A stretch of 64,000 bases of DNA from assembly GCA_020425605.1 (NCBI GenBank), contig JAGQRH010000003.1, forward strand, positions 75,011 to 139,010. The letters run 5' to 3'. The stretch is from Planctomycetota bacterium. Lineage in GTDB: Bacteria; Planctomycetota; UBA8742; UBA2392. The position numbers were made by a program, and so were the translations under genes. How positions within the stretch are numbered: position 1 is the stretch's first letter; the number at the start of each line of letters is the position of its first letter. Of this stretch, positions 1 to 64,000 are shown in pieces. The notes beneath the pieces were generated by a model. The model made no database searches and had not been told where the DNA came from. It worked only from the letters and a program-made list of their open reading frames with translations.

Positions 1-538
1 CTCGCAGCTCGTCAGCATGCTTGAGCTCCGGTCGGCGCAGGGCGGCGTTGCAGACGGCAATCGGCACGGCATAGGCAGCGAGGCTGTCTTCGTATCGCTC
101 ATGCTCACTGGTGATGAAGCGGACAAGTTCGCGCTCCATGTTCGCGTCGGCCGGCATGCCCGCTGCCAGCATCGCCCATAGTCGCAGCGACTCGAGCAGG
201 CTTGTTGGCTGCTTGCTTTCGACGCCCCAGGTCGGCAACGGGCACGGGACGTAGAACAGGCCCTTCATCAACTCCTGCTCATAGGCCGGGCGCATCAGGT
301 AGCGCAGCCCGTTGAGCAGCATCTGCTGTTCGCCATCGAGCATGCCGAAGATTTTCTCCGCGATCTCAAGCTCTTCTTCGGTGTAGGGCTTGGGCGGCTG
401 CTTTTCGCCCTCCTTGAGTCGGGCGTTGCCGGTGCTGATATCTTCGACGCCTGCTTCCTGCGAGACGCCGGGCGCAACGCTCGCGGCAACGAGCAGGCAG
501 GCAAGAAAGGTGTAGAGGAAATACCTGGTGATCTGCAT
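1..538 (-). CDS. exported alpha/alpha-toroid (prenyltransferase/terpene-cyclase-repeat-like) protein, paralog 3, N-terminal part only (runs off window)
   Basis: Own translation of the minus strand from ATG at 538: MQITRYFLYTFLACLLVAASVAPGVSQE...LLNGLRYLMRPAYEQELMKG..CPLP..LESLRLWAMLAAGM. It has a signal-like N-terminus and the same N-terminal motif block as the two upstream paralogs. GGAG lies upstream, 31 nt after the previous stop. Not in the ORF track because it is truncated by the window edge. Confidence 0.7.
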   Translation of the reverse strand, partial: MQITRYFLYTFLACLLVAASVAPGVSQEAGVEDISTGNARLKEGEKQPPKPYTEEELEIAEKIFGMLDGEQQMLLNGLRYLMRPAYEQELMKGLFYVPCPLPTWGVESKQPTSLLESLRLWAMLAAGMPADANMERELVRFITSEHERYEDSLAAYAVPIAVCNAALRRPELKHADELR

Positions 539-569
539 GGCGAACTCCGGGGTGTCTGTTTTCTGTCGA

Positions 570-3137
570 TTACTTGCTCTCTGCAGTGCTGGCCTTGCCT
601 CCGGGTGTTACCGGGCTTGAAGGTTTGGGCTCAGGTGTCTCGCGGTCCGGCGGTGTATCGATCGGCTTGCGCGGCGGCGTACCGATCAGCGGCAATGCTG
701 CGCGTTTCAGGAACAGGATGGCGAACGCAATGCTGACCGGGTCGGCCGTGAACTCACGAACGCTCTCTTTGTCTTCGTGCATCAGGTAGCTCCAGCTTCC
801 GTCAGCAGCCTGCAGTGCGATCAGGCTTGCCGCACCAATTGCGTACCAGTCGAGGCCGTTGCCCCACAGCGGGCTGCCGGTCAGCACGCCTGCGCGCTCG
901 ACCGAGTACAGGTTGTAGTAGGGGTCGCGATGGATGCCGTTGTGCCTGACAAGGTAGCGGTCACCATCGAGCGTATAGTAGTTCTTCGACATCCAAAGCT
1001 GCGCGCCGAGGATCGACGTGTCGATCTTGCGTGCGAAGTCGTCATCCAGCAGACCGCGAACCTTCAGCTCGTCGCGGCAGATCGCAAGGCTGGAAACGCC
1101 GCCCGCCGTCATGGACAGCCCGAGGTTGCCATCACCCTGGTAGTCCCAGCCGCCTGCCGCGATCTCGTCGTCATGAACCTCAACCTCGCCCTTCTTGTTG
1201 AGCGTGCGGTATCGGTAGGACACGCGGCCGTTGCTGCCATTGACCGTGTAGCGTTTGGTCAGCCGCGCAGCCTCGGACTTGAACAGCTTGGGATCGACAT
1301 CGGCGCCGAGCAGGCTTGCCGCCTTGAGCCCAAGCACCCCGAACTGGCTGCACGAGTTGTCCGCATACGAGCCGTCCGCAGTACCTGCAATCGCGCCGTA
1401 GCCGAAGCCGGACCTGTTGTGCGCCGAGTCGAGACACTTCAGCATCCAGTCAATCAACTTGGCGTGACGCGGCTCGATTCGCTTCCTCAGCTCGATCTGG
1501 GCCTGCTTGAAGGCATCGGGAGAGTCCGGCGTGAGGATTCCGCAGTCGCGTTCTTCGGCTTCGTAGAATTTCTGGAAGCACATCAACACGAGAGCATCGC
1601 TGTAGCTGTGCCCGGGCACGTAGTTCATGCTCAGCCATTCCATGCCGCGTTTGACTTCGTCGCTGTCGCGTTTCCAGTCGCCGTGCATCAGTGCCAGCAG
1701 CGACGCGGCGGTCTGCGCGCCGGGGAATATGTACGACTGGAAGCTGCCGTCCTTGGCCTGAATGCTGATGAGGTATTCGCAGCCGTGATGGATGGCGCGA
1801 TCGGTTGCCTCGTCGGTCACGTCCATGAGCGGCGTACCTGCCTCCAGCGAAGCCGCGTGAATCACCGAAAACGCGTACATCTCACGGCCGACTTCCGACA
1901 ACTTGGCCTTGGCGAGTAGCGGCTCTGTGCAGCAGGCCAATCCGCCGCCGAGGGCGATGCAGCTCAGCGCGGTATCTGCAATCACGCGACCGACCCGGGA
2001 ATCCACGTCCGGCGTCAGGCCGAGTGCATAGCCCATGTGGTCGTCGACGCGCACGGCGCCGGTCGGGTCTATGTCGCTGACGGCCAGCCCGGTGATCGCC
2101 TTGCGCCATGCCTCGGGCTCGCGCCCCTGCGGTGCCCAGGCCGGATTCAGCATGCCCAGCACGGCCAGACGCGAGCCTGTGATTGGCTCGGTCGGGTATT
2201 CGCGCTCGAGGCGCAACAGCGTCGCGGGCACGCATTCGACCGCCTTTTCGATGCCGCGGATCACGGAGTCTTTAAGCGTGCCTTCCGGGGCGGCCATCGC
2301 AACGCTTGCCGCGGCCATCGCGAGCAAGTTGGTGTCGAAATCGAAGCTGGCATCAATCGCACGGCCGCCACCGCACCAGCCGCGCTTCTTGCTGACGGCG
2401 CCGCACAGGTTCCGCAGGGCCGTTTCCCAGACGTGCTCGTTGATCTTGATCTCCATCGCGAGCGCAAAGCGGCAGATCAGACCGCGCCAGAGATGATTGG
2501 CGAACCACATCGGTCGAATCACGCTGCCGACGATCAACGGTGAGTCCGCATCGGTGCCGGTGCGCACGCGCATCGCGAGATCCACCAGGTCGCGGGCCCG
2601 CTCCAGTATCTGATCGCGGCTTTCAAGCTCCGGGCGCTGCAGGGCCGAGACGCAGATGCCAAGCTCGATTCCGAAGTTCGCCAGAGACATGTCTGCATCC
2701 GGCAGACCATTGCACAGGAAGCGCTCAAGCTGCATGCGTACGGCATCTGTCGTGGCCATGCCGGACTGCAGGACGGCCCAGAGCCGCAGGTTCGACAGGA
2801 CGGTCATCGGGGCGAGCTCGTCGCGCTCAAAGGGCGTGAGTGCGCACGGCACGTTTGCGCGCCCGAAGAGCAGCTCAAGCTCATACTCCGGTCGAAGCAG
2901 GTAGCGCAGATTGTTGACCAGCATCGCTCGCTCGGGCGTGATTTCTCCAGTCACCTGCTGGGCATGCTCGACTTCTTTCTCGGTGAACTCACGAATCGTC
3001 GGTGCCGGGGCGGCCGGCTTGTGTGCGGGTGCCTGCTGGTCCTTGTCCTTGGCGCGCACCACCGGCCCGGTTGCCGCGACGAATGCCGCAAGGCAGGCGA
3101 TGAACAGAAGGACAGAAGCTGGGACACGTGGCGGCAT
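570..3137 (-). CDS. exported alpha/alpha-toroid (prenyltransferase/squalene-cyclase-repeat-like) protein, paralog 2, Pro-rich tail
   Basis: ORF track 570..3269(-). Start moved to ATG 3137 (MPPRVPASVLLFIACLAAFVAATGPVVRA, signal/anchor; GAGG about 12 nt upstream). Q-x-x-DGS[FW] repeats (IQAKDGSF, LQAADGSW), DNSCSQFGVLGLKAASLLGA, and AILFLKRAALP near the C-terminus. Tail PPRKPIDTPPDRETPEPKPSSPVTPGG. Confidence 0.85.
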   Translation of the reverse strand: MPPRVPASVLLFIACLAAFVAATGPVVRAKDKDQQAPAHKPAAPAPTIREFTEKEVEHAQQVTGEITPERAMLVNNLRYLLRPEYELELLFGRANVPCALTPFERDELAPMTVLSNLRLWAVLQSGMATTDAVRMQLERFLCNGLPDADMSLANFGIELGICVSALQRPELESRDQILERARDLVDLAMRVRTGTDADSPLIVGSVIRPMWFANHLWRGLICRFALAMEIKINEHVWETALRNLCGAVSKKRGWCGGGRAIDASFDFDTNLLAMAAASVAMAAPEGTLKDSVIRGIEKAVECVPATLLRLEREYPTEPITGSRLAVLGMLNPAWAPQGREPEAWRKAITGLAVSDIDPTGAVRVDDHMGYALGLTPDVDSRVGRVIADTALSCIALGGGLACCTEPLLAKAKLSEVGREMYAFSVIHAASLEAGTPLMDVTDEATDRAIHHGCEYLISIQAKDGSFQSYIFPGAQTAASLLALMHGDWKRDSDEVKRGMEWLSMNYVPGHSYSDALVLMCFQKFYEAEERDCGILTPDSPDAFKQAQIELRKRIEPRHAKLIDWMLKCLDSAHNRSGFGYGAIAGTADGSYADNSCSQFGVLGLKAASLLGADVDPKLFKSEAARLTKRYTVNGSNGRVSYRYRTLNKKGEVEVHDDEIAAGGWDYQGDGNLGLSMTAGGVSSLAICRDELKVRGLLDDDFARKIDTSILGAQLWMSKNYYTLDGDRYLVRHNGIHRDPYYNLYSVERAGVLTGSPLWGNGLDWYAIGAASLIALQAADGSWSYLMHEDKESVREFTADPVSIAFAILFLKRAALPLIGTPPRKPIDTPPDRETPEPKPSSPVTPGGKASTAESK

Positions 3138-3292
3138 GGCGGGTGAACCTCGGGGAGTGCTTTGCGAAGCTGATGGGAGGATACGCCATGACCTCACCAC
3201 TCCATAGGGTATTGCGAATTCGCCATTGCCGATCAGCGGCCACATACTGACTTTGTCGCGTTTCCGCATAGGGCGCCGGATGGCAAATGGAC

Positions 3293-3322
3293 AGAGCGCG
3301 CGCCGTTTTTGGCGCGCGCTCT
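3293..3322 (-). terminator. hairpin terminator after paralog 1
   Basis: 12-bp perfect GC-rich stem AGAGCGCGCGCC / GGCGCGCGCTCT with a 6-nt loop, 24 nt downstream of the stop at 3346. T/A runs on both sides. Confidence 0.6.
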
Positions 3323-3345
3323 TGAGAGCTGTTTGTGTGGTGGGG

Positions 3346-5973
3346 CTACTCGCCGCTCTTCTCGGCCTTTTCCTTTTCGGCTTTCTCCGCTTCTTCTTTC
3401 TCGCGCTTCTTGTCTTCAGGACCCTTGGTGACCGGGTTCTTGGCGGCTTCCTTGCGCTTGGCTTCCTCTTCCGCCTCCTTCTCGCGCTTCTTGTGTTCCG
3501 TAATCACCGGCATGGCGGCGCGCTTGAGAAACAGGATGGCGAGGCAGGTGTTGACGATCTGCTGGTCGCTGCGGCCGGGCATCGCCGCGTAGGCTGTGCC
3601 CCAGCTGCCGTCCATGTTCTGGTTGTCGATCAACCCGTCCGCGCCGATCTGGTACCAGTCGACTTCGCCCTCAAGCTGGCGAATGCCGGCCAGCACGCAG
3701 CCGCGCTCGACAGAATACAGGTTGTAGAAAATGCCCCACCCATCGCTGGTCGCGACGGCAAGCGGGCTGGTGGGCCCGTTGATGATCTCGGCCTTGTAGT
3801 AGTTGCGACGCACCCAGCCTTCGGCCCCGCGGATTGTGAGCCCGATCTTCATGGCGAGCGCCTCCTTCAGCTTGCCGCGGACCTTCAGCTCATCCATGCA
3901 GATCGTGAGGCTTGAGATCCCCGCGGCCGTCAACTGCATCGACGCGCCACTGGTTGTGCCGCACATGTAGCTCCAGCCCCCCGGCTTGATCTTGTCCTTG
4001 TAGCTAGACCGGGTCTTGCGTGACTTGCGCTCGTCGTCGTCGCCTTCGCGATCATCGGGGTTGTGCACGTACTCGACCGGCTCGTATTGCGGGTCTTCCC
4101 AGTACTGGCCGATCAGCCGCTCGGCCTCCGCCTGGAATACGTTCGTGTTCAGCTCAGCGCCCAGCAGGCTCGCGGCCTTATAGCCGAGCACCGCATACTG
4201 GCTGCATGAATTGTCGCTGTGGTTGGTGTCGCCCTTCTTCGGCGCGCGCATGTAGCCCCAGCCGCCGCGCTTGCCGCCGACATTGGCTTCGTCGAGGAAC
4301 GCCACCAGGTTCTTGATGAACACAGCGTGTTCTTTCTTGAGACTGCCCCAGACCTTGCCGCGGGCCTCTTCAAATTCCCTGGCGTTCTCGATGTACAGGA
4401 TGCCGGCTTCTCGCTGCTCCGGTGCGTAGTACTTCTGCATGCACATCAACATGGCCGCCACGTCGTACGTCGAGCCGCGGGAAGCCGCGCCGTCCCCGAC
4501 CATCCACTCGATGCCCTTCACTATGGCCGGATCGTCGCGCGCCACTCCGCCGTGCATCATCGCCAGCAGGCAGTAGGCAGAGTTTCCCGGGCTGTTCGAA
4601 TAGACGCCCGGGAAGCTGCCGTCGGGTTTCTGGGTGCTCTTCAGGAATGCCGCGCCGTCTTCAATGGCATAGTTCACGCGGCTGTCGAAGTCGCCACCGC
4701 CGCGCCGTGCCTTCTCAGCGTGCAGCACGGCCAGCGCGTACATGATGCGTCCGACGGATGCCAGTTCCCGCTCGGCCAGGGGGCCATTGCCTTCCGCCAG
4801 CAATCCGCCACTGAGCCCGATGCAAGCGAGGGCTGTCTCACAGGTACCGGATTCGCCGCGTGACCAGCCGGTCTCGGAGATGCCAAGCTCGCGCGCGAGT
4901 GTGTGGCGCGAGTAGATGCAGCCGGATGGCTGCAATAGTGCAACGCCGGAGCGCACCAGGGCCGCACGCCAGGTTTCGGGTGTCTGGCGCTCGGGCGCAT
5001 AATCCCTGGGCAGGCTGCTCAACAACATCAGGCGCGAGCCCGTCCACTTCTCGTTGACGTAGTCCTTGTCGAGTCGCGTCAGGATCTCCGGCACGGTCTT
5101 CAACTTCTTGCCGATGTTTCGCAGCGTGGTCGAGTTGATCGTGTCCTCGGGGGCGTTGTTCGCGAGGCCAAGAGCGATCAATGAAGCGTAATTGGTATGC
5201 AGGTCGCCGCTCGCGCCGTTGAAGACGCGTTTGTAGCTGGTCCAGCCGCGATCTTTCACGTGCGCGGCGACCAGTGCGCGCAGGTCCTTTTCCCACTGCT
5301 TGTCGTCGAGCTTGAACTCCAGCTCGACCGCAACACGCATGATCAGTGAACGCCACATCATGTTCGCAAACCACTGCGGCGCGATGTAGTCGCCCTGGAT
5401 CAGCCGGGAGCGGTCTGAAGTCGCGGCCGTGAAGTCATTGGAAACGCCCACCAGCGTTTCGGCCTTCTTCCTTATGTCGTCACCGCGGCCGAGCTCCGTG
5501 TGCGCCAGTGCGGCACGCAGGGTCAGGATGCGAATTGCGATCGGCGCCAGGTTGTCCGAGTCTTTCTCTGTGGGGTTGGGCGTAGCCAGCAGGCGATCCA
5601 GCATGCGCTCACTGGAGGCGGTGGTCGCCATGCCCGACTGAAGCAGTGCCCAGAACCGCAGGGTTGACAGCAGATCGAGCGGCCCCTCAGACTTTTCCTC
5701 GAACGGTGGCAGCGGGCAGGGCTGGTAGCGCCGGCCTTTCATCAACTCGACTTCAAAGGCCGGGCGGAGCAAGTATCGCAAGCCGTTGAACAGCGTCTGC
5801 TGCTCGGTATCGAGCGTGAGGCGCAAATCGTCGGCCGCCTTGATTTCTTCGGGCGTGAACTCGCGCGGCTGATCAGCATCTGCAGGCGCGTCATCCGCGC
5901 GCACGCCCAGGCTGCCGGCGCACATCGCGCACAGCAGGGCGACAGTCAGGCATGTGTTTCGGATCTTCAGCAT
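3346..5973 (-). CDS. exported alpha/alpha-toroid (prenyltransferase/squalene-cyclase-repeat-like) protein, paralog 1, Lys/Glu-rich tail
   Basis: ORF track 875 aa. Signal peptide MLKIRNTCLTVALLCAMCAGSLGVRADD. Motifs QKPDGSF, NQNMDGSW, DNSCSQYAVLGYKAASLLGA, AILFLKRAAMP. Collinear with 570..3137. Tail KKREKEAEEEAKRKEAAK...EKAEKEKAEKSGE. Confidence 0.9.
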   Translation of the reverse strand: MLKIRNTCLTVALLCAMCAGSLGVRADDAPADADQPREFTPEEIKAADDLRLTLDTEQQTLFNGLRYLLRPAFEVELMKGRRYQPCPLPPFEEKSEGPLDLLSTLRFWALLQSGMATTASSERMLDRLLATPNPTEKDSDNLAPIAIRILTLRAALAHTELGRGDDIRKKAETLVGVSNDFTAATSDRSRLIQGDYIAPQWFANMMWRSLIMRVAVELEFKLDDKQWEKDLRALVAAHVKDRGWTSYKRVFNGASGDLHTNYASLIALGLANNAPEDTINSTTLRNIGKKLKTVPEILTRLDKDYVNEKWTGSRLMLLSSLPRDYAPERQTPETWRAALVRSGVALLQPSGCIYSRHTLARELGISETGWSRGESGTCETALACIGLSGGLLAEGNGPLAERELASVGRIMYALAVLHAEKARRGGGDFDSRVNYAIEDGAAFLKSTQKPDGSFPGVYSNSPGNSAYCLLAMMHGGVARDDPAIVKGIEWMVGDGAASRGSTYDVAAMLMCMQKYYAPEQREAGILYIENAREFEEARGKVWGSLKKEHAVFIKNLVAFLDEANVGGKRGGWGYMRAPKKGDTNHSDNSCSQYAVLGYKAASLLGAELNTNVFQAEAERLIGQYWEDPQYEPVEYVHNPDDREGDDDERKSRKTRSSYKDKIKPGGWSYMCGTTSGASMQLTAAGISSLTICMDELKVRGKLKEALAMKIGLTIRGAEGWVRRNYYKAEIINGPTSPLAVATSDGWGIFYNLYSVERGCVLAGIRQLEGEVDWYQIGADGLIDNQNMDGSWGTAYAAMPGRSDQQIVNTCLAILFLKRAAMPVITEHKKREKEAEEEAKRKEAAKNPVTKGPEDKKREKEEAEKAEKEKAEKSGE

Positions 5974-6125
5974 TCAGCCAGCCGCGGGGACGGCTACGGG
6001 GACGCCTATCAGGGTAAGGCCGGACGCCTCGATCACCAACAGGTTTGCGAATTCGCTGTCGCCGATTGGGTGGCAAGCTGTCTGTTCATCGCAGATCAGG
6101 GAACCCTGCCGTGCAGTCTTAAATG

Positions 6126-6154
6126 ACAAGCGGCGGGCATCGCCCGCCGCTTGT
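6126..6154 (-). terminator. hairpin terminator after the small acidic protein gene
   Basis: 13-bp perfect stem ACAAGCGGCGGGC / GCCCGCCGCTTGT with a 3-nt loop, 13 nt downstream of the stop at 6167. Followed on the minus strand by CATTTAAG. Confidence 0.55.
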
Positions 6155-6166
6155 TTGATCTTCAGG

Positions 6167-6568
6167 CTAAGCCGCGTTCTCGGCCGTCTCGCCGTTGGCT
6201 TCCGCGTCTTCTTCTTCTTCGCAGGTAAACTCAAGCTCCCAGGGCCCATCCGGCTCAAACTGCGCGAGCGTGAGCTTGGTGATCATTTCAGAAGTGTCGA
6301 CCTCGGCTCCCCAGCTGACGCGATCAACCGTGTCCTGGCCCGCAACGAGTTCAACAGCGCCCTCCTGGCCAGTGCTCCAGGGTGCAGTCTCAAGAGATTC
6401 CTTGAGTTCTTCAAACGCCTCGCCCGGGATCAGCGTGCCGTAGTGCCAAGGGGTATCGTGCTGGAGGCTTTCGATGGTCGCGGCGTGCTCGCCGTCGATG
6501 TAGATGTTGGTCTTTTCGCTCACTTCGGGGTCTCCTGAGTCACCGGTGCCGAGGGTGTCGTGCGCCAT
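6167..6568 (-). CDS. small acidic hypothetical protein
   Basis: ORF track 6167..6607(-). The 6607 start is GTG and the first ATG is at 6568 (MAHDTLGTGDSGD...). Protein-like composition with an acidic C-terminus EEEEDAEANGETAENAA. No family recognised. Confidence 0.55.
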   Translation of the reverse strand: MAHDTLGTGDSGDPEVSEKTNIYIDGEHAATIESLQHDTPWHYGTLIPGEAFEELKESLETAPWSTGQEGAVELVAGQDTVDRVSWGAEVDTSEMITKLTLAQFEPDGPWELEFTCEEEEDAEANGETAENAA

Positions 6569-7094
6569 GCGAGTGTCAATTGTTCGTGAACACCCGCTCT
6601 GGCTCACAAGGGTGTCTTATGTAATCGGAAACGCCCGGCTGCGCGAGGCGTAAGCCGGAAATTTTCGCGGTTATTATGCGGCCGCCGCGAATCAGCCTTG
6701 GTGGCGGGTTTGGTGGCATGGACGCCAGAAGAAATTGCTTCAGCGGGCTCTGCCTGCAAGTAGTTTATCCTCCGACTGTCAACAGGTTTCTGGCTGCGAC
6801 TTTTGTCTGAGCTTTCAGTCACATACCGCCTGGCGCTCCGACCCAACTGCCAGCGCCTATTCCGCTTACGAAGTTACTGACACCCAGCGGCCGAATTCAT
6901 CCACCAAAAACCCCCAATTTGCCAACGTCGCCTTGGGCGATTTTTTTGCAAGTGTCTAACCCGAACGCGCAAAGCCATTTAGCTCAAACCCCCTATTTCA
7001 CGCCCTTCCCCCGGTGTCGAACGCGTAGACAGTGCTGATAGAATCGCGTGGGACGGCCTTCGCCGTTCATGTTGTTTGAGGGTTGTGGACACTG

Positions 7095-8378
7095 ATGAGC
7101 TATCGCGTTCGAAAACTTCCGCTCACCACAACACGCGATGCGCATTCGCGAGCGCACACGCTTGCGCGTCTGTCACGCCGACGCGGGAAACTTCCGAAGA
7201 GCGCGTACACCAACTTCCAGGTGATGGCTCGACGCCTCGGGCGTCATCCGTTCAAGCTTGATCCTGCAATCGAAGAAGCACAGCTGGCCTGGCTGAAGCG
7301 CATCAACCGCACGCGCCGCTACAACGATGCCATGCGCACGCTGACGCGCGGCGAAGGCTTTGCCGTGGTCGTGCCCGTGCTGAAAGGCGTTGCCGCACCG
7401 CGACTCGATGAAGTGCTGCGACTGCTGGCCGGGCTTGAGCTCGCGCGCCAGTTGCGCAACCGTCGGGTCGGGAAGGTCATCACGCTGATCTGGCCGTGCC
7501 TCGACATTGGCGAGTGGGACGAGACTGGCATGAGCGCCATTATGCAGCGCAATGGCGAGCTCGATGACATCGGCTTCCGCGGAGGCGACCTCAGTCGCTA
7601 TCTGCAGATGCTGCGCGGCTCGCTTCCCGGCACCGGCTTCAGCAGCCTGCTGATGGACCAGCTCAGCCGCGACGCTGACGAAGACCCGGACGTGTTCAAG
7701 GCGCGGCTGCTGCTGCGCTGGTTCGACGATGAGGCCGTCACCTACCTCTCGCCGACCACAACAGGCAATTTCGAGAGCAACCTGCGCCACTGGTTCCGGC
7801 GCATCCCGATGGTCGCCTGCGTCGGCACAGGCTCGCCCACCGGCGGACTGCCTCCCGGTGAGCCGGTACCGTTCCCCGGCGTCAGCGCGACGATCATCGA
7901 GGGCAAGGTCGAGGGCTGGCTGACCAAGTTCGGGCTGCAACCGGAAGCTGTACTCGCCGGTGAAGCGCGCCCGGACACCGCCAGCCGTCGCCACCTGCCG
8001 GAAGACACGCCGGCCGTGGTCAACGCGGCCAAGGAATCGGTACTCGGCGCGATGCTGCGGCTTGAGATGGGGCTTGAGGATCTCGGCTTCAAGCCGGAGT
8101 CCGAAGTGAAGAAGGCCCTGACATCGACCGACATCGGCTTCGACAAGCTGCGCCAGCGTGCGGCCGCGGAAAGCGCCCGTGAAGTCGACGTAAACGGCAA
8201 GCAGCTGGGCAAGCTGTTCCAGTACATGCTGCCTGATGGACGACCCCAGCAGGAAGTGATGAGCCTGCTGCACTATCTGGACTTCTACGGCCCGGACTTC
8301 CTGGAAGGCCTGCGCGACGTGCTGCAGTTCGACGACGTGCGCCACCAGGCGGTGTATCTCGCGGAGGAAGAGGCATGA
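7095..8378 (+). CDS. hypothetical protein (about 427 aa), no family recognised
   Basis: ORF track 7083..8378(+), whose start is TTG. ATG at 7095 has GAGGG 12 nt upstream. Balanced amino-acid composition, unlike the R/A/G/H-rich antisense ORF 7173..8435. Confidence 0.7.
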   Translation: MSYRVRKLPLTTTRDAHSRAHTLARLSRRRGKLPKSAYTNFQVMARRLGRHPFKLDPAIEEAQLAWLKRINRTRRYNDAMRTLTRGEGFAVVVPVLKGVAAPRLDEVLRLLAGLELARQLRNRRVGKVITLIWPCLDIGEWDETGMSAIMQRNGELDDIGFRGGDLSRYLQMLRGSLPGTGFSSLLMDQLSRDADEDPDVFKARLLLRWFDDEAVTYLSPTTTGNFESNLRHWFRRIPMVACVGTGSPTGGLPPGEPVPFPGVSATIIEGKVEGWLTKFGLQPEAVLAGEARPDTASRRHLPEDTPAVVNAAKESVLGAMLRLEMGLEDLGFKPESEVKKALTSTDIGFDKLRQRAAAESAREVDVNGKQLGKLFQYMLPDGRPQQEVMSLLHYLDFYGPDFLEGLRDVLQFDDVRHQAVYLAEEEA

Positions 8379-8379
8379 G

Positions 8380-8459
8380 TTGATGGCTGATGGCTGGTAG
8401 TTGATAGGCGCTGCCTGTCGTTCGCTACTAACCACCGTCTATCAACTATCAACTATCAA
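8380..8459 (+). repeat. inverted heptamer array forming a long stem-loop in the 3' UTR
   Basis: Four contiguous degenerate heptamers TTGATGG CTGATGG CTGGTAG TTGATAG (8380-8407), a 31-nt spacer, then three perfect inverted heptamers CTATCAA x3 (8439-8459). This gives about 21 bp of pairing. Three of the imperfect positions are G opposite T, which are wobble-compatible only in plus-strand RNA; two are C/A mismatches. Confidence 0.6.
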
Positions 8460-8505
8460 CTGACGAAATCGCGGTACGTGTGACGCCATGTTGCACGTGC
8501 TACAG

Positions 8506-8547
8506 GCCCGGTGAGTTTGGCGGCTCACCGGGCCTACCCCTTTTTTC
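8506..8547 (+). terminator. intrinsic terminator
   Basis: Stem GCCCGGTGAG / CTCACCGGGC (10 bp, 8-nt loop) followed by CTACCCCTTTTTT. Confidence 0.75.
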
Positions 8548-8660
8548 AGGCCGGAAACAGGCGGCGGTAACCCCGACTTGCCTATCTTGCCAGCTGCATC
8601 GAGTGTCCTGAGGCGGGACATGAGTCTCGCATCCACCGGGCCGTGAATTAGACTGCGGGT

Positions 8661-9266
8661 ATGCAGCAGACCTCGGCCACCGACCTGCAGACCATTCGCG
8701 CCGCGCTTGAGGCGAATTCCCGCCTCACGTCGCTGTCGGGTGCAGCTTTGATTGCATCCGGTATTGCCGCATTCATGGCTGCAGGCATCACCGCCCAGAC
8801 AGGCGTCGCCGAACCGCTTTCACGCCTTGATATCTCCGGCGAGCTGCTGCAGAAGCTCGTGATCCTGTGGGGCTCGACCCTGCTGCTCTCCGTCACGCTC
8901 AATCTCATGGGCATGATGTACCGCGCGCGCAAGGACGGGCAGCCGCTGGCGGCGCGCCTTGGGCGCCGGGTTTTGTTCGCGATGCTGCCGGCGCTGGCCG
9001 TCGGGGGCGCGCTGACTGCCGGGCTGGCGTTGCAGGGTCACCTCGACATCATTTTCGGCGTCTGGATGCTGTGCTACGGCGCGGCGCTGATCGCCGCAAG
9101 CGCGCACTCGTTGACGAGCGTCCGGATGCTGGGCATCTTCACGCTGCTGGGTGGAGTACTTGGCGTAATTCCGGGGCTGGACCTCGATTTTGTCATGTTC
9201 ACCAGCACGTTTGGCGCGGGGCATTTCCTGCTCGGCGTATGGGTTGGAGTCCGCTATGGCTGGTAA
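8661..9266 (+). CDS. multi-pass membrane protein, hypothetical
   Basis: ORF track 201 aa with several hydrophobic segments (GAALIASGIAAFMAAGI, VLFAMLPALAVGGALTAGLAL, IIFGVWMLCYGAALIAA, GIFTLLGGVLGVIPG). Overlaps the next gene by 11 nt. Confidence 0.7.
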   Translation: MQQTSATDLQTIRAALEANSRLTSLSGAALIASGIAAFMAAGITAQTGVAEPLSRLDISGELLQKLVILWGSTLLLSVTLNLMGMMYRARKDGQPLAARLGRRVLFAMLPALAVGGALTAGLALQGHLDIIFGVWMLCYGAALIAASAHSLTSVRMLGIFTLLGGVLGVIPGLDLDFVMFTSTFGAGHFLLGVWVGVRYGW

Positions 9267-9585
9267 GACCAAATCCGGTCCGCTGCACACAGCGCTCGAG
9301 CTTGACCCGATCATCCATGAGCGGGTTAGGCTGGCGATCCTGTCAGCGCTGGGCACCCACGGACGCCTCAGCTTCAATGAGCTGAAGGCGCTGACCGAGG
9401 CGACCGACGGCAACCTCAGCACCCACAGCCAGAAGCTTGAGCAGGCCGGCTACGTCCGCACGCTGAAAGGCATGTTCGGCCGCCGCACCAAGACCAGCTA
9501 CGAAATCACACCCGCCGGCCGCAGCGCGCTGATGGATTACCTCGACGCGCTGGACCGCCTGATGGGCGAAGTCCGAGGCAAGTAA
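9256..9585 (+). CDS. winged-helix transcriptional regulator
   Basis: In frame with track ORF 9190..9585. ATG at 9256 (MAGKTKSGP...). RVRLAILSAL..LSFNELKALTEATDGNLSTHSQKLEQAGYV..KTSYEITPAGRSAL is a typical wHTH recognition helix plus wing. Confidence 0.8.
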   Translation: MAGKTKSGPLHTALELDPIIHERVRLAILSALGTHGRLSFNELKALTEATDGNLSTHSQKLEQAGYVRTLKGMFGRRTKTSYEITPAGRSALMDYLDALDRLMGEVRGK

Positions 9586-9609
9586 GGACGCAGCGGGCTG
9601 CGTCCTTTT
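9584..9609 (+). terminator. intrinsic terminator
   Basis: Stem AAGGACGCAG / CTGCGTCCTT (10 bp, 4-nt loop) overlapping the stop codon, followed by TT. Confidence 0.6.
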
Positions 9610-9630
9610 CGCGAAAACAGGAGAGCCACC

Positions 9631-9846
9631 ATGGCAGCAGACGAATACATGGTAGTCGAGCGCATGGTCAGCGCGCATGAGCGCCACGAAGCTGACAAGA
9701 ACAACCCGGGCTTCAGCGGTGTTGACGTCGAGGCCATGATGCTGCGCAACTACGCACAGCAGGGCTACCGGCTGATCAGCGTGATCACCGAGCGCGTAAG
9801 CAACGACGACTCTCGCCGCGTGTTCTATCTGTGCCGTCAGGGCTAA
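9631..9846 (+). CDS. small cytoplasmic protein, possibly DUF4177-like
   Basis: ORF track 71 aa with GGAGAG RBS 7 nt upstream. ...YAQQGYRLISVITERV... resembles the GWELVSV core of DUF4177. That assignment is from memory only. Confidence 0.5.
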   Translation: MAADEYMVVERMVSAHERHEADKNNPGFSGVDVEAMMLRNYAQQGYRLISVITERVSNDDSRRVFYLCRQG

Positions 9847-9898
9847 TGCAGCTGTCAGGCAGCACGATCTGAAACCTGTAACCTGACCCCAGGCTGCC

Positions 9899-11014
9899 AT
9901 GCGCGTCATTTGTGCACCGGACAAGTTCAAGCAGTGCTGCACCGCGGGCGAAGCCGCGCAGGCGCTTGCGTCCGGGGTACTCGACGTCGCCCCGGGTGCC
10001 GAGGTCTTGCAGATCCCGGTCGCCGACGGCGGCGAAGGCACGCTCGACGCGCTCAGCGGCGAGTTTCCTGATCGACGCAATGCACGGGTGCAGGACGCGT
10101 TGGGGCGAGAAGTCGACGCGCAGTTCGCGATGCACGGCACGGTCGCGCTGATCGAGAGCGCCCAGGCCTGCGGCCTCGCACGCCTGGACGAAGCCGAATA
10201 CAACCCTGCGATCACCCACACCTTCGGCGTCGGCCAGCTGATCAAGGCCGCGCTGGATGCCGGCGCGAACGAGTTGCTGATCGGCCTCGGCGGCAGCGCA
10301 ACCAACGACGGCGGAAGCGGAATGGCCCGCGCGCTGGGGGTGAAGTTCCTCGACGACAAAGACGCTGAGATTGCCCCCACCGGCGATTCGCTGATCAAGC
10401 TCCGTAAATGCGACGTCAGCGGGCTGGACCCGCGCCTGAAGGGCGTCAAGGTTCGCGCGCTGTGCGACGTCATGGCCCCGATGCTCGGTGAGCAGGGCGC
10501 CAGCCGCACCTACGTCGTCCAGAAGGGCGGCACCACCCGCACCATGCACAAGCTGGAGGAGGGCTTGGCCATGCTGCAGTACGCGGCGGCGGCGGCCGGC
10601 CTGCGCGGCAACGGGCTTGAGCCCGGCACCGGCGCAGCGGGCGGGCTTGGCTTCGGGATCTACTCGCTGCTCGGAGGCGACTTGGAAGCGGGCGCCGACA
10701 AAGTGCTCGACCTGATCGGCTTCCGAAAGCTGTTGCAGGGCACGGACCTCGTGCTCACGGGCGAAGGCAGCTTCGATGCCCAGACCGAGCAGGGCAAGCT
10801 GATTGCGGTACTCGCCGAAGACTGCAAAGCAGCCGGCGTACCGCTGGTCGTGCTGGCCGGCGCAGTCGCCGGAGACGTGAATATCGACGGCGTCACGGCC
10901 GCATTCGGAATCAGCGCCTACGGCCAACGCCGCCAGGACAGCCTCAACGAAGGCAAAGCCAACCTCCGCAAACACGCCGCGGCTGTCACGCGTCTGCTGA
11001 AGTCCAGGCGCTGA
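9899..11014 (+). CDS. glxK: glycerate kinase
   Basis: MRVICAPDKFKQCCTAGEAAQAL...LQIPVADGGEGTLDAL is the canonical glycerate kinase family N-terminus. 371 aa. Confidence 0.9.
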   Translation: MRVICAPDKFKQCCTAGEAAQALASGVLDVAPGAEVLQIPVADGGEGTLDALSGEFPDRRNARVQDALGREVDAQFAMHGTVALIESAQACGLARLDEAEYNPAITHTFGVGQLIKAALDAGANELLIGLGGSATNDGGSGMARALGVKFLDDKDAEIAPTGDSLIKLRKCDVSGLDPRLKGVKVRALCDVMAPMLGEQGASRTYVVQKGGTTRTMHKLEEGLAMLQYAAAAAGLRGNGLEPGTGAAGGLGFGIYSLLGGDLEAGADKVLDLIGFRKLLQGTDLVLTGEGSFDAQTEQGKLIAVLAEDCKAAGVPLVVLAGAVAGDVNIDGVTAAFGISAYGQRRQDSLNEGKANLRKHAAAVTRLLKSRR

Positions 11015-12481
11015 TCAAGCGTCCGCCTCAAAATGTATGCCGCGCCGCCTGCATAGCTTCACGAACTCATTTGCCCGTGTTCGGATGCGACCGCCGGTTT
11101 CGAGCGCAATTGCATTTCGCCAATGAACCCGGCACCAGTTGGGGTCGAGCGTCACACCTTCGCCTGCGTTGACACGAAGCCGCTCACATGACGCCAGCTC
11201 CTGGCGTGCTTCCTTGACTCGTCCGCCTGCGCGCAACAGCTGCGTCTTCATCACGGAAAGCACGAAGTCGAGCCCGATCGCGTTGTGGTTCCGGACGAAG
11301 TCGTCTTCTTCGGCGCCCTTCCAGATTTGCATCGCCTTGTCGTGCTTGCCCTGCAGCGAGAGCAAATGCGCACGCGCGATCCGTTCGCCGGGGCTGGTTG
11401 GCTCATCGGACGCGATGCGGTCATGCCGCCGGAGCAGATCTTGCGGAAGCTTTGCATCGCGCGTCCACGGGCACAGGAACATGACACGTTGCAGGTTCAA
11501 CCGCGACGGCTCCAGCATGTCGGCAGCGGCGCGCAGGTCGATCGAGCCGCTGAGGTACAGCGCGTAGGCCATGCCGTAGACGCTGTTTTGCCGCGCCTCA
11601 GGCCGCAAGCCCAGCGAGAGAGCAGTAGCGAGCATGCCCATGCCCTTGCGCAACCTGCCTGCCTGAACCAGAACCCAGCCGTAGACGCCGATGCAGCGCC
11701 CATAGTTGCCGAACTCCCTCGCGCGTGGCGACAGCTTCAGCGCTGCCTCGGCAAATCGAATGGCGTCGTCCACCAGTCCTGCAGCATCCAGTGTCACCAC
11801 AACGCCGAACGCCTCGACCAGCGCCTGCTCATCGATCTCGCCGGTTTCTGAAACGGCCTGGAAAAACGCGCGACGGCGGTGCACCAGCGCGCGGTGGATG
11901 TTGCCGGCAAGGTACTCGTGCGAGCCACGCAGTCGCTCGTGACGTCGGTTGAGCACCGGGTCGGGACACAAGCGCCCCACCTGCTCAGCCGCCTTGGCCA
12001 GACGAGTTGAGCGTGGCTTATGCTGGTCGTTGATCGCCTTGCCCCAGTCATCCAGCACGCGCGCGTAGGTGGCGCGGCTTTGACGCGCAAGCTGCTCGCG
12101 CACCTGTTCGAAGCTTTCCAGCGCGTCGTTAAGATCGCGCAGATTTCGCGCGTGTTCCTTGCCCGCAAGTGCACCAAGCTTGAGCTTGCTGATGCGCCCC
12201 ATGGTCTGCACCAGCTCCGCCAGACCGGCCGCGGTCTTGCCTTCCTCGGCCGCGACGTCCGAAAGCCACGGTGCGCCCTCGCCGAAAAGGAGCCAGGCCG
12301 GGTTGACGCCGAATTCGCGGCCCACGGATGCCACAAAACTGACGGGAATGCGGTTGCCCTTCAGGTAGCGGCTGACGCTTGAGCCCGGCGTCGCCGTTCG
12401 TCGCGCGATCTCGGCCTGCGGGTAGCGAAGAGCTACTTCGTTCAAGCGCTCGCGCACTGCCGCTTCATCTGTGAGTTGCAT
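11015..12481 (-). CDS. XRE-family HTH regulator with a long helical-repeat (TPR-like) C-terminal domain
   Basis: N-terminus QAEIARRTATPGSSVSRYLKGNRIPVSFVASVGREFGVNPAWLLFGEG is a Cro/cI-type HTH. The remaining ~400 aa are Ala/Leu/Arg-rich helical repeats. Divergent from the first giant surface-protein gene. Confidence 0.8.
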   Translation of the reverse strand: MQLTDEAAVRERLNEVALRYPQAEIARRTATPGSSVSRYLKGNRIPVSFVASVGREFGVNPAWLLFGEGAPWLSDVAAEEGKTAAGLAELVQTMGRISKLKLGALAGKEHARNLRDLNDALESFEQVREQLARQSRATYARVLDDWGKAINDQHKPRSTRLAKAAEQVGRLCPDPVLNRRHERLRGSHEYLAGNIHRALVHRRRAFFQAVSETGEIDEQALVEAFGVVVTLDAAGLVDDAIRFAEAALKLSPRAREFGNYGRCIGVYGWVLVQAGRLRKGMGMLATALSLGLRPEARQNSVYGMAYALYLSGSIDLRAAADMLEPSRLNLQRVMFLCPWTRDAKLPQDLLRRHDRIASDEPTSPGERIARAHLLSLQGKHDKAMQIWKGAEEDDFVRNHNAIGLDFVLSVMKTQLLRAGGRVKEARQELASCERLRVNAGEGVTLDPNWCRVHWRNAIALETGGRIRTRANEFVKLCRRRGIHFEADA

Positions 12482-12491
12482 AGTGGGCTCC

Positions 12492-12578
12492 GTTCCCGTT
12501 CGGAAAGTCTACATGTCAACTTCCCGAATGGGAACGCTACTGGAGTTCGAGTGTTCTCAATTTGATCCTGAACGGGAT
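12492..12578. promoter_or_regulatory. candidate operator sites in the divergent regulator/surface-protein promoter
   Basis: GTTCCCGTTCGG (12492-12503) is the inverted copy (11/12) of CCGAATGGGAAC (12524-12535). A third related copy CTGAACGGGAT lies at 12568-12578. GGAGAG RBS precedes ATG 12617. Confidence 0.3.
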
Positions 12579-12616
12579 ATGGTTTCGCGTCGCTCTTACC
12601 TGCACGGAGAGAAACC

Positions 12617-15256
12617 ATGAACCTCGCAGCCAAACTGGCAGTACCCATTCTTCTATCGTTCGCGGGCGCGCTGTCCGCCCAATACACGAGGACGGAAACA
12701 ACCGCCACCTATGTCCAGAGAACCGGAACCTCGATCGCGGGACAGGAGTTGTACGTAAGTGGCATCGACGACAGCGCACTGCTGGTGCAGTTGCCGTTCG
12801 ACTTCCAGTACTTCGATCGCGTGTACCGCAGTTGCTGGATCAGCTCAAACGGGCGGGTCTGCTTCAACACCGACAACGCGACGACATTCTCTGCACCGCC
12901 GAACCTGACGCCCTCGGTCGGCAGCAACTACACCGATACGATATTTGCCATCGGCGGCGACCTCTATGCGCGCACGGAGGGCATCTACAGCACGCTTGGC
13001 GCGTACAGCGAAAGTGGGCGCGTTGTGCTGCAGTGGACGAATGTCTCCTTCTTCAGTGGCATGCGCTGCAGCTACCTGAACTTCCAGGTGCACCTGCTGT
13101 CCAACGGCAACGTCGAAATGCACTACGGGCCTGAGAACGTCATTCCCAACTATTCACACAACATCCCCTTCGCCTCCGGCATGGTCAACTTTGACGGCTC
13201 AGCCTCCGTGTTCGGATTCGGCAACACAACGTCACAGCAGACCACGCGTCCCGTCGCCAATACTCTGGTGACGCTGGCACTCACAGCATCGCCCGCAAAC
13301 ACGGTGACGATTAACCAGAACCCGATGCCGCTGCGCCGCTTTGTGCCGGCACCGGCTACGGACTTGCCGGTGCTTTCATTCAAGCTGGTCCGCTCGGGCA
13401 TGGGCGCAATGGTGACAGAGCTGGACTTCAACCACGCGGACTTCGCCGGTGACGGCAATCCGGTCACGCTCAAACTGGTCAAGGACACGGGCACCATCGG
13501 AAGCTACGACGGCGAGGCAGCCATCGGCGCGCTGGCGACCATGGGCGGCAACACCAGCGTCACGGGCCTCACGGAGGACCTGACCAGTGTCGCGTCCGCG
13601 AACTACCTGCTGGTCGCCAGCTACGCCACGCTGTCAGTGGTCTCACAGTCGGGCTTCTACTGCGGCAGCGGGATGCCTGCCTCGATGACCGGCAGCGCGA
13701 TTTCCAATCGGATCGCCCTCGCGCCCCAGGGCATGGCGTGGTTTGCGGGCTCGATTCCGAATTCGATCCGCCCGGCGGCCACAGTTGGATCGACGCACCA
13801 GCGATTGATGACCTTTTCGATCCAGCAGGACGCGGACTCACCTTCGTACAGCCTGACGCAGATGAGCTTTGGACTGACACTCACGGGCGTGACCCTGGCC
13901 GACATAGACCAGCTGCAACTCTGGCGTGATGCCGGCACGCCCGGCGAATGGGATGCGTCAGACACACTCATTAGCACGGTCACCTCGGTCTCGACCACAA
14001 ACCTCTTCACCGGATTGTCCGAAGCCACAACGAAATCCGGCACCGCGTACATTGTAACCGCTGACATCAGCGCATCGCTTGCGGCCTCGGGAACCTTGAA
14101 ACTGACCTACAACCTCCCGTCATCGGGTACGCCGTTCCCCACCGGCTCCTCCACGGGCGAGCTTTTGCAGGTGGCCGGCCCCGGCTCAACGCTGATCGTG
14201 CGTGACGTGCCGGACTACGCTCTGACCAGCGTGACGGCGGCGGTTTCCGAAATCGGCGTCCACGCCAATGTCTTCGAACTCATTGCCGGCTCGGGCAGCG
14301 GTACGGTCACCCAAATCGACTTCTCCGAAACTCAGAGCAGCAACTCGCAGGTAACGGACGCCCGCCTCTATCAGGACACAGGCACGAGCCCGGGGCGGTA
14401 CGACACGGGCGACACCCCCATCCCGGCCACGGTCACGCTTGGCGCAGCCACGATCAGCATGAGCCTCACCACCCCGCTCACCGTTACTGGCGTGGCAAAG
14501 CGATTCGTGCTGGTTGTCGACATCGCCTCGAACGCCAGCAACGACATGCGCTTTGACGTCGGCGGTATGTCCATCACGTCCAATTTCGTCAACCAGACTG
14601 GCGCATCCACCGGCACCTTTCTGGACCAGCGCGCCGGCAGCGCAAACGGCGTGAACCTGTCCGCAGCATTGCTGACCACCAGCGCGAACATCTACACCAA
14701 CAAGCTCGTGATTCTTGGTCAGGCGCGCTGCCAGGCGCGTGGCACGGGCGGCGCAGCGCCGACACTCCATTTCGTGCTGGGCGACAACCCGTGCGGGCGC
14801 GGCGCAAACTGCCGCATCTTTTTTCAAGTCTGGCTCGAGGGGGCGGGCCCGCTTGGCGCGCTCGATGCGACCGACGTTGAATGCTACGGCTTTTACTCAA
14901 CGAACGGCTCCGTCCAGTTTCAGCTTGGAAGCACGCCGTTCGTCCCGGCCGGCGTAACCCGCGATTTTCTCATCGTCGCACGCCACATCGCGGCGCCGGG
15001 CGTGGATATTGGAGGCCCGTTCGACGTGCACTTCGGCGGATACAGTGCCGGCACGGACACGGCATGGTTTCCGGCCGGTACGCCGGCGCCTGCCGCTGCA
15101 ACGCTGATCAACACGCGCAAGTCCTCCAACCCGGGCGGGGGCGGCGGATCTGACGGTGGCTGCACCACCGGCCAGGACGGAAAGAACTGGCTGGCGTGGC
15201 TCGCCGTGCTAGCGGCAGCGGCGGCCGTCACACGCCTGCGTCGCGCCAGGTCGTAA
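12617..15256 (+). CDS. large secreted surface protein: NIDO-like N-domain, repeated ~115-aa modules, Cys-type C-terminal sorting signal
   Basis: Signal peptide MNLAAKLAVPILLSFAGALSA|QYT. LPFDFQYFDRVYRSCWISSNGRVCF matches the NIDO-type F-x-F-x-[FY]-[FG]-x-x-Y-x-x-x-x-[IV]-S-x-NG motif. Three related modules follow (..VTELDF..LKLVKDTGT..; ..LTQMSF..LQLWRDAGT..; ..VTQIDF..ARLYQDTGT..). Tail GGGGGSDGGCTTGQDGKNWLAWLAVLAAAAAVTRLRRARS. Confidence 0.9.
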   Translation: MNLAAKLAVPILLSFAGALSAQYTRTETTATYVQRTGTSIAGQELYVSGIDDSALLVQLPFDFQYFDRVYRSCWISSNGRVCFNTDNATTFSAPPNLTPSVGSNYTDTIFAIGGDLYARTEGIYSTLGAYSESGRVVLQWTNVSFFSGMRCSYLNFQVHLLSNGNVEMHYGPENVIPNYSHNIPFASGMVNFDGSASVFGFGNTTSQQTTRPVANTLVTLALTASPANTVTINQNPMPLRRFVPAPATDLPVLSFKLVRSGMGAMVTELDFNHADFAGDGNPVTLKLVKDTGTIGSYDGEAAIGALATMGGNTSVTGLTEDLTSVASANYLLVASYATLSVVSQSGFYCGSGMPASMTGSAISNRIALAPQGMAWFAGSIPNSIRPAATVGSTHQRLMTFSIQQDADSPSYSLTQMSFGLTLTGVTLADIDQLQLWRDAGTPGEWDASDTLISTVTSVSTTNLFTGLSEATTKSGTAYIVTADISASLAASGTLKLTYNLPSSGTPFPTGSSTGELLQVAGPGSTLIVRDVPDYALTSVTAAVSEIGVHANVFELIAGSGSGTVTQIDFSETQSSNSQVTDARLYQDTGTSPGRYDTGDTPIPATVTLGAATISMSLTTPLTVTGVAKRFVLVVDIASNASNDMRFDVGGMSITSNFVNQTGASTGTFLDQRAGSANGVNLSAALLTTSANIYTNKLVILGQARCQARGTGGAAPTLHFVLGDNPCGRGANCRIFFQVWLEGAGPLGALDATDVECYGFYSTNGSVQFQLGSTPFVPAGVTRDFLIVARHIAAPGVDIGGPFDVHFGGYSAGTDTAWFPAGTPAPAAATLINTRKSSNPGGGGGSDGGCTTGQDGKNWLAWLAVLAAAAAVTRLRRARS

Positions 15257-15275
15257 CTCCAGGTGACGCAGGAAA

Positions 15276-15299
15276 GGGGGCGCGGTGCAGCGCGCCCCC
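15276..15299 (+). terminator. hairpin terminator
   Basis: Stem GGGGGCGCG / CGCGCCCCC (9 bp, 6-nt loop) 20 nt after the stop, followed by TTGTTCATTT. Confidence 0.65.
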
Positions 15300-15420
15300 T
15301 TGTTCATTTGAGAAACGCTCCGGACTATCTCGCGACGGATTGCACCTTTTGCATTCCTGATCCCCAGCGGCGCGGTTATGGTATTGGCACCCTTAGCCAG
15401 CCCCTGACTTCGGAGTTGCC

Positions 15421-18400
15421 ATGCGATCGCTGATACTTGTTGCGATAACGTTAAGTCTGTTGTCCGGCGTTATTTCCGCGCAATACACCGCAACTCTTCA
15501 AGGCGGTACCAGCGAGTACACCAACCGCGACATCAGCGGCCCGCTGAACAACCGTTACCGCGAGTTGAACAGCTACTTCGTTGAGAACGTGCCGATTGGT
15601 TTTGAATTCACATACTTCGGTGAACGGTACACACACGTTCAGGTCTGCAGCCGCGGCTTCATTGGCTTTGACCCCCGGAGTGCCTACCCGGCCAACCCCT
15701 ACCCGCCAAGCAGCAGTGGGACGCCCCTGCCGGACTCGCCCGCGCCGAACAATGCGATTTTCGTGGCGTGGTCGGGCAACTATCCATCCAGCAATAACAC
15801 GAAGGGGCTGTTTTGGGAAACGCTCGGCACAGCGGGTAGTCGTGAGTTCCGGGTTCAGTATCGTTTCTGGGGTTTCAGCGCGATCGTCAGCCTGTTCGAA
15901 GGCAGCAACGTAATTCAGGTCGTGTTTGGGCCCTGGTATTCGGTGTATGCTGGCTACTGCGGGATAGAGAACAAGGGGGGCACGATCGGGATCGCTTCCC
16001 CTAGCGGTTGGTACAACTTCCCGCTGCCGACGGCGGGAACGCTGATCACCTACACACCTTCCAGCGCCCCGGAAGTGGACCTTGCCAACCCGGACGACGC
16101 GGCTGTCAGCGACGGCGCAACTGACACTGTTTTCCTCGGGATCCCTGGTACTCCATTCGCGCGAACCTACACAATCCGAAACCTTGGCGACCAGAACATC
16201 AACCTCAGCGGCTCGCCCATCGTCAACGTGGTTGCCCAGAACAATTGCACGGCATCTGTCACTGCTCAGCCCGGGCTCACAACCATCACACCGGGCGGGT
16301 CGACCACTTTCACGGTGCAGGTAACCCCCTCCGGCTCGGGGGCGTTCAGCACAGACCTGTTGTTCCAATGCAATGACGCCAACGAGAACGTCTACAACTT
16401 CAGCATCGGCGGCACGGCGGTAACCGGCGGCGCCCCGGAAATCGAATTGCAAGACCCCAACGGCTTTGGAATCTCGAACGCGGGCAGCTATCGCCACTAT
16501 CCGTTCCAGAGCGACCTGGTGAACTTCGCTCTCACATTCACCGTTCGCAATTCGGGCGGTGCTGCACTCACGTTCAGCGGATCTCCGGTGGTAACGACTG
16601 CCTCGCCCGCTGGCTGCACTGCCACCGTTACGACCGACCTGCCGGCTTCGCTTGCACCGGGGTCAAGCACGACCTTCGTAATCACAATCGATTCCGACAC
16701 AACAAGCACTCAGTATGACTTCTCGGTTTCGTTCAATTGCAACGATGCGGATGAAGCAAGCTATCAGTTCCAGGTGAATGGTTGGGCATATGATAACGGT
16801 CAGCCGTACGTTGTGCGTGCTGGCAGGCTCGTTGACGACAATCAGCTGGACGACGTCGTGACAGGAACAGTCTCGGGTATCCCGACCATCCTGACCTATC
16901 AAGTCTGGAATTCAGGATACGCGAACGTGAACTTGCAAGGTGGGCCTACAGTCAACATCAGCGGGGCTCAAAACTGCGTTGCCACAGTCACGATGTCGCC
17001 TGCTTCGCCGGTGAGCGGACAATCCAGCACCAGCTTCAGCATCTCTGTCACGCCCACAACGCCCGGTGCCTGGAGTTTTGATGTCGACTTCGACTATGAC
17101 TACGTTTCATCGCCGGCCAGCTACGACTTCACTGTCAGCGGCACGGCCGACCCGCAAGCTCCGGAGATGGACCTGCAACGCCCGGCCGCCACGTCGATCC
17201 AGGACGGAGGCATTGATGCAACGACCGGAAGCGTGGCCGGCTCACCAATGGTCCTTACCTACACCATTGAAAACACCGGCACCGCGACGCTGGTGCTTCC
17301 GGGCACGCCGCGTGTGGCGATCGCCAACCAGAACAACTGCGCGGCCTCGGCTACCTCGCAGCCGCCAATGAACATCGGTGCGGGCGTCCAAACCACATTC
17401 GTCGTCTCTGTAACGCCGTCGACGTCGGCGTTCTGGAGCTTCCAGTTCAGCATCGACAACAACGATGCCAACGAGAACCCATACAACATCACGGTCACCG
17501 GCACGGCAGGCTCTTCCGCCGGCCCTGAGATCGAAGTCGAGGGTCCCGGTCCAGTGTCGATCAGCTCAGGGGGCGGCTTCAATGCCGGTTCCGCGCCTAT
17601 CAGTACGCCCACAAACGTCGTGTTTACGGTACGGAACATCGGCTCGGCGACGCTGAACCTGACCGGTACGCCGGCCGTGCAGGTTACGGGCGCCAACAAC
17701 TGTAGCGCAAACGTGACGGTCAACCCCGCAACGGCAGTCACGCCGTCCGGCAACACGACATTCACCGTTCAATATACCGTCACATCCGCCGCGGCATTTG
17801 ATTTCTCGCTCAGCATTGCCAACGACGACAGCAACGAAAACCCGTACACGTTCACCGTGAATGGAACCGGCACCGCGGCACCGGAGCCGGAGATGGACGT
17901 CGAGGACAGCGTCCCCCAACCTATCGCAGTCGGCGCGAACTACTCGGTGGGCAGCATTCCCGCAGGCAGCCCAAGCATGGTAAGCCTGACCATCCGCAAC
18001 ACCGGCAGCGCCACCCTGACCCTGAGCGGCACGCCCGCCGTACAGCTTTCGGGCCAAAGCAACGTGACGGCATCCGTCACCACCCAGCCCTCTTCCAGCA
18101 TCGGCGCGGGCGCGAACTCGACGTTTACTGTGAGTGTCAACCCGAACGCATTCGGCGCGTTCAGCTTTGGCGTGAGCATTGCCAACAACGATTCGACGGA
18201 AAACCCGTACACGTTTACGGTCGTCGGGACCGGGCTGTCACCGGAGATCGCCGTCGAGGACAGTGGCAGCAACCCTGTGGCGGACAGCGGCGGCTTCCTT
18301 GCCGGAAACGTACCTGTCGGCGGCGACACCGACTTCGTGTTTTCGGTGTTCAACACGGGCAACGTCGACCTCACTCTCTCCGGTACACCTGTAGTGCAGA

Positions 18401-20868
18401 TCCAGTCAGCCAGCAACGTGAGCGCGGTACTGTTCGCCGCGCCGTCAAACCCGGTTGCTCCGGCCGGCTCGACAAACTTCACGCTGCGCGTGAACCCGGT
18501 CGCAGCCGGCGCATTCAGCTTTGACGTCGTCATCGCCAACAACGATATCGACGAAAGCCCTTACAACTTCTCGTTCAGCGGGACCGGCACGGAGCCGGAG
18601 ATGGATGTAGACGACCCGACCGCGGCGTCGCTTGCCAGTGGCAGCACATATGCAGCCGGCAACGTGACGCTCGGGTCTCCGGCCAATCTGACGTTCTCCA
18701 TCCACAACAATGGCGCGGCAAATCTCAACCTGACCGGCACGCCCGCGGTACAGATCTCTGCCCTGGCCAACGTCAGCGCAAACGTCACCCTGGCGCCGAC
18801 CGTCTCGATCATCCCGACCTCGCAGACGACCTTCACCATCCAGGTCTCACCGGCCGCAGGCGGCGCGTTCAGCTTTGACGTGAGCATCGACAACAACGAC
18901 GCCAACGAGAACCCATACACCTTCAGCGTTACCGGCACCGGTGTTCCGCCGGCAACCGCAGAAATGGAGTTGCAGAGGATCGGTGGCTCAGCTGTGGCCG
19001 ACGGCGGCGTCGACAACCTGGGCAACGTGACAACGCTTTCGGCAAACCCGATTGTGTGGCAGATCGACAACGTCGGCACCCTCGCGCTGGCGCTGAACGG
19101 CACGCCGCAGGTTCAGATTTCGTCGGCTACGAACGTCAGCGCGGTCGTCTCGGCGAACCCGTCCGCAGGAGTCGCGCCGGGCGGCAACACGACGTTTACG
19201 ATCAGCGTGCAACCGACGGCGCCCGGCGCGTTCAGCTTCTCGGTCTCGATCCCGAACAATGACCCGAACGAGAACCCATACGGCTTCACGGTCAGCGGCA
19301 CGGGCACCGCGCCGGAGATTCAGATCGAACGCACGGGCGTGATCCTGAGCGGCGCGATTGACGCCATCGGCTCGTTCGCTGTCGGCGCAACCAGCAGCCT
19401 TACTTGGACAATCCGCAACCTCGGCAGCGAAGACCTGCAGTTGACTTCACCCACATCGGTCACGATCAGTGGGCAGGTAAACTGCACGGCGTCCGTCAGT
19501 TCCATTCCCGCAGGGACCATCACGGCCGGCTCCACGACTACGTTTGTCGTTCAGTTCCAGCCGCCGGCATCCGGCGGGTTCAATTTCGTCATCAATGTCG
19601 GCAGCAACGACGCTGATGAGCCGGTCTACACGATCAACGTGCAGGGAACGGCAACCAGTCTTATCCCCCAATTCCAGTTGCGCGAGGTATTCACCGGAAC
19701 ACAGATCTCCAACACCGGCGGGTACAACATAGGCAACCTGCAGGCAGGCCACAGTCGCGACACGTTCCTGAGAATCACCAACGCCGGCTCGGCCGTTCTG
19801 CTGCTTACCGGCACGCCGCAGGTACTGCCGGGAACGACAACCGGCTGCAGCATGAGCATTCTCAGCCAGCCATCCAGCGCTGTCATCTGGCCGGGTGCCA
19901 GTGACAACTTCGTGGTGCGGATCACCGCGTTGAGCGGCGCAGGATTCAACGCTGCACTGCAGATCCCAACCAATGACGGGGCGGTCGGCACGTTCACGTT
20001 CAACTTGCTCGGCACCGGGCTGGCACCGGAGATCGACCTGCAACGCCCGCTCGGCGCATCCATCCCATCCGGCACGAACAGCGCCGTCGGAAACGTTCCC
20101 GTCGGGAAGTCTGTTCGCCTTCAATGGGCGATCGCCAACACCGCGACGGGGGACCTGCATCTGACCGCGCCTGCTTCTATCAACGGCACGCCGACGAACT
20201 GTGCGGCCGTGCTTCATCAGCCGCTCTCGACAACGATCCCCGCAGGTGGTGTCGGAGTACTGTCCGTCGACGTAATCGCGTTCGCCGCCGGTGCGTTCAG
20301 TGTGCCGGTAATGGTCGAGAGCGACGACGCCAACGAAGCATCATACACGTTCACGATTACAGGCACGGCCACGGCACTGACTCCAGTACTCTTCAGCCAC
20401 CTGAAAGTTGACTTTGGGAACGTGCCGGTAAACACCGTGACGCGACGAAGGGTCGCCGTAACTAACCAAGGCACGCAGGCGGTTTCGATCAGCACGATCT
20501 CACTCTCGGCGCCGTCCGGAGGCTACGCCTACGTCAGTTCGAATCCCGTCGGTGTCGTCCCATCGTTGCCGGCCGCTGGAGTTGCAATCGTGCCGGGCGA
20601 CACGATCGAATTGCTGTTCGACTTTGCCGCCGGATCACTGCCGGGCATAACAAAGAATGCCACGCTGACCTTCACGTCCAACAGCGGCGGAACGGCCGGT
20701 ACGCAGACGATTGTGCTGCTCACGGCACAATCCGTCTCGCGGCCGGACGTTGGCGAGAACAAAGACGAGAACTGCAGCACCAGCGAAAGCCCCGGCATTA
20801 CGTGGCTCGCGCTCTTGGCGGCGCTCGCGGCACTGGCAACGGCTTCCGCGATGCGCCGGCGCGCATGA
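15421..20868 (+). CDS. giant secreted surface protein: NIDO-like N-domain, 13 tandem Ig-like (choice-of-anchor-D / ASH-like) repeats, Cys-type C-terminal sorting signal
   Basis: Signal MRSLILVAITLSLLSGVISA|QYT. VPIGFEFTYFGERYTHVQVCSRGFIGF. Repeats start with [AEGS]PE[IM][DE][LV] and end with NDxxENPY-F-V-GTG. Tail NKDENCSTSESPGITWLALLAALAALATASAMRRRA. GGAG RBS. Confidence 0.92.
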   Translation: MRSLILVAITLSLLSGVISAQYTATLQGGTSEYTNRDISGPLNNRYRELNSYFVENVPIGFEFTYFGERYTHVQVCSRGFIGFDPRSAYPANPYPPSSSGTPLPDSPAPNNAIFVAWSGNYPSSNNTKGLFWETLGTAGSREFRVQYRFWGFSAIVSLFEGSNVIQVVFGPWYSVYAGYCGIENKGGTIGIASPSGWYNFPLPTAGTLITYTPSSAPEVDLANPDDAAVSDGATDTVFLGIPGTPFARTYTIRNLGDQNINLSGSPIVNVVAQNNCTASVTAQPGLTTITPGGSTTFTVQVTPSGSGAFSTDLLFQCNDANENVYNFSIGGTAVTGGAPEIELQDPNGFGISNAGSYRHYPFQSDLVNFALTFTVRNSGGAALTFSGSPVVTTASPAGCTATVTTDLPASLAPGSSTTFVITIDSDTTSTQYDFSVSFNCNDADEASYQFQVNGWAYDNGQPYVVRAGRLVDDNQLDDVVTGTVSGIPTILTYQVWNSGYANVNLQGGPTVNISGAQNCVATVTMSPASPVSGQSSTSFSISVTPTTPGAWSFDVDFDYDYVSSPASYDFTVSGTADPQAPEMDLQRPAATSIQDGGIDATTGSVAGSPMVLTYTIENTGTATLVLPGTPRVAIANQNNCAASATSQPPMNIGAGVQTTFVVSVTPSTSAFWSFQFSIDNNDANENPYNITVTGTAGSSAGPEIEVEGPGPVSISSGGGFNAGSAPISTPTNVVFTVRNIGSATLNLTGTPAVQVTGANNCSANVTVNPATAVTPSGNTTFTVQYTVTSAAAFDFSLSIANDDSNENPYTFTVNGTGTAAPEPEMDVEDSVPQPIAVGANYSVGSIPAGSPSMVSLTIRNTGSATLTLSGTPAVQLSGQSNVTASVTTQPSSSIGAGANSTFTVSVNPNAFGAFSFGVSIANNDSTENPYTFTVVGTGLSPEIAVEDSGSNPVADSGGFLAGNVPVGGDTDFVFSVFNTGNVDLTLSGTPVVQIQSASNVSAVLFAAPSNPVAPAGSTNFTLRVNPVAAGAFSFDVVIANNDIDESPYNFSFSGTGTEPEMDVDDPTAASLASGSTYAAGNVTLGSPANLTFSIHNNGAANLNLTGTPAVQISALANVSANVTLAPTVSIIPTSQTTFTIQVSPAAGGAFSFDVSIDNNDANENPYTFSVTGTGVPPATAEMELQRIGGSAVADGGVDNLGNVTTLSANPIVWQIDNVGTLALALNGTPQVQISSATNVSAVVSANPSAGVAPGGNTTFTISVQPTAPGAFSFSVSIPNNDPNENPYGFTVSGTGTAPEIQIERTGVILSGAIDAIGSFAVGATSSLTWTIRNLGSEDLQLTSPTSVTISGQVNCTASVSSIPAGTITAGSTTTFVVQFQPPASGGFNFVINVGSNDADEPVYTINVQGTATSLIPQFQLREVFTGTQISNTGGYNIGNLQAGHSRDTFLRITNAGSAVLLLTGTPQVLPGTTTGCSMSILSQPSSAVIWPGASDNFVVRITALSGAGFNAALQIPTNDGAVGTFTFNLLGTGLAPEIDLQRPLGASIPSGTNSAVGNVPVGKSVRLQWAIANTATGDLHLTAPASINGTPTNCAAVLHQPLSTTIPAGGVGVLSVDVIAFAAGAFSVPVMVESDDANEASYTFTITGTATALTPVLFSHLKVDFGNVPVNTVTRRRVAVTNQGTQAVSISTISLSAPSGGYAYVSSNPVGVVPSLPAAGVAIVPGDTIELLFDFAAGSLPGITKNATLTFTSNSGGTAGTQTIVLLTAQSVSRPDVGENKDENCSTSESPGITWLALLAALAALATASAMRRRA
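16066..20730 (+). repeat. 13 tandem in-frame domain repeats (~105-120 aa each) inside the giant gene
   Basis: Repeat boundaries in the translation: APEVDL, APEIEL, QPYVVR, APEMDL, GPEIEV, EPEMDV, SPEIAV, EPEMDV, TAEMEL, APEIQI, IPQFQL, APEIDL, TPVLFSHLKVDFG. Conserved core [TS]-[LV]-x-N-x-G-x-x-x-L-x-L-[ST]-G-[TS]-P and ..F-S-[FV]-x-[IV]-x-N-N-D-x-x-E-N-P-Y. There is DNA-level similarity between units (for example AACGAGAACCCATAC at about 17470, 18905 and 19270). Confidence 0.85.
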
Positions 20869-20908
20869 GCCCGCTGTCGCTTTCGCCTGATTGCAGGATA
20901 ATGCCGGC

Positions 20909-21106
20909 ATGCATGGACTGATCGTGGGTGCGATCCTCGGTGTGGCGTTCATGGGATTCATGGGCGCGTACCGCAGCGTTCGAACATGGAAGGCCACCAA
21001 GCGCCGTCCGCCGGTCTGGGTGCTTTGCATCCAGGTGGGCCTGCAGGCGGCGTTGGGACTGGTGTCGCTCACTTACGCCATCTACTTCCTGGTTGCGGGT
21101 GGTTGA
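20909..21106 (+). CDS. small two-TM membrane protein, hypothetical
   Basis: In frame with track ORF 20891..21106 (TTG start); first ATG at 20909. MHGLIVGAILGVAFMGFMGAY..(basic loop KATKRRPP)..VWVLCIQVGLQAALGLVSLTYAIYFLVAGG. Lies between two giant surface-protein genes. Confidence 0.4.
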   Translation: MHGLIVGAILGVAFMGFMGAYRSVRTWKATKRRPPVWVLCIQVGLQAALGLVSLTYAIYFLVAGG

Positions 21107-21202
21107 CGATGCCCCTCGCAGCCGGGATCGCCCGCACTTGTTTGCCTATCGCCTTGTAAACAGGTAGAAAGCTTGGAACTAACCACTCATTGGGAGAGTA
21201 GC

Positions 21203-23959
21203 ATGCGCGTTTACGCTGCCAGCATCATGTCTGTGCTAATGGTCGGGGCCGCACTTTGCGGCACGGTCCAGGCACAGTCCTATGCCCGGACGGAGACCAC
21301 AGGAACGTACAACGAACTTTCCGGTACTGGGTCACCCAAGGCAATCTGGACGGATGACAGCTACGACGACGGCAGCAGATTCGTGCCATTGCCATGGGAC
21401 TTTCCGTACTTCGACCGCACGTACAAAGCGTGCTGGATGAACACCAACGGACGCGTTCAGTTTTACGACTATGAGCCGGATGACTACGACATCTCCGACC
21501 TTACTCCGACGGTGACACAGCCGGACGTCACCGAAACGATCAGCGTGTTCGCAGGCGATATCACGGGGCACACCACCCGCACACGCGACGGCGCCTACAC
21601 TGTTCACTACCTGTCAGACCGTGTCGTCTTGCAGTGGCGTGACGTGACAATGTACGATTCAGACGAGTTCGGCACGCGCCGCAACTTCCAGTGCCAGATT
21701 TTCCCGAGTGGCGAAATCCGCCTCATCATGGGGCCGAGCAGCTTTGTGATCGTCAACAACCCGGCGGACTACGTCAGTGGCATCGTCAACTTTGATGGCA
21801 CCGAGGCCTATGCCGGGTTCGGAAACACGCTGGTCACGCAGACTACCCCACCCGCCAGCGGAACGACCGTATCACTCGTCCCCAGCGGCTACACCCAGGC
21901 TAATGGAGTGGTGCTGGGCCCTCGGTACGCTGCGGACTACACACCCGGCGTATTCTATGAAGGCGCGACGGATGTCGTTGTGGGACAGTTCTGCCTGCAG
22001 GCCAATGGTACCGGCGGGACAGTCACTGACATAAACATCCAGCACGCCGGCCCCGGAACCAGCAGCGTCACTCTCAAGCTGTACGCCGACGCCGGTACGC
22101 TCGGCGTGGTCGACGGCTCAGACACGTTGCTTGGCTCCACGACCATGGCCGCCAACGACTCGACATTTTCGTCACTGACCGAAGTGCTCGACGGGACCAC
22201 GCCCCTGCGCAACTACCTGCTCGCGGTGGACCTGACCTCGATCTCTGAATCCTTCGAAACTCATTTCTACATGAACCTGGAGAACGACTCGGACATCACC
22301 ACCACTGGCGCCGCCGTCTGGGGTGGCTACTTCGACGGGGACGGCCCACCGGTCAATCCGAGGTTCCTGTTTCTGGAAGGCCCGTTTGTCGAATACAACG
22401 TATCGTCCGCGACCAATCAGTACCTCCCCATCGTTGCCGGCGGCGCTGAAGTCGCAGTTGCAAGCTTCGAGGCAAAGCTGCGAGAAACAAACGCCGCAAC
22501 TGTGGAGTTGAACAGCTTCGACGTCGACCTGAGCCTCAGCGGGCTGGTTATTGGAGACATCGCCCTGGTAAGGCTGTATCGCGACGCCGGAACCGTCGGC
22601 GTCCTCGACGGAAGCGACGTGCAGGTGGGAAGCGTGGCCAACCCCTCCAGCACCACCGTGACGTTTTCGTCTCTGGCCGAGGCAATGACCGCAGCCGGCC
22701 AGGACTACCTGGTCACCATAATGGTAGGTACTTCGTTCACAACAATCGGCGGATCGGCGGCAACCATTGCGCTGGCAGTCAGCGGAAGCGGCGAGACAAT
22801 GACCCCGGCCGCCGCTTTCTGGCAGTACTGCAATTTCGACACCGGCTCGACCTTCCAGGTATTGCCAAATGCAGCGATGCTGATGCTACGGCCAACGGTG
22901 GCCACACAATTCGCGCCACCCTCGTTCACAGGCCCCGACTACAACCTGCCGGTGCCACAAGGTGCAACGGACATTCCTGTTGTCCATTTCACATTGGAAG
23001 CGTCCAGCGGTGCACAGACGGTGACCGGGCTTGATTTCAGCGGCGACGGCACCGAAGTCAGTGCGGCCAACCTCTACCTCGACAACGGCACGACTCCGGG
23101 TCGTGTCGACGCGGGTGACACTTTTGTGGCAACAGCCTCCACGCTGAGTGCCACCAACGTTACCTTCACCGGCCTCACGGAGACGATCACCACGACCGCG
23201 TCGCGCTACCTGCTGGTGCTGGACGTATCCGGGACTGCTACTACCGGGACCGCTCTCCAGTACACCCTCGATCCGACCGGAGTGACGAGTTCGCTTACGA
23301 CGCTGGGCCAAACCTGCCTCGGCACGGTGACGCCGGTTGACATGACGGCGGATGGTGTCGACGTCACGGTAAATCTGGTCACTACAAGTGCATCGGTCTA
23401 CAACAATACCCGGGTACTCATCGCGACCTGTCAGCAGACTCCACGCGGCGCCGGCGGGGACCCGGCCTTCCTGGTCTTCCGAATCCTGAGTGCCTACGGT
23501 GGAGTCTCATCGGGATCGCTTGGCCTGGAGTGCTACCTTGAGGGCGCCGGCCCGGTCGGGCAACTCGATTCGACAGACACCCTCATGACGTTCAGCGACG
23601 GTGACCTGTACCCCGAAAACTACACCTACTGGGGCGGCGAGGACACCGGCTGGGTTACTACCACCCGAAACTTCCTGGTGTTCTTGCGCGTGAGCCCCTA
23701 CGCGTGCGACTTCAACGGCCGTTTCGAAGTCGTCTTCACCGGCCTATATGGCGGGACCGAGCCGGCCTTTGCATCCGAGCCCAACTATCGCCTGATCGGC
23801 GGCACGGCCTTGATTGGCAACAAGACCAGCAAGGGCGGCGGCGGCGGCAGTAGCGGCGGCTGCAGTACCTCCGGCGGGCCTGGAAACAATTGGCTTGCAT
23901 GGCTGGGCGCGTTGGGCGCGATGGCGGTGGTCACGCGCCTTCGCCGCTCACGCGGCTAG
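21203..23959 (+). CDS. large secreted surface protein, paralog of 12617..15256 (NIDO-like N-domain, repeated modules, Cys-type C-terminal sorting signal)
   Basis: Track ORF 21173..23959. ATG at 21203 follows GGGAGAG. Signal MRVYAASIMSVLMVGAALCGTVQA|QSY. LPWDFPYFDRTYKACWMNTNGRVQF. Modules ..VTDINIQH..LKLYADAGT.., ..LVRLYRDAGT.., ..VTGLDFSG..ANLYLDNGT... Tail GGGGGSSGGCSTSGGPGNNWLAWLGALGAMAVVTRLRRSRG. Confidence 0.9.
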   Translation: MRVYAASIMSVLMVGAALCGTVQAQSYARTETTGTYNELSGTGSPKAIWTDDSYDDGSRFVPLPWDFPYFDRTYKACWMNTNGRVQFYDYEPDDYDISDLTPTVTQPDVTETISVFAGDITGHTTRTRDGAYTVHYLSDRVVLQWRDVTMYDSDEFGTRRNFQCQIFPSGEIRLIMGPSSFVIVNNPADYVSGIVNFDGTEAYAGFGNTLVTQTTPPASGTTVSLVPSGYTQANGVVLGPRYAADYTPGVFYEGATDVVVGQFCLQANGTGGTVTDINIQHAGPGTSSVTLKLYADAGTLGVVDGSDTLLGSTTMAANDSTFSSLTEVLDGTTPLRNYLLAVDLTSISESFETHFYMNLENDSDITTTGAAVWGGYFDGDGPPVNPRFLFLEGPFVEYNVSSATNQYLPIVAGGAEVAVASFEAKLRETNAATVELNSFDVDLSLSGLVIGDIALVRLYRDAGTVGVLDGSDVQVGSVANPSSTTVTFSSLAEAMTAAGQDYLVTIMVGTSFTTIGGSAATIALAVSGSGETMTPAAAFWQYCNFDTGSTFQVLPNAAMLMLRPTVATQFAPPSFTGPDYNLPVPQGATDIPVVHFTLEASSGAQTVTGLDFSGDGTEVSAANLYLDNGTTPGRVDAGDTFVATASTLSATNVTFTGLTETITTTASRYLLVLDVSGTATTGTALQYTLDPTGVTSSLTTLGQTCLGTVTPVDMTADGVDVTVNLVTTSASVYNNTRVLIATCQQTPRGAGGDPAFLVFRILSAYGGVSSGSLGLECYLEGAGPVGQLDSTDTLMTFSDGDLYPENYTYWGGEDTGWVTTTRNFLVFLRVSPYACDFNGRFEVVFTGLYGGTEPAFASEPNYRLIGGTALIGNKTSKGGGGGSSGGCSTSGGPGNNWLAWLGALGAMAVVTRLRRSRG

Positions 23960-23972
23960 GATGAATCTCACA

Positions 23973-24002
23973 GAACAGGGCGCGCTTCGGCGCGCCCTGT
24001 TC
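23973..24002 (+). terminator. strong hairpin terminator
   Basis: 13-bp perfect stem GAACAGGGCGCGC / GCGCGCCCTGTTC with a TTCG loop, 14 nt after the stop, followed by TATTGGTT. Confidence 0.75.
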
Positions 24003-24077
24003 TATTGGTTCCCACAGCACTGGCGCTGGCGCGGGCATTCGGTAAGTTGGCTGTGGGAAATTTGAACCGGGATTCAA

Positions 24078-25811
24078 ATGGATATCGAACGCGAAGTCAT
24101 GGAGCAGGATGTGCTGCTCGTCGGCGCGGGGCCCGCCAACCTGGCCTGCGCGATCAAGCTCAAGCAACTCTGCGCCAAGCACAATGAGACGAGCGAGAAC
24201 AAGCTCGAGCCCGAGATCAGCATCATCGAGAAAGCGCCCGAGATCGGGCACCACCAGCTTTCCGGCGCGGTGATGGACCCGAAGGGCATCTCCGAGCTGT
24301 TCCCCAACTGGCAGGAGGAAGGCTTTCCGATCGAGTCACCCGTCGTCAACGACGCGATGATCGAGCTGTCCAGCCAGCACAAGCGCGGCGGCCCCAAGTT
24401 CGTGCCGCCCGCCATGCGCAACCACGGCAAGTTCATCGTCAGCCTGAACAAGGTCGTGAAGTGGCTGGCCGAGAAGGCCGAAGCCGCAGGCGTCAACGTG
24501 TTCCCCGGCTTTCCCGGCGCAGAGATGCTCTACGATGGCAACCGCGTCAAAGGCGTGCGTGTCAAAGACATGGGTGTCGACAAGTGGGGCGAGCCCAAAG
24601 ACGGCGAGTTCATGCCCGGCGGCGATTTAACAGCCAAGGTCACGGTGCTGGGTGAAGGCACCCGGGGAAGCTTGGCAAAACACCTGATCCCCAAGCTGAA
24701 GCTCGACAAAGACAGCAACCACCAGATGTACCAGATCGGCGTGAAAGAGGTCTGGAAGCTGGGCGAGAAAGGCAAGCAGGTCCTGAAAAAGGGCGACGTC
24801 TACCACACCATGAACTATCCGCTGCCCAACGGCGTGTTCGGCGGCGGCTGGATCTACGGCATGGACAACGACATGGTGTCGATCGGCCTGGTGGTAGGGC
24901 TGGATTACAAGGACGCCACGCTCGACCCACACCAGTTGTTCCAGCGCTGGAAGACCCACGACTTCCTGAAATCGATCCTCGGCGACGGCGAAGTGCTGCA
25001 CTACGGCGCCAAGACCATCCCCGACGGCGGATACTTCGCGATGCCGAAGCTGACGGCCGACGGCGTGATGCTGGTCGGCGACACGGCCGGCTTCCTCAAC
25101 AGCATGCGCCTCAAGGGTATCCACCTGGCGATGAAGTCGGGCATGCTCGCAGCCGAGACGATTTTCGAGTGCCTGAAGGACGGCGACTTCAGCGCCGAGC
25201 GCCTGCACAAGTACCAGAACGCATTCGAGACAAGCTGGGCCAAGGCCGAGCTGTGGGGCGTGCGCAACTTCCGCCAGGGTTTCCAGCTGAGCGAAATCTT
25301 CGGCATGGCCAACACCGCGGCCGGCCTCGTCACCGGCGGGCGCGGTTTCTTCAAGCGCCTGCACAGCGAGCCGGACCATGAGCTGTGCTCGGTCGAGACG
25401 CCCGGCACGACGCCGGCCCAGCCTGCGTCACAGTACGACGACAAGCTGACATTCGACAAGCTGAAGGACGTCTACTACTCCGGCAGCACGCACGAGGAAA
25501 ACCAGCCCTGCCACCTGCAGGTGACGAAGCCGGATATCTGCGTCACCAAGTGCACCATCGAATACGGCAACCCCTGCCAGCACTTCTGCCCGGCCAAGGT
25601 CTACGAAATGATGCCGGTAGATGAGGCCAAGGGCATGAGCCCGCAACTGAATCGCGAAGGCGAAGGCACGCCCAACGCGCAGGGTCTGGTGCTCAAGATC
25701 AACGCCAGCAACTGCGTGCACTGCAAGACCTGCGACATCAAGGACCCGTACCAGATCATCAACTGGGTGGTCCCCGAAGGCGGCGGCGGGCCTGTCTACA
25801 CGAACATGTAA
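24078..25811 (+). CDS. electron-transfer flavoprotein:ubiquinone oxidoreductase (ETF-QO)
   Basis: N-terminal FAD motif DVLLVGAGPANLACA. C-terminal 4Fe-4S/ferredoxin-like end NCVHCKTCDIKDPYQIINWVVPEGGGGPVYTNM, characteristic of ETF-QO. 577 aa. Confidence 0.92.
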   Translation: MDIEREVMEQDVLLVGAGPANLACAIKLKQLCAKHNETSENKLEPEISIIEKAPEIGHHQLSGAVMDPKGISELFPNWQEEGFPIESPVVNDAMIELSSQHKRGGPKFVPPAMRNHGKFIVSLNKVVKWLAEKAEAAGVNVFPGFPGAEMLYDGNRVKGVRVKDMGVDKWGEPKDGEFMPGGDLTAKVTVLGEGTRGSLAKHLIPKLKLDKDSNHQMYQIGVKEVWKLGEKGKQVLKKGDVYHTMNYPLPNGVFGGGWIYGMDNDMVSIGLVVGLDYKDATLDPHQLFQRWKTHDFLKSILGDGEVLHYGAKTIPDGGYFAMPKLTADGVMLVGDTAGFLNSMRLKGIHLAMKSGMLAAETIFECLKDGDFSAERLHKYQNAFETSWAKAELWGVRNFRQGFQLSEIFGMANTAAGLVTGGRGFFKRLHSEPDHELCSVETPGTTPAQPASQYDDKLTFDKLKDVYYSGSTHEENQPCHLQVTKPDICVTKCTIEYGNPCQHFCPAKVYEMMPVDEAKGMSPQLNREGEGTPNAQGLVLKINASNCVHCKTCDIKDPYQIINWVVPEGGGGPVYTNM

Positions 25812-25817
25812 CGTAGC

Positions 25818-25860
25818 GCAGGCATCTTGCCTGCATTCGGCGCCGGCAGCTCGCCGGCGC
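25818..25860. terminator. two adjacent hairpins between convergent genes
   Basis: GCAGGCA-TCT-TGCCTGC (25818-25834) and GCGCCGGC-AGCTC-GCCGGCGC (25840-25860) between the ETF-QO stop and the AKR stop. Confidence 0.5.
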
Positions 25861-26822
25861 TACGACTTCTTGCCCATCGTGGGCGGGAAGATTTCGTCGA
25901 TGCGTTTGCTGACTTCGTCGGTGATCTCGATCTTCAGTGCGCCGAGGTTGGCCTTGAGCTGGTCCAGCTTCGTCGCGCCGGTGATCACGCTGGTGACGCT
26001 CTTTTGCGCGAGGCACCAGGCGATTGCCAGTTGCGCGCGCGTGACGCCCAGGTCGTCGGCGACGGCCTTGAACTTCTTGACGCGCTCCTTGTTGTCGTCG
26101 ATCAGGTACGAATTGCGCAGGTTCTCGCTGCGCTTGAGACGCGAGCCTTCGGGCAACTCGTTGTCGTACTTGCCCGTAAGCAATCCGCTGGCCAGCGGGC
26201 TCCAGGTCACGACGCCCATGCCCAGCTCTTCGACCGCAGGCTGGATCTCCGTGTGATAACGATGCCGGGCGACGAGGTTCAGCTGCGGCTGCTCAACGCG
26301 CGGCGGGTAGGCGTACCATTCTTTCGCGCCGGTGGTCGCGGCGTGCAGCTGCATCGCGCTGTGTTCGCTGGTGCCCCAGTACAGAACCTTGCCCTGCTTG
26401 ACGAGGTCGCTCATGGCGCAGGCGGTTTCCTCGGCCGGCGTGTTCGGGTCAGGCCGGTGGCAGAAGTACATATCGACGTAGTCGGTGCCGATACGTTTTA
26501 AAGATTTGTCGATGCTTTCCATGATGTGCTTGCGGCTGAGCCCGGTGTCGTTGACGTCGTCGGTCATCGGCCAGAAGACTTTGGTGCTGATCACCAGCTC
26601 GTGGCGCGGGAGGTCTTTGAAGACCTTGCCCATGGCCTTCTCGGCCTCGCCCTTTTCGTAGATGTCGCTGATGTCGAAGAAGTTGATGCCTGAGTTGAAG
26701 GCATGCTTGATGATGCTGTCGGTGGTGTCTTCGTCTTTGACGCTCGCGCCGTAGGTCGTCCAGCCGCCGAGGCTAAGCGCGCTGAGGCGCAGGCCCGACT
26801 TGCCCATGTAGCGGTACTGCAT
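25860..26822 (-). CDS. aldo/keto reductase (Kv-beta/Tas-like)
   Basis: MQYRYMGKSGLRLSALSLGGWTTYG... is the typical AKR N-terminus. The track ORF extends to 26843 (GTG); ATG alternatives are 26837 and 26822, and the start is uncertain. Confidence 0.88.
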   Translation of the reverse strand: MQYRYMGKSGLRLSALSLGGWTTYGASVKDEDTTDSIIKHAFNSGINFFDISDIYEKGEAEKAMGKVFKDLPRHELVISTKVFWPMTDDVNDTGLSRKHIMESIDKSLKRIGTDYVDMYFCHRPDPNTPAEETACAMSDLVKQGKVLYWGTSEHSAMQLHAATTGAKEWYAYPPRVEQPQLNLVARHRYHTEIQPAVEELGMGVVTWSPLASGLLTGKYDNELPEGSRLKRSENLRNSYLIDDNKERVKKFKAVADDLGVTRAQLAIAWCLAQKSVTSVITGATKLDQLKANLGALKIEITDEVSKRIDEIFPPTMGKKS

Positions 26823-26939
26823 GTCTGCATTGAACATGATCACGTTCCGGTTTGAGGTTTCGGCTCAGACTAGGGGCTCAAACAACAGACGCAACGAGTC
26901 TGTTCCGAATCAACGGAATTGAGTGCCTCAAGGCAACGA

Positions 26940-27533
26940 TCACACGAGTTGCAGGGCCTGACGGACCAGGTCTTCTGTGCTGGCGGTGGCACCGAGCTTT
27001 TCGGCGGCCTTTGCTACCGCGGCTTCGCTCTTGTTCTGCGGGTAGCCAAGTGCCAGCAGCGCCAGCACGGCGTCGTTACTCCTGCCGGGCATGCGACCTG
27101 ACGTTGCGGCGCGTGGTGCACCGACCCCCCACTTGGCGAAGTCATCCCGCAGCTCAGTCACCATGCGCTCAGCTGTCTTGGGGCCGATGCCTTTGAACTT
27201 CTTCAACGCAACCACGTCGGCCGCCGCGACCAGCTGGATGATCTGGTCCGGGTCGGCCGCGCACATGACGGTGATGGCTGTGGCTGGGCCGATCCCCTTC
27301 ACGGTAATCAGCGCGCGGAACAGGTCGCGCTCGCGGTCCGTGAGAAAGCCGAACAGCTTCTCCTCGCCCTGTTCAGCGTTGATGGTGTGATGCACCAGCA
27401 GCAGCGCCTCGCCGGCTTTGAGTTTGCCGCTGGTGCTGAGAGGCACGGCGATGCGATAGCCGACGCCGCCCGCCTCAAGCACCACCGTGCCCGGCAGCAT
27501 CGAATGAATCTTGCCTCGGATGAACTCGTACAT
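26940..27533 (-). CDS. ruvA: Holliday junction branch-migration complex subunit RuvA
   Basis: MYEFIRGKI....VVLEAGGVGYRIAVPLST...LFGF.....RDLFRALITVKGIGPATA is canonical RuvA. 197 aa. Confidence 0.93.
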   Translation of the reverse strand: MYEFIRGKIHSMLPGTVVLEAGGVGYRIAVPLSTSGKLKAGEALLLVHHTINAEQGEEKLFGFLTDRERDLFRALITVKGIGPATAITVMCAADPDQIIQLVAAADVVALKKFKGIGPKTAERMVTELRDDFAKWGVGAPRAATSGRMPGRSNDAVLALLALGYPQNKSEAAVAKAAEKLGATASTEDLVRQALQLV

Positions 27534-27598
27534 GCCACCGTTTTACAGCCGGGCGCGACATCACCCAAGATGTGCACAACTTGCGGCATCCAAATGCA

Positions 27599-27628
27599 AC
27601 AGGACCCGGAAGGGATTCCGGGTCCTGT
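27599..27628 (-). terminator. hairpin downstream of the Kelch gene
   Basis: 13-bp perfect stem ACAGGACCCGGAA / TTCCGGGTCCTGT with a 4-nt loop, about 100 nt below the stop at 27732. The flanking T-run is weak. Confidence 0.45.
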
Positions 27629-27731
27629 CACTTTGCCGACTCAGCGTGGTGCTCGGCACACTGAGGGCTGCGGTTGTCGTCATGCTCCATTCCACACTCC
27701 TTCCGGCGGCATCTGCCCGACGGTGCAGTTG

Positions 27732-29480
27732 TTATGCGCGGCGCGCCTTGCGAACCGTGCGCAGACCCACGCCGAGGATCACCAGTGCCAGCAGGCTGAG
27801 GCTCAGGCCCTCGCCGGCATTTCCGCCGACGCAACCGGCCGCATTGTCGCCGGCTTCTTTCCCTGCAACCTCGCCCTGACCAACCGGCTCAAGCTTCAGT
27901 TCAACCAGGGTGCGATTGGTACCGTTTGCCAGTGTCACGTCGTCGCTTTCGCTATTGATGACGTCCGCGCTGGAGTTTCCTACATTCTTCGCCGCATCTT
28001 CGGTCCCGTCGCTGCCTGCACCGCCGACCGTGTCGTCAGTCGAGTCGTTGCCTGCACCGCTGACTGTGTCGTCAGTTGCGCCACTTTCAGCACCACTGAT
28101 TGTGTCGTCAGTTGCACCGCTGCCTGCACCAATGCCCGTCCCGTCATTTTCGGGAACTTCCGGGGTTACTTCTTCGGGTGACGCCACGTGGACAAACTCA
28201 CCGTACTTGCTGAATTCCCCAACGGTCAGCTTGCTGAAACCCATCACGCGCCACACGTAGGGAACAGGAACGCGTCGGTCGGTGTCTTGCTGGTCAATCA
28301 GCGTAACCGTAGCGGTAGTACCTTCGATCTCGATCTCACTGGACTTCAGAATCGGACCGCCGTCGGCGCGCTGAATCTCCACCATGTAGTTGGTCGCGCC
28401 CTTGGCTTCGGCCCAGGCAAGTGAGACCTGTTCACCTTCGAGAAGCACTTCGCCGATCGGGCCCAGCAGTTCCGGCGCATCAATCTCGCCATGCAGCAAG
28501 CCCATCGTGGCGTTCTGGATTCGTGACTCGTCCTTTCCTCCGACCATGATGAATTCATCGCGGGATTCGTCGAAAGCTGCGGCGTGCCAGAACCGACCGT
28601 CGGAATCCAGCTCGGCGGCCAGCTGTTTGCAGACGAGAGTATCGAGGTCGATGCTGAGCGTTTCTGTCAGGGTCATGGCCCCGTCGAGTCCACCCTGAAC
28701 AATGATGCGGTGGCGAAGTGGGTCATACGCGGCCGCCGGGTAGCGGCGGGAGTTCGCCGGGCCGTCGGCAAGGGGCAATGTGGCCCAGGTCGGGGTACGA
28801 TTCAGGCTGAGCTCCATCAACGAGCTGTCGTAGCCGCGGAAGACGATCATGCGCTGGCCAATCGGATCATAGATCGCAGCGTCGCCAACCGTGACGGCAC
28901 CGGAGCTGCCGGTGGTCACCAGTGGACCGCCGCCCCATGACTCCTGGCCCTCACTGAGGCTGAGCGCCCAGACATCCTGCAGCACACTGGGGCTGTCGTA
29001 GCCGCCGTGCATAACCACGCGATCGTTCGCCCTGTCAACAATCATCACACCGTGTGACCGCACCGGCGGAAGCACTTCGTCGTCGATGGCCAGCGGCTGC
29101 CACGTTTCCTTTCCCGGCGTCAGGTAGAGCGCGAAGGCATCGTTGGTGTTGCCTTCGGCCGTAGCGCCGCCGAACACAATCATGCGGTCGCGCTTTTCGT
29201 CATAAACGGCCAGCGTTTCCCGGCGGGGCGAAGGCGCAACGCCGTAGGCAAGGATTTCTGCGAAGCCATCCTTGTTGGGGTAGTAGGCAAAGACGCGGTT
29301 CGACAGGGCACCGTCGAGCAGTCCGCCGAAGACGATCATGCGGTCATTGCGGATGTCACGGATCATTGCGTGTTCCGAGATCGCGCCTGGACCATCTGTG
29401 ACCTTCCATGCAGATTCCGCAACAAGCGGGGTGGCCAGCAGAGTCATCAGCAAGAGTGAGGTGTGGATGAGAGTTTTCAT
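27732..29480 (-). CDS. secreted Kelch-repeat beta-propeller protein with FN3/Ig-like domain, acidic Ser/Gly/Thr/Asp linker and Cys-type C-terminal sorting signal
   Basis: Track ORF 27732..29555. ATG at 29480 follows GGAGG (MKTLIHTSLLLMTLLATPLVAES). Repeated ..R.IVFGG.. Kelch blades (DRMIVFGG x2, DRVVMHGG, QRMIVFRG, HRIIVQGG, DEFIMVGG). Tail AGCVGGNAGEGLSLSLLALVILGVGLRTVRKARRA. Confidence 0.9.
   Translation of the reverse strand: MKTLIHTSLLLMTLLATPLVAESAWKVTDGPGAISEHAMIRDIRNDRMIVFGGLLDGALSNRVFAYYPNKDGFAEILAYGVAPSPRRETLAVYDEKRDRMIVFGGATAEGNTNDAFALYLTPGKETWQPLAIDDEVLPPVRSHGVMIVDRANDRVVMHGGYDSPSVLQDVWALSLSEGQESWGGGPLVTTGSSGAVTVGDAAIYDPIGQRMIVFRGYDSSLMELSLNRTPTWATLPLADGPANSRRYPAAAYDPLRHRIIVQGGLDGAMTLTETLSIDLDTLVCKQLAAELDSDGRFWHAAAFDESRDEFIMVGGKDESRIQNATMGLLHGEIDAPELLGPIGEVLLEGEQVSLAWAEAKGATNYMVEIQRADGGPILKSSEIEIEGTTATVTLIDQQDTDRRVPVPYVWRVMGFSKLTVGEFSKYGEFVHVASPEEVTPEVPENDGTGIGAGSGATDDTISGAESGATDDTVSGAGNDSTDDTVGGAGSDGTEDAAKNVGNSSADVINSESDDVTLANGTNRTLVELKLEPVGQGEVAGKEAGDNAAGCVGGNAGEGLSLSLLALVILGVGLRTVRKARRA
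28011..28125 (-). repeat. 36-bp (12-aa) tandem repeat x3 in the Kelch-protein linker
   Basis: GTGTCGTCAGT recurs at 28030, 28066 and 28102 (36-nt period), encoding SGATDDTISGAE / SGATDDTVSGAGND / STDDTVGGAGSD. Confidence 0.7.
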
Positions 29481-29540
29481 GGTAAGCCTCCGGTTTGAGC
29501 AACACACAGACTCTAACACGCCGATTGCACAGCAAAGCCA

Positions 29541-29580
29541 AAATGCACAGTGCATTTAGTGAATTTTTGGCGAATTCACT
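29541..29580. promoter_or_regulatory. palindromes in the AT-rich divergent promoter region
   Basis: AAATGCAC-A-GTGCATTT (29541-29557) is immediately followed by AGTGAATT-N7-AATTCACT (29558-29580). A related AAAATGCATTTT lies at 29697-29708. All sit in the ~330-bp AT-rich spacer between the Kelch gene and gpmI. Confidence 0.3.
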
Positions 29581-29809
29581 TTAGACCTAAACTAAATTTC
29601 GGGCGGTTTCAGCGTGCCGGTTTATATATATCTTCATAATCCATAAGTTCTTATGACTACAAAGTTAATCGATTGCAGCGTTTTAAACATACGGTCAAAA
29701 TGCATTTTACGTGGCCCATGGGACGCCCACTTGCACAATTCTATGCGTAAAGCCTCCAACAGCCCGCCCACACACTGCAGACCGCGCTCTCTGCTGGTAT
29801 TCTGCCCCC

Positions 29810-31354
29810 ATGGCCAAACCAAACCCTGTGCTCCTGGCGATCATGGATGGCTGGGGAATCGCGCCTCCCGGCCCCACAAATGCAATCTCGGCCGCCAACC
29901 CGGAGTTCTTCAACGGGCTCTGGGCGACTGAGCCGCATACGGCCATCGAAGCCAGCGGTGAGGAAGTCGGGCTGCCCGTCGGCCAGTTCGGGAACAGCGA
30001 AGTCGGCCACCTGAACCTCGGCGCGGGGCGAATCGTCTGGCAGGAAATCACCCGCATCAACAAGGACATCCGCGAAGCCCGCTTCGCCAAGAACCCCGCG
30101 CTCGCCAAAGCGCTGGCCGCCGCAAAGCCTGAAAGCGAAGAGGGCGGCTGCATCCATCTGATGGGGCTGGTCAGCGACGGCGGCGTGCACTCGATGGACA
30201 CGCACTACTTCGCCCTGCTCGACTGGCTGAAGGATGCAGGCTTCCCCGGCGAGCGCGTGTTCTTCCACGTCATCACAGACGGCCGCGACACCAACCCCCA
30301 CGGCGCAGTCGAGTACGTCGACAAGCTGATGGAGAAGATGGCCCAGACCGGCATCGGGCGCGTGGCAACCGTGTGCGGCCGCTACTACGCCATGGACCGC
30401 GACAAGCGCTGGGACCGAACGGAAAAGGCCTGGGACGTTTACACACTGGGCGAAGGCGAGATCGTGCCGGACGCGCTGGAGGCCATCCGCGAAAGCTACA
30501 AAGCGGGCGTGACCGACGAGTTCATCACGCCGAAGCTGATCACGGAGCACGGACGTCCGCTAAGCCTGATCCACGATGGGGACGTTGTGCTGTGGTTCAA
30601 CTTCCGCGCCGATCGGGCCCGCCAGTTCTGCTGGGCACTCACCAAAGAGAACTTCGACGGCTTCCGGCGCCGCAAGACGCCCAAGGCAATGCTGGTGACC
30701 ATGACGCCCTACGCCGCCGACATCCCGGCCGAAGTCATGTACGCACCGCAGCAGTTGAAGAACACGCTGGGTGAGTATCTCGCCGGCAAGATGCTGCGCC
30801 AGTTCCGCTGCGCCGAAACCGAGAAGTACGCGCACGTCACTTACTTCTTTAACGGCGGCGCCGAGCAGCCGAACCCGGGCGAAGAACGCGCCCTTGTACA
30901 GTCACCCAAGGTCGCGACCTACGACCTGCAGCCGGAAATGAGCGCCGCCGAAGTCAGCAACAAGGTTGAACAGGCCGTCCGGTCAGGCCGTTTTGACTTC
31001 GTGCTGGTCAACTACGCCAATCCGGACATGACCGGGCATACAGGCGTATTCGAAGCCGCGGTCGCCGGCATCCAGGCCGTAGACAAGGGTCTGAAGCAGA
31101 TCGTCGGTGCGGCCAAAGAGAGCGGTTTCGCCGTTTTGCTCACCGCCGACCACGGTAACGCCGAGGAGATGCAGCTCGGAGACCGCGTCAGTACGCAACA
31201 CAGCCACAACAAGGTGCCGCTTGTGTTGACGGGTCAACACCCGGCGCGCAAACTACGCGACGGCGGCAAGCTTGCCGACGTCGCCCCCACGGTGCTTGAG
31301 CTGATGGGGCTGGATAAGCCGCCCGAGATGACCGGAGAATCGCTACTATCCTGA
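29810..31354 (+). CDS. gpmI: 2,3-bisphosphoglycerate-independent phosphoglycerate mutase
   Basis: Track ORF 29711..31354. ATG at 29810 gives MAKPNPVLLAIMDGWGIAP...GNSEVGHLNLGAGRIV, the canonical iPGM N-terminus. Confidence 0.93.
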   Translation: MAKPNPVLLAIMDGWGIAPPGPTNAISAANPEFFNGLWATEPHTAIEASGEEVGLPVGQFGNSEVGHLNLGAGRIVWQEITRINKDIREARFAKNPALAKALAAAKPESEEGGCIHLMGLVSDGGVHSMDTHYFALLDWLKDAGFPGERVFFHVITDGRDTNPHGAVEYVDKLMEKMAQTGIGRVATVCGRYYAMDRDKRWDRTEKAWDVYTLGEGEIVPDALEAIRESYKAGVTDEFITPKLITEHGRPLSLIHDGDVVLWFNFRADRARQFCWALTKENFDGFRRRKTPKAMLVTMTPYAADIPAEVMYAPQQLKNTLGEYLAGKMLRQFRCAETEKYAHVTYFFNGGAEQPNPGEERALVQSPKVATYDLQPEMSAAEVSNKVEQAVRSGRFDFVLVNYANPDMTGHTGVFEAAVAGIQAVDKGLKQIVGAAKESGFAVLLTADHGNAEEMQLGDRVSTQHSHNKVPLVLTGQHPARKLRDGGKLADVAPTVLELMGLDKPPEMTGESLLS

Positions 31355-31357
31355 CCC

Positions 31358-32632
31358 ATGGCTGACGCCCCCACGATCTCGCTGGACTTCAACAACCTGC
31401 TGGCCGACGCTGTCGGTGAACACGGGCTTACCGCCACGGACATCGCGTCGCAGGACGCACGCATTAAGCAGTACCGGGCGCAACTCGCTTCCGAGCGCGC
31501 GCACGGCCAGCACGCATACATGGGCCTGGCAGATGACGCGGACATGCTGGAAAGCGTGCTGCGTGCAATTCAGCCACGGCTGGGGCGTTTCAAACACCTG
31601 GTGCTGCTTGGCATCGGCGGCAGCGCGCTCGGTCTCAAAGCACTGGTGCAGGCCCTTCGCCCGAACGGCGCCGAGCTGCACGTGGTGGACAACACCGACC
31701 CGACCGTCTTCGCATCCGTACGTGCCGCAATCGACCTGAGGCATAGCCTGTTCGTGCCGGTCAGCAAATCAGGCGGGACGATCGAGACGGTCGCCGCGCT
31801 AGGCTATTTCGCGACGGAACTCAACAAGGCCGGGCTGGCGCTGTCGGAACATGTGTTCGCCGTGACCGACCCCGAGAACGGCTACCTGAGGGCGTTTGCG
31901 GACAAGCATGAGATTGCCACAGCCGATATCCCGCCCGCGGTCGGCGGGCGCTTCAGCGTGCTCAGTGCTGCCGGGCTGGCACCGGCCGCGCTGCTGAACG
32001 TTGATGTCGCGGCATTGCTTGAAGGCGCGAGCAGAACGGCCAAGGCCAGCATAACCGGCGCTTCCGACTGGCCTGCACGGCTGGGGCTGATCGCGGCCGA
32101 CATGTGCCTCCAGTACGGCAAGACATCACTTGTCGTGATGCCCTATAGCTCACGCATGGAGTACGTGTCTGACTGGTTCACGCAACTCTGGGATGAGTCA
32201 CTCGGCAAGGACGGCAAGGGCCAGACCGCCATCCCGGCCGTCGGTGCGACAGACCAGCACGCACAACTGCAGCTGTTCCTGGAAGGGCCGAACGACAAGC
32301 TGATCCTGTTCATCAGGCTGGCTAAGCACACGCCGGACCTAAAGCTGGGCGAGTTTGAGTGGGACTCATTCGGCGCCGGCTATCTCCAGGGCAAGTCACT
32401 GGGCGAGATCATCAACGCGCAGCAGGCTGGCACGGCCCAGGCATGCGCCGAGCGCCAGCGACCGAACGCGACACTGAATCTGCCTGGACTGGATGCCTCG
32501 ACCCTCGGCGAATTGCTGATGGGACTTGAGATTGCCACGACCTACGCCGGGCTGGCGCTGATTGTGAATCCATACGACCAGCCGGCCGTGGAGGCTGGCA
32601 AGCGCATCAGCCGGAAGATGCTGGGGGGGTAG
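31358..32632 (+). CDS. pgi: glucose-6-phosphate isomerase (short bacterial type)
   Basis: ..HLVLLGIGGSALG.., ..VPVSKSGGTIET.., ..QHAQLQLFLEGPND.. are PGI/SIS-domain signatures. 424 aa, starting 4 nt after gpmI. Confidence 0.85.
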   Translation: MADAPTISLDFNNLLADAVGEHGLTATDIASQDARIKQYRAQLASERAHGQHAYMGLADDADMLESVLRAIQPRLGRFKHLVLLGIGGSALGLKALVQALRPNGAELHVVDNTDPTVFASVRAAIDLRHSLFVPVSKSGGTIETVAALGYFATELNKAGLALSEHVFAVTDPENGYLRAFADKHEIATADIPPAVGGRFSVLSAAGLAPAALLNVDVAALLEGASRTAKASITGASDWPARLGLIAADMCLQYGKTSLVVMPYSSRMEYVSDWFTQLWDESLGKDGKGQTAIPAVGATDQHAQLQLFLEGPNDKLILFIRLAKHTPDLKLGEFEWDSFGAGYLQGKSLGEIINAQQAGTAQACAERQRPNATLNLPGLDASTLGELLMGLEIATTYAGLALIVNPYDQPAVEAGKRISRKMLGG

Positions 32633-34471
32633 TTGGCAGAGACAAAGCTGATCACCCGATTGTTCACCGACGAGCGCGTCGAGAAGTTCCGGCGCAACTA
32701 CGTCTGGGTGAACGCCGTGGCCGGGCTGCTGGCGTTTGCCAGCTTCGCACTGTTCCAGGGCGAAGTCCTGCCACGGGAGTGGGAAGGCGGGATCGCGGCC
32801 TTTCAGTCGTTGTGCCTGGTTGCGCTGATCGGTGAGACGCTGGGCGTCTATGTGATGGCACGCAACCTGCGCGAGGGCTGGCGCCACACGGCGCTGGACT
32901 CGCTCGCGCTGCTTGTCGGCGTGTTCATGGGCATCGTGCTGGCCGTCTGTTCGCCACTGATTCTGGGCGTCTTGAACGAACCGTCGACGCTTGCCGCATT
33001 CTCCTATCTGACACAAGCCGGGCTGCTGGCCTTCGTTTCCGCGCGCGTGCTCCGGCTGTTCAGCTTCCTCACCCGGGCGGTCCGCAGTCCACTGGCCGCG
33101 TTCACCGGAAGCTTCGTCGGCATCATCCTGTTCGGCACGGGTTTGCTGCTGTTGCCGGGCGCGACGCAAGAGGGCGTGAACATGCGCTTCATCGACGCGC
33201 TGTTCATGTCGACTTCGGCCACATGCGTCACCGGCCTCGTCACCAACGACATCGGCACCGAGTTCACCCGTTTCGGCCAGCTTGTGATCCTTACGCTGAT
33301 CCAGATCGGCGGGCTCGGCATCATGACCTTCGCCGCCTTCTTCAGCCTGGTGTTCGGTCGCGGCCACGGGGTGCGCGACGCGGCGGCTGTCGGCGAGATG
33401 CTGAACGTGGACTTCGTCGGTCGCGTAGGACGCATGATCGGCTGGATCCTGGGCGTCACCATCGTCAGCGAATCGGTCGGGACGTTCGCGCTGTACGGAC
33501 ACTGGGTCGACAACGCGGGCGCAACGCTGCCCGCCGGCGAGCAGTTGTATTACTCGGCGTTTCACTCCATCAGCGCGTTCTGCAACGCGGGCTTCTCGCT
33601 CTACGGCGACAGCATGGTGCGCTACCAGGGCAACTGGCCGGTGGTCATGAGCATCAGCAGCCTCGTTATCGTGGGCGGACTTGGCTTCATGGTCGTGCTG
33701 GACCTGCTGACTTACCGCATCTGGGCGCACCCGATGGCCCGGCGGATCAACCTGCTGCGGCGCCACGTGAAGAACCAGCAACTGCCGCGACTGAGCCTGC
33801 AGACCAAGATGGTGCTGGTCGCGACGGCTGTGCTGCTGCTCGTGGGCGTCGCGGGCTTCTGGATCCTTGAAGCAGGTAACAGCCTGAAGGACCGCTCCGT
33901 TGGCGATTCGATTCTGATCTCCGTGTTCCAGGGAATGACACCACGAACGGCCGGCTTCAACAGCGTGGACTTCACGGCGCTGCACCCGGCCACGCTCTAC
34001 TTCACGATCCTGCTGATGGTGATCGGCGCCAGCCCCGGCAGTACGGGCGGCGGCCTGAAGACGACGACGATCGTGGTCATGGTGCTTGCGGTCGTAGCGA
34101 CCCTGCGCGGGCGCAGCACGGAGGCGTTCAAGCGGCGCATCCCGGACAGCCTGATTCGCAAGAGCCTGGTCATGCTGGTGCTGGCGCTGGCATTCATCAA
34201 CGCGGCGACGCTGGGGCTGATGCTGTCCGAAAGCCACGGCGCGGCCGGCGGCGCGTTCGGTTTTGAGAAGGTCACCTTCGAGGTGGTGAGCGCCTTTTGC
34301 ACAGTCGGCCTCAGTACGGGAATCACAGCCGAGTTGACCGCGCTGGGAAAGGTCATCATCATCCTGTGCATGTTCGTCGGGCGAGTCGGCCCGCTGACGC
34401 TGGTGCTTGCCATCGGGCGGCGCGGCGGGCGCAGGTTCGAGTACCCTGACGAGACTGTCATGATTGGCTAG
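32633..34471 (+). CDS. trkH: TrkH/KtrB-family potassium uptake membrane subunit
   Basis: Multi-pass membrane protein with the repeated pore motifs SATCVTGL, QIGGLGIMTF, NAGFS and SPGSTGGGLKTTT. The start is TTG directly after the pgi stop and is uncertain. Confidence 0.88.
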   Translation: MAETKLITRLFTDERVEKFRRNYVWVNAVAGLLAFASFALFQGEVLPREWEGGIAAFQSLCLVALIGETLGVYVMARNLREGWRHTALDSLALLVGVFMGIVLAVCSPLILGVLNEPSTLAAFSYLTQAGLLAFVSARVLRLFSFLTRAVRSPLAAFTGSFVGIILFGTGLLLLPGATQEGVNMRFIDALFMSTSATCVTGLVTNDIGTEFTRFGQLVILTLIQIGGLGIMTFAAFFSLVFGRGHGVRDAAAVGEMLNVDFVGRVGRMIGWILGVTIVSESVGTFALYGHWVDNAGATLPAGEQLYYSAFHSISAFCNAGFSLYGDSMVRYQGNWPVVMSISSLVIVGGLGFMVVLDLLTYRIWAHPMARRINLLRRHVKNQQLPRLSLQTKMVLVATAVLLLVGVAGFWILEAGNSLKDRSVGDSILISVFQGMTPRTAGFNSVDFTALHPATLYFTILLMVIGASPGSTGGGLKTTTIVVMVLAVVATLRGRSTEAFKRRIPDSLIRKSLVMLVLALAFINAATLGLMLSESHGAAGGAFGFEKVTFEVVSAFCTVGLSTGITAELTALGKVIIILCMFVGRVGPLTLVLAIGRRGGRRFEYPDETVMIG

Positions 34472-34476
34472 GGGCG

Positions 34477-35157
34477 ATGCTTAAAGTAGCGGTAATCGGG
34501 TTGGGACGTTTCGGCATGGCCCTGGCGGAAAATCTCGCCAAAGAGGGCATTGAAGTCATCGCGATCGACAATGACCCCGAGGTCGTCGACGCGGTCAAAG
34601 ACAAAGTCGCGCTGGCAGTGACGGCCAACGCCTCCGACCTCGAGACACAGCGTTCACTAGGGCTCGGCAAGGTCGACACCGTAGTGGTGGCAATCGGCGA
34701 GAACTTCGAGGCCTGCCAGCTGACCATGCTGGCCGCGCGCGACCTCGACTACCCGCGCGTAATCGCCCGAGCCAACGACCGGGTGAAAGAGACCATCCTG
34801 CGTCGCCTGGGTGCAGACGAAGTCATCCTGCCCGAGGAGCAAGCCGCGCTGAAACTCGCCCAGAAACTCGCCAAGCCCAGCCTGCTGGAGGCCGTGGACA
34901 TCGGCAGCGAGCATTCGTTCGTGCAGGTAAAGGCGCCACACAAGGTGGTCGGCAAGACGCTGCTGGAGTTGCAGCTACGCAAGAACTTCGGCGTTAACCT
35001 CGTGGCCATCCGCAAGCCGGCCGGCGGCGCAGGCCCGGGCGCAGGCGCGGCATCCATCAGCATCCCAGGCCCGGAAACCAAGCCCGACACCGACGACGTG
35101 CTGATGCTCGTCGGTAAGAACCGCGACATCGACCGTTTCATCCGCGAAATGGAATAG
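34477..35157 (+). CDS. trkA: TrkA/KtrA potassium uptake regulatory subunit (RCK N and C domains)
   Basis: MLKVAVIGLGRFGMALAENLAKEGIEVIAID is a Rossmann TrkA-N domain. A C-terminal TrkA-C-like part follows (..LELQLRKNFGVNLVAIRK..). Confidence 0.9.
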   Translation: MLKVAVIGLGRFGMALAENLAKEGIEVIAIDNDPEVVDAVKDKVALAVTANASDLETQRSLGLGKVDTVVVAIGENFEACQLTMLAARDLDYPRVIARANDRVKETILRRLGADEVILPEEQAALKLAQKLAKPSLLEAVDIGSEHSFVQVKAPHKVVGKTLLELQLRKNFGVNLVAIRKPAGGAGPGAGAASISIPGPETKPDTDDVLMLVGKNRDIDRFIREME

Positions 35158-35200
35158 CCCATTTCTTGGTAGATGCCCGCTGAGGGCGTATACTAAGGAC

Positions 35201-35506
35201 ATGGACGGGCAACGCGGCAACATTCCCTACCACTACGGCGACCTGCGGTGCGCCCTGAAGCAACGGCCGCAAACCGCTCAAGCACCCGCCAAGGCCGAAA
35301 AGACAACCGGTGTGATCGCAGTGCCGGTCACGCTAATTGTGTGGTGTGTCCTGCTTCCGTTTCTACTTATCGGAATTCGGTGGCTGGAACACCTGCCGTA
35401 TGAGCCGGGTGTGTGGTTCAGTTACGTATATTCACTCCCGTTCGCGATCCTGCCCATCATCAGTATCCGGAACTTCATCAAGAGCCAACGCGCGAAGTGC
35501 CGATAG
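35201..35506 (+). CDS. small membrane protein, hypothetical
   Basis: ORF track 101 aa with two hydrophobic segments (VIAVPVTLIVWCVLLPFLLIGI, VWFSYVYSLPFAILPIISI). AAGGA lies just upstream. Locally lower GC. Confidence 0.45.
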   Translation: MDGQRGNIPYHYGDLRCALKQRPQTAQAPAKAEKTTGVIAVPVTLIVWCVLLPFLLIGIRWLEHLPYEPGVWFSYVYSLPFAILPIISIRNFIKSQRAKCR

Positions 35507-35539
35507 GCCCCTCTGGCGCACCTTGCGCCGGAGACTCCG

Positions 35540-36451
35540 ATGGGCGGTGGTTCCTGCGAACTTCGACTTCTGCTTGATGCCTATCTCGACTATCTGCGCC
35601 TTGAGTGCGGGCTGGCCGAGAACTCGCTGATTGCCTACCGCCGCGACCTCGAGTTGATGCTCGAGTTCCTGTTCCGGCGCGAGATCTTTGATTCCGCGCA
35701 CGTGCGCCCCGACGACCTGCGGGACTTCCTCGCTACCCAGCGCCACGGCGGCATCGCGGCACGCACCATCGCGCGGCGTGTCAGCGCGATCCGCATGTAC
35801 TTCCGCTTCGTCGGCGTCGAACGCCGCACCGAGCACGATCCCGCCCAGCACCTGCAGCCGCCCAAGCTGGCTCAGCCGCTACCGGACTACATGACGGAAG
35901 AGCAGGTCGACGCGCTACTGAACGCCCCCACCGGCAACCGGCCGCTGATCCTGCGCGACCGCGCCATCCTGCACACCCTGTATGCCACCGGCGCGCGCGT
36001 CAGCGAGGTCTGCGGGCTGACGCTGAACCGCCTGCACCTTGACTCCGGCTACCTGTCCGTGCGCGGCAAGGGCAACAAGGAACGCGTGGTGCCGATCGGC
36101 GCCCGCGCCATCGACAACGTACGCGCCTACATCGAGCGCGGCCGGCCCGAGCTGCTGAAGCGCCCGGTCGACTTCGTCTACGTCAGCAAGTCCGGGCGCC
36201 GCCTGAGCCGTACGCGCGTGTGGGACCTCGTGAAGATCTACGCCCAGTCAGCCGGTCTGCGTGCCAGCGACATCCACCCGCATACCCTGCGGCACTGCTT
36301 TGCCACGCACATGCTGGAGAACGGCGCCGATATTCGCTCGGTGCAGGAGATGCTCGGCCACGTCAGCATCAGCACTACGCAGATCTACACGCACGTAGAC
36401 CAGAAGCGACTGCGCAGCGTGATGCAGCGCTTTCATCCACGGGCCGGCTAG
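35540..36451 (+). CDS. xerD: site-specific tyrosine recombinase XerD/XerC
   Basis: LLLDAYLDYLRLECGLAENSLIAYRRDLELMLEFL (XerD-type N-domain) and HPHTLRHCFATHMLENGADIRSVQEMLGHVSISTTQIYTHV (catalytic R-H-R-Y box). Confidence 0.9.
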   Translation: MGGGSCELRLLLDAYLDYLRLECGLAENSLIAYRRDLELMLEFLFRREIFDSAHVRPDDLRDFLATQRHGGIAARTIARRVSAIRMYFRFVGVERRTEHDPAQHLQPPKLAQPLPDYMTEEQVDALLNAPTGNRPLILRDRAILHTLYATGARVSEVCGLTLNRLHLDSGYLSVRGKGNKERVVPIGARAIDNVRAYIERGRPELLKRPVDFVYVSKSGRRLSRTRVWDLVKIYAQSAGLRASDIHPHTLRHCFATHMLENGADIRSVQEMLGHVSISTTQIYTHVDQKRLRSVMQRFHPRAG

Positions 36452-36987
36452 ACCCGCACAATCTCAAAGATACAGGCGTTGTCTTCGTCCGGCTTCTCGG
36501 CCGGCACCTTCACGCGCGTCTCGAACGTGAATCGCCCGTGAAATCGCTCCACCAGTGAAGTGATGATTCCGAAGTCGAACTCGTTGGCGTACGGGTTGTC
36601 GCAGTGGATCTCGTAGTGGTCCAGCCCGACTTCGACGTACTTGTAGCAACCGATCTCGCCGTTGCGGTGCGCGTTGTGATAGGCGACGTCAATGCTCGCG
36701 AGTGCCGTCGCTACGTCGATCATCTGCTCATCGGGGAACTCGGCGGAGTACGGAATCCGGCGGCCGATTGAGTACAGCGTGTCCGGGCCCAGGTAGTCGT
36801 TGATCTTGCGGTAGACGTCCAGCCACGCCTGCTGGCTGAACCAGCCGCCGGGCTGAATGTTCACCAGGCCACAGCTCTCCAACAGCTCGCGAGCCACCGG
36901 GCCGACGAGGATACCGCTGCTCACGGCCAGAACCGTGCTCCCGTCAACTTCAACTTCAGGTGAACTTGCCTGGAAAGCCTTGAACAC
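36448..36987 (-). CDS. hypothetical protein co-transcribed with the TetR regulator
   Basis: Track ORF 36448..37152 overlaps the TetR gene. The likely start is GTG 36987 (GGGGG 5 nt upstream, 9 nt after the TetR stop): MFKAFQASSPEVEVDGSTVLAV... No family recognised. Confidence 0.6.
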   Translation of the reverse strand: MFKAFQASSPEVEVDGSTVLAVSSGILVGPVARELLESCGLVNIQPGGWFSQQAWLDVYRKINDYLGPDTLYSIGRRIPYSAEFPDEQMIDVATALASIDVAYHNAHRNGEIGCYKYVEVGLDHYEIHCDNPYANEFDFGIITSLVERFHGRFTFETRVKVPAEKPDEDNACIFEIVRV

Positions 36988-36995
36988 TACGCCCC

Positions 36996-37604
36996 CTACA
37001 ACTTCGCCCCAAGGCCCCGCAGGACCGTGCGCACCGCGTGCCGAATGTCGTGATCGCCGCGCCTTACCACATCCGGCACTGCCAGCTTCTGGTGGATGGT
37101 GCCGTAGGTCGTCGCAACCACGATCGTCGCGCCCTGGCCGCAATCGTCGCAACCGGGCACCAGCCCTTTGCTCATGGCATTGCGAAGCAGCACCTGAACC
37201 GCAAAGCGAGTCTCGGCGATCAGCTGCCGAATACCGCGCCCGAGTTGGTCGTCGGTCGTCTTGCCAACATGGCCGAACATGTGGAGGACAACGTTGGAAT
37301 CTTCGCCGAGTTCAAGCACCTTGCGCTCCTGCATTTCGCAGAACGCCAGGATTCGGTCCAATGGCTCAGGGTCTTCCGAAAGACGCGCGCCCTCATCCGG
37401 ATACACAAACAGGTGTCGGACCAGATCGCCGGCGAGAGCCTCTTTGCTGTCGAAGTACAGGTAAACGCTGCCCTTGGCTACGCCCGCAGCCTCGGCGATG
37501 TCCGCAACAGACGCCCCGTCAATGCCGTCACGGGCAAAGACCTTCAGCGCGGCCTGCAACAACTGCCTGTACCGCGCCTCACGCTTGGGGGAGGTTATGC
37601 GCAT
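36996..37604 (-). CDS. TetR/AcrR-family transcriptional regulator
   Basis: RYRQLLQAALKVFARDGIDGASVADIAEAAGVAKGSVYLYFDSKEAL is the canonical TetR HTH. Confidence 0.9.
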   Translation of the reverse strand: MRITSPKREARYRQLLQAALKVFARDGIDGASVADIAEAAGVAKGSVYLYFDSKEALAGDLVRHLFVYPDEGARLSEDPEPLDRILAFCEMQERKVLELGEDSNVVLHMFGHVGKTTDDQLGRGIRQLIAETRFAVQVLLRNAMSKGLVPGCDDCGQGATIVVATTYGTIHQKLAVPDVVRRGDHDIRHAVRTVLRGLGAKL

Positions 37605-37719
37605 CTGACCAACCAGTCATTAGAGACAGAATGTGCAATTAGACTACAGGGTACCGCGCCCCTCACGACTTATCCAATCAGAGCGTAAGAATTACCGGTG
37701 ACTTTACTTCCAAATGAAC

Positions 37720-37746
37720 ACGACCCGCGGGAAATCCGCGGGTCGT
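37720..37746 (-). terminator. hairpin terminator after ilvE
   Basis: Stem ACGACCCGCGG / CCGCGGGTCGT (11 bp, 5-nt loop) 17 nt below the stop at 37763. Followed on the minus strand by GTTCATTTGG. Confidence 0.55.
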
Positions 37747-37762
37747 ATAACATTGTGATCAT

Positions 37763-38680
37763 TCACACGCGAGTGATAAATCCCCACTTGTCCTCACTCT
37801 TGCCCTGCACAAGGTCGAGGTACGCCTTCTGGATACGCTCTGTGATCGGCCCGCGCTTGCCCGCGCCGATCGTGATCTTGTCCAGGCTGCGAATCGGCGT
37901 GACCTCGGCGGCCGTGCCTACCGCAAAGACCTCATCGGCGATATAGAGCTGCTCGCGCGTCAGGTCGGTCTCAACAACGCTGATCCCCATTTCTGCCGCC
38001 AGGCGGATGATCGTATCCCGCGTGATGCCCTTCAGGATGGAGTGCCCCGCGCTGGGCGTGTAGATCTGCCCCTCGCGGATCACGAAGATGTTCTCGCCGC
38101 TGCCTTCGCTAAGCAGCCCGCCGGCGTCCAGCGCGATGCCTTCGCTGTAGCCGTTCAGGATCGCTTCCATCTTGATCAGTGCGCCGCTGGCGTAGTTCGC
38201 GCCGGCCTTGGCCATCGCAGGCGTCGTGTTCGGCCGGTTGCGCGCCCAGGTGCTGATCTGCATGTCCACGCCCTGCTCAAGCGCCTCGGCGCCGAGGTAC
38301 GCGCCCCAGTGCCAGGTGATGATATCCAGCGTGACCGGGTTCTTGAGCGGGTTCACACCCATCGGCCCGAAGTCGCGGTACGCGATCGGCCGGATGTAGC
38401 AGGCCTGGTGCTTGTTCTCCTTGACCGCCGCGATGCACGCCTGCTCAACCTGCTCGGGCGTGAACTTGATCTCCATGCGGTAGATCTTGGCGCTGTCGAA
38501 CAGGCGGCGGATGTGCTCCTTGAGCCGGAAAATGCCCGGCTGCCCGCCGACGTCGTAGGCGCGGATTCCCTCAAACACCGAACTGCCGTAATGCAGCACG
38601 TGCGCGCAAACGTGCACGGTCGCGTCTTCCCACGCGATGAACTCACCGTTACGCCAGATCTTCTCGCATAGCTTGGTCAT
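37763..38680 (-). CDS. ilvE: branched-chain amino acid aminotransferase
   Basis: IWRNGEFIAWEDATVHVCAHVLHYGSSVFEGIRAY... and the overall 305-aa class-IV aminotransferase pattern. Confidence 0.92.
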   Translation of the reverse strand: MTKLCEKIWRNGEFIAWEDATVHVCAHVLHYGSSVFEGIRAYDVGGQPGIFRLKEHIRRLFDSAKIYRMEIKFTPEQVEQACIAAVKENKHQACYIRPIAYRDFGPMGVNPLKNPVTLDIITWHWGAYLGAEALEQGVDMQISTWARNRPNTTPAMAKAGANYASGALIKMEAILNGYSEGIALDAGGLLSEGSGENIFVIREGQIYTPSAGHSILKGITRDTIIRLAAEMGISVVETDLTREQLYIADEVFAVGTAAEVTPIRSLDKITIGAGKRGPITERIQKAYLDLVQGKSEDKWGFITRV

Positions 38681-38725
38681 GATGCTTCTCCTCGTGACGC
38701 ATCCGCCTGACAGGCCGGAAGCGAA

Positions 38726-39514
38726 CTACCTCTTGTCGAGCAACTTCTTCAACTCCACCTTGAACAGCGCGAGCGCGTTGCTGCGGTGGCTGATCTTGTT
38801 CTTTTCTTCGCCTGCCATCTCGCCGAAAGTCTTGCCCGTCGGCGGATACAGAAACAGGGGGTCATAGCCGAAACCGCCCCCGCCGCGCTGCTCGTCAATG
38901 ATAAGCCCTTCGACGGTCCCGCGCACGGTAAACAGTATGCCTTCCGGGCTGGCCAGCGCGATCTCGCACACAAAGCGCGCCTTGCGCTTCTCGGGCGGGA
39001 CGCCCTTCAGATTCTTCAGCAGCAGCTTGTTGTTGGCCGCGTCGTCGCCGTGCTTGCCGGCGTATCGCGCGCTGATGACGCCCGGTGCGCCGTCCAGCGC
39101 GTCGACCTCAAGCCCGCTGTCGTCAGCCATCACCAGCAGGTCGAGGTTCGTCGGGCGCGTCACCTTGGGCATGCGCTCCGGCGTCAGGCTGACCTTGCGC
39201 TGACGACCGCTGGCGCTGCGGTAGCGCTTGGCGGACAGTTCCTCGAAGTCGGTTTCGTCATCGTCGTCCATCGATGTGGACTGGCTGGCGAAGCCGACCC
39301 GTCCGACCAGCGCGATGAAGCGGGCCATTTCATAGGCCTTCTTCTGCGCGTTGCCGGCGAAGGTCGGCGCGTTCTCCTCAATCTCGGGTACGCCGGCAAA
39401 GGCGCTGAGCGCATGCAGCTCAATGCCGGGCAGCCCGCTCAAGATCTCGCTGATCTCGCGGAACTTGTGCCGGTTGTTTGTACCGACGACGACGTTGACC
39501 GGGTTCTCTGTCAT
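38726..39514 (-). CDS. rdgB: non-canonical purine NTP pyrophosphatase (RdgB/HAM1 family) with an internal insertion
   Basis: Track ORF to 39571; ATG at 39514 (MTENPVNVVVGTNNRHKFREI). ADDSGLEVDALDGAPGVISARYAG, GGFGYDPLF and ISHRSNA are RdgB motifs. About 50 extra charged residues lie between the first helix and ADDSG. Confidence 0.88.
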   Translation of the reverse strand: MTENPVNVVVGTNNRHKFREISEILSGLPGIELHALSAFAGVPEIEENAPTFAGNAQKKAYEMARFIALVGRVGFASQSTSMDDDDETDFEELSAKRYRSASGRQRKVSLTPERMPKVTRPTNLDLLVMADDSGLEVDALDGAPGVISARYAGKHGDDAANNKLLLKNLKGVPPEKRKARFVCEIALASPEGILFTVRGTVEGLIIDEQRGGGGFGYDPLFLYPPTGKTFGEMAGEEKNKISHRSNALALFKVELKKLLDKR

Positions 39515-39791
39515 TGGACGCGCGCAGAATTTAGGGCCAAACAGCCCGCTTGAAAAGCCTCTCCCACCCACCGTCCGCCATTACGCGGGGGTGACATTCG
39601 CGGACCAAGCAGCAGCTGGACTGCAACTGCATTTCGCGAAGACCCGAAGTCGAGCGAAGACGTAAAGAACTGCCAGCCAAACAGGGACTGGCATCGGAGA
39701 GCAGGTCGCCGACGGGTGCCTTCGCAGTTGTCGTCCTTCCTGTCTTCGCGTGAACCTCGCGCATTCGCGCAGGGCCTTACCAGTGGCAAGA

Positions 39792-40283
39792 CTACGCCAC
39801 GGCCGGCTCAGCCGGCGGAGAGGCCTCCGCCCTCTCCTGGCGCTGCTCATGATTGTGAACGGCGTCCACAGCCCGGGCCAGCAGTGCACTTAGCTGCTGG
39901 ACCTGATCGCCGAAAGCGCCACCCGGACTGCCCTGAGGGCCGCCGTGGGTCACCTCGGAAGGAGCCGTCGGTGACGCGGCGTGCCCGCGTTCGCGCATGA
40001 TGTGCTCGCCGCATTCGGCCATCAGCTCGGCCCGGCGTTTCTTCTGGCGCTCCAGGTCTTTCTCGGCACGCAGCCCGACGCTCGGCGCGATCCGCCAGCG
40101 GTACGGCTTGTCGAAGGGCAGAGTCGTGACGTGGTCCAGTTCGCGTTCATGCTCGGCCAGCACCTTGCGGTCGCGTGCAATAGCCCGGTCAATGTCGTCG
40201 CCGCCCCACTGCATGTACAGCGCATGGACGTCCCGGCGAACAGCCTCCTGCTCAGCGGCAGGAAGAGTAAAGGGATCAAACAT
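39792..40283 (-). CDS. hypothetical protein
   Basis: Track ORF to 40319; ATG at 40283 follows GGAGG (MFDPFTLPAAEQEAVRRDVHALYMQW...). No family recognised. Confidence 0.6.
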   Translation of the reverse strand: MFDPFTLPAAEQEAVRRDVHALYMQWGGDDIDRAIARDRKVLAEHERELDHVTTLPFDKPYRWRIAPSVGLRAEKDLERQKKRRAELMAECGEHIMRERGHAASPTAPSEVTHGGPQGSPGGAFGDQVQQLSALLARAVDAVHNHEQRQERAEASPPAEPAVA

Positions 40284-40476
40284 AGCAACCTCCAAACAGG
40301 CGCAGCCAACCCGCGCCATGCTGGAAGTCTAAAAGCCAGTGCGACAAATCCGGGGGCGAGAGCAGACCTCCTCCCCACGACGCCCACCCAATTCCGACGA
40401 AGTCAGGTTGTCAGGCCAGCCGCCGAAGGGGTCGCGCAGCGACCGAACACGCGCGACGCCTCGCGTCTCGCGTGAA

Positions 40477-40540
40477 TCATCAAGTAGCCCCGGGAAAGAA
40501 ACGGCAAAGCAATGGAGCCCCCGCAGGGGGCGGCATAGCA
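40477..40540 (+). repeat. REP-like element, partial copy
   Basis: ATCAAGTAGCCCC...GGAGCCCCCGCAGGGGGCGGCATAGCA aligns with 41104-41180 but lacks the middle hairpin. Hairpin GCCCCC-GCA-GGGGGC at 40517-40531. Confidence 0.55.
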
Positions 40541-40547
40541 TGGCCCC

Positions 40548-40709
40548 ATGTCCGATGCGCTGCCCGAGTCGCCACGTCAACCCGAACGCAAGCGGCCGGC
40601 ATTCCCGTCAATGCAGCTGCTGTTTTGGTGGGTGCTCATTTCCAGTCTTCTGTTTGCACTGCCCGTCATCTTGCTGTTTGTGTTTGTGTTGAGCTGGGCC
40701 CCGGAGTAG
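40548..40709 (+). CDS. possible small single-TM protein (53 aa)
   Basis: Own translation: MSDALPESPRQPERKRPAFPSMQLLFWWVLISSLLFALPVILLFVFVLSWAPE. Below the ORF-track size cut-off. Lies in a locally low-GC stretch with no RBS seen. Confidence 0.25.
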   Translation: MSDALPESPRQPERKRPAFPSMQLLFWWVLISSLLFALPVILLFVFVLSWAPE

Positions 40710-40745
40710 CACGATTCAACTTCCGGACAAGCTTCCCTTCCCAAA

Positions 40746-40792
40746 GCCGCCGGAGGCGGCGTTATCAAAAAGCCCGGGGCGTAAGCCCCGGG
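40746..40792 (+). repeat. REP-like double-hairpin element, copy A
   Basis: GCCGCC-GGA-GGCGGC, linker GTTATCAAAAAG, CCCGGGGC-GTAA-GCCCCGGG. Abuts the 5' truncation point of the RAYT remnant. Confidence 0.65.
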
Positions 40793-40797
40793 GAAAC

Positions 40798-41085
40798 CTG
40801 CTCGTCGGGCTGCCGCCGAAGTACGCGCCGTCCGACTGCGCTCGCGACATCAAGGCCAACTCATCGCGCTGGGTCCACGAGATGTGGCCGAAGCAGCAGT
40901 TCGGCTGGCAGAGCGGCTATTCGGTGTTTTCGGTCAGCGTCAGCAAGATTGAACGCACCCGCGAGTACATCCGGAACCAGAAGGAACATCACAAGAAACA
41001 GGCGTTCCGCGCTGAGTTGAAGTGGTTCCTCGACAACCACAGCGTGGAATACGACGAGAAGTACCTGCCGCCACAGCAGTCTTGA
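40798..41085 (+). pseudogene. 5'-truncated IS200-like / REP-associated tyrosine transposase (RAYT) remnant
   Basis: In-frame translation LLVGLPPKYAPSDCARDIKANSSRWVHEMWPKQQFGWQSGYSVFSVSVSKIERTREYIRNQKEHHKKQAFRAELKWFLDNHSVEYDEKYL matches the C-terminal half of Y1 (IS200-like) transposases (HVHLLV.., SS.W, WQ.GY..FSVS, YI.NQ..HH). The N-terminal ~75 aa, including the HUH region, are absent. Confidence 0.75.
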
Positions 41086-41180
41086 GTCCCCGGAGGGGAC
41101 GCCATCAAATAGCCCGGCGCGTGAGCGCCGGGAAACGACGGGAAGAGACTGTCCGAGCTCCCGGAGGGAGCGGCATAGCA
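41086..41180 (+). repeat. REP-like triple-hairpin element, copy B
   Basis: GTCCCC-GGA-GGGGAC, linker GCCATCAAATAG, CCCGGCGC-GTGA-GCGCCGGG, then GCTCCC-GGA-GGGAGC followed by GGCATAGCA. Starts directly after the remnant's stop codon. Confidence 0.65.
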
Positions 41181-41237
41181 GTTTCGGCCAAATCTATACC
41201 GCCCGCTCCGCGGGCTCGCGCAGTTCCCCAACGCAAA

Positions 41238-41284
41238 CCCGGGGCTGACGCCCCGGGCTATTTGATAGCGCCGCCTCAGGCGGC
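41238..41284 (-). repeat. REP-like double-hairpin element, copy C (inverted orientation)
   Basis: The reverse complement AAAGCCGCCTGAGGCGGCGCTATCAAATAGCCCGGGGCGTCAGCCCCGGG is near-identical to copy A. Ends 5 nt from the stop of the next gene. Confidence 0.65.
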
Positions 41285-41288
41285 TTTC

Positions 41289-42374
41289 CTATCCCGCCGA
41301 GCAGCCTCCGCCGCCGGCGGCGCAGGAGCCTCCGCTGGCGAACTTGCTGGTGATTACGTCGGGTTTGCCGGCGTTGCTTACCATGGGCTTGCCGGCCTTC
41401 TTCCAGGCCTGCATGCCGCCTTGCAGCAGTACCCAGTCATCATCGTGCGCGTGGCGGGCGGTCATCATGGCCATGGTGGCGCGGACGCCGGAACGGCACA
41501 CGCTGACCACCGGGTGCGGGAGCTTTTCCACTTCACTCCAGCGGTCGCGCAGCTCAGGCAGCGGGATCAGCACCGCGCCTTCGATGCGCCCGGCCTCGAA
41601 CTCATCCACGAAGCGGGAATCCAGCAGCGTAAAGTCCTTGCCGGGCGTGCCGTACTTTGCAACGTCTTCCGGGCGGATGATCTTGTCCTCGGGCAGACCC
41701 GCCTCTGAGTTAAAGCTCAAGATCTCGGCCATGTTGGCCGGCAGCTCGCCCTTGATCTTGTGCATCGAAGCAAGCGTCGCCTTGTCGGCCTTGAAGTGCG
41801 GGTTGGTTTCCAGCTCGGTGCCGATCGTGCTGCTGTGCTTGCCGTTGTAGTCGTGCCCGGGCCATACCTCGACGTCTTTGCCCAGCGCCTCCAGCTTGCG
41901 GAAGCTGTCATACAGCTGGCCGGAATCGCCGCCCATGAAGTCCGTGCGCGCCGCGCTGCCGATGAACAGTGTGTCGCCGGTGTAGACACGCTGGCCGTCG
42001 AAAACGCTCATGCTGTCCGGCGTGTGGCCGGGGGTCAGGATCAGCGTCAACTCGTGCTCGCCAAGCTTGAGTCTCTCGCCGTCGGCGGCCTTGTAGTCGG
42101 GTACCTTCGACTTGGTCTTCTCGCTCATCACGATCGCGCAGTCGGTCAGATTGCGCAGGCGGTCGCTGCCGGACAGGTGGTCTGCGTGCGTGTGCGTGTC
42201 GATCGCGTACTTCAGCTTCAGGCCGTTCGCCTTCAGCTCAGCCATATAGTCCGGCGCGTGGTCAAAGCGCGGGTCGATGATCGCGGCCTGGTTGCTGCCG
42301 GCGTCCCACAGGAGGTAGGCCTTGCAGTCACGGCCGAAGTCCAGAACCTTCATCTCGAGCATGGCAACGGACAT
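41289..42374 (-). CDS. persulfide dioxygenase-like MBL-fold protein fused to a rhodanese domain (CstB/Blh-like), Gly/Cys tail
   Basis: IDTHTHADHLSG, TPGHTPDS and FIGSAARTDF are ETHE1/PDO-type metallo-beta-lactamase motifs. A C-terminal rhodanese follows (..VVSVCRSGVRAT.. active-site loop). Tail KFASGGSCAAGGGGCSAG. GGAGAA RBS. Confidence 0.85.
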   Translation of the reverse strand: MSVAMLEMKVLDFGRDCKAYLLWDAGSNQAAIIDPRFDHAPDYMAELKANGLKLKYAIDTHTHADHLSGSDRLRNLTDCAIVMSEKTKSKVPDYKAADGERLKLGEHELTLILTPGHTPDSMSVFDGQRVYTGDTLFIGSAARTDFMGGDSGQLYDSFRKLEALGKDVEVWPGHDYNGKHSSTIGTELETNPHFKADKATLASMHKIKGELPANMAEILSFNSEAGLPEDKIIRPEDVAKYGTPGKDFTLLDSRFVDEFEAGRIEGAVLIPLPELRDRWSEVEKLPHPVVSVCRSGVRATMAMMTARHAHDDDWVLLQGGMQAWKKAGKPMVSNAGKPDVITSKFASGGSCAAGGGGCSAG

Positions 42375-42647
42375 GGTGTTCTCCTTCGGCCTGTACGATA
42401 GCCTTCAGGACCGTTAGTGAAAACGAGGCAGCGCGATATTCGCTTCCCGGCCATGGCCAACATGAACAACATTAACCACGAAGGACCGCCAAGGGCCGCT
42501 AAGCTCAAGGCAGTTCTTCTTCGCGGTCCTTAGTGGTCCTTAGCGGTTCCAAGCAGTCGGGACTCAACGGCGAAGGGGGCGGCGTAAGCCACCCCCCTGC
42601 CGCATGAGTCGCCCCCGGGCGGGGTAGACGACCCGTACGAATCCTGT

Positions 42648-43970
42648 TCAGGTTTGAACGCTGCAGCCGCCGCCCGTCGATCCGCCGACGCTGCAACCAC
42701 CTGAGGCCGCGCCGCCGACGCTGCAGCCGCCGCTGGTTCCGGCGCCCGTTGTCGGGGCGACCTTGTTCCAGGGAAGGCGCATCAGGATCAGTGCCATGCC
42801 GCAGAAGCCGGTGGTGCCGGCGACAGTAAGGCCTGCGCCCACGAATGCGCTTAGGCCGTAGAACCAAGGACTCACGAATGTTCCCAGGATCACACCGGCC
42901 AGCACCAGCAGGCCCGCGCCCATCTGCACCTGGCGCATGATGCTGATGACGCGGCGGCCCTTGTTGTATGGCAGCCCCGACTTGATCCAGCCGGCCATGC
43001 CGCCGTCCATGATCTTGTAGTTGCTGAACTTGCGGCGCTCGAGAATCTGGGCCGCCATCAGCCCGCGGTTGCCCGCGGCGCAATTCAGCACGATGGTCCC
43101 CTTGGCGGTGTTCAGCTCGGTCAGGCGCTTTTCGAGCTCTTCAAGCGGGATGTTCCATGAGCCTTCGATGCTGTCGCCGCTGAATTCCAGCGGGCTGCGA
43201 ACGTCCACGATCTGGAGCGCATGCGGGTCGTCCTTCAGCATCTCGTGCACCGTCTTGCAGTCGATGTGCGCGCTGCTGTCGCTGCCCTTGCGGTTGAAGG
43301 TCAGAATCTCGGCCATGCCCTGCGGCAGCGGGCCGCGGACGGACAGCTTCTCGACGACGGCCTCGCGACCGCCGGCGGTGTAGATCAGGTTGGTCTCGCG
43401 CTCTTTGCCGAGAGTGCTGTGCGAGCGGCCCTGGTAGTCATGGCCCGGCCAGACGATGGTGTCGTCGCCGAACCCGGCAAACTTGGTGAAGCTGTCGAAC
43501 AACTCGCCCGCGTCGCCGCCCATGAAGTCGGTTCGCCCGGAGCCGCCGATCAGCATGGTATCGCCCGTGAAGAGGTTGCCGTCGACGTGTACGGTGAGGC
43601 TGTCCGGGGTGTGGCCGGGGCTGGCGATGATGCGCAGCTCGGTTTCGCCGAGCATGTAGACCTCGCCGTCATGGAGCGGCCTGTCAGCGGGCTTGACCAG
43701 CGTGCCTTCGATCATGCCGTACTTGGCGCCGGTGCGGCTGGCCAGCTCGGCTGCGCCGCTAAGGTGATCGGCGTGGGTGTGAGTGTCGATCACGAGATCG
43801 AGCTTGAGGCCTTCCTTATGGAGGGCGCTCAGGAACTCATCCACCAGGTCGTGGCGCGGGTCGATGATGGCGGCCTTGCCGGATGCCCGGTCACCGATGA
43901 TGTAGCCAAGGCAGCCTTCGCCTTCCTTGGTGACCTGCTTGATGAATGGCTTGGTTGCGATTGCGGTCAT
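42648..43970 (-). CDS. persulfide dioxygenase-like MBL-fold + rhodanese + DUF2892/YgaP-like membrane hairpin, (GGCSV)x3 tail
   Basis: IDTHTHADHLSG, SPGHTPDS and rhodanese loop ..IVLNCAAGNRG... Membrane module MRQVQMGAGLLVLAGVILGTFVSPWFYGLSAFVGAGLTVAGTTGFCGMALILMRLPWN. Tail SGGCSVGGAASGGCSVGGSTGGGCSVQT. AGGAGA RBS. Confidence 0.85.
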   Translation of the reverse strand: MTAIATKPFIKQVTKEGEGCLGYIIGDRASGKAAIIDPRHDLVDEFLSALHKEGLKLDLVIDTHTHADHLSGAAELASRTGAKYGMIEGTLVKPADRPLHDGEVYMLGETELRIIASPGHTPDSLTVHVDGNLFTGDTMLIGGSGRTDFMGGDAGELFDSFTKFAGFGDDTIVWPGHDYQGRSHSTLGKERETNLIYTAGGREAVVEKLSVRGPLPQGMAEILTFNRKGSDSSAHIDCKTVHEMLKDDPHALQIVDVRSPLEFSGDSIEGSWNIPLEELEKRLTELNTAKGTIVLNCAAGNRGLMAAQILERRKFSNYKIMDGGMAGWIKSGLPYNKGRRVISIMRQVQMGAGLLVLAGVILGTFVSPWFYGLSAFVGAGLTVAGTTGFCGMALILMRLPWNKVAPTTGAGTSGGCSVGGAASGGCSVGGSTGGGCSVQT

Positions 43971-44023
43971 GTCGTTTCTCCTTTGTTACCGTGTTCCGGT
44001 GTTGCCATTGGAACATCTATGGA

Positions 44024-44057
44024 ATTGACTATATTCCCATGTGGTTATATAGTCAAT
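44024..44057. promoter_or_regulatory. perfect palindrome containing face-to-face sigma70-like promoters (and a probable ArsR operator)
   Basis: ATTGACTATAT-N12-ATATAGTCAAT. Plus strand reads TTGACT (44025-30) -17 nt- TATAGT (44048-53). Minus strand reads TTGACT (44056-51) -17 nt- TATAGT (44033-28). Located in the 120-bp AT-rich spacer between the divergent PDO-rhodanese and arsR-sulP genes. Confidence 0.55.
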
Positions 44058-44090
44058 ACAGGAACGCACGAAACATGAAGGAGTTTCGTC

Positions 44091-44429
44091 ATGACCCGCA
44101 AGAAAGATCACAAGCCGATGGGTGCCGCAGCGCTGGGACTGGTGGCCGCGCGCTTCAAGCTGCTCGGTGAGCCTGCACGGCTGGCCCTGCTGAATGCGCT
44201 GATGCTCAAAGAGCTGAACGTCAATGAGCTGGTCGAGACCACCGGACTCAGCCAGGCCAACGTCAGCAAGCACCTGGGACAGCTGGCCGACGCCGGATAC
44301 GTGCAGCGCCGCAAAGAGGGGCTCTACACGGTCTACTCGATCGCGGACGACAGCGTGTTCCAGCTATGCGACCTGATGTGCGGCGCCATCGCCAAGAAAC
44401 TGGGACAAGACCTGAAAGCCATAGCCTAG
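44091..44429 (+). CDS. ArsR/SmtB-family transcriptional regulator (possible sulfide/persulfide sensor)
   Basis: FKLLGEPARLALLNALMLKELNVNELVETTGLSQANVSKHLGQLADAGYVQRRKEGLYTVYSI is the canonical ArsR wHTH. C-terminal CDLMC Cys pair. AAGGAG RBS. Confidence 0.88.
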   Translation: MTRKKDHKPMGAAALGLVAARFKLLGEPARLALLNALMLKELNVNELVETTGLSQANVSKHLGQLADAGYVQRRKEGLYTVYSIADDSVFQLCDLMCGAIAKKLGQDLKAIA

Positions 44430-44438
44430 GGGCAAGCC

Positions 44439-46178
44439 ATGAACATCCGCCGCCTGCTGCCGTTCACCGACTGGCTGTTTCACTACCAGCGCCGGAACCT
44501 GTCCGGCGACCTGCTGGCCGGCGTGATCGTCACGATCATGCTGATCCCCCAGAGCCTCGCCTACGCCATGCTGGCGGGCCTGCCCCCCGAGTACGGGCTG
44601 TACGCGAGCATCGCCCCGCTGCTGATCTACGGCCTGCTGGGCACCAGCCGCACACTGAGCGTCGGGCCGGTCGCGGTCGTCTCGCTCCTGACGGCCACGG
44701 CGCTGACGCCGCTGGCGACGCCCGGCAGCGCGGATTACATCAAGCTCGCGATCCTGCTCGCGGCGATGACGGGCGTGATCCAGCTGGTGCTCGGGCTCGT
44801 GCGCGGCGGCTTCATTTCGAACCTATTGTCGCACCCGGTGGTGGCGGGCTTCATCACGGGCTCAAGCATTCTCATTGTCATCAGCCAGCTCAAGCACGTC
44901 CTCGGCGTGAAAGCCGCGGGCGGGCATCTTCCTTATGAATCCGTGATCGGGCTGGTGCAGGCCGCGCCGGGCACCAACTTCGTTACGTTTGCAATGGGCG
45001 TCGCGGCGATCGCGCTGCTGCTGTTCTTCCGCAAGCCGTTCCGGAAGCTGCTGGAGCGCGTCGGACTGTCCAAGGGCGCGGCGCAGATGCTGGCCCGCAC
45101 GGGACCGGCGTTGCTGGTGCTGGCGGGCATAGGCTCAATCTACTTCTTCGGCCTGGACTCGGCCTATGGCGTGCGCGTGGTCGGTGACTTCCCGACCGGG
45201 CTGCCCGACTTCTCCCTGCCCACGCTTGACCTGCCGGTGATCGGCAGCCTGCTGCCGGCCGCGCTGGCGATCGTGCTGGCGGGTTATGTCGAAAGCGTCA
45301 GTGTCGGCCGCTCATTGGGTGCCAGGCGCCGCCAGACTATCGACCCGAACCAGGAACTCGTCGCGCTTGGTGCGGCCAACATCGCGGCCGGCCTGACCAG
45401 CGGCTTTCCGGTCACGGGTGGCTTCAGCCGCTCGGTCGTCAACTTTGATGCAGGCGCGAACACCGGTCTCGCCAGCATCATCACCGCCGTGCTGATCGGC
45501 GTGGTGACGCTGGCGCTGGCGCCGCTGTTCACCAGCCTGCCGCAGGTTGTGCTGGCCGCGACGGTGATCGTGGCCGTGGCCGGCCTGATCAATTTCAGGC
45601 AACTCTGGCACCTCTGGAAGTACAGCAAGGCCGACGGCGCGATGATGGCATTGACGATCGTCGGCGTGCTCGGCCTCGGCGTGGAGATTGGAATCGGCCT
45701 CGGGGTCGGCATGTCGCTGCTGCTGTACATGGCGCGCGCCAGCCGACCGCACATGGCCGTGGTAGGCCGGCTCGGGCAATCGGAGCACTTCCGCAACGTC
45801 AAGCGGCACGCGGTGATCACCTACCCGGGCCTGCTGCTGCTGCGAGTGGACGAGAACCTGTTCTTTGCCAACACCCGCAACGTCGAAGACCGGATCATGA
45901 AGCAGGTCAGCGAACAGCCGGATCTGCGCGACATTGTGCTGATCTTCAGCGCGGTCAACTCGGTCGACTCCAGCGCGCTGGAATCACTTGAGGGGCTGAT
46001 CGAGCGGTTGCGCAGCCTTGGCATCACGCTGCACCTGGCCGAGGTGAAGGGCCCGGTGATGGACCGCTTCGATGCAATCGGCTTCACGAAACACCTGGAG
46101 CCCGGCCAGGTCTTCATCAGCACGCACCGCGCCGTGGAAGCCCTTCGGCCGCCTACAGCACCTGCACGCGCCGCCTAG
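44439..46178 (+). CDS. SulP-family anion transporter with C-terminal STAS domain
   Basis: LSGDLLAGVIVTIMLIPQSLAYAMLAGLPPEYGLYASI is the SulP signature. STAS: ..VLIFSAVNSVDSSALESLEGLIERLRSLGITLHLAEVKGPVMD... Starts 9 nt after arsR. Confidence 0.92.
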   Translation: MNIRRLLPFTDWLFHYQRRNLSGDLLAGVIVTIMLIPQSLAYAMLAGLPPEYGLYASIAPLLIYGLLGTSRTLSVGPVAVVSLLTATALTPLATPGSADYIKLAILLAAMTGVIQLVLGLVRGGFISNLLSHPVVAGFITGSSILIVISQLKHVLGVKAAGGHLPYESVIGLVQAAPGTNFVTFAMGVAAIALLLFFRKPFRKLLERVGLSKGAAQMLARTGPALLVLAGIGSIYFFGLDSAYGVRVVGDFPTGLPDFSLPTLDLPVIGSLLPAALAIVLAGYVESVSVGRSLGARRRQTIDPNQELVALGAANIAAGLTSGFPVTGGFSRSVVNFDAGANTGLASIITAVLIGVVTLALAPLFTSLPQVVLAATVIVAVAGLINFRQLWHLWKYSKADGAMMALTIVGVLGLGVEIGIGLGVGMSLLLYMARASRPHMAVVGRLGQSEHFRNVKRHAVITYPGLLLLRVDENLFFANTRNVEDRIMKQVSEQPDLRDIVLIFSAVNSVDSSALESLEGLIERLRSLGITLHLAEVKGPVMDRFDAIGFTKHLEPGQVFISTHRAVEALRPPTAPARAA

Positions 46179-46732
46179 ACGGAGCCTGCGTCGTGGGACT
46201 CGGCGGCCTTGTGGATGCCGCGCCACAGCTCGTCGGGATTGAGCCCCTTGGCCGCGATGATCAGGTCAGCGATCTCGCGCACGGCGCCGCGACCGCCGGG
46301 CTTGGCAGTCACGTAGCGCGCTGACTCGCGGGCGAACTCGGTCGCGTCGGCCGGCGCGCATGGGATGCCCGCAGCCTCGAACGCCTCGGAGTCGTTCACG
46401 TCGTCGCCCACGTAGGCCGTTTGTTCTTCGGTAACTCCAAACTGCTGCATCACTGCGCGCAGGGCGTCGCCCTTGCGTTTCATGCCGGGCTTGTAGGCGC
46501 TAAGCATCAGGCGCTTGACTCGCCCGCCTACGACCGGGCTGTCTTCACTTGTGATGACGGCCACGCGCACGTCCGCCGCCTCAAGCAAACGCAGGCCCAT
46601 GCCGTCGCGGATGAAGAAGGACTTGGCAAGTTCGCCGTCGCGCCCGTAGAGGACCGTGCCGTCGGTCAGCACGCCGTCCACGTCGCAGGCGAGCAGTCTT
46701 ACGTTCTTCCATTCTTCTTCGGTGACGCTCAT
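46175..46732 (-). CDS. kdsC: KDO 8-phosphate phosphatase (KdsC-type HAD)
   Basis: VRLLACDVDGVLTDGTVLY..GELAKSFFIRDGMGLRLL...YVGDDVNDSEAF is KdsC-family HAD. ATGA overlap with tatC. Confidence 0.85.
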   Translation of the reverse strand: MSVTEEEWKNVRLLACDVDGVLTDGTVLYGRDGELAKSFFIRDGMGLRLLEAADVRVAVITSEDSPVVGGRVKRLMLSAYKPGMKRKGDALRAVMQQFGVTEEQTAYVGDDVNDSEAFEAAGIPCAPADATEFARESARYVTAKPGGRGAVREIADLIIAAKGLNPDELWRGIHKAAESHDAGSV

Positions 46733-48516
46733 TCGCTCTTCCCGTTGCCGTTGCGATCGTGCAGTTCGTGCTCGATCCGGTTCATCCAGGGGCGCAGCTC
46801 GCGCTCAAAGTACTGCTCAAGGCGCTGGCTGATTCGGTCTTCAATGTACCGGGCCAGGTCTTCGTTCACGTTTTCGTCCCAGGGGCGATCGGGATACTCG
46901 GACTCATCCGTCTCGGGTCTTGCGTCGGAAGCCTCAACAGCGGTCGCAGCATCGCTTGACTTCACGGCTGACGCGGCGGGCTGTGACTCCTTGGTCGCCG
47001 TCTCAGCGGACTCCTGACTCGCGACTTCCGGCTCCCGACTGGTGCTCGTCTCCTGCTCGAACTCTGGTTTGGGTTTGGCCTTGCGTGGCTTGAGCTTGAC
47101 CTCGACGGGCGGCTTGTCGTCGTCCTTGTAGTCGTCGTCAAAAATCGTCTCGAGGTCTTTTCCGCTTTCGCGGAAGCCGGCCACAAGCTCTCGCGCGAAC
47201 TCGCGTGCGCCGCCCTTGCTGAATTCGGTCAGCTTCTTCTCAAGGTCAAATGCGAGACCACCGGCCAGCGCCTCCGGGTCCACTTTTTCGCCCCGTTTGG
47301 CGGCTTCCAGCGCGGCCTTCTCGGCGCGTTTCAGGACCGAGCGTTTCCATAGACGGCCGATCCAGACACCACCCTCCACCAGGAAGAACACCGGCGCGCC
47401 CGCCAGCACCATGTCGATCGGGCTGCCGGAAGGCGAAACGATCGCGCCGATGATCACCGAGATCAGGATGGTGTAGCGCCGCTTGCTCTTGAAGAACTCG
47501 GGCGAGAGCAGACCGAAGCGGATCACCGGCGCCACCAGCAGCGGGATCTGGAAAATGAACCCGAGCCCGAAGGTCATCGCGAACACCAGCCCCAGAAACT
47601 GGGCCAGCGAATAGTTCGTATCCACGTCAAAGTCCTGCACGTTGAAGCCCAGCAGGAACGGGATGCTGATCGGCAGCAGCACATAACGGCCGAACGCAGC
47701 CCCCGCCACGAACAGCAGGAAGATGGAAGGAATCGCGAAGCGGAAGAACTGCCGTTCATGGCGGTACAGGCCCGGTGCAATGAACAGATAGGCCTGCAGC
47801 ATGACCCACGGGTAAGCAAAGATCAGCGCGGCGTACAGACTGACGCGCATGGTGGTGCTGAACGTTTCCAGCGTGGCGATCACGGTAAAACGGATCTGTT
47901 CACGAAAGCTCTGCAACTCGTAGCCGGACAGTTGCTGCACCGCGATGCGGCCATCCTGTTCGCGCTCGGTGCGTACGAGCACGCCGCCCTTCTTGGCGAT
48001 CCAGGTGCGGGTGATGCCGTCCTTGCCGGTCACGACGCGCTTGAAGCAGACAAACTCGCCGGCCGGCACGGTGATGGTCTCTTCGCTTTCGAGGATCGCT
48101 TCGGGGTCGGTCTCGGCCTCGATGCCCTTGAATGAATGGGTGAAGGTGTGCGCCTCAAGCACCTTGTCGTCGGCGTCCAGCAGCGATCGGCGAACCTCGG
48201 ACGAGTTCTCTTTCACCTCGAGGACTTCGTAGCGCAGGAATCTCGCATCCCCGCCCGAGCCTGTCTGCAGTGTCCAGGTGCTTCCGGCGGCCCGGTAGGG
48301 CATGTCCGCGGCGACTTCGATGCTGCTGTATTCGGTGTCGGCGACGTTGTGGTCGACGACCGCGATGTCCTTCACGTAGCGGACGATGTCCCCGGCGAAC
48401 CATGCGAACACCACCGTGAACGCAATGAACACGCCCAGCAGCGACCAGACCAGCCGCTTGCGCAGCTCATCAAGGTGGCTGGAGAACGAGGTTGGCTCTT
48501 CGTCAGTGTCAGGCAT
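46729..48516 (-). CDS. tatC: twin-arginine translocase subunit TatC with a large periplasmic-loop insertion and a long charged C-terminal extension
   Basis: Track ORF to 48546 (TTG); ATG at 48516 (MPDTDEEPTSFSSHLDELRKRLVWSLLGVFIAF). The TatC core resumes at ..TLETFSTTMRVSLYAALIFAYPWVMLQAYLFIAPGLYRHERQFF... About 170 aa lie between TM1 and that point, and about 210 aa of Lys/Glu/Asp-rich sequence follow TM6. Confidence 0.85.
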   Translation of the reverse strand: MPDTDEEPTSFSSHLDELRKRLVWSLLGVFIAFTVVFAWFAGDIVRYVKDIAVVDHNVADTEYSSIEVAADMPYRAAGSTWTLQTGSGGDARFLRYEVLEVKENSSEVRRSLLDADDKVLEAHTFTHSFKGIEAETDPEAILESEETITVPAGEFVCFKRVVTGKDGITRTWIAKKGGVLVRTEREQDGRIAVQQLSGYELQSFREQIRFTVIATLETFSTTMRVSLYAALIFAYPWVMLQAYLFIAPGLYRHERQFFRFAIPSIFLLFVAGAAFGRYVLLPISIPFLLGFNVQDFDVDTNYSLAQFLGLVFAMTFGLGFIFQIPLLVAPVIRFGLLSPEFFKSKRRYTILISVIIGAIVSPSGSPIDMVLAGAPVFFLVEGGVWIGRLWKRSVLKRAEKAALEAAKRGEKVDPEALAGGLAFDLEKKLTEFSKGGAREFARELVAGFRESGKDLETIFDDDYKDDDKPPVEVKLKPRKAKPKPEFEQETSTSREPEVASQESAETATKESQPAASAVKSSDAATAVEASDARPETDESEYPDRPWDENVNEDLARYIEDRISQRLEQYFERELRPWMNRIEHELHDRNGNGKSE

Positions 48517-48567
48517 CCCGGGAAGCGTAACCCCGCCGGGACCCAAAGGAAACGCTGAGTTTGCGCG

Positions 48568-49146
48568 CTACTCTTCTTCGGCCGGCGTGCCGGTGGCATC
48601 CGGGTCCTTGGCGAACGCGTCGCCCGGCAACCCGGCTGGTTTGTCTTCGTCTTTCTCGTTCACTTTCGTGGACTCATCCTGCTCAGGCGCGCGGTCTGTT
48701 TCCTCGAGGTCGTCGTCATCTTCGTCGTCGGCCAGCTCTTCAGGCTTGCCGACTTCCTCAAGGCGCGCGGTGTCCTTGCGGTGCTGGTGCTCGCGCTCAA
48801 GGATCACACGGGCGGTGTCCTTGCCGTCGCCGGTGAGGCTGACGTTATAGATCTGGTTCGGGCTGGTACGCCCCGCCATGATTGCGCCGCTGCCGTACTT
48901 GACACTGACAAGACCCAACTCTTCAAGGATGTGAATCTCCTGCGTGAACACGGCCTCGAAGCCCCAGTTGAATCGATTGCGGGGGCGGTTTTCCTCGAGC
49001 TGCTTCAGCAGCTCCATGCGGGCCTGGCGATAGCTGGCCTGGTTGGTGCCGAGTTCTTCAAGGCGGCGGTGCAGATACTTCAACAGCTCACGGCCGATCT
49101 CCGTGATCGTCTTGTCTTCATCTTCCTTGTGCTTCTCATTCGGCAA
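48568..49146 (-). CDS. hypothetical protein with acidic C-terminal tail
   Basis: Track ORF 48568..49218 overlaps the upstream gene. The only plausible coupled start is TTG 49146, which is uncertain. ..EIHILEELGLVSVKYGS.. then DDEDDDDLEETDRAPEQDES... No family recognised. Confidence 0.5.
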   Translation of the reverse strand: MPNEKHKEDEDKTITEIGRELLKYLHRRLEELGTNQASYRQARMELLKQLEENRPRNRFNWGFEAVFTQEIHILEELGLVSVKYGSGAIMAGRTSPNQIYNVSLTGDGKDTARVILEREHQHRKDTARLEEVGKPEELADDEDDDDLEETDRAPEQDESTKVNEKDEDKPAGLPGDAFAKDPDATGTPAEEE

Positions 49147-49969
49147 TGTTTCGTTCCACGCCGTCGAGGAAATCCTTGGCACGCTTCGCGGTTTCAACCG
49201 CGTTGCGGCTTGCCTCACTCAGTTCAACGCATGCAGGCCCTGCATAACCAGTTTCGCGCAGCACCTTGAAGGTGTGTGCGAAATCCACGCTACCTTCTCC
49301 GAAAAAGAGGTGGCGATGGCGACCGGGGAGCATGTCGTCGAGCTGGAGATTATAGAGGACGTCTTGGTAGGACGACAGATACTCCCACTCAGGCTTTGAC
49401 TCGACGCATTCAAGGTGACCGATGTCTAACGTGAGACCCGGCCGGAAACCAAGCAGCTCGGCCAGCCGGTCGTAGTCGGCCATGGACTCGATCAGCATCC
49501 CCGGCTCAGGCTCAAGCGCCGCGCGGATGCCATGCATGCTGCACAACTCTTCAAATTTGCCCACGTGATAGGCGAGCCGCTTGTAAAGCTCGGCGTCGTC
49601 GCCGGTCCAGCCTTCCGGGCGTGCGCCGGACCAGTAGGACAGTGCCGGCGCCCCCAGGTCGCGCGCGATCTCGGCGGCACGATACAGAAAATGCACACGT
49701 GAATCGCAGTCGTCATCGATCAACGTTGGGCGATGCTTGCGGCGAGCGTCCAGCAGATAGCGCGAGCCGGTTTCGATCACGCACTCAAGCTCCAGCCGGC
49801 CGAGTTGCTTTGCGACTTCGTTGACTTCGAGCGCGCTGCAGGTGAACGGGTTCAGGTGATGCACATCCAGCGTCAGCGCCACGCACTCATAGCCCAGCTC
49901 GGCGATGATCTCGATAGCGTCGGGCAGAGTGTGGAAGGCGAAGCCGTTGGTGTTGTAGCCCAGCTTCAA
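49136..49969 (-). CDS. sugar phosphate isomerase/epimerase (xylose-isomerase-like TIM barrel)
   Basis: MKLGYNTNGFAFHTLPDAIEIIAELGYECVAL... is the typical family N-terminus. TTG start immediately after the upstream TGA (TGATTG). Confidence 0.8.
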   Translation of the reverse strand: MKLGYNTNGFAFHTLPDAIEIIAELGYECVALTLDVHHLNPFTCSALEVNEVAKQLGRLELECVIETGSRYLLDARRKHRPTLIDDDCDSRVHFLYRAAEIARDLGAPALSYWSGARPEGWTGDDAELYKRLAYHVGKFEELCSMHGIRAALEPEPGMLIESMADYDRLAELLGFRPGLTLDIGHLECVESKPEWEYLSSYQDVLYNLQLDDMLPGRHRHLFFGEGSVDFAHTFKVLRETGYAGPACVELSEASRNAVETAKRAKDFLDGVERNIAE

Positions 49970-51949
49970 TCACTGCTCCCAGGGCGCCAAGCTTAATGGC
50001 TCCGATGCTTGCATGTGGGCGATGTCGCGCTTGGCCTGCTCGCTGAACGGCAGCCCGAGCGGAAGCTTCTGGAAGTAGGCCAGCGCCTCGGCTGCGGCAT
50101 CCGCCATCGTGTCCTTGCCGGCGGTCCGGTAGCTCACGAGGTGGAACATCCAGTCGATGGCGACATCCATGGTTGAATCCGCCAGCTCCCGTACAGCCTT
50201 CTTGTCATTCAGCCATACCAGCAGGAGACCCTCATTCCGGCGGATATCCTTGGCGGCATCCGGCTGCTTGTGCTTGTCAGCCAGCGCCGCGGCCTTGCGG
50301 TAGCAGTCGGCGGCTTCGCGGGTCAGTTCTTTGCACTTGGAAACGCCAAGAGCCTGGCTGTTGCTGGTCACCATTCCGCGGTCAACGGCGGCCAACAATT
50401 TCAGCGCCATGATGAAGTCAGGATCATCCTTGATCAGTTTGCGAAGCATGTCCGCACAGGCCGAGAAATGCTCGCTGTCGTACTCAAGCTCCGCTTCTTC
50501 ATATGCCCGCAGCGTCCTGGTCTTTGCATGGGGCGACGGCAGGTCGCGCGTGTCGCTGAGCTGCTCAGCCTCGAAATCCTGCGCGACCGCTGATTCGCCC
50601 GGGTAGGGCGTGCCGGCCGTGGTCTCACGCACCTTGCCCGTACCCGCCCTTGGCGGCATCCATGAGCTCATCAGCCGGCTGATTTCGCTGCGCGCCTCGG
50701 ACACCGCGGCGGCGTTCTTGTCAGCCGTGTTCTCAAGCTGCTTTTCGTCGGTGAAGTACATGACGTCGTCGCCCGCGAACAACGTCAGCGAGTCCTTCGT
50801 GCGTACGCCGCGGATCTTGGCCCAGTTCGCGTTCAGCCACGCATAGTGGCTCTCGACATAGGCGCTCAGGCCCATGTCCGTGCCCGGGTCTTTCATCGCC
50901 GGCATCAGGCTTACGCCGTGCGCCTGCTTGCCGAATTCCATGGCATCGAGGCCCATCAGCTCGACGAGTGTGGGCGCGAGGTCGTAATTGCGGGCGATTC
51001 CGCTGACCCTTGTGCCTGCCTTGATCCCCGGCACGCCGTGGAAAATCAGCGGCACATGCGTCGTGCTGTCGAAGCAGTAGTAGCCGTGGGTCAGTTCATC
51101 ATGCTGGCCGAGGCCCTCACCGTGGTCGGCGGTAATCACCAGCAGGGTGTCTTTCATCAGGCCGAGCTCGGTCAGGCGCACAATGAAGCGGCTGATGGCG
51201 GCGTCGGTGTAGGCAATTTCTCCGTCGTAGCGGGCCGAGTTGTTGCCGCGGAACTTGTCGCCATTCTCGGTGTGTGGCTCATAAGGCGCGTGTGGATCGA
51301 ACAGGTGGACGAAACAGAAGAAGCGGTCCGTGCCCAGCCCCGCAATCCAGTCGCCCGCAAGCTTCAGCGTTTGTGGGGCGCTTCGCTCAGCGATGGTGAG
51401 GCGGCCTGGCTCAAGCGTGCGGACGTCCTTGTCGTCAAACACTTCGAAGCCGCGCTCAATGCCGCTGCCGCCGTGCAGCGTATGGGCCGAGACAAAGCCG
51501 CCTGTGCGGAAGCCCTGCGCCTTCATGACCTCGGGAAGCGTCTGAATCTCCGCAGGCAACTCGTGGTACAGGTTGTCGCGTACGCGTGTACCGAGCGTGC
51601 TGACACCGGTCAGCTGCGTCAGGTGAGACGGCAGAGTCAGCGGATAGCACGTGTAGTTGCGCTCAAAGACCACGCCTTCCTTGGCCAGGGTGTCGATGCC
51701 GGGCGAGGTTGCTTCCTTGTATCCGTAGCAGCCGAGGTGGTCGGCGCGCAGGGCGTCGATGCTGATCACGATCAGGTGCTTGGGCGGCGTGTACTTGTCT
51801 TCGGGCGTGGTTTCTTTGCCCTTGTCCAGGTACTTCATCACCAGCAGCGTGACGATGCCTGCAACCAGCAGAAACCCGATCACGCCGTAGATGCCGCCGC
51901 GCTTCTTCTGCGGAGCAGTCTGTGGCTGGTTGTCCGATGAATCGCCCAT
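49970..51949 (-). CDS. membrane-anchored sulfatase-like hydrolase/transferase (alkaline-phosphatase superfamily) with helical-repeat C-terminal domain
   Basis: N-terminal TM (IYGVIGFLLVAGIVTLLVM). LIVISIDALRADHLGCYGY, YPLTLPSHLTQLTG and ITADHGEGLGQH are motifs of the sulfatase/AlkP fold. The C-terminal ~200 aa are TPR-like. Confidence 0.85.
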   Translation of the reverse strand: MGDSSDNQPQTAPQKKRGGIYGVIGFLLVAGIVTLLVMKYLDKGKETTPEDKYTPPKHLIVISIDALRADHLGCYGYKEATSPGIDTLAKEGVVFERNYTCYPLTLPSHLTQLTGVSTLGTRVRDNLYHELPAEIQTLPEVMKAQGFRTGGFVSAHTLHGGSGIERGFEVFDDKDVRTLEPGRLTIAERSAPQTLKLAGDWIAGLGTDRFFCFVHLFDPHAPYEPHTENGDKFRGNNSARYDGEIAYTDAAISRFIVRLTELGLMKDTLLVITADHGEGLGQHDELTHGYYCFDSTTHVPLIFHGVPGIKAGTRVSGIARNYDLAPTLVELMGLDAMEFGKQAHGVSLMPAMKDPGTDMGLSAYVESHYAWLNANWAKIRGVRTKDSLTLFAGDDVMYFTDEKQLENTADKNAAAVSEARSEISRLMSSWMPPRAGTGKVRETTAGTPYPGESAVAQDFEAEQLSDTRDLPSPHAKTRTLRAYEEAELEYDSEHFSACADMLRKLIKDDPDFIMALKLLAAVDRGMVTSNSQALGVSKCKELTREAADCYRKAAALADKHKQPDAAKDIRRNEGLLLVWLNDKKAVRELADSTMDVAIDWMFHLVSYRTAGKDTMADAAAEALAYFQKLPLGLPFSEQAKRDIAHMQASEPLSLAPWEQ

Positions 51950-51978
51950 GGAGCTCCAGCAAATGGCCGATGGCTAGG

Positions 51979-53991
51979 TCACACCCACTTACGCCAGACG
52001 ACCGTAATGATGTCGTTGGCGAGCACGAACAGCATCAGCCCGACCACGAAAATGAAGCTGGCCAGTGAAACCCAGTGCATAGCTCGCTCAGGCAGAGGTT
52101 TGCCCCGCACGGCCTCGATCGTGACTACCAGCCACTGGCCGCCGTCCAGCACGGGAAGTGGAATCAGGTTCACGATCGCCAGGTTCACGCTGATGAAGGC
52201 CAGGAAGAACAGCAGGGTGCCGATCCCCCACTGCGCCAGGCTATAGCTGCGCTTGGCGATCACCACCGGGCCGCCGAGGTGCCACACCTTCACACGCCCG
52301 GTGAACAGAGCCGCCAGCGTCATGATGATTTTGTAGCCGACCTTCTTGCTGTGGTAGAAGCCCATCTGCACCGACTTCACCAGGCCGTAGGTCACCGGGG
52401 CGCTGCGCTGCTCGGCCGCGCCGATTGACATGATGGCGCCGGAATCCGGGCCGTCGTCGTCGGTCTTGACCGTGATTGTCTTTGTCTCGTCGCCGCGCTT
52501 GATCTCGTATGTGAATTCCGCCGGGCCGTCGACGTTGGCTGCGTCCAGCAGAGCGATCTGCATGGCCATGCGGTCGAATGTCTTGGTCTCCGGGTTCAGC
52601 TTCGGCTCGCCGTTTACCTTGACGCCCAGGATTTCGTCGCCCGGCTTCAGGCCCGCCTGCTCTGCAGGGCTGCCCGGACGCACGCCATAGGCCGTGACGC
52701 TGGTGGCGAATTCTTCAATGCGCTTGGACTGCTCAGCCTTCGACAGGTCCTGGATCGGCAGCGGCGAAACTGTCACGCCGAGCTGGAAGCGCCCGGGGCG
52801 GCTCTCACGCGGTTCCGGCGATACTTGAAGATCCAGCTGCTTGCCGTCGCGCTCGACAACGACCGTCATCGGGCTGCCGTTGCTGGCGTCCACCATGCGG
52901 GTCAAGTCGCCGAAGCTATAGAGCTTGGTCAGCTCACCGCCCGCCCCGCGGACACCAACAAAGTGGTCGCCGCTCTTGAGCCCGGCCTTGTCGGCTGCGC
53001 CACCCTTGCGAATCTTGTCAACATACGGTGGCGGCAGGGTGGAAACGCCTGCGGTGTAGGCTGAGCCGTCCGTGTAGAACTTGCGGCGCGGGGTGTAGTT
53101 GACGGTCCACTGCTTCGCATCTTCCTCAAACCCGCGCTGCAGGGTCAGTTCTATGCTGCCGCGGCTGACTTCGATGAAGCCCTGGGCATCCTGCGCATTC
53201 TTGACGCTTCGCCCGTTCACCTTGATGATTTCGTCGCCTTCCTGCGGGCGGTCATCTCCGAGGCTCTCGGGGAAACGTGCGGCTTCTTCCTCGGTCAGAA
53301 TCACGCGGTGCTTGGCCTTGATGGCCGGCAGCTTGATGCCGAACGTCGGGTCTTCATCGAGCGTGATGGTGACGTTCTTTTCAACTTTCTCACCATCTAC
53401 GTCGCGCTCGATCAGCAGGTCGATGCTGTCGCCGCCGTCGAAAATGCCGGCGTAGACGACGTCTTCAAAGTCCACGACTTCTCGCCCGTTGACCTTCAGG
53501 ACGCGGTCGCCGACCTGGATCTCATTGTCTACCCAGGCCTGGCTGCTCTGGTCGATCATGCCGACCGTGGGCTCGATGAATGTAACGCCAAGCTGGAACG
53601 CGAGAACAAAGCCGATCACGGCCGTGATCGCGTTCATGGTCACGCCGCCGAGCAGCACCTGGGTCTTCTGGAAATAGGACTTGTTGCGGTAGTCGCCTTC
53701 GTCGCCCTCTTTGGGGCCTTCCAGCTGGCCGGGGGAGTCACTCTGCCCGTGCATGGTGACGTAGCCGCCGAACGGGATCCAGCCAAGGCGATACTCAGTG
53801 CCCCGCCACTTGTAGCGGAACATGTTGTAAGCCTTCCAGCCCTTCTTCGTGGGCACCGGAAAGGGAAACCCGATGCTGAAGGCCGGGCAAGTGATGCCCA
53901 CGCGCTTGGCGGCAAAGAAGTGGCCGGCCTCGTGAATGGCAATCACAAAGCCGAAACCGATCAGGACCTGCAGGATGTAGATAATGTTCAT
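51979..53991 (-). CDS. rseP: RIP metalloprotease RseP (site-2 protease, M50) with four PDZ-like segments
   Basis: IHEAGHFFAAKRVG (HExxH) and NLIPLPVLDGG. Four G-D-x-[IVL] PDZ-like cores (VGDRVLKVNG, EGDEIIKVNG, SGDHFVGVRG, PGDEILGVKVNG). The track start 54063 is GTG; ATG at 53991 is preferred. Confidence 0.88.
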   Translation of the reverse strand: MNIIYILQVLIGFGFVIAIHEAGHFFAAKRVGITCPAFSIGFPFPVPTKKGWKAYNMFRYKWRGTEYRLGWIPFGGYVTMHGQSDSPGQLEGPKEGDEGDYRNKSYFQKTQVLLGGVTMNAITAVIGFVLAFQLGVTFIEPTVGMIDQSSQAWVDNEIQVGDRVLKVNGREVVDFEDVVYAGIFDGGDSIDLLIERDVDGEKVEKNVTITLDEDPTFGIKLPAIKAKHRVILTEEEAARFPESLGDDRPQEGDEIIKVNGRSVKNAQDAQGFIEVSRGSIELTLQRGFEEDAKQWTVNYTPRRKFYTDGSAYTAGVSTLPPPYVDKIRKGGAADKAGLKSGDHFVGVRGAGGELTKLYSFGDLTRMVDASNGSPMTVVVERDGKQLDLQVSPEPRESRPGRFQLGVTVSPLPIQDLSKAEQSKRIEEFATSVTAYGVRPGSPAEQAGLKPGDEILGVKVNGEPKLNPETKTFDRMAMQIALLDAANVDGPAEFTYEIKRGDETKTITVKTDDDGPDSGAIMSIGAAEQRSAPVTYGLVKSVQMGFYHSKKVGYKIIMTLAALFTGRVKVWHLGGPVVIAKRSYSLAQWGIGTLLFFLAFISVNLAIVNLIPLPVLDGGQWLVVTIEAVRGKPLPERAMHWVSLASFIFVVGLMLFVLANDIITVVWRKWV

Positions 53992-54122
53992 CACCCAGTC
54001 ATCGTAACGGCCTGCGGGGCCTTGTGAAGTAGCGCGCCCGCGAAATACGCTGCTCCGGCTCACAAAGGGTTGGCCATGGGCCGGACGGAAGCAATAATCA
54101 CTACGATCTATAGAGGAAGCCC

Positions 54123-56501
54123 ATGCAGAATTTCGTACCTGCCTTCATCGAAGAGCAGCGCAAGGCCGGCGTCGGCCAAGGCAAGTTCTCCGCCACCGTC
54201 CTGTTCGTTGACGTGAGCGGCTTCACATCCCTGACCGAAATGGCATTCAAGCTGGGCGACGCGGGCGCTGAATTGATGAGCCGCGAGCTGACCCGCATTT
54301 TCGACCCCATGGTCAATGCCGTACACGACCGCGGTGGTTTCATTGCGAATTTCATGGGTGACGCTTTCACGGCCGTCTTCCCCGAGGAAGAAGGCTCAAC
54401 GGCGCGCGCAACCGAGGCGGCCAATGAGATCGTCAAGTGGTTCGATGAGCACGGAACCAGCAAGACCCGCCACGGCGAGCTGGCATTCGGCGTGAAGATC
54501 GGCGCTGACCACGGCGAGATTGAATGGGGCATCCCCTATGACAGCGAGCTGAACGCACGCGATTGGTACTTCCGCGGCAAGGCCGTCGACGGCGCTGCAT
54601 CCGCAGAACACGGCGCCGAGCGAGGCACGATCAAGCTGAGCGAAGCCCTCGAGCAGCGAGCCGCCAAGAAAGAAAAGCCGGGAAAAGCCAAAGTCACGCA
54701 GGCCGTGCACGACCGCGACGCGCTGCTGGAGTTCTTCCACAGCCAGGTGATCGACGCCGGCGAGCGCGCCGAACTGCGCCACGTGGTGAGCCTGTTCCTT
54801 CGCTTCGATGGCGTGAAGGACCACGCGACGATCGAGAAGGTCTTCCATACGCTGTTGGTCGCTGCCAAGCGGCACGGCGGCACGATCAACAAGATTGACT
54901 TCGGCGACAAGGGCTTCACGGCGCTGGTCTTTTTCGGCGCGCCTGTTGCGACCGAGAACGCAGAGGCGGCCGCAGTCGGCTTTGCGCAGTCGCTGCCGAC
55001 ACTCGGCCTCGGCGACATCAAGGGCGTCAAGGTCTCGGCCGGTATCGACGCGGGCCTGGTGTACTCCGGCCTGCTGGGCGGCGAGCGCCGCAATGAGTGG
55101 ACCTGCATCGGAGACGCCGTCAATACCAGCGCCCGCCTGATGACCGCCGCCGAGCCGGGGCAGACGCTGACCAGCTCACGCGTCAGCAAGGCCTCGGAGA
55201 AGCGCTGGGAATTCCAGGACAAGGGCACGCGAATCCTGAAGGGCAAGGCCAAGGAAGAGCAGGTCTTCCAGCCCAGCGGCATGCGCGGGCGCGTGCGCGG
55301 CTTTGTCTACCGCAACCCGATGCTCGGGCGCGACAAAGAGCTGGCCGAGCTGATTTCATTCATCGACCCGATCTACGGCAAGGAGCCCAAGTTCGCCGGC
55401 GTGATGCGCCTGCTGGGCGAGCCGGGGCTGGGCAAGACGCGTCTCGTGGCGGCCGTACGGGCCAAGCTGGAAGAAAAAGGCGAGCCGTTCCACTGGATCA
55501 CCATGCCGTGCGACGGCGTGCACCGCAGCGGCTGGAACGCGGTCAGCACCTGGTTGCGCAGCTGGTTCGGCATCGCGGAGAGCGCAAGCCAGGAAGACAA
55601 GCGCAAGGCGATCGAAAGCCACTACGCGCAGTTCGAGAACAACGAGAAAGTGCCCGAGGGCACGCGCAGCGAGCTCAAGCGCACCCTCAGCTTCGCGGCC
55701 GACCTGGTGGACTGCCACTGGGATGAGTCGCCGTTTGCCAAGCTGGACGACCCGAAGCTGCGCCACGAGAACCGTATCATCGCGGTGAAAGAACTGCTGC
55801 GCGCACTGGCGCACACGGCGCCGACCGTTCTCGAGGTCGAGGACACGCACTGGATTGACGCATCCACGGCTGCGTGGCTGACGGCCATGACGCGCAACAT
55901 CGCGAACCTCCCGCTGGCGATTCTTGCCACGTCGCGCTTTACAGACGACGGCAGCAAGCCGGAGCTGCAGATCGCGCAGGACACTGAGTTGAAGGACTTC
56001 GAGCTGAAGCCGATCGAAGGCGACGAGTTCACCCAGGCCATGGCCAAGGCTCTGCTCGGCGGCAATTCCGAGTTGGACGCCGAGGCCTGCAAGCTCATCA
56101 GCGGCAAGGCCAAGGGCAATCCGTTCTTCACCGAGCAGCTGATCCTGCACCTGCACGAGACCGGCGAGCTGGAAGCAGTAAAGGCGCCCGAAACCGCCGA
56201 CGAAACCACCAAGCGCCGCTCGCGCCTGCGCATGAAGAGCACCGACACCGCACGCCTGCCGGGCAGCCTGAGTTCGCTCGTGACGGCACGCATTGACCGC
56301 CTGAGCCCCGAAGTACGCGAAACGGTCAAGCACGCCAGCATCCTCGGCGTACGCTTTCTTTCGAGGGTTCTCGGCGAATTACTCAAGCGTTCCGGCAAGG
56401 TCAGCCGCAGCCTCGAGGAGTTGCTGATCGAGAGTGAGAAAGAAGGCGTGCTGATCCCGGCGGAGCGCGCCGAAGAAAACGAAGGCGACGCAGCGACGTA
56501 G
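54123..56501 (+). CDS. tandem class III adenylate/guanylate cyclase domains fused to a P-loop (AAA/STAND-like) ATPase
   Basis: ATVLFVDVSGFTSLTE.. and a second cyclase-homology domain (..VVSLFLRFDGV....GDAVNTSARL). P-loop LLGEPGLGKTRLV. 792 aa. Confidence 0.85.
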   Translation: MQNFVPAFIEEQRKAGVGQGKFSATVLFVDVSGFTSLTEMAFKLGDAGAELMSRELTRIFDPMVNAVHDRGGFIANFMGDAFTAVFPEEEGSTARATEAANEIVKWFDEHGTSKTRHGELAFGVKIGADHGEIEWGIPYDSELNARDWYFRGKAVDGAASAEHGAERGTIKLSEALEQRAAKKEKPGKAKVTQAVHDRDALLEFFHSQVIDAGERAELRHVVSLFLRFDGVKDHATIEKVFHTLLVAAKRHGGTINKIDFGDKGFTALVFFGAPVATENAEAAAVGFAQSLPTLGLGDIKGVKVSAGIDAGLVYSGLLGGERRNEWTCIGDAVNTSARLMTAAEPGQTLTSSRVSKASEKRWEFQDKGTRILKGKAKEEQVFQPSGMRGRVRGFVYRNPMLGRDKELAELISFIDPIYGKEPKFAGVMRLLGEPGLGKTRLVAAVRAKLEEKGEPFHWITMPCDGVHRSGWNAVSTWLRSWFGIAESASQEDKRKAIESHYAQFENNEKVPEGTRSELKRTLSFAADLVDCHWDESPFAKLDDPKLRHENRIIAVKELLRALAHTAPTVLEVEDTHWIDASTAAWLTAMTRNIANLPLAILATSRFTDDGSKPELQIAQDTELKDFELKPIEGDEFTQAMAKALLGGNSELDAEACKLISGKAKGNPFFTEQLILHLHETGELEAVKAPETADETTKRRSRLRMKSTDTARLPGSLSSLVTARIDRLSPEVRETVKHASILGVRFLSRVLGELLKRSGKVSRSLEELLIESEKEGVLIPAERAEENEGDAAT

Positions 56502-56524
56502 TCCATGCCGCCAGTCACCGATCA

Positions 56525-56548
56525 GGCACAGGCGTGCGCGCCTGTGCC
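56525..56548 (+). terminator. hairpin after the cyclase gene
   Basis: 10-bp perfect stem GGCACAGGCG / CGCCTGTGCC with a TGCG loop, 24 nt after the stop. No strong T-run. Confidence 0.5.
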
Positions 56549-56569
56549 ATTGCATGCGAGTAGACGCAG

Positions 56570-57466
56570 TTGTCCGAAGACAGCCCACTCAAGCAAGTGC
56601 TACAGGTACCGCTTCTCGGCGTCGGGTTGGGTATTGATATCTTCGACGTACAGCCGGACTTTCGCACGCTGATCCGCGACCACCGCGACGGCTTTGATTT
56701 TCTTGAGGTCTACTCACGTGGCGACTGGGAACATACTGACGATCCGTTTGCACAGATCCCCGCCGACGTGCCGCGCACCTATCACCACGAAGGCCTAGAC
56801 CCGGTCGGGCCGAGCCTCTGCCCAGACGGCCCCATCGAAGGCTGCATCAAGAACCAGAAATTGCTGAGCCCACCCTGGACCGTCGAAGAACTGGCTGTAC
56901 GGCACATCGACGGTCGCTACACCGACTTTTTCTTTCCGGCAATTCTGAACGCCGAGTGCGTGAAGGCTACTGTCGCCAACCTGTGCGAGCTGGCAAAGCG
57001 CATCCCCGGCCCGTTGCTGCCGGAGAATGCGCCCTACGAATTCGTCGTCGGCGACATGCACCTGTTCGACTTCATGAACGAAGTTGCCCACGGCGCTGAC
57101 TGCGGGCTGGTACTCGACCTTGGCCATGTCTGGTCCTACCAGCTCTGCGTCGGCAAGGGCGACCAGCCCGACGACCAGCTCGACAAGCTTGACCTGTCAA
57201 GAATCATCGAGGTGCACCTTGCGGGTGCGCGCATAGAGGATTACGAAGGCGGGCGTATCTACCGTGACCTGCACGGTGCCGGCCCGATCCCCGAGGAGTC
57301 GCTGTTCCTGCTGCGCCAACTTATCGGCAAGCTGCCGAACCTGAAGGCCATTACGATCGAAGTCGAAGATGCCTCCGAGGCCGTTGCCGTGGCACAGGCG
57401 CGGCAGGTGCGCGAAATCGTCCAGCAGATCCGCCCGACATGGCTGGAGGGCATGCATGTCGCTTGA
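56570..57466 (+). CDS. DUF692 / MNIO-like (multinuclear non-heme iron oxidase, MbnB/TglH family) TIM-barrel protein
   Basis: The order of motifs fits DUF692: LGVGLG.., ..FDFLEV.., ..YHHEGL.. (HG), ..VEELAV.. (SEH-like), ..LLPENAPYEF.. (EN..Y), ..GLVLDLGHVW.. (D..H), ..IIEVHLAGA.. (E-H-AG). No ATG; start is TTG 56570 or GTG 56597. Confidence 0.65.
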   Translation: MSEDSPLKQVLQVPLLGVGLGIDIFDVQPDFRTLIRDHRDGFDFLEVYSRGDWEHTDDPFAQIPADVPRTYHHEGLDPVGPSLCPDGPIEGCIKNQKLLSPPWTVEELAVRHIDGRYTDFFFPAILNAECVKATVANLCELAKRIPGPLLPENAPYEFVVGDMHLFDFMNEVAHGADCGLVLDLGHVWSYQLCVGKGDQPDDQLDKLDLSRIIEVHLAGARIEDYEGGRIYRDLHGAGPIPEESLFLLRQLIGKLPNLKAITIEVEDASEAVAVAQARQVREIVQQIRPTWLEGMHVA

Positions 57467-58187
57467 GGCACAGTATCGAGCGCTCTACCAGCTGATGTAC
57501 AAACGCGGCACAAGAGACGCGTTTGAGCAAGGCAAGTTTGAACGCTTCGAGGGCACAAGCGACGACGAGGCAGCCGAGATCAGCAAGGTTGCCGGGCTGC
57601 GCCAGAACATCGTCGTGCAGCTTCACGCGAACGACATCGGCAACAACTGGTACGCGCCGCGCTTTCCGGCCACGTGGATGGCACTGCAAGTCGCACTCGG
57701 CGTTGACCAGGCGGAGTTGACCATGCGCCTGACCAATGCCGATGCGTTTGAATTGCGCGTAAATGACGACTACGACGGCCGGGCACTGGCGGCCTATGTG
57801 CAACAACTCGCCGAGTTCAAGCCCCCTCGTGGCCACAAGACCGAGCCACCGCTTGCCGGCGCGCCCTGGCTGCCTGAGCTGTTGCGCTACGAGCGCATGA
57901 TCGCCGGGCACTGGCCCGATGACGCCAGCCCGCGCGTGGAGAGATTTGACTGGGACGTCGGCGGCGTCCACGACGCGCTGCTCGAGAAAGAACTGTTCCC
58001 GGTCGATGAAAGACCCGTGCCGCTGCACTTGCTGCTGCATCGCGATGCGGCCGGCGTCACCGAAGTCGCCCTCAACGCCGAGCAGGCCAGCACGATGAAA
58101 AAGCTGCTGCGCGGCGAGGATACCAAAGGCGAGCCGCCAAAAATCGTCGCCAAGTGCCGGCGGGTCTTGAACCAGCTGAAAGACTAG
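57456..58187 (+). CDS. hypothetical protein translationally coupled to the DUF692 gene (candidate MbnC/TglI/DUF2063-type partner)
   Basis: In frame with track ORF 57369..58187. ATG at 57456 overlaps the upstream stop (57466) by 11 nt: MSLEAQYRALYQLMYKRGTRDAFEQG... The partner role is inferred from position only. Confidence 0.6.
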   Translation: MSLEAQYRALYQLMYKRGTRDAFEQGKFERFEGTSDDEAAEISKVAGLRQNIVVQLHANDIGNNWYAPRFPATWMALQVALGVDQAELTMRLTNADAFELRVNDDYDGRALAAYVQQLAEFKPPRGHKTEPPLAGAPWLPELLRYERMIAGHWPDDASPRVERFDWDVGGVHDALLEKELFPVDERPVPLHLLLHRDAAGVTEVALNAEQASTMKKLLRGEDTKGEPPKIVAKCRRVLNQLKD

Positions 58188-58196
58188 CGGGACACC

Positions 58197-59228
58197 CTAC
58201 AGCGTCGGCTTCTCGACCTGCCACAAACTGTCCGTGAACCAGCCGTTGTTGTCGTAGTACTGGTCCAGGATGCGGAAGCCGGTATTGGCCGCCAGCCCGT
58301 CGATGTCACTCTGCAGGTACTTGTATGAGTACTCGGTGTGCAGAGGCTCCCACTCCTGGAAGTCGAAGCTGCTGCGCAATTCCTTGATCGTTACCGTCTG
58401 GCGCTTCAGGCTGACGATGTAGCTCTCCATTGCGCCGCTGAACACGTCGTAAGTCGCGAAGTGCCTGTAGGCCGCAAGGTCGAAGTCGCCCCCGAGCTCC
58501 CGATTCACCCGTTTCAGCAGGTTCTTGTTGAATGCGGCCGTGACACCTTGCCTGTCATTGTAGGCCGCCAGCAGCAGCTCAATGTCTTTCTTGAGGTCGA
58601 AGCCGATCAGCACCTGGTCGCCGTCGTTGAGCGCTTCCCACAACTGGCGCAGGAACACTCGCGCCTGCACCTTGTTGAAATTGCCGATGTTGCTGCCGAG
58701 GAAGAGCACCAGGTTGCGGCGGTCATTGCTCTGGCTCAGCCAGTGAAGCCCGTCGAAGTACTCGGCGACGATGCCGGCCACTTTCACATCACTGAACTTC
58801 GCGCGCGTGTTCGTTACCAGGCTGGACATGCTGGCTTCGCTGATGTCGATCGGCACGTACCGCACGTCCGTCACCTGCTTGCGGGCCGCCTCAAGCATGA
58901 TGTTGGTCTTGCGTCCGTCGCCGGCGCCGAGGTCCACAATGTCGAGCTTTGCTGTGCCCGCCCGTTTCAGGATCTCTTCCGTGTGGTTCCGGAGAATCTC
59001 GGCCTCGGTCCGCGTCGGGTAGTACTCATCCAGCTCACAGATCCGCGAAAACAGCCGGCTCCCTTCGTCGTCATAGATCCAGCGCGAAGACAGGCGTTTC
59101 GGCGTCTCACTCAGCCCGTTCAGTACGTCCAGCGCAAACGCGCGCAGCCCATGCGCGGCCGAGAGATCGGCCGGACTCAACACTCGATACCCTGCATCCT
59201 GCGCGGCGGCTTTGCTTTTGGTTGTCAT
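58197..59228 (-). CDS. egtD: L-histidine N-alpha-methyltransferase (ergothioneine biosynthesis)
   Basis: Track ORF extends to 59612 over egtB. ATG at 59228 (MTTKSKAAAQDAGY..). ..LSSRWIYDDEGSRLFSRICELDEYYPTRTEAEIL.., DLGAGDGRKT and FLGSNIGNF are EgtD motifs. ATGA overlap with egtB. Confidence 0.88.
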   Translation of the reverse strand: MTTKSKAAAQDAGYRVLSPADLSAAHGLRAFALDVLNGLSETPKRLSSRWIYDDEGSRLFSRICELDEYYPTRTEAEILRNHTEEILKRAGTAKLDIVDLGAGDGRKTNIMLEAARKQVTDVRYVPIDISEASMSSLVTNTRAKFSDVKVAGIVAEYFDGLHWLSQSNDRRNLVLFLGSNIGNFNKVQARVFLRQLWEALNDGDQVLIGFDLKKDIELLLAAYNDRQGVTAAFNKNLLKRVNRELGGDFDLAAYRHFATYDVFSGAMESYIVSLKRQTVTIKELRSSFDFQEWEPLHTEYSYKYLQSDIDGLAANTGFRILDQYYDNNGWFTDSLWQVEKPTL

Positions 59229-60400
59229 GCGTCCTCTGCCAGGCGGATGCCCGTAAATTGCCAGCGTCGGTCCGGGTGCCAGAAGTTTCGATAGGTCGGC
59301 CGAATGTGACCGGCCGGCGTGGCAACGCTGCCACCGCGCAGCACCATCTGATTGACCATGAATTTCCCGTTGTACTCGCCGATCGCGCCTTCCGGCGGAC
59401 GATAGCCGGGGTAGGGCAGATAGGCGCTGCTGGTCCACTCCCACAACTGGCCCGTGCCCTGCAGCTTGCCGATCGCGGCCTCCCACTCGAACTCGGTCGG
59501 CAGGCGCTTGCCCGCCCAGCGCGCGAACGCGTCGGCCTCGTAGTAGCTGACGTGGCACACCGGCGCGTCCGGCTGCAACCCGGCCAAGCCGTGCAGCGTG
59601 AACGCGTGCCACTCGCCATCCTGTTGCAGCCAGTACTGCGGGGCCCTCCAGTGCTGCTGCTGCACTATATCCCAGCCGTCGCTCAGCCAGAACTCGGGGC
59701 GCGTGTAGCCACCCGATTGCATGAATTCCATGTACTGCGCATTGCTGACCTGGCCGTTGGCCAGTCGGTAGGGACGCAGCAACTGCTGGTGCCGGGGAAG
59801 CTCGTTGTCGAAGGCGAAGTCCTCACCGCTGTGGCCGATCTGGACGACACCGCCTTCAAACCCGGTCCATCCCTCGGCTGCCTTGCGCTTCATGGATTGC
59901 TGACCCGATACATACGCGGGGTACAACGGGGCTTGGAACAGGATGAACTTGATATCCGTCAGCAGCAGCTCCTGGTGCTGCTGCTCGTGATTCAGGCCGA
60001 TTTCCAGCACCGGCAGCAGCTTCTCGAGCGTTGCGTCGTCGCAGCTCTCAATCAGTCGGCGCATCCGGGAGTCAACTTCTTCCCGATACTCCCAGATCTC
60101 CGCCACCGTCGGCCGCGTCAGGAATCCTCGCTTGGGCCGCTCGGTCCGCTCGCCGATCAGGTTGTAGTAGCTGTTAAAAAGGAATGCGTACTGCGGGTGC
60201 ACCGGGCGATAGTCCTTGCCGAATTCGCCCAGCAGGAATTGCTCAAAGAACCACGTCACGTGCCCGATGTGCCAGCGCGGCGGACTGACGTCGGCCATCG
60301 GCTGGACGACGTAATCCTCGGTCTGCAGCGGCGCACAGATTTCCCGGGTGTGGGCGCGCACGGACTCATAGCGCGCCAGAATTTCCGCCCTGTCGGGCAT
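59225..60400 (-). CDS. egtB: ergothioneine biosynthesis sulfoxide synthase EgtB (DinB-like + FGE-sulfatase-like domains), short form
   Basis: PPRWHIGHVTWFFE and GLNHEQQHQELLLTD (His triad of the DinB-type domain). C-terminal ..LWEWTSSAYLPYPGY..VLRGGS...RNFWHPDRRWQFTGIRLA. Confidence 0.88.
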   Translation of the reverse strand: MPDRAEILARYESVRAHTREICAPLQTEDYVVQPMADVSPPRWHIGHVTWFFEQFLLGEFGKDYRPVHPQYAFLFNSYYNLIGERTERPKRGFLTRPTVAEIWEYREEVDSRMRRLIESCDDATLEKLLPVLEIGLNHEQQHQELLLTDIKFILFQAPLYPAYVSGQQSMKRKAAEGWTGFEGGVVQIGHSGEDFAFDNELPRHQQLLRPYRLANGQVSNAQYMEFMQSGGYTRPEFWLSDGWDIVQQQHWRAPQYWLQQDGEWHAFTLHGLAGLQPDAPVCHVSYYEADAFARWAGKRLPTEFEWEAAIGKLQGTGQLWEWTSSAYLPYPGYRPPEGAIGEYNGKFMVNQMVLRGGSVATPAGHIRPTYRNFWHPDRRWQFTGIRLAEDA

Positions 60401-60533
60401 CCGGCCCCTTTGGTGGGTCTAAGGCGAAACTACGGATCAGCCCCGCAGCGTCAAAGAAAAGCTGAGTTTCTTGCACGTCAAAACAACTACCCCTAGGGTA
60501 CGCATTCCTCAATACTTCGCACCCGGAGATCTG

Positions 60534-61856
60534 ATGTCCGCTGACCCAGCCAAGCTGAAGCGCCGTGCCAACATTCTGGTGGCATTCACGGCGTGCGCGG
60601 TGCTGGTCGGCGCGCTGTTCGGCTGGCTGCTTCCGGGATGGCTGCCCGCGGACATTCCGGAGAACAAAGAGGCACGTGCGACGGCACTGATGCTCATCGG
60701 CTTCCCCGGCGACCTGCTGATGCAGATGCTGAAGATGCTCGTCGTGCCGCTGATTGTCGCGACCATGATTGTCGGCGTTGCATCACTGGGCGACATCCGC
60801 AAAGCCGGCAAGATCGGCTATCGCACCATCGGCTACTACGCTGTCACCACGGGTCTGTCGGTGCTGACCGGCATTATCCTCGTGAACCTGGTCCAGCCTG
60901 GTGTCACAGGCAGCGCAATTCCGGAAGCCGCTGCTGACCTGCCACAGTCACTGCAGGCGCCCAAAGGCGCACTGGTCAGCCTGCTTGAAGTAGTCAAGGG
61001 GATGTTCCCGTCCAACCTGTTCGATGCCGCCGCCAACATGAACGTGCTGGGGCTGATTGTCTTCAGCATCGTGCTCGGCGCCGTGCTGTCCACCATGGGC
61101 GAGCGCGGACGACCGGTGCTTCGGTTCTTTGAGAGCTTCAACGAAGCGATCATGAAGATCGTGCACCTGGTTGTCTGGTACGCGCCGATCGGCATCGCCA
61201 GCCTGCTGATGGCACGCATGGGCAAGGCCGGCGACGCCTTCTTCAGCAGCGAGATCCCCAAGCTCGCGATGTACATCACCACCGTGCTGGTCGGCCTCGC
61301 CATTCACGTACTCATTACGCTTCCGCTGATCTACTGGCTGTTCAAGAAACAGAACCCCTTCAAGTACATGCTCGGCATGGCGCAGGCGCTGCTTACCGCG
61401 TTCAGCACGGCCAGCAGCTCGGCGACGCTGCCGATCACGATGGAATGCGCCAAGGTCAACAACAAGATCGGCGACCGCACGGCAGGCTTCGTGTTGCCAC
61501 TCGGGGCGACGATCAACATGGACGGCACGGCGCTGTATGAGGCCGTGGCAGTCATCTTCATCGCGCAGACGCTCGGCGCGGACCTGTCGGCCGGGCAGCA
61601 GGTCGTCATATTCTTTACCGCTACACTGGCGGCAATCGGCGCGGCGGGCATACCGGAAGCCGGCCTGGTGATGATGGCCATCGTGCTCACGGCTGTCGGC
61701 ATCGACCCGAAGTACGCGGCGCTGATTCTGGCCGTGGACTGGTTCCTCGACCGCTTCCGTACGGCCGTCAACGTGGCGGGCGACGCGATCGGTGCCGGCG
61801 TGGTCGACCACCTGGAGACGCGGGACGCACCGCCGCTGCCCGCTGCGGCGGGATAG
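60534..61856 (+). CDS. dicarboxylate/amino acid:cation symporter (DAACS family)
   Basis: Track ORF from 60471 (TTG); ATG at 60534 follows GGAG. MQMLKMLVVPLIVATMIVGVASLGD, SSSATLP and GATINMDGTALYEAVA are DAACS signatures. Confidence 0.9.
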   Translation: MSADPAKLKRRANILVAFTACAVLVGALFGWLLPGWLPADIPENKEARATALMLIGFPGDLLMQMLKMLVVPLIVATMIVGVASLGDIRKAGKIGYRTIGYYAVTTGLSVLTGIILVNLVQPGVTGSAIPEAAADLPQSLQAPKGALVSLLEVVKGMFPSNLFDAAANMNVLGLIVFSIVLGAVLSTMGERGRPVLRFFESFNEAIMKIVHLVVWYAPIGIASLLMARMGKAGDAFFSSEIPKLAMYITTVLVGLAIHVLITLPLIYWLFKKQNPFKYMLGMAQALLTAFSTASSSATLPITMECAKVNNKIGDRTAGFVLPLGATINMDGTALYEAVAVIFIAQTLGADLSAGQQVVIFFTATLAAIGAAGIPEAGLVMMAIVLTAVGIDPKYAALILAVDWFLDRFRTAVNVAGDAIGAGVVDHLETRDAPPLPAAAG

Positions 61857-61918
61857 TCGTGAGCGCTGCCTTCGGCCGCGGCGGCTGCTATGCTGCCGGT
61901 GTGATGGAGGATTCGGTG

Positions 61919-63169
61919 ATGCTCAGGCGAGTGATTGTTTCCGCGTTGGCCGCGGTGTTTCTGCTGGCGTGCGTCCAGGGCGGAAGCGGCTGTGTTGCCT
62001 CACAGAACACAGTTGCACCGAAGACCTTGCCATCCATCGAGCTGGAGAGCGCATTTCCCAAGCTTTCATTCGAGCTGCCGGTGTTCCTGTGCGCAGATGG
62101 CGCCGACAGTGAATTGCTCTACGTGGTAGAGCAGAACGGCGAGATCGTCCGGTTCAAGAATGATCCCGCCACGGACGCGAAAGACACCTTCCTGGACATC
62201 CGCGAACGCATCCCCGGCGACCGTCACAATGAAGAGGGACTGCTTGCGCTCGCGTTCCACCCCAGATTCAAGGACAACGGATACTTCTTCATCTGCTACT
62301 CGCAGCACGCTGGCGGTGGCAAATCACGGCGCGGGGTGATCTCGCGCTTCACCTGGGACAAGAAGAAGGACAGCGTCGACCAGAAGTCGGAAAAGATCAT
62401 CCTTGAGGTCGATGAGCCTTTCGGAAACCACAACGGGTGCACGCTGCTGTTCGGAACCGACGGCTACCTGTACGCCAGCTTCGGGGACGGCGGCGCTGCC
62501 AACGACCCGCACCGCAACGGCCAGGACCGCGGCACGCTGCTGGCCACCATCCTGCGAATCGACATTGACAACGAACAAAAGGGCAAGGCTTACGCGATCC
62601 CAAAGGACAATCCATTTGCCGAAACAGCGGGCGCCGCGCCCGAAATCTGGGCGTTCGGTCTGCGCAACGTCTGGCGCATGAGTTTCGACCGCGAGAAGGG
62701 CACGCTCTGGGCCGGCGACGTCGGCCAGAACAGCTACGAAGAAATCGACATCATCGAAAAGGGCGGCAACTACGGCTGGAACAAACGCGAGGCAACGCAC
62801 GCATTCCAGCGCGGTGCAAAGTCCGGCGACATGATCGACCCTGTGGCAGAATACGGCCGCGACATGGGCATCAGCATCACCGGCGGCTACGTCTATCGCG
62901 GCACGAAGCAGAAGTCGTTGGTCGGCATTTACCTGTACGGCGACTACGGCACCGGCCGTATCTGGGGCCTCGACTACGATCTCGAGAAGAAGACGGTGAA
63001 GGCCAACGAAGTGCTGGGGCAGTTCCCTCGCGCCACGATCAGCAGCTTCGGCGAAGATGCGGATGGTGAGCTGTTCGTGTGCGGGCACCGCGTCGGCGCG
63101 ATCTACCGGGTGGTCGTGAAAACACCGGCCGAGAAGAACGAAGACAAAGAAGAAGAGGACGGCTTCTAG
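61919..63169 (+). CDS. PQQ-dependent sugar (glucose/sorbosone) dehydrogenase-like beta-propeller lipoprotein
   Basis: ATG at 61919 follows GGAGGA (7 nt). MLRRVIVSALAAVFLLAC is a lipobox. ..EEGLLALAFHP.., FGNHNGCTLLFGTDGYLYASFGDGG, GLRNVWRMSFD, GGNYGWN. Confidence 0.88.
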   Translation: MLRRVIVSALAAVFLLACVQGGSGCVASQNTVAPKTLPSIELESAFPKLSFELPVFLCADGADSELLYVVEQNGEIVRFKNDPATDAKDTFLDIRERIPGDRHNEEGLLALAFHPRFKDNGYFFICYSQHAGGGKSRRGVISRFTWDKKKDSVDQKSEKIILEVDEPFGNHNGCTLLFGTDGYLYASFGDGGAANDPHRNGQDRGTLLATILRIDIDNEQKGKAYAIPKDNPFAETAGAAPEIWAFGLRNVWRMSFDREKGTLWAGDVGQNSYEEIDIIEKGGNYGWNKREATHAFQRGAKSGDMIDPVAEYGRDMGISITGGYVYRGTKQKSLVGIYLYGDYGTGRIWGLDYDLEKKTVKANEVLGQFPRATISSFGEDADGELFVCGHRVGAIYRVVVKTPAEKNEDKEEEDGF

Positions 63170-64000
63170 TGGACCTGCAACTCACGGGCAAAACGGCCTT
63201 CATCACCGGCGCATCGGGCGGCATCGGGCGTGCGCTGGCGCGGGCCTTCGCTGAAGAAGGCTGCAATCTGGCCCTGCACGCCAACTCCAACCTGGACTGG
63301 CTGCGCAAGTTCATCGACGCCCAGCCGTGGAACGATCGTGCCATCGCGGTGCAAGCCGATGTCGCAAACCCGGACGCAGTACAGCAAGCCATGGATCAGG
63401 CAGCTGCCAGGTTCGGGCGCGTGGACATCTGCGTGGCGAATGCGGGGCGCTGGCCGAAGGAAGATCAGCTGCTGAGTGAGCTGTCCATTGAGCGTTTTCG
63501 CCAGACTCTCGAAGTCAACCTGCTTGGCGCAGCCTGGACTGCGCGGGCATTCATGCGCCAGTTGAAGCCCCGCGAGGACGGCCATGGCGCCGCCCTGACC
63601 TTTATCGGAAGCACGGCCGGACGCCACGGTGAGCCCATGCACTGCGACTACAGCGCCAGCAAAGCGGGCATGTACGGGCTGGTGCGCAGCCTGAAGTCCG
63701 AAGTCGTACGGCTCGATCCGTTCGCGCGGGTTAACATGGTCGAGCCCGGCTGGACCGTCACCGAGATGGCGCGCGAGGCCCTGGACCAACCCGGCAAGAT
63801 CGCCCAGATCGTGAAGACCGTCAGCCTGCGCCAGCTGGCACGTGCCGCTGATATCGCGCGGGCCGTGGTCATGCTCAGCAGCCCGGGCGCGTCGCGGCAC
63901 ATCAGTGGAGAGGTCCTGACCGTCGCCGGCGGCATGGAAGGCCGCACGATCTGGAACGAAAGCGACATCGACGAAGCAGCAATCCGAAAACGCGCACGCG
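63169..64000 (+). CDS. short-chain dehydrogenase/reductase (SDR), 3' end beyond window
   Basis: Own translation from GTG 63169: VDLQLTGKTAFITGASGGIGRALARAFAEEG (TGxxxGIG), NAG, and YSASKAG (YxxxK). Not in the ORF track because there is no stop inside the window. The antisense track ORF 63166..63900 is rejected. Confidence 0.85.
   Translation, partial: MDLQLTGKTAFITGASGGIGRALARAFAEEGCNLALHANSNLDWLRKFIDAQPWNDRAIAVQADVANPDAVQQAMDQAAARFGRVDICVANAGRWPKEDQLLSELSIERFRQTLEVNLLGAAWTARAFMRQLKPREDGHGAALTFIGSTAGRHGEPMHCDYSASKAGMYGLVRSLKSEVVRLDPFARVNMVEPGWTVTEMAREALDQPGKIAQIVKTVSLRQLARAADIARAVVMLSSPGASRHISGEVLTVAGGMEGRTIWNESDIDEAAIRKRAR

Follow-up and report, generated by a model that had tools for sequence, protein, structure and literature searches.

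What kind of proteins are encoded by three large genes that lie next to a divergent regulator gene in an uncultured Planctomycetota bacterium, and do the four genes form one system? We analysed a stretch of 64,000 nucleotides (the window), in which the regulator gene (- strand) is divergent from the large secreted-protein genes, here called A, B and C (Table 1). All sequence features that a preliminary description had listed for the regulator and for A, B and C were found where it had placed them. On balance we regard it as probable that A, B and C are putative cell-surface adhesin-like proteins with MYXO-CTERM-like sorting, and that the regulator acts on A via dyads in the spacer between them. 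The start of gene C was set at the ATG at 21203, giving 918 aa (an alternative TTG at 21173 gives 928 aa).

Table 1. Features of the locus with their positions in the window; residue numbers refer to the respective protein
Feature	Positions	Strand	Description or basis
Regulator, 488 aa	11015..12481	-	N-terminal CI/XRE-type HTH (~residues 10-75), then long helical, TPR-like region
HTH DNA-binding domain of regulator (residues ~10-75)	12257..12454	-	Profile match; ...SVSRYLKGNRIPVSFVASVGREFGVNPAWLLFGEGAPW
Three candidate operator dyads	12494..12577	.	135-bp divergent regulator-A spacer
Dyad site 1	12494		TCCCGTTCGGAA
Dyad site 2	12522		TCCCGAATGGGA; perfect TTCCC-N4-GGGAA
Dyad site 3	12566		TCCTGAACGGGA
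Protein A, 879 aa	12617..15256	+	Signal peptide 1-21, NIDO-like head 22-222, four beta-sandwich modules 240-805, Gly-rich linker, Cys849, TM helix 858-878, RLRRARS
NIDO-like N-terminal head of A	12680..13282	+	AF2 model and profile matches
Cys-type sorting tail of A	15104..15253	+	GGGGGSDGGCTTGQDGKNWLAWLAVLAAAAAVTRLRRARS; tail-motif and sorting-model comparison
Terminator-like hairpin	15274..15301	+	GC-rich, 11 pairs, then T-rich tract, directly 3' of A
Protein B, 1815 aa	15421..20868	+	Signal peptide 1-20, generic-type NIDO-like head 21-215, 12 choice-of-anchor D / HYDIN-VesB Ig-like repeats 216-1652, degenerate 13th, Cys tail ENCSTSESPGITWLALLAALAALATASAMRRRA
Small conserved 65-aa two-TM protein	20909..21109	+	Between B and C; homology to 65-68 aa genes
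Protein C, 918 aa	21203..23959	+	Signal peptide 1-24, NIDO-like head 25-230, four modules 252-848, Cys tail GGGGGSSGGCSTSGGPGNNWLAWLGALGAMAVVTRLRRSRG
Kelch beta-propeller protein	27732..29480	-	Fourth tail carrier in window; tail ...AAGCVGGNAGEGLSLSLLALVILGVGLRTVRKARRA

NIDO-like heads and modular bodies

The mature N-termini (LSA/QYTRTETT in A, ISA/QYTATLQG in B and VQA/QSYARTETT in C) all start at an A/Q junction, from which an all-beta domain of ~200 aa opens each mature protein. The motif LPFxFxYF[DG]RxY...NGRVxF and the remainder of this domain can be aligned over A, C, B and 10 homologues. The AF2 model of the A head is all-beta (pLDDT 89.9, pTM 0.90), and structure comparison of this model found no solved relative. 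Pfam NIDO did not match the A, B or C sequences singly, even at E<=10. The head-domain profile retrieved 13,335 proteins from the representative library, and among sampled matches 26 of 37 were Pfam NIDO-positive; the NIDO stretch lay inside the profile-matched segment in 5 of the 8 proteins first scanned, and in NIDO-positive intermediates the Pfam NIDO match is limited to positions ~1-55 of the 186-position model. These results support the earlier proposal that the three heads are NIDO-like, by way of intermediates only and not by a direct Pfam match. The head of B shows weak similarity to the A/C type (9 bits against an A-family profile built without B) and 41 bits against library protein P0089; phmmer matches of the B N-domain are multi-copy NIDO-like proteins, and a word-indexed search found no homologue of the N-terminal region of B. 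By sequence, and via intermediates, the B head is placed in the same superfamily as the A/C heads.

Like Pfam NIDO (PF06119; nidogen, mucin-4 and tectorin, with many bacterial copies), the heads have an N-terminal motif LPFxFxFYG..Y..l.VssNG.i.F and later conserved positions (W, FQ, G-P and G-I-x-N-x-x-G). The A/C type differs as a divergent branch that is always single copy at the extreme N-terminus, whereas the generic bacterial NIDO type is usually internal, in 3-14 copies. The head profile also matches Flavobacterium RemZ over the whole domain (residues 25-228, E 1.4e-10). The gliding adhesins RemA/RemZ of Flavobacterium johnsoniae (8gl6 chain D; PMC10994853) resemble the predicted surface proteins A, B and C in their large size, in a homologous N-terminal domain right behind the signal peptide, and in having a stalk as well as a sorting domain at the C-terminus; unlike these Bacteroidota proteins, which have a T9SS C-terminal domain, A, B and C lack a Por_Secre_tail. 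In 8gl6 the CTD alone of RemZ is resolved, and the likeness of the heads rests on sequence.

As the preliminary description had it, the outer two proteins are paralogous: A and C are similar over their full lengths (32% identity, E 1e-89), and are ancient paralogs in separate subfamilies. Each contains four modules homologous to one another, which have ~110-120 aa cores and a spacing of ~150 aa (residues 240-350, 385-505, 539-651 and 694-805 in A), and the loop L-x-x-D-x-G-x-x-G-x-x-D-x-x-D is present in every module. Foldseek searches with the AF2 model of A (pLDDT 84.5, pTM 0.77) returned strings of Ig-like adhesin stalk domains. Choice-of-anchor D domains by definition occur with alternative C-terminal anchors. 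The body of B is built of such Ig-like repeats, as had been claimed, with 12 clear repeats of 119 aa each and a degenerate 13th; B matches NF012200 (267 bits, 12 stretches) and PF22544 (176 bits). What sets B apart from the described choice-of-anchor D proteins is that its repeats stand between a head of NIDO-like type and a tail of Cys type.

The Cys-type C-terminal tail

The tails of A, B and C consist of a Gly/Ser-rich part, a Cys in the motif GGC[ST]TG, ~17 hydrophobic residues (TM helix) and an Arg cluster; all 25 aligned family members have this Cys. Kelch, beta-helix, He_PIG and ELWxxDGT proteins, among others (at least five further architectures in the clade), carry the same tail, which therefore behaves as a general sorting signal; the Kelch protein of the window has an orthologue with the same tail in the closest relative (L004). 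The MYXO-CTERM model TIGR03901 is the best sorting model for 25 of the 29 tails, with a best E of 2e-5 and scores mostly below cutoff, and the tail of B alone reaches 22.1 bits, above the cutoff of 20. JDVT-CTERM and the C-termini of MYXO-CTERM-anchored families are matched more weakly. The common Cys-type anchor noticed earlier is borne out, and the comparisons support calling it MYXO-CTERM-like.

In the MYXO-CTERM/myxosortase (MrtX) system of Myxococcota (PMC11980579; Haft preprint 10.1101/2023.06.07.544157), as here, an invariant-Cys motif is followed by a TM helix and an Arg-rich end, and the tail occurs on several unrelated secreted proteins per genome. The tails here differ in phylum, in having GGC[ST]TG after a Gly run in place of GCGC, and in their mostly sub-cutoff scores; library proteins P0056 and P0075 (4,000 aa, NIDO-like repeats) end in classical GCGC tails. 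Neither the window nor the fetched loci, which cover small parts of the genomes, yielded a CPBP/myxosortase sorting protease or a dedicated acyltransferase. The cargo genes here are also often paired with a dedicated regulator, unreported in the MYXO-CTERM literature searched. MYXO-CTERM has been described as Myxococcota-specific (PMC11980579), and the literature searched describes neither a Cys tail in Planctomycetota nor a linkage of the tail with the regulator family; A, B and C would be Planctomycetota proteins with a Cys sorting tail hitherto described from myxobacteria alone.

A, B and C each have a Sec signal peptide with its cleavage site before Gln. By analogy with MYXO-CTERM proteins of Myxococcus (PMC11980579), the C-terminal helix would, after export, keep the precursor in the cytoplasmic membrane. 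The tail Cys would then be lipidated, an intramembrane CPBP-type protease would cut off the helix, and the protein would be carried to the cell surface and anchored by its lipidated C-terminus (PMC11980579). The stalk, which in A and C is made of the four beta-sandwich modules and in B of the 12-13 Ig-like choice-of-anchor D repeats, may hold the N-terminal head away from the cell, with two stalk lengths.

The regulator and its candidate operator

A profile of four regulator orthologues, in which the HTH is nearly invariant, matches the HTH of the phage 186 CI repressor (2fjr; E 0.006, residues 11-86), as compared to E ~1 for the 434 repressor. Family members carry precomputed PF01381, PF07022 or PF12844 matches, and the TPR matches of the regulator are weak, none reaching the cutoff. 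Phage CI/Cro (XRE) repressors and HTH-plus-TPR RNPP regulators (PlcR, NprR) are comparable in the CI-like HTH, the long helical, weakly TPR-like region, and the position divergent from a presumed target with dyads in the spacer. The profile gave no significant sequence match to RNPP proteins or solved TPR sensors, and no signalling peptide gene was seen.

Nine matches to TCCCGNNCGGGA with one mismatch allowed occur in the 64 kb, three of them within the 135-bp spacer; the dyads cluster in this spacer only. Together, sites 1 and 2 make up a composite palindrome of 26 nt, and the dyad is kept in L004 and at one copy of the locus in L001 (L001a) and degenerate at the other (L001b). Most likely the 488-aa regulator binds the three TTCCC-N4-GGGAA-type dyads, and it would in this way control both A and itself.

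The regulator family comprises 28 clusters (the source-named ones are labelled Planctomycetes). Of 14 contexts examined, 10 have a family member divergent from an adjacent Cys-tail gene, among them the regulator-A pair duplicated in L001 and the pair transposed in L026; in the other four the partner is something else. Most A-family genes beyond the closest subclade have no regulator adjacent.

Alternative readings of the tail and of the locus

The tail could instead be a permanent C-terminal anchor, making A, B and C type I proteins in the cytoplasmic membrane that face the enlarged periplasm of planctomycetes and are neither cleaved nor lipidated, the Cys having another role, for example in a disulfide or metal contact. 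The sub-cutoff scores of most tails favour this, as does the failure to find a sorting enzyme in the window and the fetched loci, but a plain anchor would need no short polar motif such as GGC[ST]TG, which is kept down to ~25% identity and across unrelated bodies with its invariant Cys a fixed 6-10 residues before the helix, as is typical of recognised sorting signals; we consider a permanent anchor rather unlikely. It is very improbable that the tail is a GlyGly-CTERM signal cut by rhombosortase, although a planctomycete, Rhodopirellula baltica, is reported to have this system (PMC3237569) and most tails have 4-8 consecutive Gly ahead of the Cys. The GlyGly-CTERM model TIGR03501 matches 1 of 29 tails as compared to 25 for MYXO-CTERM, the Cys motif and 6-10 polar residues stand between the Gly run and the helix, and B and several other carriers keep the Cys without the run.

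The preliminary description saw the regulator with A, B and C as a dedicated, regulated three-gene system. In its full form, as one co-regulated and horizontally acquired adhesion island, this is improbable, although the three genes share strand, head domain and tail and have the regulator adjacent. The part that stands is the regulator with an A-type gene, a conserved divergent pair in L004 (regulator 89% identical), L001 (twice) and L026 (with different flanks). The arrangement with all three genes is unconserved: at the locus of L004 (89-91% identity) the order is regulator-A-ETFQO and B and C are absent, and a B-type gene is found in this genome only, among loci examined. Base composition across the locus is uniform and A-type and C-type genes, as ancient subfamilies, are long-term residents of the site that is flanked in several genomes by glycerate kinase and ETF-QO, so the locus is not a mobile island. 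Co-regulation of all three genes is likewise unsupported, because the dyads lie upstream of A only and A is followed by the terminator-like hairpin, which suggests that A is its own transcription unit; B and C are probably separate units. The combination, its parts of known kinds, still matches no described system in the literature searched. C subfamily members adjoin ETF-QO in L011 (57%), L002 (51%) and L009 (50%). We note that the 65-aa gene between B and C, which is unrelated to them, is homologous to 65-68 aa genes directly upstream of ETF-QO in L001 and L002, and is a bystander marking the ancestral gene order.

Architecture of the three secreted proteins

The four genes of the preliminary description, three on one strand and a divergent regulator gene, are all present in the ORF list (see the table). 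They encode three Sec-exported proteins (A, B and C), each with a head of the NIDO superfamily, a beta-sandwich stalk that comes in two lengths and a MYXO-CTERM-like tail, and a CI-type regulator whose gene is divergent from A, with clustered dyads in the spacer. The start codon of C is preceded by a Shine-Dalgarno-like motif (GGGAGAG).

Features of the regulator/A/B/C block and its surroundings in the window
Feature	Position	Strand	Remarks
Secreted protein of tandem pair	570-3269	-	899 aa
Secreted protein of tandem pair	3346-5973	-	875 aa
Glycerate kinase	9899-11014		flanks the block
Regulator	11015-12481	-	488 aa
Dyad in 135-bp regulator-A spacer	12494		TCCCGTTCGGAA
Dyad in 135-bp regulator-A spacer	12522		TCCCGAATGGGA
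Dyad in 135-bp regulator-A spacer	12566		TCCTGAACGGGA
A	12617-15256	+	879 aa; first mature codon 12680; modules at residues 240-350, 385-505, 539-651, 694-805
Terminator-like hairpin	15274-15301	+	directly 3' of A; 11 pairs, GC-rich, then T-rich tract
B	15421-20868	+	1815 aa; first mature codon 15481
Small two-TM protein	20909-21109	+	65 aa (MHGLIVGAILGV...); between B and C
C	21203-23959	+	918 aa from ATG at 21203; first mature codon 21275; modules at residues 252-361, 410-529, 585-694, 730-848
ETF-ubiquinone oxidoreductase (ETF-QO)	24078-25811		flanks the block on the other side
Kelch beta-propeller protein	27732-29555	-	tail AAGCVGGNAGEG-TM-RTVRKARRA

All three proteins have a typical Sec signal peptide that is cut before Gln (LSA/QYT, ISA/QYT and VQA/QSY in A, B and C), and Gln is found at +1 after the predicted cut in 25 of 25 aligned proteins of the A/C family. 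A Gln in this place is reminiscent of the 'Q-rule' (pyroglutamate) for secreted proteins of Bacteroidota and may point to N-terminal cyclisation. We note that Gln +1 is also found in B and in several unrelated Cys-tail proteins (loci L015, L018, L020 and L025).

Thirteen N-terminal domains (those of A, B, C and ten homologues) were aligned, and conserved positions run along all ~200 residues. The proposal of a NIDO-like head stands at the superfamily level by way of the profile built from this alignment, but not as a direct match: Pfam NIDO (PF06119; gathering score 25 bits) was matched neither by full-length A, B and C at E<=0.1 nor by the isolated N-domains at E<=10. Searched against 1.84 billion representative proteins, the profile has 13,335 matches at E<=0.001 (2,130 at E<=1e-10), most of which are very large proteins with 3-14 copies of the head. 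Pfam NIDO scored above cutoff in five of the eight multi-copy proteins first scanned, with the NIDO stretch inside the matched segment, and 26 of 37 scanned profile matches are NIDO-positive (best E 6e-36), NIDO being by far the commonest family; in these intermediates it spans only about the first 55 of 186 positions. The head of B scores 9 bits against an A-family profile built without B, and up to 41 bits when compared alone with the multi-copy NIDO-like proteins. A word-indexed homologue search with the N-terminal 230 residues of B returned no match, not even B itself.

The AlphaFold2 model of the A head is confident (pLDDT 89.9, pTM 0.90), and a Foldseek search of it against the PDB found no meaningful match (best E 0.075, TM <=0.31) and hence no solved structural relative. 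According to the profile search, the sole PDB sequence matched is 8gl6 chain D, deposited as 'RemA' (residues 25-228, E 1.4e-10, full domain covered). The trapped substrate in this entry is RemZ, which is homologous to RemA, a gliding adhesin of Flavobacterium; the C-terminal domain of RemZ alone is resolved (PMC10994853). RemA-type adhesins of the T9SS share the N-terminal domain alone with A, B and C: their T9SS C-terminal sorting domain is absent here, as none of the three proteins matched Por_Secre_tail or T9SS CTD models. The head thus links an uncharacterised family both to a very large, functionally uncharacterised bacterial NIDO-like superfamily and to the head of the Flavobacterium gliding adhesins.

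A and C are paralogs, as the preliminary description had it: they align over their full length (32% identity, E 1e-89), and iterated searches revealed four homologous modules in each, every one of them with an acidic L-x-x-D-x-G-x-x-G-x-x-D-x-x-D loop that may bind calcium. Neither protein has a Pfam or NCBIfam domain match, except for a weak tail match in C. The AlphaFold2 model of A (25 homologues; pLDDT 84.5, pTM 0.77) is confident and consists of an all-beta head (22-222), a chain of beta-sandwiches (229-835), a disordered Gly-rich linker (838-858) and a terminal helix (858-878). In a Foldseek search with full-length A, the chain matched Ig-like strings of adhesins and receptors, among them PrgB (E 2e-14), cadherins, the legs of integrin alpha and the C-domains of antigen I/II; the TM-scores are low, so a generic stalk is supported rather than any specific family. 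The repeats of B are indeed Ig-like, being choice-of-anchor D (NF012200; 267.3 bits over 12 stretches against a cutoff of 45 bits), and are also matched as HYDIN/VesB-like Ig; of the 13 repeats claimed, 12 of 119 aa are clear (216-1652) and the 13th is degenerate.

A Cys-type tail on unrelated proteins

Myxococcota and a few other lineages are those for which Cys-type C-terminal sorting signals have been defined; to our knowledge, experiments on them have been done in Myxococcus alone. In A, B, C and 25 aligned A/C members the C-terminus has the same order of parts: a Gly-rich run, a Cys in G-G-C-[ST]-T-G, 6-10 polar residues, about 17 hydrophobic residues and R-x-R-R. The Cys is invariant in all 25 family members and in all 29 aligned tails, which bears out the common Cys-type anchor that had been proposed. 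The nearest model is MYXO-CTERM (TIGR03901), matched by 25 of the 29 tails at E<=1 (best E 2e-5); with a cutoff of 20 bits, the tail alone scores 22.1 in B, 19.2 in C and 12.0 in A, and the full-length proteins score 16.6 (B) and 14.9 (C). Fewer of the 29 tails match JDVT-CTERM and the C-termini of MYXO-CTERM-anchored families. GlyGly-CTERM (TIGR03501), defined by a Gly-Gly directly abutting the TM helix, was considered and rejected: one of the 29 tails matches it (E 0.033), and between the Gly run and the helix stand the Cys motif and the 6-10 polar residues.

The tail is not confined to the A/C family. The window has four carriers, the fourth being the Kelch protein, which has a long acidic, Thr-rich linker and an orthologue with the same tail in L004 (the locus of the closest relative); it is a fourth cargo, within 64 kb, of the presumed sorting system. 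Among the loci of relatives, the same tail is found on an ELWxxDGT-repeat protein (L014), a 797-aa protein (L012), two beta-helix proteins (L015) and He_PIG and Kelch proteins (L020, L025). One tail on unrelated proteins is the behaviour of a general sorting signal. Two library proteins of ~4,000 aa (P0056 and P0075) carry several NIDO-like copies and classical GCGC-type MYXO-CTERM tails, so the combination of head and Cys tail exists outside this clade too.

The likeness to MYXO-CTERM includes the tripartite C-terminus (invariant-Cys motif, TM helix, Arg-rich end) and the several unrelated cargo proteins per genome; one difference is the host, MYXO-CTERM being of Myxococcota, whereas 10 of the 11 related loci are from MAGs titled Planctomycetota and the 11th is from one titled 'uncultured bacterium'. 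The Planctomycetota cell envelope is still debated. By analogy, the tail Cys would be lipidated, the helix would be removed by an intramembrane protease, and the protein would be displayed on the cell surface with its head outermost. In Myxococcus, the CPBP protease MrtX does not cleave without the Cys; the pathway as proposed comprises Cys lipidation, cleavage and T2SS-dependent display, and the tag is termed myxobacteria-specific (PMC11980579). The text of the Haft preprint, a survey of such signals, does not mention Planctomycetes.

A Pfam and NCBIfam search for a sorting protease (CPBP; MrtX, MrtC, MrtP) among the longest window ORFs up to position ~50,000, except 3346-5973, found none, the ORFs scanned being housekeeping genes. 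A scan for the CPBP motif (EExxxR ... HxxxN) in all ORFs of the window and the fetched loci, which are a small part of any genome, gave one candidate alone (L007:14123-15454), which proved to be the shadow ORF of a dynamin-like gene on the opposite strand. We also observed a secretin gene (PF00263; L015 14242-15883) ~6 kb from one regulator/Cys-tail pair and a homologue of prolipoprotein diacylglyceryl transferase (Lgt; L018 3298-4497) ~3.5 kb from another. Both functions are in the MYXO-CTERM working model, and the closeness may be chance.

The NIDO-like domain, the choice-of-anchor D repeats, the Cys-type sorting signal and the XRE regulator are all of known kinds. With respect to the literature searched, three findings are new: Planctomycetota have a Cys-type signal with a separate motif, GGC[ST]TG; a rare adhesin-like family specific to the clade makes use of this signal; and a regulator family is repeatedly paired with Cys-tail cargo. 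If the same logic holds in Planctomycetota, lipid-anchored display via myxosortase-like enzymes would reach another phylum, and GGC[ST]TG-TM-RxRR would be a sequence handle for cataloguing planctomycete surface proteins.

Distribution and gene order of the A/C family

The A/C family is rare: a word-indexed search of 5.8 billion proteins gave 12 clusters, and an exhaustive search gave ~12 further members, all of 875-920 aa and with one N-terminal head. Eleven genome loci were retrieved, with ETF-QO as a neighbour in seven and glycerate kinase in five. In a neighbour-joining tree, A and C fall in different old subfamilies, A grouping with L004 (91%) and the library homologues P0002-P0004 (49-51%), and C with L011 (57%), L002_910 (51%) and L009 (50%). 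In L011, L002 and L009 it is precisely the C-type member that adjoins ETF-QO. The gene orders are regulator-A-B, 65-aa gene, C, ETF-QO in the window; regulator-A-ETF-QO in L004; regulator-A, regulator-A', 68-aa gene, ETF-QO in L001; glycerate kinase-C-type-ETF-QO in L009; and glycerate kinase-C-type, 65-aa gene, ETF-QO and another paralog in L002.

The block had been described as an island. Its base composition equals that of the rest of the window, and the C-type copies at ETF-QO together with the recurrent flanks argue that the family is an old resident of this chromosomal site rather than a mobile island. Nor is the regulator plus three-gene arrangement conserved, as the synteny comparison shows gene content varying by locus and B in no other retrieved locus. 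L001 and L002 have homologues of the small gene between B and C, namely the 65-68 aa genes directly upstream of their ETF-QO. The small gene is a marker of the ancestral order, and its position shows B and C to be in separate slots.

Elsewhere in the window, the two tandem paralogous secreted proteins have Lys/Glu/Pro-rich C-terminal tails and are kept in L004 and L009; a Pfam scan of the one at 570-3269 was without match. A 928-aa protein of L004 (840-3626), considered as a relocated copy of C, is unrelated to C and is the orthologue of this pair.

The regulator family and its candidate operators

With a profile of four regulator orthologues, residues 11-86 match the HTH of the phage 186 CI repressor at E 0.006; the match to the 434 repressor is weak. 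Several homologues carry PF01381 (HTH_3), PF07022 (Phage_CI_repr) or PF12844 (HTH_19), and the window regulator alone has no Pfam HTH_3 match. Beyond the HTH the protein is helical, with no PDB sequence match and TPR matches below threshold only (TPR_14, E 8e-4, 20.3 bits; cutoff 23.5). The RNPP peptide sensors, with which it was compared, join an HTH to a TPR sensor domain. The family comprises 28 clusters, 26 of them of 483-523 aa within an overall range of 347-523 aa; where a cluster has a source name, the label is Planctomycetes.

We examined 14 regulator contexts. Ten are divergent to a Cys-tail gene (the window, L004, two in L001, L026 with quite different flanks, the contig of P0163 and P0002, where the pairing is inferred, and L015, L018, L020 and L025), three face other envelope proteins (a small lipoprotein and then N-anchored proteins in L017 and L024, a 670-aa He_PIG lipoprotein in L023), and one (L022) has no divergent partner. 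The paired cargo varies from beta-helix (L015) to short NIDO-like and He_PIG (L018 and L020) and Kelch plus He_PIG (L025), so the conserved link is that of the regulator to Cys-tail cargo, and not to the NIDO head or to three genes. For sorting-signal proteins it is unusual that one regulator family is found time and again divergent to cargo of varied architecture. A 476-aa protein of L003 (12684-14114), considered as a divergent regulator, was rejected because it is not similar and carries a signal peptide.

Nine one-mismatch matches to TCCCGNNCGGGA are found in the 64 kb, three of them in the regulator-A spacer, where sites 1 and 2 together make up a composite palindrome of 26 nt. The exact palindrome TCCCNNNNGGGA is expected 0.84 times in 64 kb and is not significant alone; the significance comes from the clustering of three near-matches in 135 bp and from conservation, the dyad being kept in L004 and in one regulator-A copy of L001 (L001a) and degenerate in the other (L001b). 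No such dyads occur upstream of B or C, and no terminator-like site in the region is stronger than the hairpin after A; a sigma-70 promoter scan was uninformative. Of the regulator-linked three-gene system that had been suggested, what survives is thus the regulator with A. The regulator would repress or activate A and itself via the candidate dyads, and B and C would be transcribed independently. This pairing offers a regulatory circuit that lends itself to direct test, its control region being confined to 135 bp.

A bolder reading takes the whole regulator family as a dedicated sensor that ties transcription of Cys-tail cargo to the state of the sorting pathway, Planctomycetota then having an undescribed Cys-CTERM system with cargo-specific feedback. 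As a possible route, the regulator might bind the TM-plus-Arg peptide freed at tail cleavage, as RNPP regulators bind peptides. We regard this reading as very improbable.

Operators probably differ from one regulator subfamily to the next: the regulator/cargo spacers of L018 (7888-8000) and L020 (1837-1945), which belong to two distant pairs, have a conserved block in common (CACGAAAA...CTTGCAG...CTAACGTATTTGTTACCC) that differs from the TTCCC-N4-GGGAA dyads.

Follow-up and report, generated by a model that had tools for sequence, protein, structure and literature searches.

A putative cysteine-type C-terminal sorting signal, akin to MYXO-CTERM, in predicted surface proteins of uncultured Planctomycetota

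Introduction

In MYXO-CTERM, the closest described system to the tails presented here, Cys-dependent cleavage and T2SS-dependent surface display have been demonstrated experimentally (PMC11980579). All four known tripartite signals of the Cys type pair with enzymes of the CPBP family, and the myxosortase of M. xanthus was identified via phylogenetic profiling and not because its gene was linked to those of its many substrates (Haft 2023, 10.1101/2023.06.07.544157). Of more than 14,000 representative proteomes, only those of Myxococcota and Bradymonadales had matches to NF040914, the core model of the myxosortases (Haft 2023, 10.1101/2023.06.07.544157), so that a true orthologue cannot be presumed for Planctomycetota. 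The identity of the enzyme that lipidates the invariant Cys was left as a question by Guo, Haft & Wall 2025 (PMC11980579), who, independently of the present analysis, named Lgt as the leading candidate for the MYXO-CTERM Cys. GlyGly-CTERM and PEP-CTERM systems occur in some Planctomycetes (PMC3237569, PMC1569441).

Cys-type C-terminal signals were previously thought to be limited to MYXO-CTERM, in Myxococcota/Bradymonadales, and to a handful of small variants, each specific to its lineage. Here we describe Cys-containing C-terminal tails found in the window, i.e. the whole 64-kb stretch of DNA analysed, and in related Planctomycetota.

Results

Four secreted proteins with a Cys-containing tail

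In the 64 kb only four ORFs passed a six-frame filter for a C-terminal hydrophobic run together with at least three Arg or Lys among the last residues (Table 1). All four begin with an N-terminal signal peptide (MNLAAKLAVPILLSFAGALSAQ, MRSLILVAITLSLLSGVISAQ, MRVYAASIMSVLMVGAALCGTVQAQ and MKTLIHTSLLLMTLLATPLVAES) and end with a Cys motif, a TM helix and an Arg cluster. Translation reproduced, at their coordinates, the four tails that an initial annotation of the window had quoted, and the tripartite layout of exosortase, rhombosortase and MYXO-CTERM type which it had recognised was present in each of them.

Table 1. Coordinates of the tail-bearing genes and of their tails in the window.
Feature	Position	Strand	Remarks
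Gene of a secreted all-beta protein, 879 aa, with signal peptide and sorting tail	12617..15256	+	translation
Sorting tail 1: GGGGGSDGG-C(849)-TTG-QDGKN-WLAWLAVLAAAAAVT-RLRRARS-stop	15134..15256	+	Cys codon 15161-15163
Gene of a secreted 1815-aa protein, 13 choice-of-anchor D / HYDIN-VesB-like Ig repeats and sorting tail	15421..20868	+	
Sorting tail 2: DVGENKDEN-C(1785)-STS-ESPGIT-WLALLAALAALATASA-MRRRA-stop	20746..20868	+	Cys codon 20773-20775
Gene of a secreted all-beta multi-domain protein, 918 aa, with sorting tail	21203..23959	+	
Sorting tail 3: KGGGGGSSGG-C-STS-GGPGNN-WLAWLGALGAMAVVT-RLRRSRG-stop	23834..23959	+	Cys codon 23861-23863
Kelch beta-propeller gene, 607-aa ORF, with divergent Cys/TM/Arg tail	27732..29555	-	PF24681, PF13415
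Divergent tail 4: KEAGDNAAG-C(575)-VGGNAGEG-LSLSLLALVILGVGL-RTVRKARRA-stop	27732..27860	-	Cys codon 27831-27833

No Pfam family was matched by the 879-aa protein, which is 32% identical over its full length to its 918-aa paralogue. It is identical to the cluster representative P0031, and an exact look-up of the window protein matched no record. The 1815-aa protein matched NF012200 (choice_anch_D) with 267 bits over 13 stretches, and also PF22544 and DUF1573. What defines the choice-of-anchor D domain is that it occurs together with alternative C-terminal anchors.

The ORF of the 918-aa protein opens with a TTG at 21173, and its likely start is the ATG at 21203, where the orthologue P0001 also begins. 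Its orthologues (P0001-P0013) all come from Planctomycetes MAGs and have kept the tail. The AF2 model of this protein (mean pLDDT 76) is a string of beta-sandwich domains followed by a disordered Gly/Cys linker (residues 876-899) and a terminal helix (897-917). A Foldseek search with the model returned integrin-leg-like and generic Ig strings only, with TM-scores of approx. 0.15, and gave no functional lead.

The Kelch gene likely starts at M26, near 29480. Its tail (GCVGG...LSLSLL...RTVRKARRA) has the same architecture as the other three, without the C-S-T-G...W-L signature, and a Kelch protein that is its likely orthologue at locus L002 has no tail. As an isolated peptide the Kelch tail reached 15.5 bits with the independent tail profile described below, and 12.9 bits with the MYXO-CTERM model. 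At the level of its sequence it is thus a weak, divergent and marginal member of the family, and the signal that the initial annotation had assigned to four proteins holds strongly for three.

One tail family on many passengers

Sixty tails of other proteins went into the tail profile A4, from whose training the tail ending at 23959 was left out. The ORF ending at 23959 reached 57.9 bits with this profile, a score that is independent of the training set. For the ORFs with ends at 20868 and 15256, whose own tails were part of the training set, the scores were 55.8 and 52.9 bits, and the next-best ORF of the window reached 6.3 bits. The DNA pattern for the tail motif is expected to give 0 chance matches in the window. 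Judged by their sequences, the three tails (ends 15256, 20868 and 23959) belong firmly to a single portable C-terminal domain, and their likeness is far more than that of a generic anchor.

The initial annotation had considered that the motif might be carried by only these four proteins; a profile of the tails retrieved 183 protein clusters at E<=1e-3, nine of them at E<=1e-10, among 1.84 billion (1.84e9). Nearly all of the 150 matches listed end at the last residues of proteins of 38-5058 aa. A word-indexed search with a tail profile gave 7 short fragments only. The passengers include HYDIN/VesB Ig, He_PIG, DUF1573, P_proprotein, beta-helix, CARDB, LamG, FG-GAP and cadherin domains, all of them typical of adhesins or surface proteins, which shows that the predicted tail module is portable among many unrelated adhesin-like proteins.

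The tails consist of a disordered linker of Gly, Asp and Lys running into D-D-G-G-C-S-T-G, then 5-7 polar residues, a transmembrane helix of fixed length opening with W-[LM]-x-L-L, and, last of all, R-x-R-R. A polar spacer is also present in the MYXO-CTERM of TraA. Around the Cys of 143 distinct tails, Asp was found at -3 in 74%, Gly at -1 in 76%, Ser at +1 in 83% and Thr at +2 in 82%; a Trp follows at +8 to +11 in 73%, and 28-32 residues lie past the Cys in 84%. The helix core is free of charged residues and Pro in 131 of the 143, and the last 10 residues hold on average 3.5 Arg or Lys. A second Cys within 4 residues was found in none of the 143.

The tail is retained in orthologues with as little as 30% identity. 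Its mean pairwise identity was 0.48, compared with 0.39 for the body of the proteins, and the tail was the more conserved part in 54 of 66 pairs. Tail genes also stand in tandem, five consecutively at L004 and four at L007.

Scores with the MYXO-CTERM model

Among the curated models the closest to the tails was MYXO-CTERM (TIGR03901.2, cut-off 20 bits), which the initial annotation had singled out from the invariant Cys, yet the full-length window proteins stayed below the cut-off. For tail 2 the score was 16.6 bits within the full protein, rising to 22.9 bits when the tail was taken alone; for tail 3 the values were 14.9 and 19.3 bits. Tail 1 reached 12.7 bits isolated, and neither its full protein nor that of the Kelch gene had a match at E<=1. 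A confident match to an existing CTERM model, which that annotation had allowed for, was therefore not obtained. NCBIfam release 20 contains no dedicated model for the tail, in line with its remark that it could not name the motif.

Taxonomic range

We scanned 185,579 GTDB species genomes with a hand-made DNA pattern of the tail motif. The scan gave 13 verified in-frame C-terminal tails at 11 loci, all in Planctomycetota; the other matches were 20 chance matches and one deltaproteobacterial tail of the MYXO type. Every named carrier of the tail is a Planctomycetota MAG. As far as seen, the variant is confined to a clade of uncultured Planctomycetota.

Search for the sorting enzyme

Pfam scans of essentially all called genes of the window, including every multi-TM protein, detected no CPBP protein (PF02517), exosortase, rhombosortase or sortase. 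A CPBP motif search of the window was likewise negative and no rhomboid was found in it, in agreement with the initial annotation, which had noticed no sorting enzyme there. Because many substrates share one enzyme, its lack in a 64-kb window is unremarkable. The related loci were searched by Pfam annotation or by a scan for EExxxR / HxxxN combined with a TM count; in approx. 335 kb of DNA surrounding tail genes of Planctomycetes no CPBP was found, though a sample of this size is too small for an unlinked single-copy gene to be expected in it. A synthetic CPBP consensus matched nothing in the PDB.

The sole intramembrane protease of the window is an RseP-type gene (M50 with PDZ, 51979-54063, minus strand), which we judged to be housekeeping and set aside as the tail protease. 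A 201-aa protein with five TM helices (8661-9266) is conserved upstream of tail genes at L001 and L032. It belongs to no Pfam family, has no acidic/His catalytic motif and adjoins an HTH regulator at L001, and it was rejected as the enzyme.

Linkage of tail genes to lgt

In seven of eight related lineages a tail-bearing gene stands directly upstream of a long-form lgt. The tail gene lies 39-139 nt upstream on the same strand at L007/L025, L014, L039, L041, L042, L043 and L045, and at L044 a Cys-tail-like protein is encoded two genes away from lgt. The Lgt proteins of the linked loci are 46-96% identical, and the proteins encoded upstream are 30-40% identical or unrelated. That the neighbour is Lgt was confirmed by its match to PF01790 (151.7 bits); when it was aligned to the E. 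coli enzyme (5AZB), the motifs GR(I/L)xNF...LWGR and PRHPSQLY were likewise seen to be conserved. The long form has a periplasmic segment of approx. 70 residues, compared with approx. 23 in E. coli Lgt. A metagenome scan with the Lgt alignment gave two loci, and a tail gene was upstream in both.

The adjacency could be synteny inherited within one clade in which tail genes are common, and the Lgt of this clade may be just the housekeeping enzyme. In the window, 4 of approx. 40 genes are tail genes.

Discussion

Proposed mechanism

We consider it probable that the tails are a Cys-type tripartite C-terminal sorting or anchoring signal, a distinct variant of the MYXO-CTERM class in uncultured Planctomycetota. 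By analogy with MYXO-CTERM the tail probably works through lipidation of the Cys, intramembrane cleavage and surface display. Following the scheme for MYXO-CTERM/MrtX (Guo, Haft & Wall 2025), a tail protein would be exported by Sec, and its C-terminal helix would retain it in the inner membrane, the Cys facing the periplasm and the Arg cluster lying on the cytoplasmic side. Lipidation of the Cys would come next, and the linkage of the genes points to Lgt as the leading candidate for this step. The helix and the Arg cluster would be removed just past the Cys by an intramembrane endopeptidase, most likely CPBP/myxosortase-like, whose gene lies elsewhere in the genome, and the lipid-anchored protein would be moved to the outer membrane or the cell surface. 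The polar spacer between motif and helix counts against a MYXO-CTERM-like reading, as signals cut by membrane-embedded enzymes are often without one (Haft 2023, 10.1101/2023.06.07.544157).

For the lipidation step a more specific proposal is possible, which we put forward tentatively: the tail may be a mirror image of the lipobox, the long-form Lgt would diacylglycerylate the Cys of C-S-T-G, and the operon of tail gene and lgt would be the genomic trace of this reaction. If true, this would put a name to the acyltransferase still missing from the MYXO-CTERM class as a whole, and there would be a second, C-terminal route to bacterial lipoproteins, in which the Planctomycete protease is perhaps not a myxosortase. 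The tail gene upstream of lgt is, as far as we found, the first gene-context clue to the enzyme that lipidates the Cys, and it makes the question left by Guo, Haft & Wall directly testable.

Alternative readings

The tails could be plain MYXO-CTERM, i.e. divergent members of TIGR03901 served by a true NF040914 myxosortase (MrtX/MrtC/MrtP), perhaps acquired laterally, so that only the phylum would be new. TIGR03901 is the top curated match, with one isolated window tail above the cut-off, and 19 of 60 family tails matched it at E<=1e-3 (best 1e-7); a fragment, P0020, is labelled a MYXO-CTERM protein by JGI, and the tail of TraA (FCCGTTAD...) has a similar C-x-T-T core (PMC11980579). The same model missed 41 of the 60 tails, and the full-length window proteins were below its cut-off or unmatched. 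In the reverse comparison the new profile gave the TraA tail 7 bits and the deltaproteobacterial tail 5, with members at 45-65. Together with the single Cys of the tails, with PGAP naming the carriers solely by their passenger domains, and with the absence of NF040914 outside Myxococcota/Bradymonadales in 2022 (Haft 2023, 10.1101/2023.06.07.544157), this makes plain MYXO-CTERM unlikely. An enzyme outside the CPBP family, be it a rhombosortase, an exosortase-like, a site-2 or a new intramembrane protease, would imply a chemistry unlike that of MYXO-CTERM and is in our view quite improbable. CPBP was seen at no locus, the RseP-type M50 protease lies in the window, the five-TM protein is conserved upstream of tail genes both there and at L001, and GlyGly-/PEP-CTERM systems are known from the phylum. 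Against this, RseP serves housekeeping and is universal, no catalytic motif can be recognised in the five-TM protein, the GlyGly-CTERM and PEP-CTERM models gave no match to the isolated window tails even at E<=10, and every known Cys-type signal is served by a CPBP enzyme.

A permanent membrane anchor would keep the helix and hold the proteins on the inner membrane facing the periplasm, with the Cys as a disulfide or metal ligand. A TM helix with a basic cluster suffices for stop-transfer, and the processing protease was found neither in the window nor in the related loci; such an anchor leaves unexplained the invariant Cys in its D-D-G-G-C-S-T-G box with fixed spacing, the movement of the module between unrelated passengers, and its place on adhesin-like giants of up to 5058 aa and on choice-of-anchor D proteins, and we regard it as very improbable. 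Hardly credible is a sortase-type, LPXTG-like signal, in which a transpeptidase would cleave the x-S-T-G-E box past its Thr and join the protein to wall or glycan. The polar spacer is as in LPXTG signals, and with the LPXTG_anchor model (TIGR01167, cut-off 15.9 bits) 3 of 60 related tails matched at E<=1e-3, some isolated tails reaching 21.8 bits because of the resemblance of S-T-G-E plus helix, which we regard as an annotation trap. The window tails themselves scored 10.4-14.5 bits, Leu-Pro is absent and replaced by the invariant Cys after Gly, no sortase is encoded in the window, and the hosts are Planctomycetota. This phylum is generally regarded as diderm.

Read as a variant of the MYXO-CTERM class, the tails extend the Cys-type class to uncultured Planctomycetota, with a clear signature of its own. 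The signature, which PGAP currently misses, labels a large set of giant, adhesin-like proteins of the surface that are otherwise without annotation. A dedicated HMM would better annotate these MAGs and give a clean phylogenetic profile for the processing enzyme.

Comparison with known sorting systems

The GlyGly-CTERM/rhombosortase and PEP-CTERM/exosortase systems resemble the tails as many-to-one C-terminal sorting in diderm bacteria, and VesB-like Ig and choice-of-anchor passengers are common to both. In contrast to the tails they have no Cys requirement, and the tails have neither a GG adjacent to the helix nor PEP. With the classical lipoprotein pathway (lipobox, Lgt, LspA) the tails share small residues before the Cys, with Gly at -1, and a Cys placed where a membrane helix meets the periplasm; here, moreover, lgt is linked. 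The topology is mirrored: in classical lipoproteins the helix ahead of the Cys is later removed, whereas the tail Cys is N-terminal to a C-terminal helix and approx. 30 residues from the C-terminus. The lipobox [LVI][ASTVI][GAS]C is lacking, only Gly at -1 being common, and LspA, if it acts as it usually does, cannot be the protease.

MYXO-CTERM, like the tail, is tripartite: an invariant Cys and a spacer come before an uncharged TM helix and an Arg cluster. Within one genome it is carried by many secreted surface proteins that are unrelated to each other; its Cys is presumed to be lipidated, with Lgt as the proposed enzyme. The tail differs in its D-D-G-G-C-S-T-G motif, in the conserved Trp that opens the helix, and in having a single Cys, whereas a second one is frequent in MYXO-CTERM (GCGC; Haft 2023, 10.1101/2023.06.07.544157). 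The hosts of MYXO-CTERM are Myxococcota (and Bradymonadales), with the myxosortases MrtX/MrtC/MrtP of the CPBP family, and those of the tail are Planctomycetota, in which tail genes are linked to lgt, a linkage unreported for myxobacteria. A single invariant Cys, a TM helix and an Arg cluster are also found in JDVT-CTERM (paired with MrtJ), Synerg-CTERM (paired with MrtS) and CGP-CTERM (paired with MrtA) (Haft 2023). JDVT-CTERM has a DP motif and forms a two-gene cassette with its enzyme, while the tails have neither the motif nor an adjacent CPBP gene, and the best score with its model (NF033191) was 11.2 bits against a cut-off of 27; Synerg-CTERM and CGP-CTERM, unlike the tails, have no spacer. 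These three systems are a precedent for lineage-specific variants, each with its own CPBP subfamily.

Tail proteins of the window

Translation of the four tail ORFs reproduced exactly the tails quoted in the initial annotation, and each ORF begins with a typical Sec signal peptide. The same four were the sole matches of a crude six-frame filter of the 64-kb window, in which a C-terminal hydrophobic run had to be followed by at least three Arg/Lys. The G+C content was 62-64% all along the window, and its genes (ETF-QO, RuvA, iPGM, PGI, TrkH/TrkA, a XerC/D-type recombinase, TatC, RseP, SulP and others) are an ordinary housekeeping set of a Planctomycete-like organism.

The proteins of the ORFs ending at 15256 and 23959 are paralogues, with 32% identity overall and ~66% in the tail. 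In 13 homologues of the latter, with identities down to 30% and without exception from Planctomycetes MAGs or metagenomes, the ending GG-C-[ST]-T-[GDS]...N-W-[LM]...R-x-R-R was kept in all. The mean pairwise identity within this family was 0.48 for the tail and 0.39 for the body (tail above body in 54 of 66 pairs), and the tail was somewhat more conserved than the body.

The ~900-aa all-beta family to which both paralogues belong, found also in the related loci L001 and L002, has no Pfam family and, in Planctomycete MAGs, a conserved place beside the ETF-QO gene. Over the first ~90 residues (Y-T-R-T-E...LPFDFxYFDRxY...NGR) it showed weak similarity (E=0.001) to the 1815-aa choice-of-anchor D protein of the window, which contains 13 such repeats. 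For the 918-aa protein, AlphaFold (AF2; mean pLDDT 76) predicted a helix at the N-terminus, then several beta-sandwich domains in a row, and a disordered linker with the Cys ahead of a terminal helix; Foldseek returned generic Ig-string matches only.

A profile of 60 tails taken from other proteins gave 57.9 bits for the ORF ending at 23959, on which it had not been trained. It gave 55.8 bits for the ORF ending at 20868 and 52.9 bits for that ending at 15256, but the tails of these two had contributed to the training. The best remaining ORF of the window reached 6.3 bits, the authentic MYXO-CTERM tail of TraA 7 bits, and the Kelch tail, as an isolated peptide, only 15.5 bits. Judged by these scores, three of the window tails are core members, more than a generic anchor, and the Kelch tail is divergent. 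The signal described initially as common to four proteins held firmly for three of them, and the Kelch tail is a weak member that shares the architecture. In L002, a syntenic contig of UBA2392, the likely orthologue of the Kelch protein ends without any such tail; this is consistent with gain and loss of the tail module on one passenger.

Coordinates of tail genes, lgt loci and other features in the window and in related loci (L numbers); for lgt loci the feature is the gene directly upstream of lgt
Sequence	Position (strand)	Found via	Feature
Window	12617-15256(+)		tail ORF, ~900-aa family
Window	15421-20868(+)		tail ORF
Window	21173-23959(+), likely start 21203		tail ORF, ~900-aa family
Window	27732-29555(-)		Kelch tail ORF
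L002	16619-18397(-)		Kelch protein
L004	1-14089		five tail genes
L007	415-8000		four tail genes
L025 (4.12-Mb contig) / L007	2745-4797(-) in L025	tails	small Ig-domain tail protein
L014		tails	small Ig-domain tail protein
L039	1916-3632	small tail protein	small Ig-domain tail protein
L041		small tail protein	small Ig-domain tail protein
L042	629-2678	Lgt alone	small Ig-domain tail protein
L043	888-1808	Lgt alone	small Ig-domain tail protein
L045 (Lgt 46% identical)	1-2831	Lgt alone	unrelated 506-aa He_PIG protein, 46-bit tail
L044 (Lgt 53% identical)		Lgt alone	no tail gene; 994-aa Cys-tail-like protein two genes off
Window	8661-9266(+)		201-aa five-TM protein
L001	7560-8165		201-aa five-TM protein
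Window	41289-42374(-), 42648-43970(-), 44091-46178(+)		metallo-beta-lactamase/rhodanese/SulP group
Window	46729-48546(-)		TatC
Window	56570-58187(+)		MNIO enzyme and 272-aa ORF
Window	58197-59612(-)		EgtD-like methyltransferase
Window	570-3269(-), 3346-5973(-)		899- and 875-aa proteins

Census and consensus of the tail

A profile scan beyond the four proteins, proposed in the initial annotation, extended the signal well past them. An exhaustive search of 1.84 billion cluster representatives with a census profile of 19 tails and 43 positions gave 183 proteins at E<=1e-3, nine of them at E<=1e-10. Among the 150 matches listed, the match ended almost always at the last residues of the protein. 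The carriers were 38-5058 aa long, and wherever a source was named it was a Planctomycetes/Planctomycetota MAG; the syntenic loci came from GCA_019636195.1 and an ENA bin labelled Planctomycetota g__UBA2392. Carrier MAGs with complete or near-complete assemblies include, besides GCA_019636195.1, JADJRK010000001 (4.12-Mb contig, isolate Fred_18-Q3-R57-64_MAXAC.456), GCA_041398505.1 and JAOSKM010000002.

The consensus of 143 distinct tails was G-G-G-[GD]-D-D-G-G-C-S-T-G, with Asp at -3 (74%), Gly at -1 (76%), Ser at +1 (83%) and Thr at +2 (82%) relative to the Cys. Between the C-S-T-G and the helix lie 5-7 small polar residues, and in 73% of the tails the helix opens with a Trp at +8 to +11. The Cys is followed by 28-32 residues in 84%, and about 3.5 Arg/Lys fall within the last ten. 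A second Cys near the first was present in none of the 143.

Passengers in 68 carriers included HYDIN/VesB-like Ig, He_PIG, DUF1573, P_proprotein, beta-helix, CARDB, LamG, GEVED, FG-GAP, NHL, TIG and cadherin domains, which are typical extracellular or adhesin modules. Such portability between unrelated passengers argues more strongly for a real domain than conservation within one family does.

A DNA pattern for the tail (G-G-C-[ST]-T, spacer, W-[LM], 13 codons, R-x-R), with zero chance matches expected within the window, gave 34 matches in 185,579 species (one genome each). Thirteen were in-frame C-terminal tails, from 11 loci in at least 10 MAGs, Planctomycetota throughout; 20 were out-of-frame, chance matches in other phyla. 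The last was a MYXO-type tail of a deltaproteobacterial MAG, which lacks the Trp and scored 5 bits with the new profile.

Tandem arrangements of tail genes are frequent, with a run of five in L004, of four in L007 and of three in the window. Their passengers in L004 and L007 are LamG, DUF2341/He_PIG and unknown ones. Consecutive genes carry near-identical tails inside each of these two genomes, which suggests a recent spread of the module among paralogues.

Search for a sorting enzyme and linkage to lgt

The initial annotation had reported no cognate sorting enzyme in the window, and we likewise detected no CPBP, exosortase, rhombosortase or sortase gene there. None was found around tail genes in ~335 kb of related Planctomycete DNA either, a sample too small for an unlinked single-copy gene. 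The sampled DNA shows only that any processing protease lacks tight linkage to its substrates.

The window and L001 both encode, in conserved synteny and a few kb ahead of their tail genes, a 201-aa protein that has no Pfam family and is predicted to form five TM helices; in L001 an HTH regulator follows it. It was considered as a candidate processing enzyme and was not supported.

In seven of eight related lineages a tail gene lay directly upstream of a long-form lgt on the same strand, with a gap of 39-139 nt. The upstream proteins are usually ~180-210 aa with a single Ig domain, and the small ones share only 30-40% mutual identity. In L025, where Lgt has 366 aa, the small tail protein is made up of a signal peptide, a single choice-of-anchor-D-like Ig domain and the tail. 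Downstream of lgt lies a gene for a TM-anchored protein with CarboxypepD_reg repeats and a PDZ domain.

The long-form enzyme matched PF01790 with 151.7 bits and aligned with E. coli Lgt (5AZB) with its catalytic motifs kept, and is a bona fide Lgt. In this alignment one segment of its periplasmic part has ~70 residues, versus ~23 in the E. coli enzyme. It belongs to a distinct long-form clade, which holds about 45 clusters of 350-412 aa at 44-96% identity, beneath which scores drop sharply to ordinary Lgts of 260-280 aa. The linkage is suggestive of a pairing between tail and Lgt and is short of proof; these genomes are rich in tail genes, and the pattern is partly one of inherited synteny.

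Other genes of the window

Two fusions of a metallo-beta-lactamase fold with rhodanese have Gly/Cys-rich C-terminal extensions (…GGSCAAGGGGCSAG and …SGGCSVGGSTGGGCSVQT), and one has an extra YgaP-like TM domain. With their neighbours, an ArsR-type regulator and a SulP/STAS transporter, they look like a sulfur-handling cluster. A gene for an MbnB/TglH/ChrH-type (DUF692, MNIO) enzyme is followed by an overlapping 272-aa ORF, which may be its partner; with the adjoining EgtD-like histidine methyltransferase gene the pair could form a RiPP or thiol-metabolite locus. The TatC protein has 605 aa, of which residues 216-385 only are the TatC domain, with long extensions at both the N- and C-terminus. 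Two large proteins of 899 and 875 aa, without significant Pfam family, have N-terminal hydrophobic segments and Lys/Glu-rich C-termini.

Discussion

Among the Cys-type tripartite C-terminal sorting signals, the tail is a variant of Planctomycetota that is real and well defined and as yet has no name. Its anatomy, extreme C-terminal position, portability, surface-type passengers, tandem clusters and lgt linkage were observed directly; the pathway that we propose is modelled on MYXO-CTERM. A tail protein would leave the cytoplasm by Sec export and be retained through its C-terminal helix, the Arg cluster lying in the cytoplasm. On the periplasmic side the Cys would be lipidated, with Lgt the candidate enzyme. 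The helix would then be removed by an intramembrane endopeptidase encoded elsewhere, most likely of CPBP type, and the protein would move to the outer membrane or cell surface.

Rival readings are less likely. The tail could be a permanent anchor, with the hydrophobic helix and basic end to hold it, but a generic anchor would leave the conserved Cys motif unexplained; or it could be cleaved by a protease of another class. A sortase-like signal is a further rival. LPXTG_anchor (TIGR01167) exceeded its own cut-off on some isolated tails from the alignment behind the 60-tail profile (21.8 bits versus 15.9) because x-S-T-G-E, followed by a spacer, a helix and a basic end, looks like an LPSTGE signal, a resemblance that could lead to mis-annotation of the tails. 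PGAP names the carriers by passenger domain only, e.g. LamG or IPT/TIG.

Closest among the rivals is a plain MYXO-CTERM signal with a true myxosortase. In NCBIfam release 20 the MYXO-CTERM model (TIGR03901, cut-off 20 bits) was the top match for the tails, in line with the likeness proposed initially. It gave 16.6 and 14.9 bits on two full window proteins and no match on the other two; the isolated window tails scored 22.9, 19.3, 12.7 and 12.9 bits. Among 60 non-redundant isolated tails it matched 19 at E<=1e-3, compared with four for GC_trans_RRR, three for LPXTG_anchor and one for JDVT-CTERM; GlyGly-CTERM and PEP-CTERM of the same release matched none of the isolated window tails even at E<=10. 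MYXO-CTERM was judged restricted to Myxococcota, with a frequent GCGC double Cys, and the myxosortase core NF040914 occurred only in Myxococcota and Bradymonadales among >14,000 proteomes (Haft 2023, 10.1101/2023.06.07.544157). Full-text literature searches found no published link of MYXO-CTERM-type signals to Planctomycetes.

The tag was also termed myxobacteria-specific in work showing that the CPBP protease MrtX cuts MYXO-CTERM in a Cys-dependent manner, which left the lipidating enzyme open with Lgt as leading candidate (Guo, Haft & Wall 2025, PMC11980579). The linkage to lgt described here bears on this mechanistic question for the whole Cys-type class. Compared with MYXO-CTERM, the Planctomycetota tails fall below the score cut-off, lack the double Cys and belong to another taxon; by analogy, our unnamed variant would nevertheless work most like that system.

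Follow-up and report, generated by a model that had tools for sequence, protein, structure and literature searches.

We think that two adjoining genes in the 64,000-nucleotide stretch of planctomycete DNA analysed here (the window) encode a two-subunit oxidase of the TglHI type, which can fairly be called an uncharacterised branch of the known multinuclear non-heme iron oxidase (MNIO; DUF692) family, and that this enzyme would act on a substrate supplied in trans while being co-transcribed with a sensor-less cyclase-STAND protein. Taken as a whole, this explanation seems to us about evenly poised between being right and being wrong. The first gene (56570..57466, forward strand, 298 aa, TTG start) specifies the catalytic MNIO subunit and the second (57456..58187, forward strand, 243 aa, ATG start) its TglI-like partner. 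In the mechanism that we favour, the MNIO subunit would employ O2 at a site of two or three iron atoms, the helical N-terminal domain of the partner would clamp the enzyme, and the C-terminal domain of the partner, which resembles a RiPP recognition element (RRE), would dock the tail of a peptide or protein, a residue of which would then be oxidised. The iron site, with Glu for the canonical second His and His for the canonical Asn, would favour C–H oxidation of a residue other than Cys, and co-transcription with the cyclase-STAND NTPase would tie the expression or output of the pair to cyclic-nucleotide signalling.

Profile and fold matches agree on the family of the catalytic subunit. Pfam PF05114 (MbnB_TglH_ChrH) matches residues 36–273 at 65.5 bits (E 5.9e-18), against a gathering score of 25 bits, and is present in all of the MNIO homologues (92/92). 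Among sequence-profile matches of the clade, 3BWW comes top (4e-14), accompanied by TglH (4e-13). When the AF2 model (pLDDT 94) is compared with the PDB by Foldseek, the top nine matches are all MNIOs (TglH, 3BWW and MbnBs; E 1e-14 to 4e-10) and endonuclease IV and the sugar isomerases appear at 1e-8 or worse, so that among the xylose-isomerase-like TIM barrels the model lies closest to the solved MNIOs. The first-pass annotation, which had read a DUF692/MNIO enzyme from an ordered series of motifs and had proposed an HMM search, is borne out on both counts: YHHEG, VEEL, PENAPY, LDLGHVW and EVHLAG are all found, in the order claimed, and the profile score is well above threshold. It was also right that the gene lacks an ATG and must begin at TTG 56570 or GTG 56597. 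TTG 56570, the earliest start codon past the in-frame stop, is the likely translation start, because homologues keep an N-terminal xSPFxRV motif that lies 5' of GTG 56597; in addition, the MNIO of the closest relative has a GTG start at the position equivalent to TTG 56570. None of the curated NCBIfam MNIO equivalogs scores above its cut-off (score/cut-off: ApyH 64.3/400, BufB 53.2/310, HvfB 32.8/360, ChrH 23/600; MbnB is not listed), and it is therefore fair to speak of an uncharacterised subfamily, in keeping with the earlier suggestion of a possible new one.

The active site is where this branch departs from the better known members. Alignment with TglH, combined with the published ligand list (PMC10880893), predicts nine metal ligands (H72, E107, E152, D183, H186, H216, D233, H235 and E264), every one of which is invariant among 21 clade members. 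Seven are canonical: H72, E152, D183, H216, D233, H235 and E264 correspond to TglH H71, E151, D184, H216, D229, H231 and E258. The other two are swapped, with Glu107 for TglH H107 and His186 for TglH N187; as residues, both can still bind metal. A comparable arrangement is reported for PbsC, an MNIO that hydroxylates Phe at the ortho position and does not modify Cys, with ligands His97/Asp133/Glu178, Asp213/His247/Glu290 and His216/Asp260/His262 (PMC12257519). The window enzyme agrees with PbsC in ligand pattern and spacing, where the PbsC numbers are residues of the AlphaFold3 model in that paper and a homologue, P0076, serves as proxy; in the alignment with P0076, WINEDLG lies against WTVEELA and LDTGHLISYQ against LDLGHVWSYQ. 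Overall, the window enzyme and P0076 are only 27% identical, and certain fused, uncharacterised MNIOs with the canonical His in place (P0070 and P0081) reach values just as high, at 27–28%. It is the PbsC-like ligand pattern that makes C–H oxidation of a non-Cys residue more likely than a Cys chemistry directed by thiolate, as in MbnB, TglH and BufB. The Cys-containing substrate anticipated in the first-pass annotation is not warranted, because the ligand set differs from the canonical Cys-modifying one, carrying His-to-carboxylate and Asn-to-His swaps as in the Phe hydroxylase PbsC.

The second gene had been described as a 243-aa reading frame of no recognised family that overlaps the MNIO gene by 11 nt and might be the expected partner, and each part of this description stands. 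It starts at ATG 57456, which gives an overlap of 11 nt with the end of the MNIO gene, family searches yield no Pfam or NCBIfam match at E up to 0.1 (the DUF2063 signature is absent), and a sequence search of the PDB returns nothing significant. The AF2 model (pLDDT 90.6) has an N-terminal helical domain followed by an RRE-like C-terminal domain of three strands (160–164, 190–197 and 200–206) and three helices. Foldseek places TglI first (8hci_A and 8hi7_A; E 2e-4, probability 1.0, TM 0.58–0.61), in an alignment that covers the full length of TglI, and next, as third structural match, the DUF2063 protein NGO1945 (3dee, probability 0.97). The MNIO and its partner find their best structural matches in the two subunits of a single solved complex. 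Partners lacking the DUF2063 signature have been classed as 'PME-type 2' in a survey of the MNIO landscape, which recognised them by HHpred matches to 3DEE and 8HI7 (PMC12452194), and here, too, a gene directly 3' of the MNIO combines the absence of DUF2063 with a TglI/NGO1945-like structure. Because the partner model matches TglI and then NGO1945, we infer that the pair forms a TglHI-like holoenzyme, a putative heterodimer with a PME-type 2 partner. Homologues of the partner (n=29) all come from Planctomycetota metagenomes. The partner evolves about twice as fast as the MNIO and the cyclase protein (42–47% identity, compared with 71–79%), a pace in keeping with co-evolution with a docking sequence that itself varies.

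We compared the window with roughly 40 related loci, every one from an uncultured member of the Planctomycetota, to which a scan of metagenome contigs added only a few short ones. The neighbourhood analysis, which had been recommended at the outset, gives a simple answer: the constant unit is the MNIO with its partner, with no small ORF conserved alongside. The partner follows the MNIO in nearly all loci, and the two genes remain adjacent, co-oriented and mostly overlapping down to 37% MNIO identity, and also in the next sister group. One genome carries the partner gene about 60 kb from the MNIO, which means that the genes can be unlinked; the gene 5' of this relocated partner (locus L035) was considered as a second MNIO and is not one. 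A candidate fourth conserved gene downstream was likewise dismissed, since the 120-aa proteins of one group (L004) and the 125-aa proteins of another (L031) are unrelated and have no counterpart in the window. On its 3' side the window pair is met by a convergent egtD (Methyltransf_33, E 3.6e-104) that ends 9 nt from the partner stop and is followed by egtB. The convergent egtD at 9 nt is as the first-pass annotation had it, and egtD/egtB lie directly 3' in eight further distinct loci, including L016, which has no cyclase gene; most relatives have the MNIO and partner but no longer this adjacency, which is probably inherited synteny. Being convergent, egtD belongs to a separate transcript. Further window neighbours include an M50 protease, a sulfatase, TatC and a transporter, among others.

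What is missing from all of these loci is a precursor. Neither the spacers nor the rest of the 64-kb window contain a precursor-like small ORF, no RiPP genes are found in those 64 kb, and no small ORF is conserved across the roughly 40 related loci, which upholds and extends the earlier remark that no precursor was visible. The 5' insert between cyclase and MNIO genes in one locus (L005), examined as a hidden precursor, is a 234-aa lipoprotein-like gene that occurs only there. Nor does a conserved Cys offer itself as a modification site in the neighbouring proteins: the three invariant Cys residues of the cyclase protein all lie inside folded domains, and Cys234 of the partner, near-invariant in the clade, is Ala in sister subclades. 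The substrate gene is most likely to be encoded elsewhere in the genome, and the expectation of a peptide substrate acting in trans draws on family precedent and on the partner fold.

Directly upstream lies a gene (54123..56501, forward strand) for a 792-aa signalling protein in which Pfam recognises two stretches of Guanylate_cyc, that is, two class III cyclase homology domains, and an AAA_16 (STAND-type) NTPase, followed by a terminal winged-helix-like region. The protein ends right past this region and contains neither sensor repeats (TPR, WD40) nor a DNA-binding domain. It had been regarded as a mere neighbour, closed off by a hairpin; gene and hairpin are indeed there, but neither of the other points holds, since in the close clade the cyclase, MNIO and partner genes are conserved together as a unit of three, often overlapping one another. 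Besides the window, 15 distinct loci (16 in all) have an orthologue with 75–93% identity directly 5' of the MNIO, across three flank contexts; in most loci the spacer ranges from overlap to 133 nt, and in several genomes the cyclase stop codon overlaps the MNIO start. The hairpin (56526..56549, forward strand; GGCACAGGCG-TGCG-CGCCTGTGCC) is a perfect, GC-rich 10-bp stem in the 68-nt spacer, found in the sequence and by RNA folding. We do not take it for an intrinsic terminator: a U tract is lacking, it is not called terminator-like, its fold z-score is only -1.85, and relatives with overlapping cyclase and MNIO genes lack the hairpin spacer altogether. The linkage is confined to genomes with at least 71% MNIO identity and could in part be inherited synteny. 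Sister subclades (57–67% MNIO identity) keep the pair with no such large upstream gene, as do L014 and L016. In L010 the cyclase slot holds a different STAND NTPase (30% identity, no cyclase domains), in six loci of a distant subclade it holds an MshEN c-di-GMP-binding/PATAN protein, and one pair of the sister group is adjoined by a GGDEF gene and two cNMP-binding genes. Residues 721–780 of the cyclase protein show 98–100% identity among 16 orthologues against a background of normal variation at synonymous sites, and we rejected constraint at the DNA or RNA level on that account. Similarity to the PycC cyclase is generic and weak, and we have discarded an anti-phage defence system on these grounds. 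Separately, a promoter-like TTGGCC-17-AATAAT (54070..54098, forward strand) lies in the divergent spacer that separates the cyclase gene from an rseP-like M50 protease gene. This pattern match from a consensus scan, in itself no sign of function, would be a possible promoter of the three-gene unit.

Might the cyclase-STAND protein then be the substrate itself? The C-terminal winged-helix region of this protein, which is invariant, or its tail would provide the docking site for the partner, and a residue there would be oxidised by the MNIO, switching the cyclase, in which case a RiPP-type pair would have been recruited for regulation. The order of large protein, MNIO and partner does mimic the usual order of precursor, MNIO and partner (PMC12452194), and action of MNIOs on long proteins has been proposed in the literature. 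The codon overlaps between the first two genes, the near-identity of the last structured 60 residues under normal synonymous drift, the lack of a sensor domain in a STAND protein, and the recurrence in this slot of another STAND NTPase (L010) or another large signalling protein (the distant subclade) all point the same way. The idea is weakened by the sister subclades and the two further loci that keep the pair without such a gene, and by the extreme C-terminus, the last 10 or so residues of which vary in length and sequence with no conserved terminal residue; this speaks against a chemistry at the C-terminus like that of TglH or ApyH, and a TglA/ApyA-like site at the C-terminal residue was rejected for this reason. 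The partner, moreover, evolves fast when its supposed docking region is invariant, and cyclase and PATAN proteins have no sequence similarity; indeed, BLASTP revealed no shared C-terminal 'leader' among the cyclase-STAND, PATAN/MshEN and 160-aa proteins. All in all, we find this rather improbable. Alternatively, the MNIO and partner might provide the missing O2, iron or redox sensor of the STAND cyclase, along the lines of hemerythrin di-iron O2 sensing for nucleotide cyclases, a thought encouraged by a cyclase protein that stops just past the winged-helix region and carries neither a TPR nor a WD40 sensor, by the absence of a visible substrate gene and by the second-messenger genes that recur beside the pair (class III cyclase, MshEN/PATAN in six loci, GGDEF with two cNMP-binding genes). 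Planctomycete genomes are rich in signalling genes, so adjacency to them can arise by chance, many pairs have no signalling neighbour, and all nine ligands and the RRE-like domain are kept as in catalytic holoenzymes; the MNIO literature considered gives catalytic roles only and no sensor role, and a sensor therefore strikes us as decidedly improbable. The broader proposition that a RiPP-type pair has been recruited to second-messenger signalling, whether it modifies the cyclase-STAND protein (or PATAN in sister lineages) or serves as an O2/iron sensor, with cyclic-nucleotide output dependent on the MNIO either way, is in our opinion unlikely.

Other readings leave signalling aside. Gene callers often miss RiPP precursors (PMC12452194) and ORF calling in the related loci was a crude heuristic, so a precursor in cis might have been overlooked as a very short or unusual ORF, or as one overlapping an annotated gene; there is, however, little room for it, given the short or overlapping spacers between cyclase and MNIO in most loci, the overlap of MNIO and partner and the mere 9 nt between partner stop and egtD end, and the subclades differ in their flanks and have no small ORF in common, the sole insert being the lipoprotein gene of L005. 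We regard this as very unlikely. A small-molecule substrate, possibly linked to ergothioneine through the egtD/egtB genes that adjoin the pair in eight further loci (even in the cyclase-less L016), is the least probable of the readings considered here, together with an ordinary sugar-isomerase or endonuclease IV TIM barrel, for which a weak, sub-threshold Pfam match to AP_endonuc_2 could be cited. Fold and HMM evidence favour MNIOs over isomerases and endonuclease IV by at least six orders of magnitude, egtD lies on a separate transcript and its adjacency is gone from most relatives in which the pair persists, the modelled partner has a peptide-docking fold, and every characterised MNIO in the literature considered acts on peptides. 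We thus come back to a TglHI-type oxidase with a substrate in trans as our preferred explanation.

Why should this pair matter? The characterised MNIOs in the literature considered each work on a peptide encoded nearby, and the known chemistry of the family, which is still growing, already takes in Cys, Asp, Asn, Phe and homocitrulline. A pair that spans the lineage, with no substrate in cis and a PbsC-like carboxylate/His site, would be a well-defined target in the search for a trans-encoded RiPP, or for a regulatory protein as substrate, which would be a first for the family, and the sensor-less cyclase-STAND protein as putative operon companion adds to its interest. If the cyclic-nucleotide link were functional, oxidative post-translational chemistry would be joined to second-messenger control.

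Of the known systems, TglHI of the Pseudomonas syringae 3-thiaglutamate/pearlin pathway (8HCI, 8HI7) resembles both proteins most closely in structure (TglH, E 1e-14, TM 0.68; TglI, E 2e-4, TM 0.6). It shares the adjacent enzyme-then-partner gene order, a partner that likewise consists of a helical N-terminal and an RRE-like C-terminal domain, and seven of nine identical iron ligands. Sequence identity is only 13–20%, however, Glu107 and His186 replace TglH His107 and Asn187, and the window has no TglA-like scaffold, PEARL (TglB) or other pearlin tailoring genes; TglH also requires a C-terminal Cys thiolate on Fe1, whereas nothing at the window locus points to a Cys substrate. PbsC/PbsD, from the biosynthesis of biphenomycin-like peptides (PMC12257519), comes closer at the predicted active site, with the same His/carboxylate/Glu, Asp/His/Glu and His/Asp/His ligand pattern and spacing and, via the homologue P0076, the motifs W-x-V/N-E-D/E-L and LDxGHxxSYQ in common, and its partner is also an RRE protein with no DUF2063 signature. 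It differs in overall sequence (about 27% identity to P0076), in its distribution (Actinomycetota and Bacillota, against Planctomycetota here) and in its companions, as the window genes scanned include no FHAFRF/YHxYxY precursor, B12-radical SAM enzyme, arginase or protease of that kind. The BufB/BufC and HvfB-type systems (3BWW; NGO1945, 3DEE) belong to the same superfamily and have the same MNIO-then-partner order, but the NCBIfam scores fall far short (BufB 53 against 310, HvfB 33 against 360), the partner here has no Pfam DUF2063 signature, other residues stand in for the canonical His and Asn, and neither a Cys-rich signal-peptide precursor (DUF2282, Buf_6/12Cys) nor DoxX is present.

For the upstream protein, TIGR03903 (TOMM system kinase/cyclase fusion), which takes its name from a link to TOMM (RiPP) systems, offers a likeness in which a class III cyclase is followed by an AAA_16/STAND NTPase (model positions 321–815). 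Only this cyclase and NTPase part aligns, at 100.9 bits against a cut-off of 705.75, and the window protein has two tandem cyclase domains and lacks a kinase domain, C-terminal repeats and an HTH. Mycobacterial Rv0386-type cyclases are similar cyclase-STAND proteins. Finally, the MNIO survey describes some clusters with no identifiable precursor (PMC12452194); the upstream proteins of these are peptidyl-tRNA hydrolase-like or HExxH proteins, not cyclase-STAND or PATAN, and its text mentions neither the phylum Planctomycetota nor a cyclase-STAND or PATAN protein before an MNIO ('cyclase' appears only in the reference list). In being precursor-less and in having a PME-type 2 partner, the window pair nevertheless fits the description of these 'orphan' MNIO clusters.

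The MNIO (DUF692) gene occupies 56570-57466 on the forward strand and encodes 298 aa from TTG 56570, the first start codon past an in-frame stop, with a GTG following at 56597. We regard the TTG as the likely start, because a conserved N-terminal stretch (xSPFxRV), kept in homologues, is encoded upstream of that GTG; the closest relative has a GTG at the site of the window TTG. The partner gene runs from ATG 57456 to 58187 (+, 243 aa), overlapping the MNIO stop by 11 nt, and 9 nt past its own stop lie the convergent egtD and then egtB (58197-60400, -). The first-pass annotation had described the TTG/GTG starts without an ATG, the motif series (YHHEG, VEEL, PENAPY, LDLGHVW, EVHLAG), the 11-nt overlap and the nearby egtD, and the sequence bears these out.

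Its assignment of the first gene to the DUF692/MNIO enzymes is equally sound. Indeed, Pfam PF05114 (MbnB_TglH_ChrH) reaches 65.5 bits (gathering score 25), with the generic xylose-isomerase TIM family sub-threshold, and a profile of 21 clade members matches the solved DUF692 protein 3BWW at 4e-14 and TglH at 4e-13. The nine best PDB neighbours of the AlphaFold2 model (pLDDT 94) are entries for TglH, 3BWW and, in four cases, MbnB (E 1e-14 to 4e-10), and since endonuclease IV and the sugar isomerases rank behind these MNIOs (E 1e-8 and worse), an ordinary isomerase is no longer a contender. Scores against the NCBIfam equivalogs are far from their cut-offs (ApyH 64/400, BufB 53/310, HvfB 33/360, ChrH 23/600). 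Some 7 kb upstream, next to a sulfatase gene, the window encodes another xylose-isomerase-like TIM barrel (49136-49969, -; AP_endonuc_2, 97.8 bits), which bears no relation to the MNIO.

Sequence searches of Pfam, NCBIfam and the PDB give no match for the partner, whose 29 homologues all derive from Planctomycetota metagenomes. The partner model (pLDDT 90.6) joins a helical N-terminal domain to a C-terminal part built from three strands and three helices. Foldseek with this model ranks TglI first and second (E 2e-4, probability 1.0, TM 0.58-0.61) and NGO1945 (DUF2063) third (probability 0.97), with no other credible match. At the level of predicted structure, this upholds the earlier suggestion that the family-less downstream protein is the expected partner. 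The proteins that the window pair matches best in structure, TglH and TglI, belong together in a single solved complex, the TglHI holoenzyme. 'PME-type 2' partners are structurally DUF2063-like and missed by signature (PMC12452194), a class that the modelled window partner fits.

What might such an enzyme do? By HMM alignment to TglH and its ligand list (PMC10880893), the MNIO is predicted to retain the TglH-type ligands H72, E152, D183, H216, D233, H235 and E264, with Glu107 and His186 aligned where TglH, 3BWW and BufB-like proteins have His and Asn, respectively. All nine positions are invariant across the clade, its most distant members included; in the sister group closest to it (P0063-P0075, about 27% identity), the residues equivalent to Glu107 and His186 are Asp and His. 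A matching ligand pattern and spacing is reported for PbsC, an MNIO that ortho-hydroxylates Phe (His97/Asp133/Glu178, Asp213/His247/Glu290, His216/Asp260/His262; PMC12257519). P0076, a PbsC homologue by blastx of the partial PbsC DNA in that paper's supplement (E 2e-19), aligns its WINEDLG with the window WTVEELA and its LDTGHLISYQ with LDLGHVWSYQ. Fe1 of the Cys-modifying MNIOs is reported or predicted to take the thiolate of the substrate as a ligand (PMC10880893); the variant iron site here would make C-H oxidation of a non-Cys residue the more likely chemistry.

What stays constant across about 40 distinct related loci is the MNIO gene with the partner gene after it, mostly overlapping, down to 37% MNIO identity and in the sister group too. 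All named records among these loci are uncultured Planctomycetota, the closest being MAG HK-STAS-PLAN-35 (93-94% identity). The two genes can work unlinked, since contig JAHBYA010000007.1 (L018, L035) keeps the cyclase gene and MNIO together with the partner about 60 kb off, immediately behind ddl and a gene that resembles ftsQ (weak POTRA). One subclade (L031, L034) has, ahead of the MNIO, a conserved protein of 160 aa with no known family (7430-7918 in L031) and, behind the pair, a conserved and likewise unknown protein of 125 aa (10123-10500 in L031); L034 has equivalents. The partner in this subclade is 402 aa long, and its long tail is rich in Lys, Ala and Pro.

The cyclase-STAND gene (54123-56501, +), which encodes two cyclase homology domains and an AAA_16 NTPase without sensor repeats, is the co-directional gene immediately 5' of the MNIO in 16 distinct loci including the window (MNIO identity at least 71%), with spacers from a 1-4 nt overlap up to 133 nt. 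It is kept in three different flank contexts, which have an M50 protease plus egtD, M50 plus other genes, or neither of the two. The slot holds a different STAND NTPase (30% identity, no cyclase domains) in L010, an unrelated 440-aa protein in L016 and nothing in L014, and subclades at 57-67% MNIO identity have no cyclase-STAND gene upstream. The 68-nt window spacer contains a perfect 10-bp hairpin (56526-56549, +) that has no U tract and was not called by a terminator scan. Read directly, the first cyclase domain has both metal Asp residues and no Asn/Arg pair, and the second retains Asn/Arg, which by established class III motifs suggests a C1/C2-like pseudo-heterodimer. In six loci of a distant subclade (L022, L023, L027, L029, L030, L033; MNIO 37-41% identity), the cyclase slot directly upstream is occupied by another kind of second-messenger protein, of about 600-2,000 aa, whose gene overlaps the MNIO in some. 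All six proteins score above the NCBIfam cut-off for an MshEN-type c-di-GMP-binding domain; Pfam, run on L033 alone, adds DUF4388/PATAN domains there. One sister-group pair adjoins GGDEF and cNMP-binding genes. Second-messenger proteins recur near the pair, a pattern that is no more than suggestive.

We favour a TglHI-like holoenzyme that would oxidise a docked peptide or the tail of a docked protein, with the substrate gene lying elsewhere, and that, in this lineage, would share one operon with the cyclase-STAND protein, 5' of which a pattern scan finds a promoter-like site (54070-54098, +). The weightiest alternative makes the cyclase-STAND protein itself the substrate. Its last structured 60 residues (721-780; window 56283-56462) are 98-100% identical in 16 orthologues, against 75-93% otherwise, and the underlying synonymous sites drift normally, so the constraint acts on the protein and is the strongest within it; the final ten or so residues are variable. 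However, the evolutionary rate of the partner is about double that of the MNIO and cyclase proteins, which suits a subunit co-evolving with a variable docking sequence better than one that binds the invariant cyclase C-terminus. Next in weight, the pair could serve as an O2/iron sensor for the STAND cyclase.

A cis precursor that was missed ranks third. In the roughly 40 loci the pair is accompanied by no conserved small ORF, the spacers are too short and the small genes on either side differ between subclades; the absence of a neighbouring precursor gene, already remarked on, extends to the related loci. Pfam scans of 35 predicted proteins in the 64-kb window find no RiPP-associated family (10 of the 35 match no family). 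Neither an insert in the closest relative (L005, 9285-9989, between cyclase and MNIO), a 234-aa lipoprotein-like gene with lipobox LAVAGC seen there alone, nor a 36-aa ORF with 8 Cys antisense inside egtB (59598-59708, +), almost certainly spurious, qualifies as a precursor. Least weight goes to a small-molecule substrate or an ergothioneine-related role: beyond the window, just 8 distinct loci have egtD/egtB after the pair, and because most loci lack this adjacency and egtD is convergent, it looks like inherited synteny. Of the neighbouring genes scanned, none was recognised as egtA, egtC or egtE.

Elsewhere in the window, two tandem metallo-beta-lactamase/rhodanese fusion genes (41289-46178), one with a YgaP-like membrane segment, adjoin an ArsR-family regulator and a SulP/STAS permease and look like a sulfur or persulfide-handling cluster. 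A TatC homologue (46729-48546, -) is unusually long at 604 aa, its TatC domain spanning only residues 215-384 or so. Several large ORFs (395-899 aa, some with 14-17 Cys) at 570-5973 (-), 9785-15256 and 21173-23959 give no Pfam match at E 1e-5 or better.

By text search of the MNIO survey (PMC12452194) we found no description of this planctomycete clade, of a PbsC-like ligand variant combined with a missing cis substrate, or of operonic coupling between an MNIO and a sensor-less cyclase-STAND protein; broader literature searches, judged by title and abstract, listed no paper on such a system, the few matches for MNIO and Planctomycetes included. The MNIO family and the partner type are themselves already known, and clusters without precursors and partners without signatures are acknowledged in the literature (PMC12452194).
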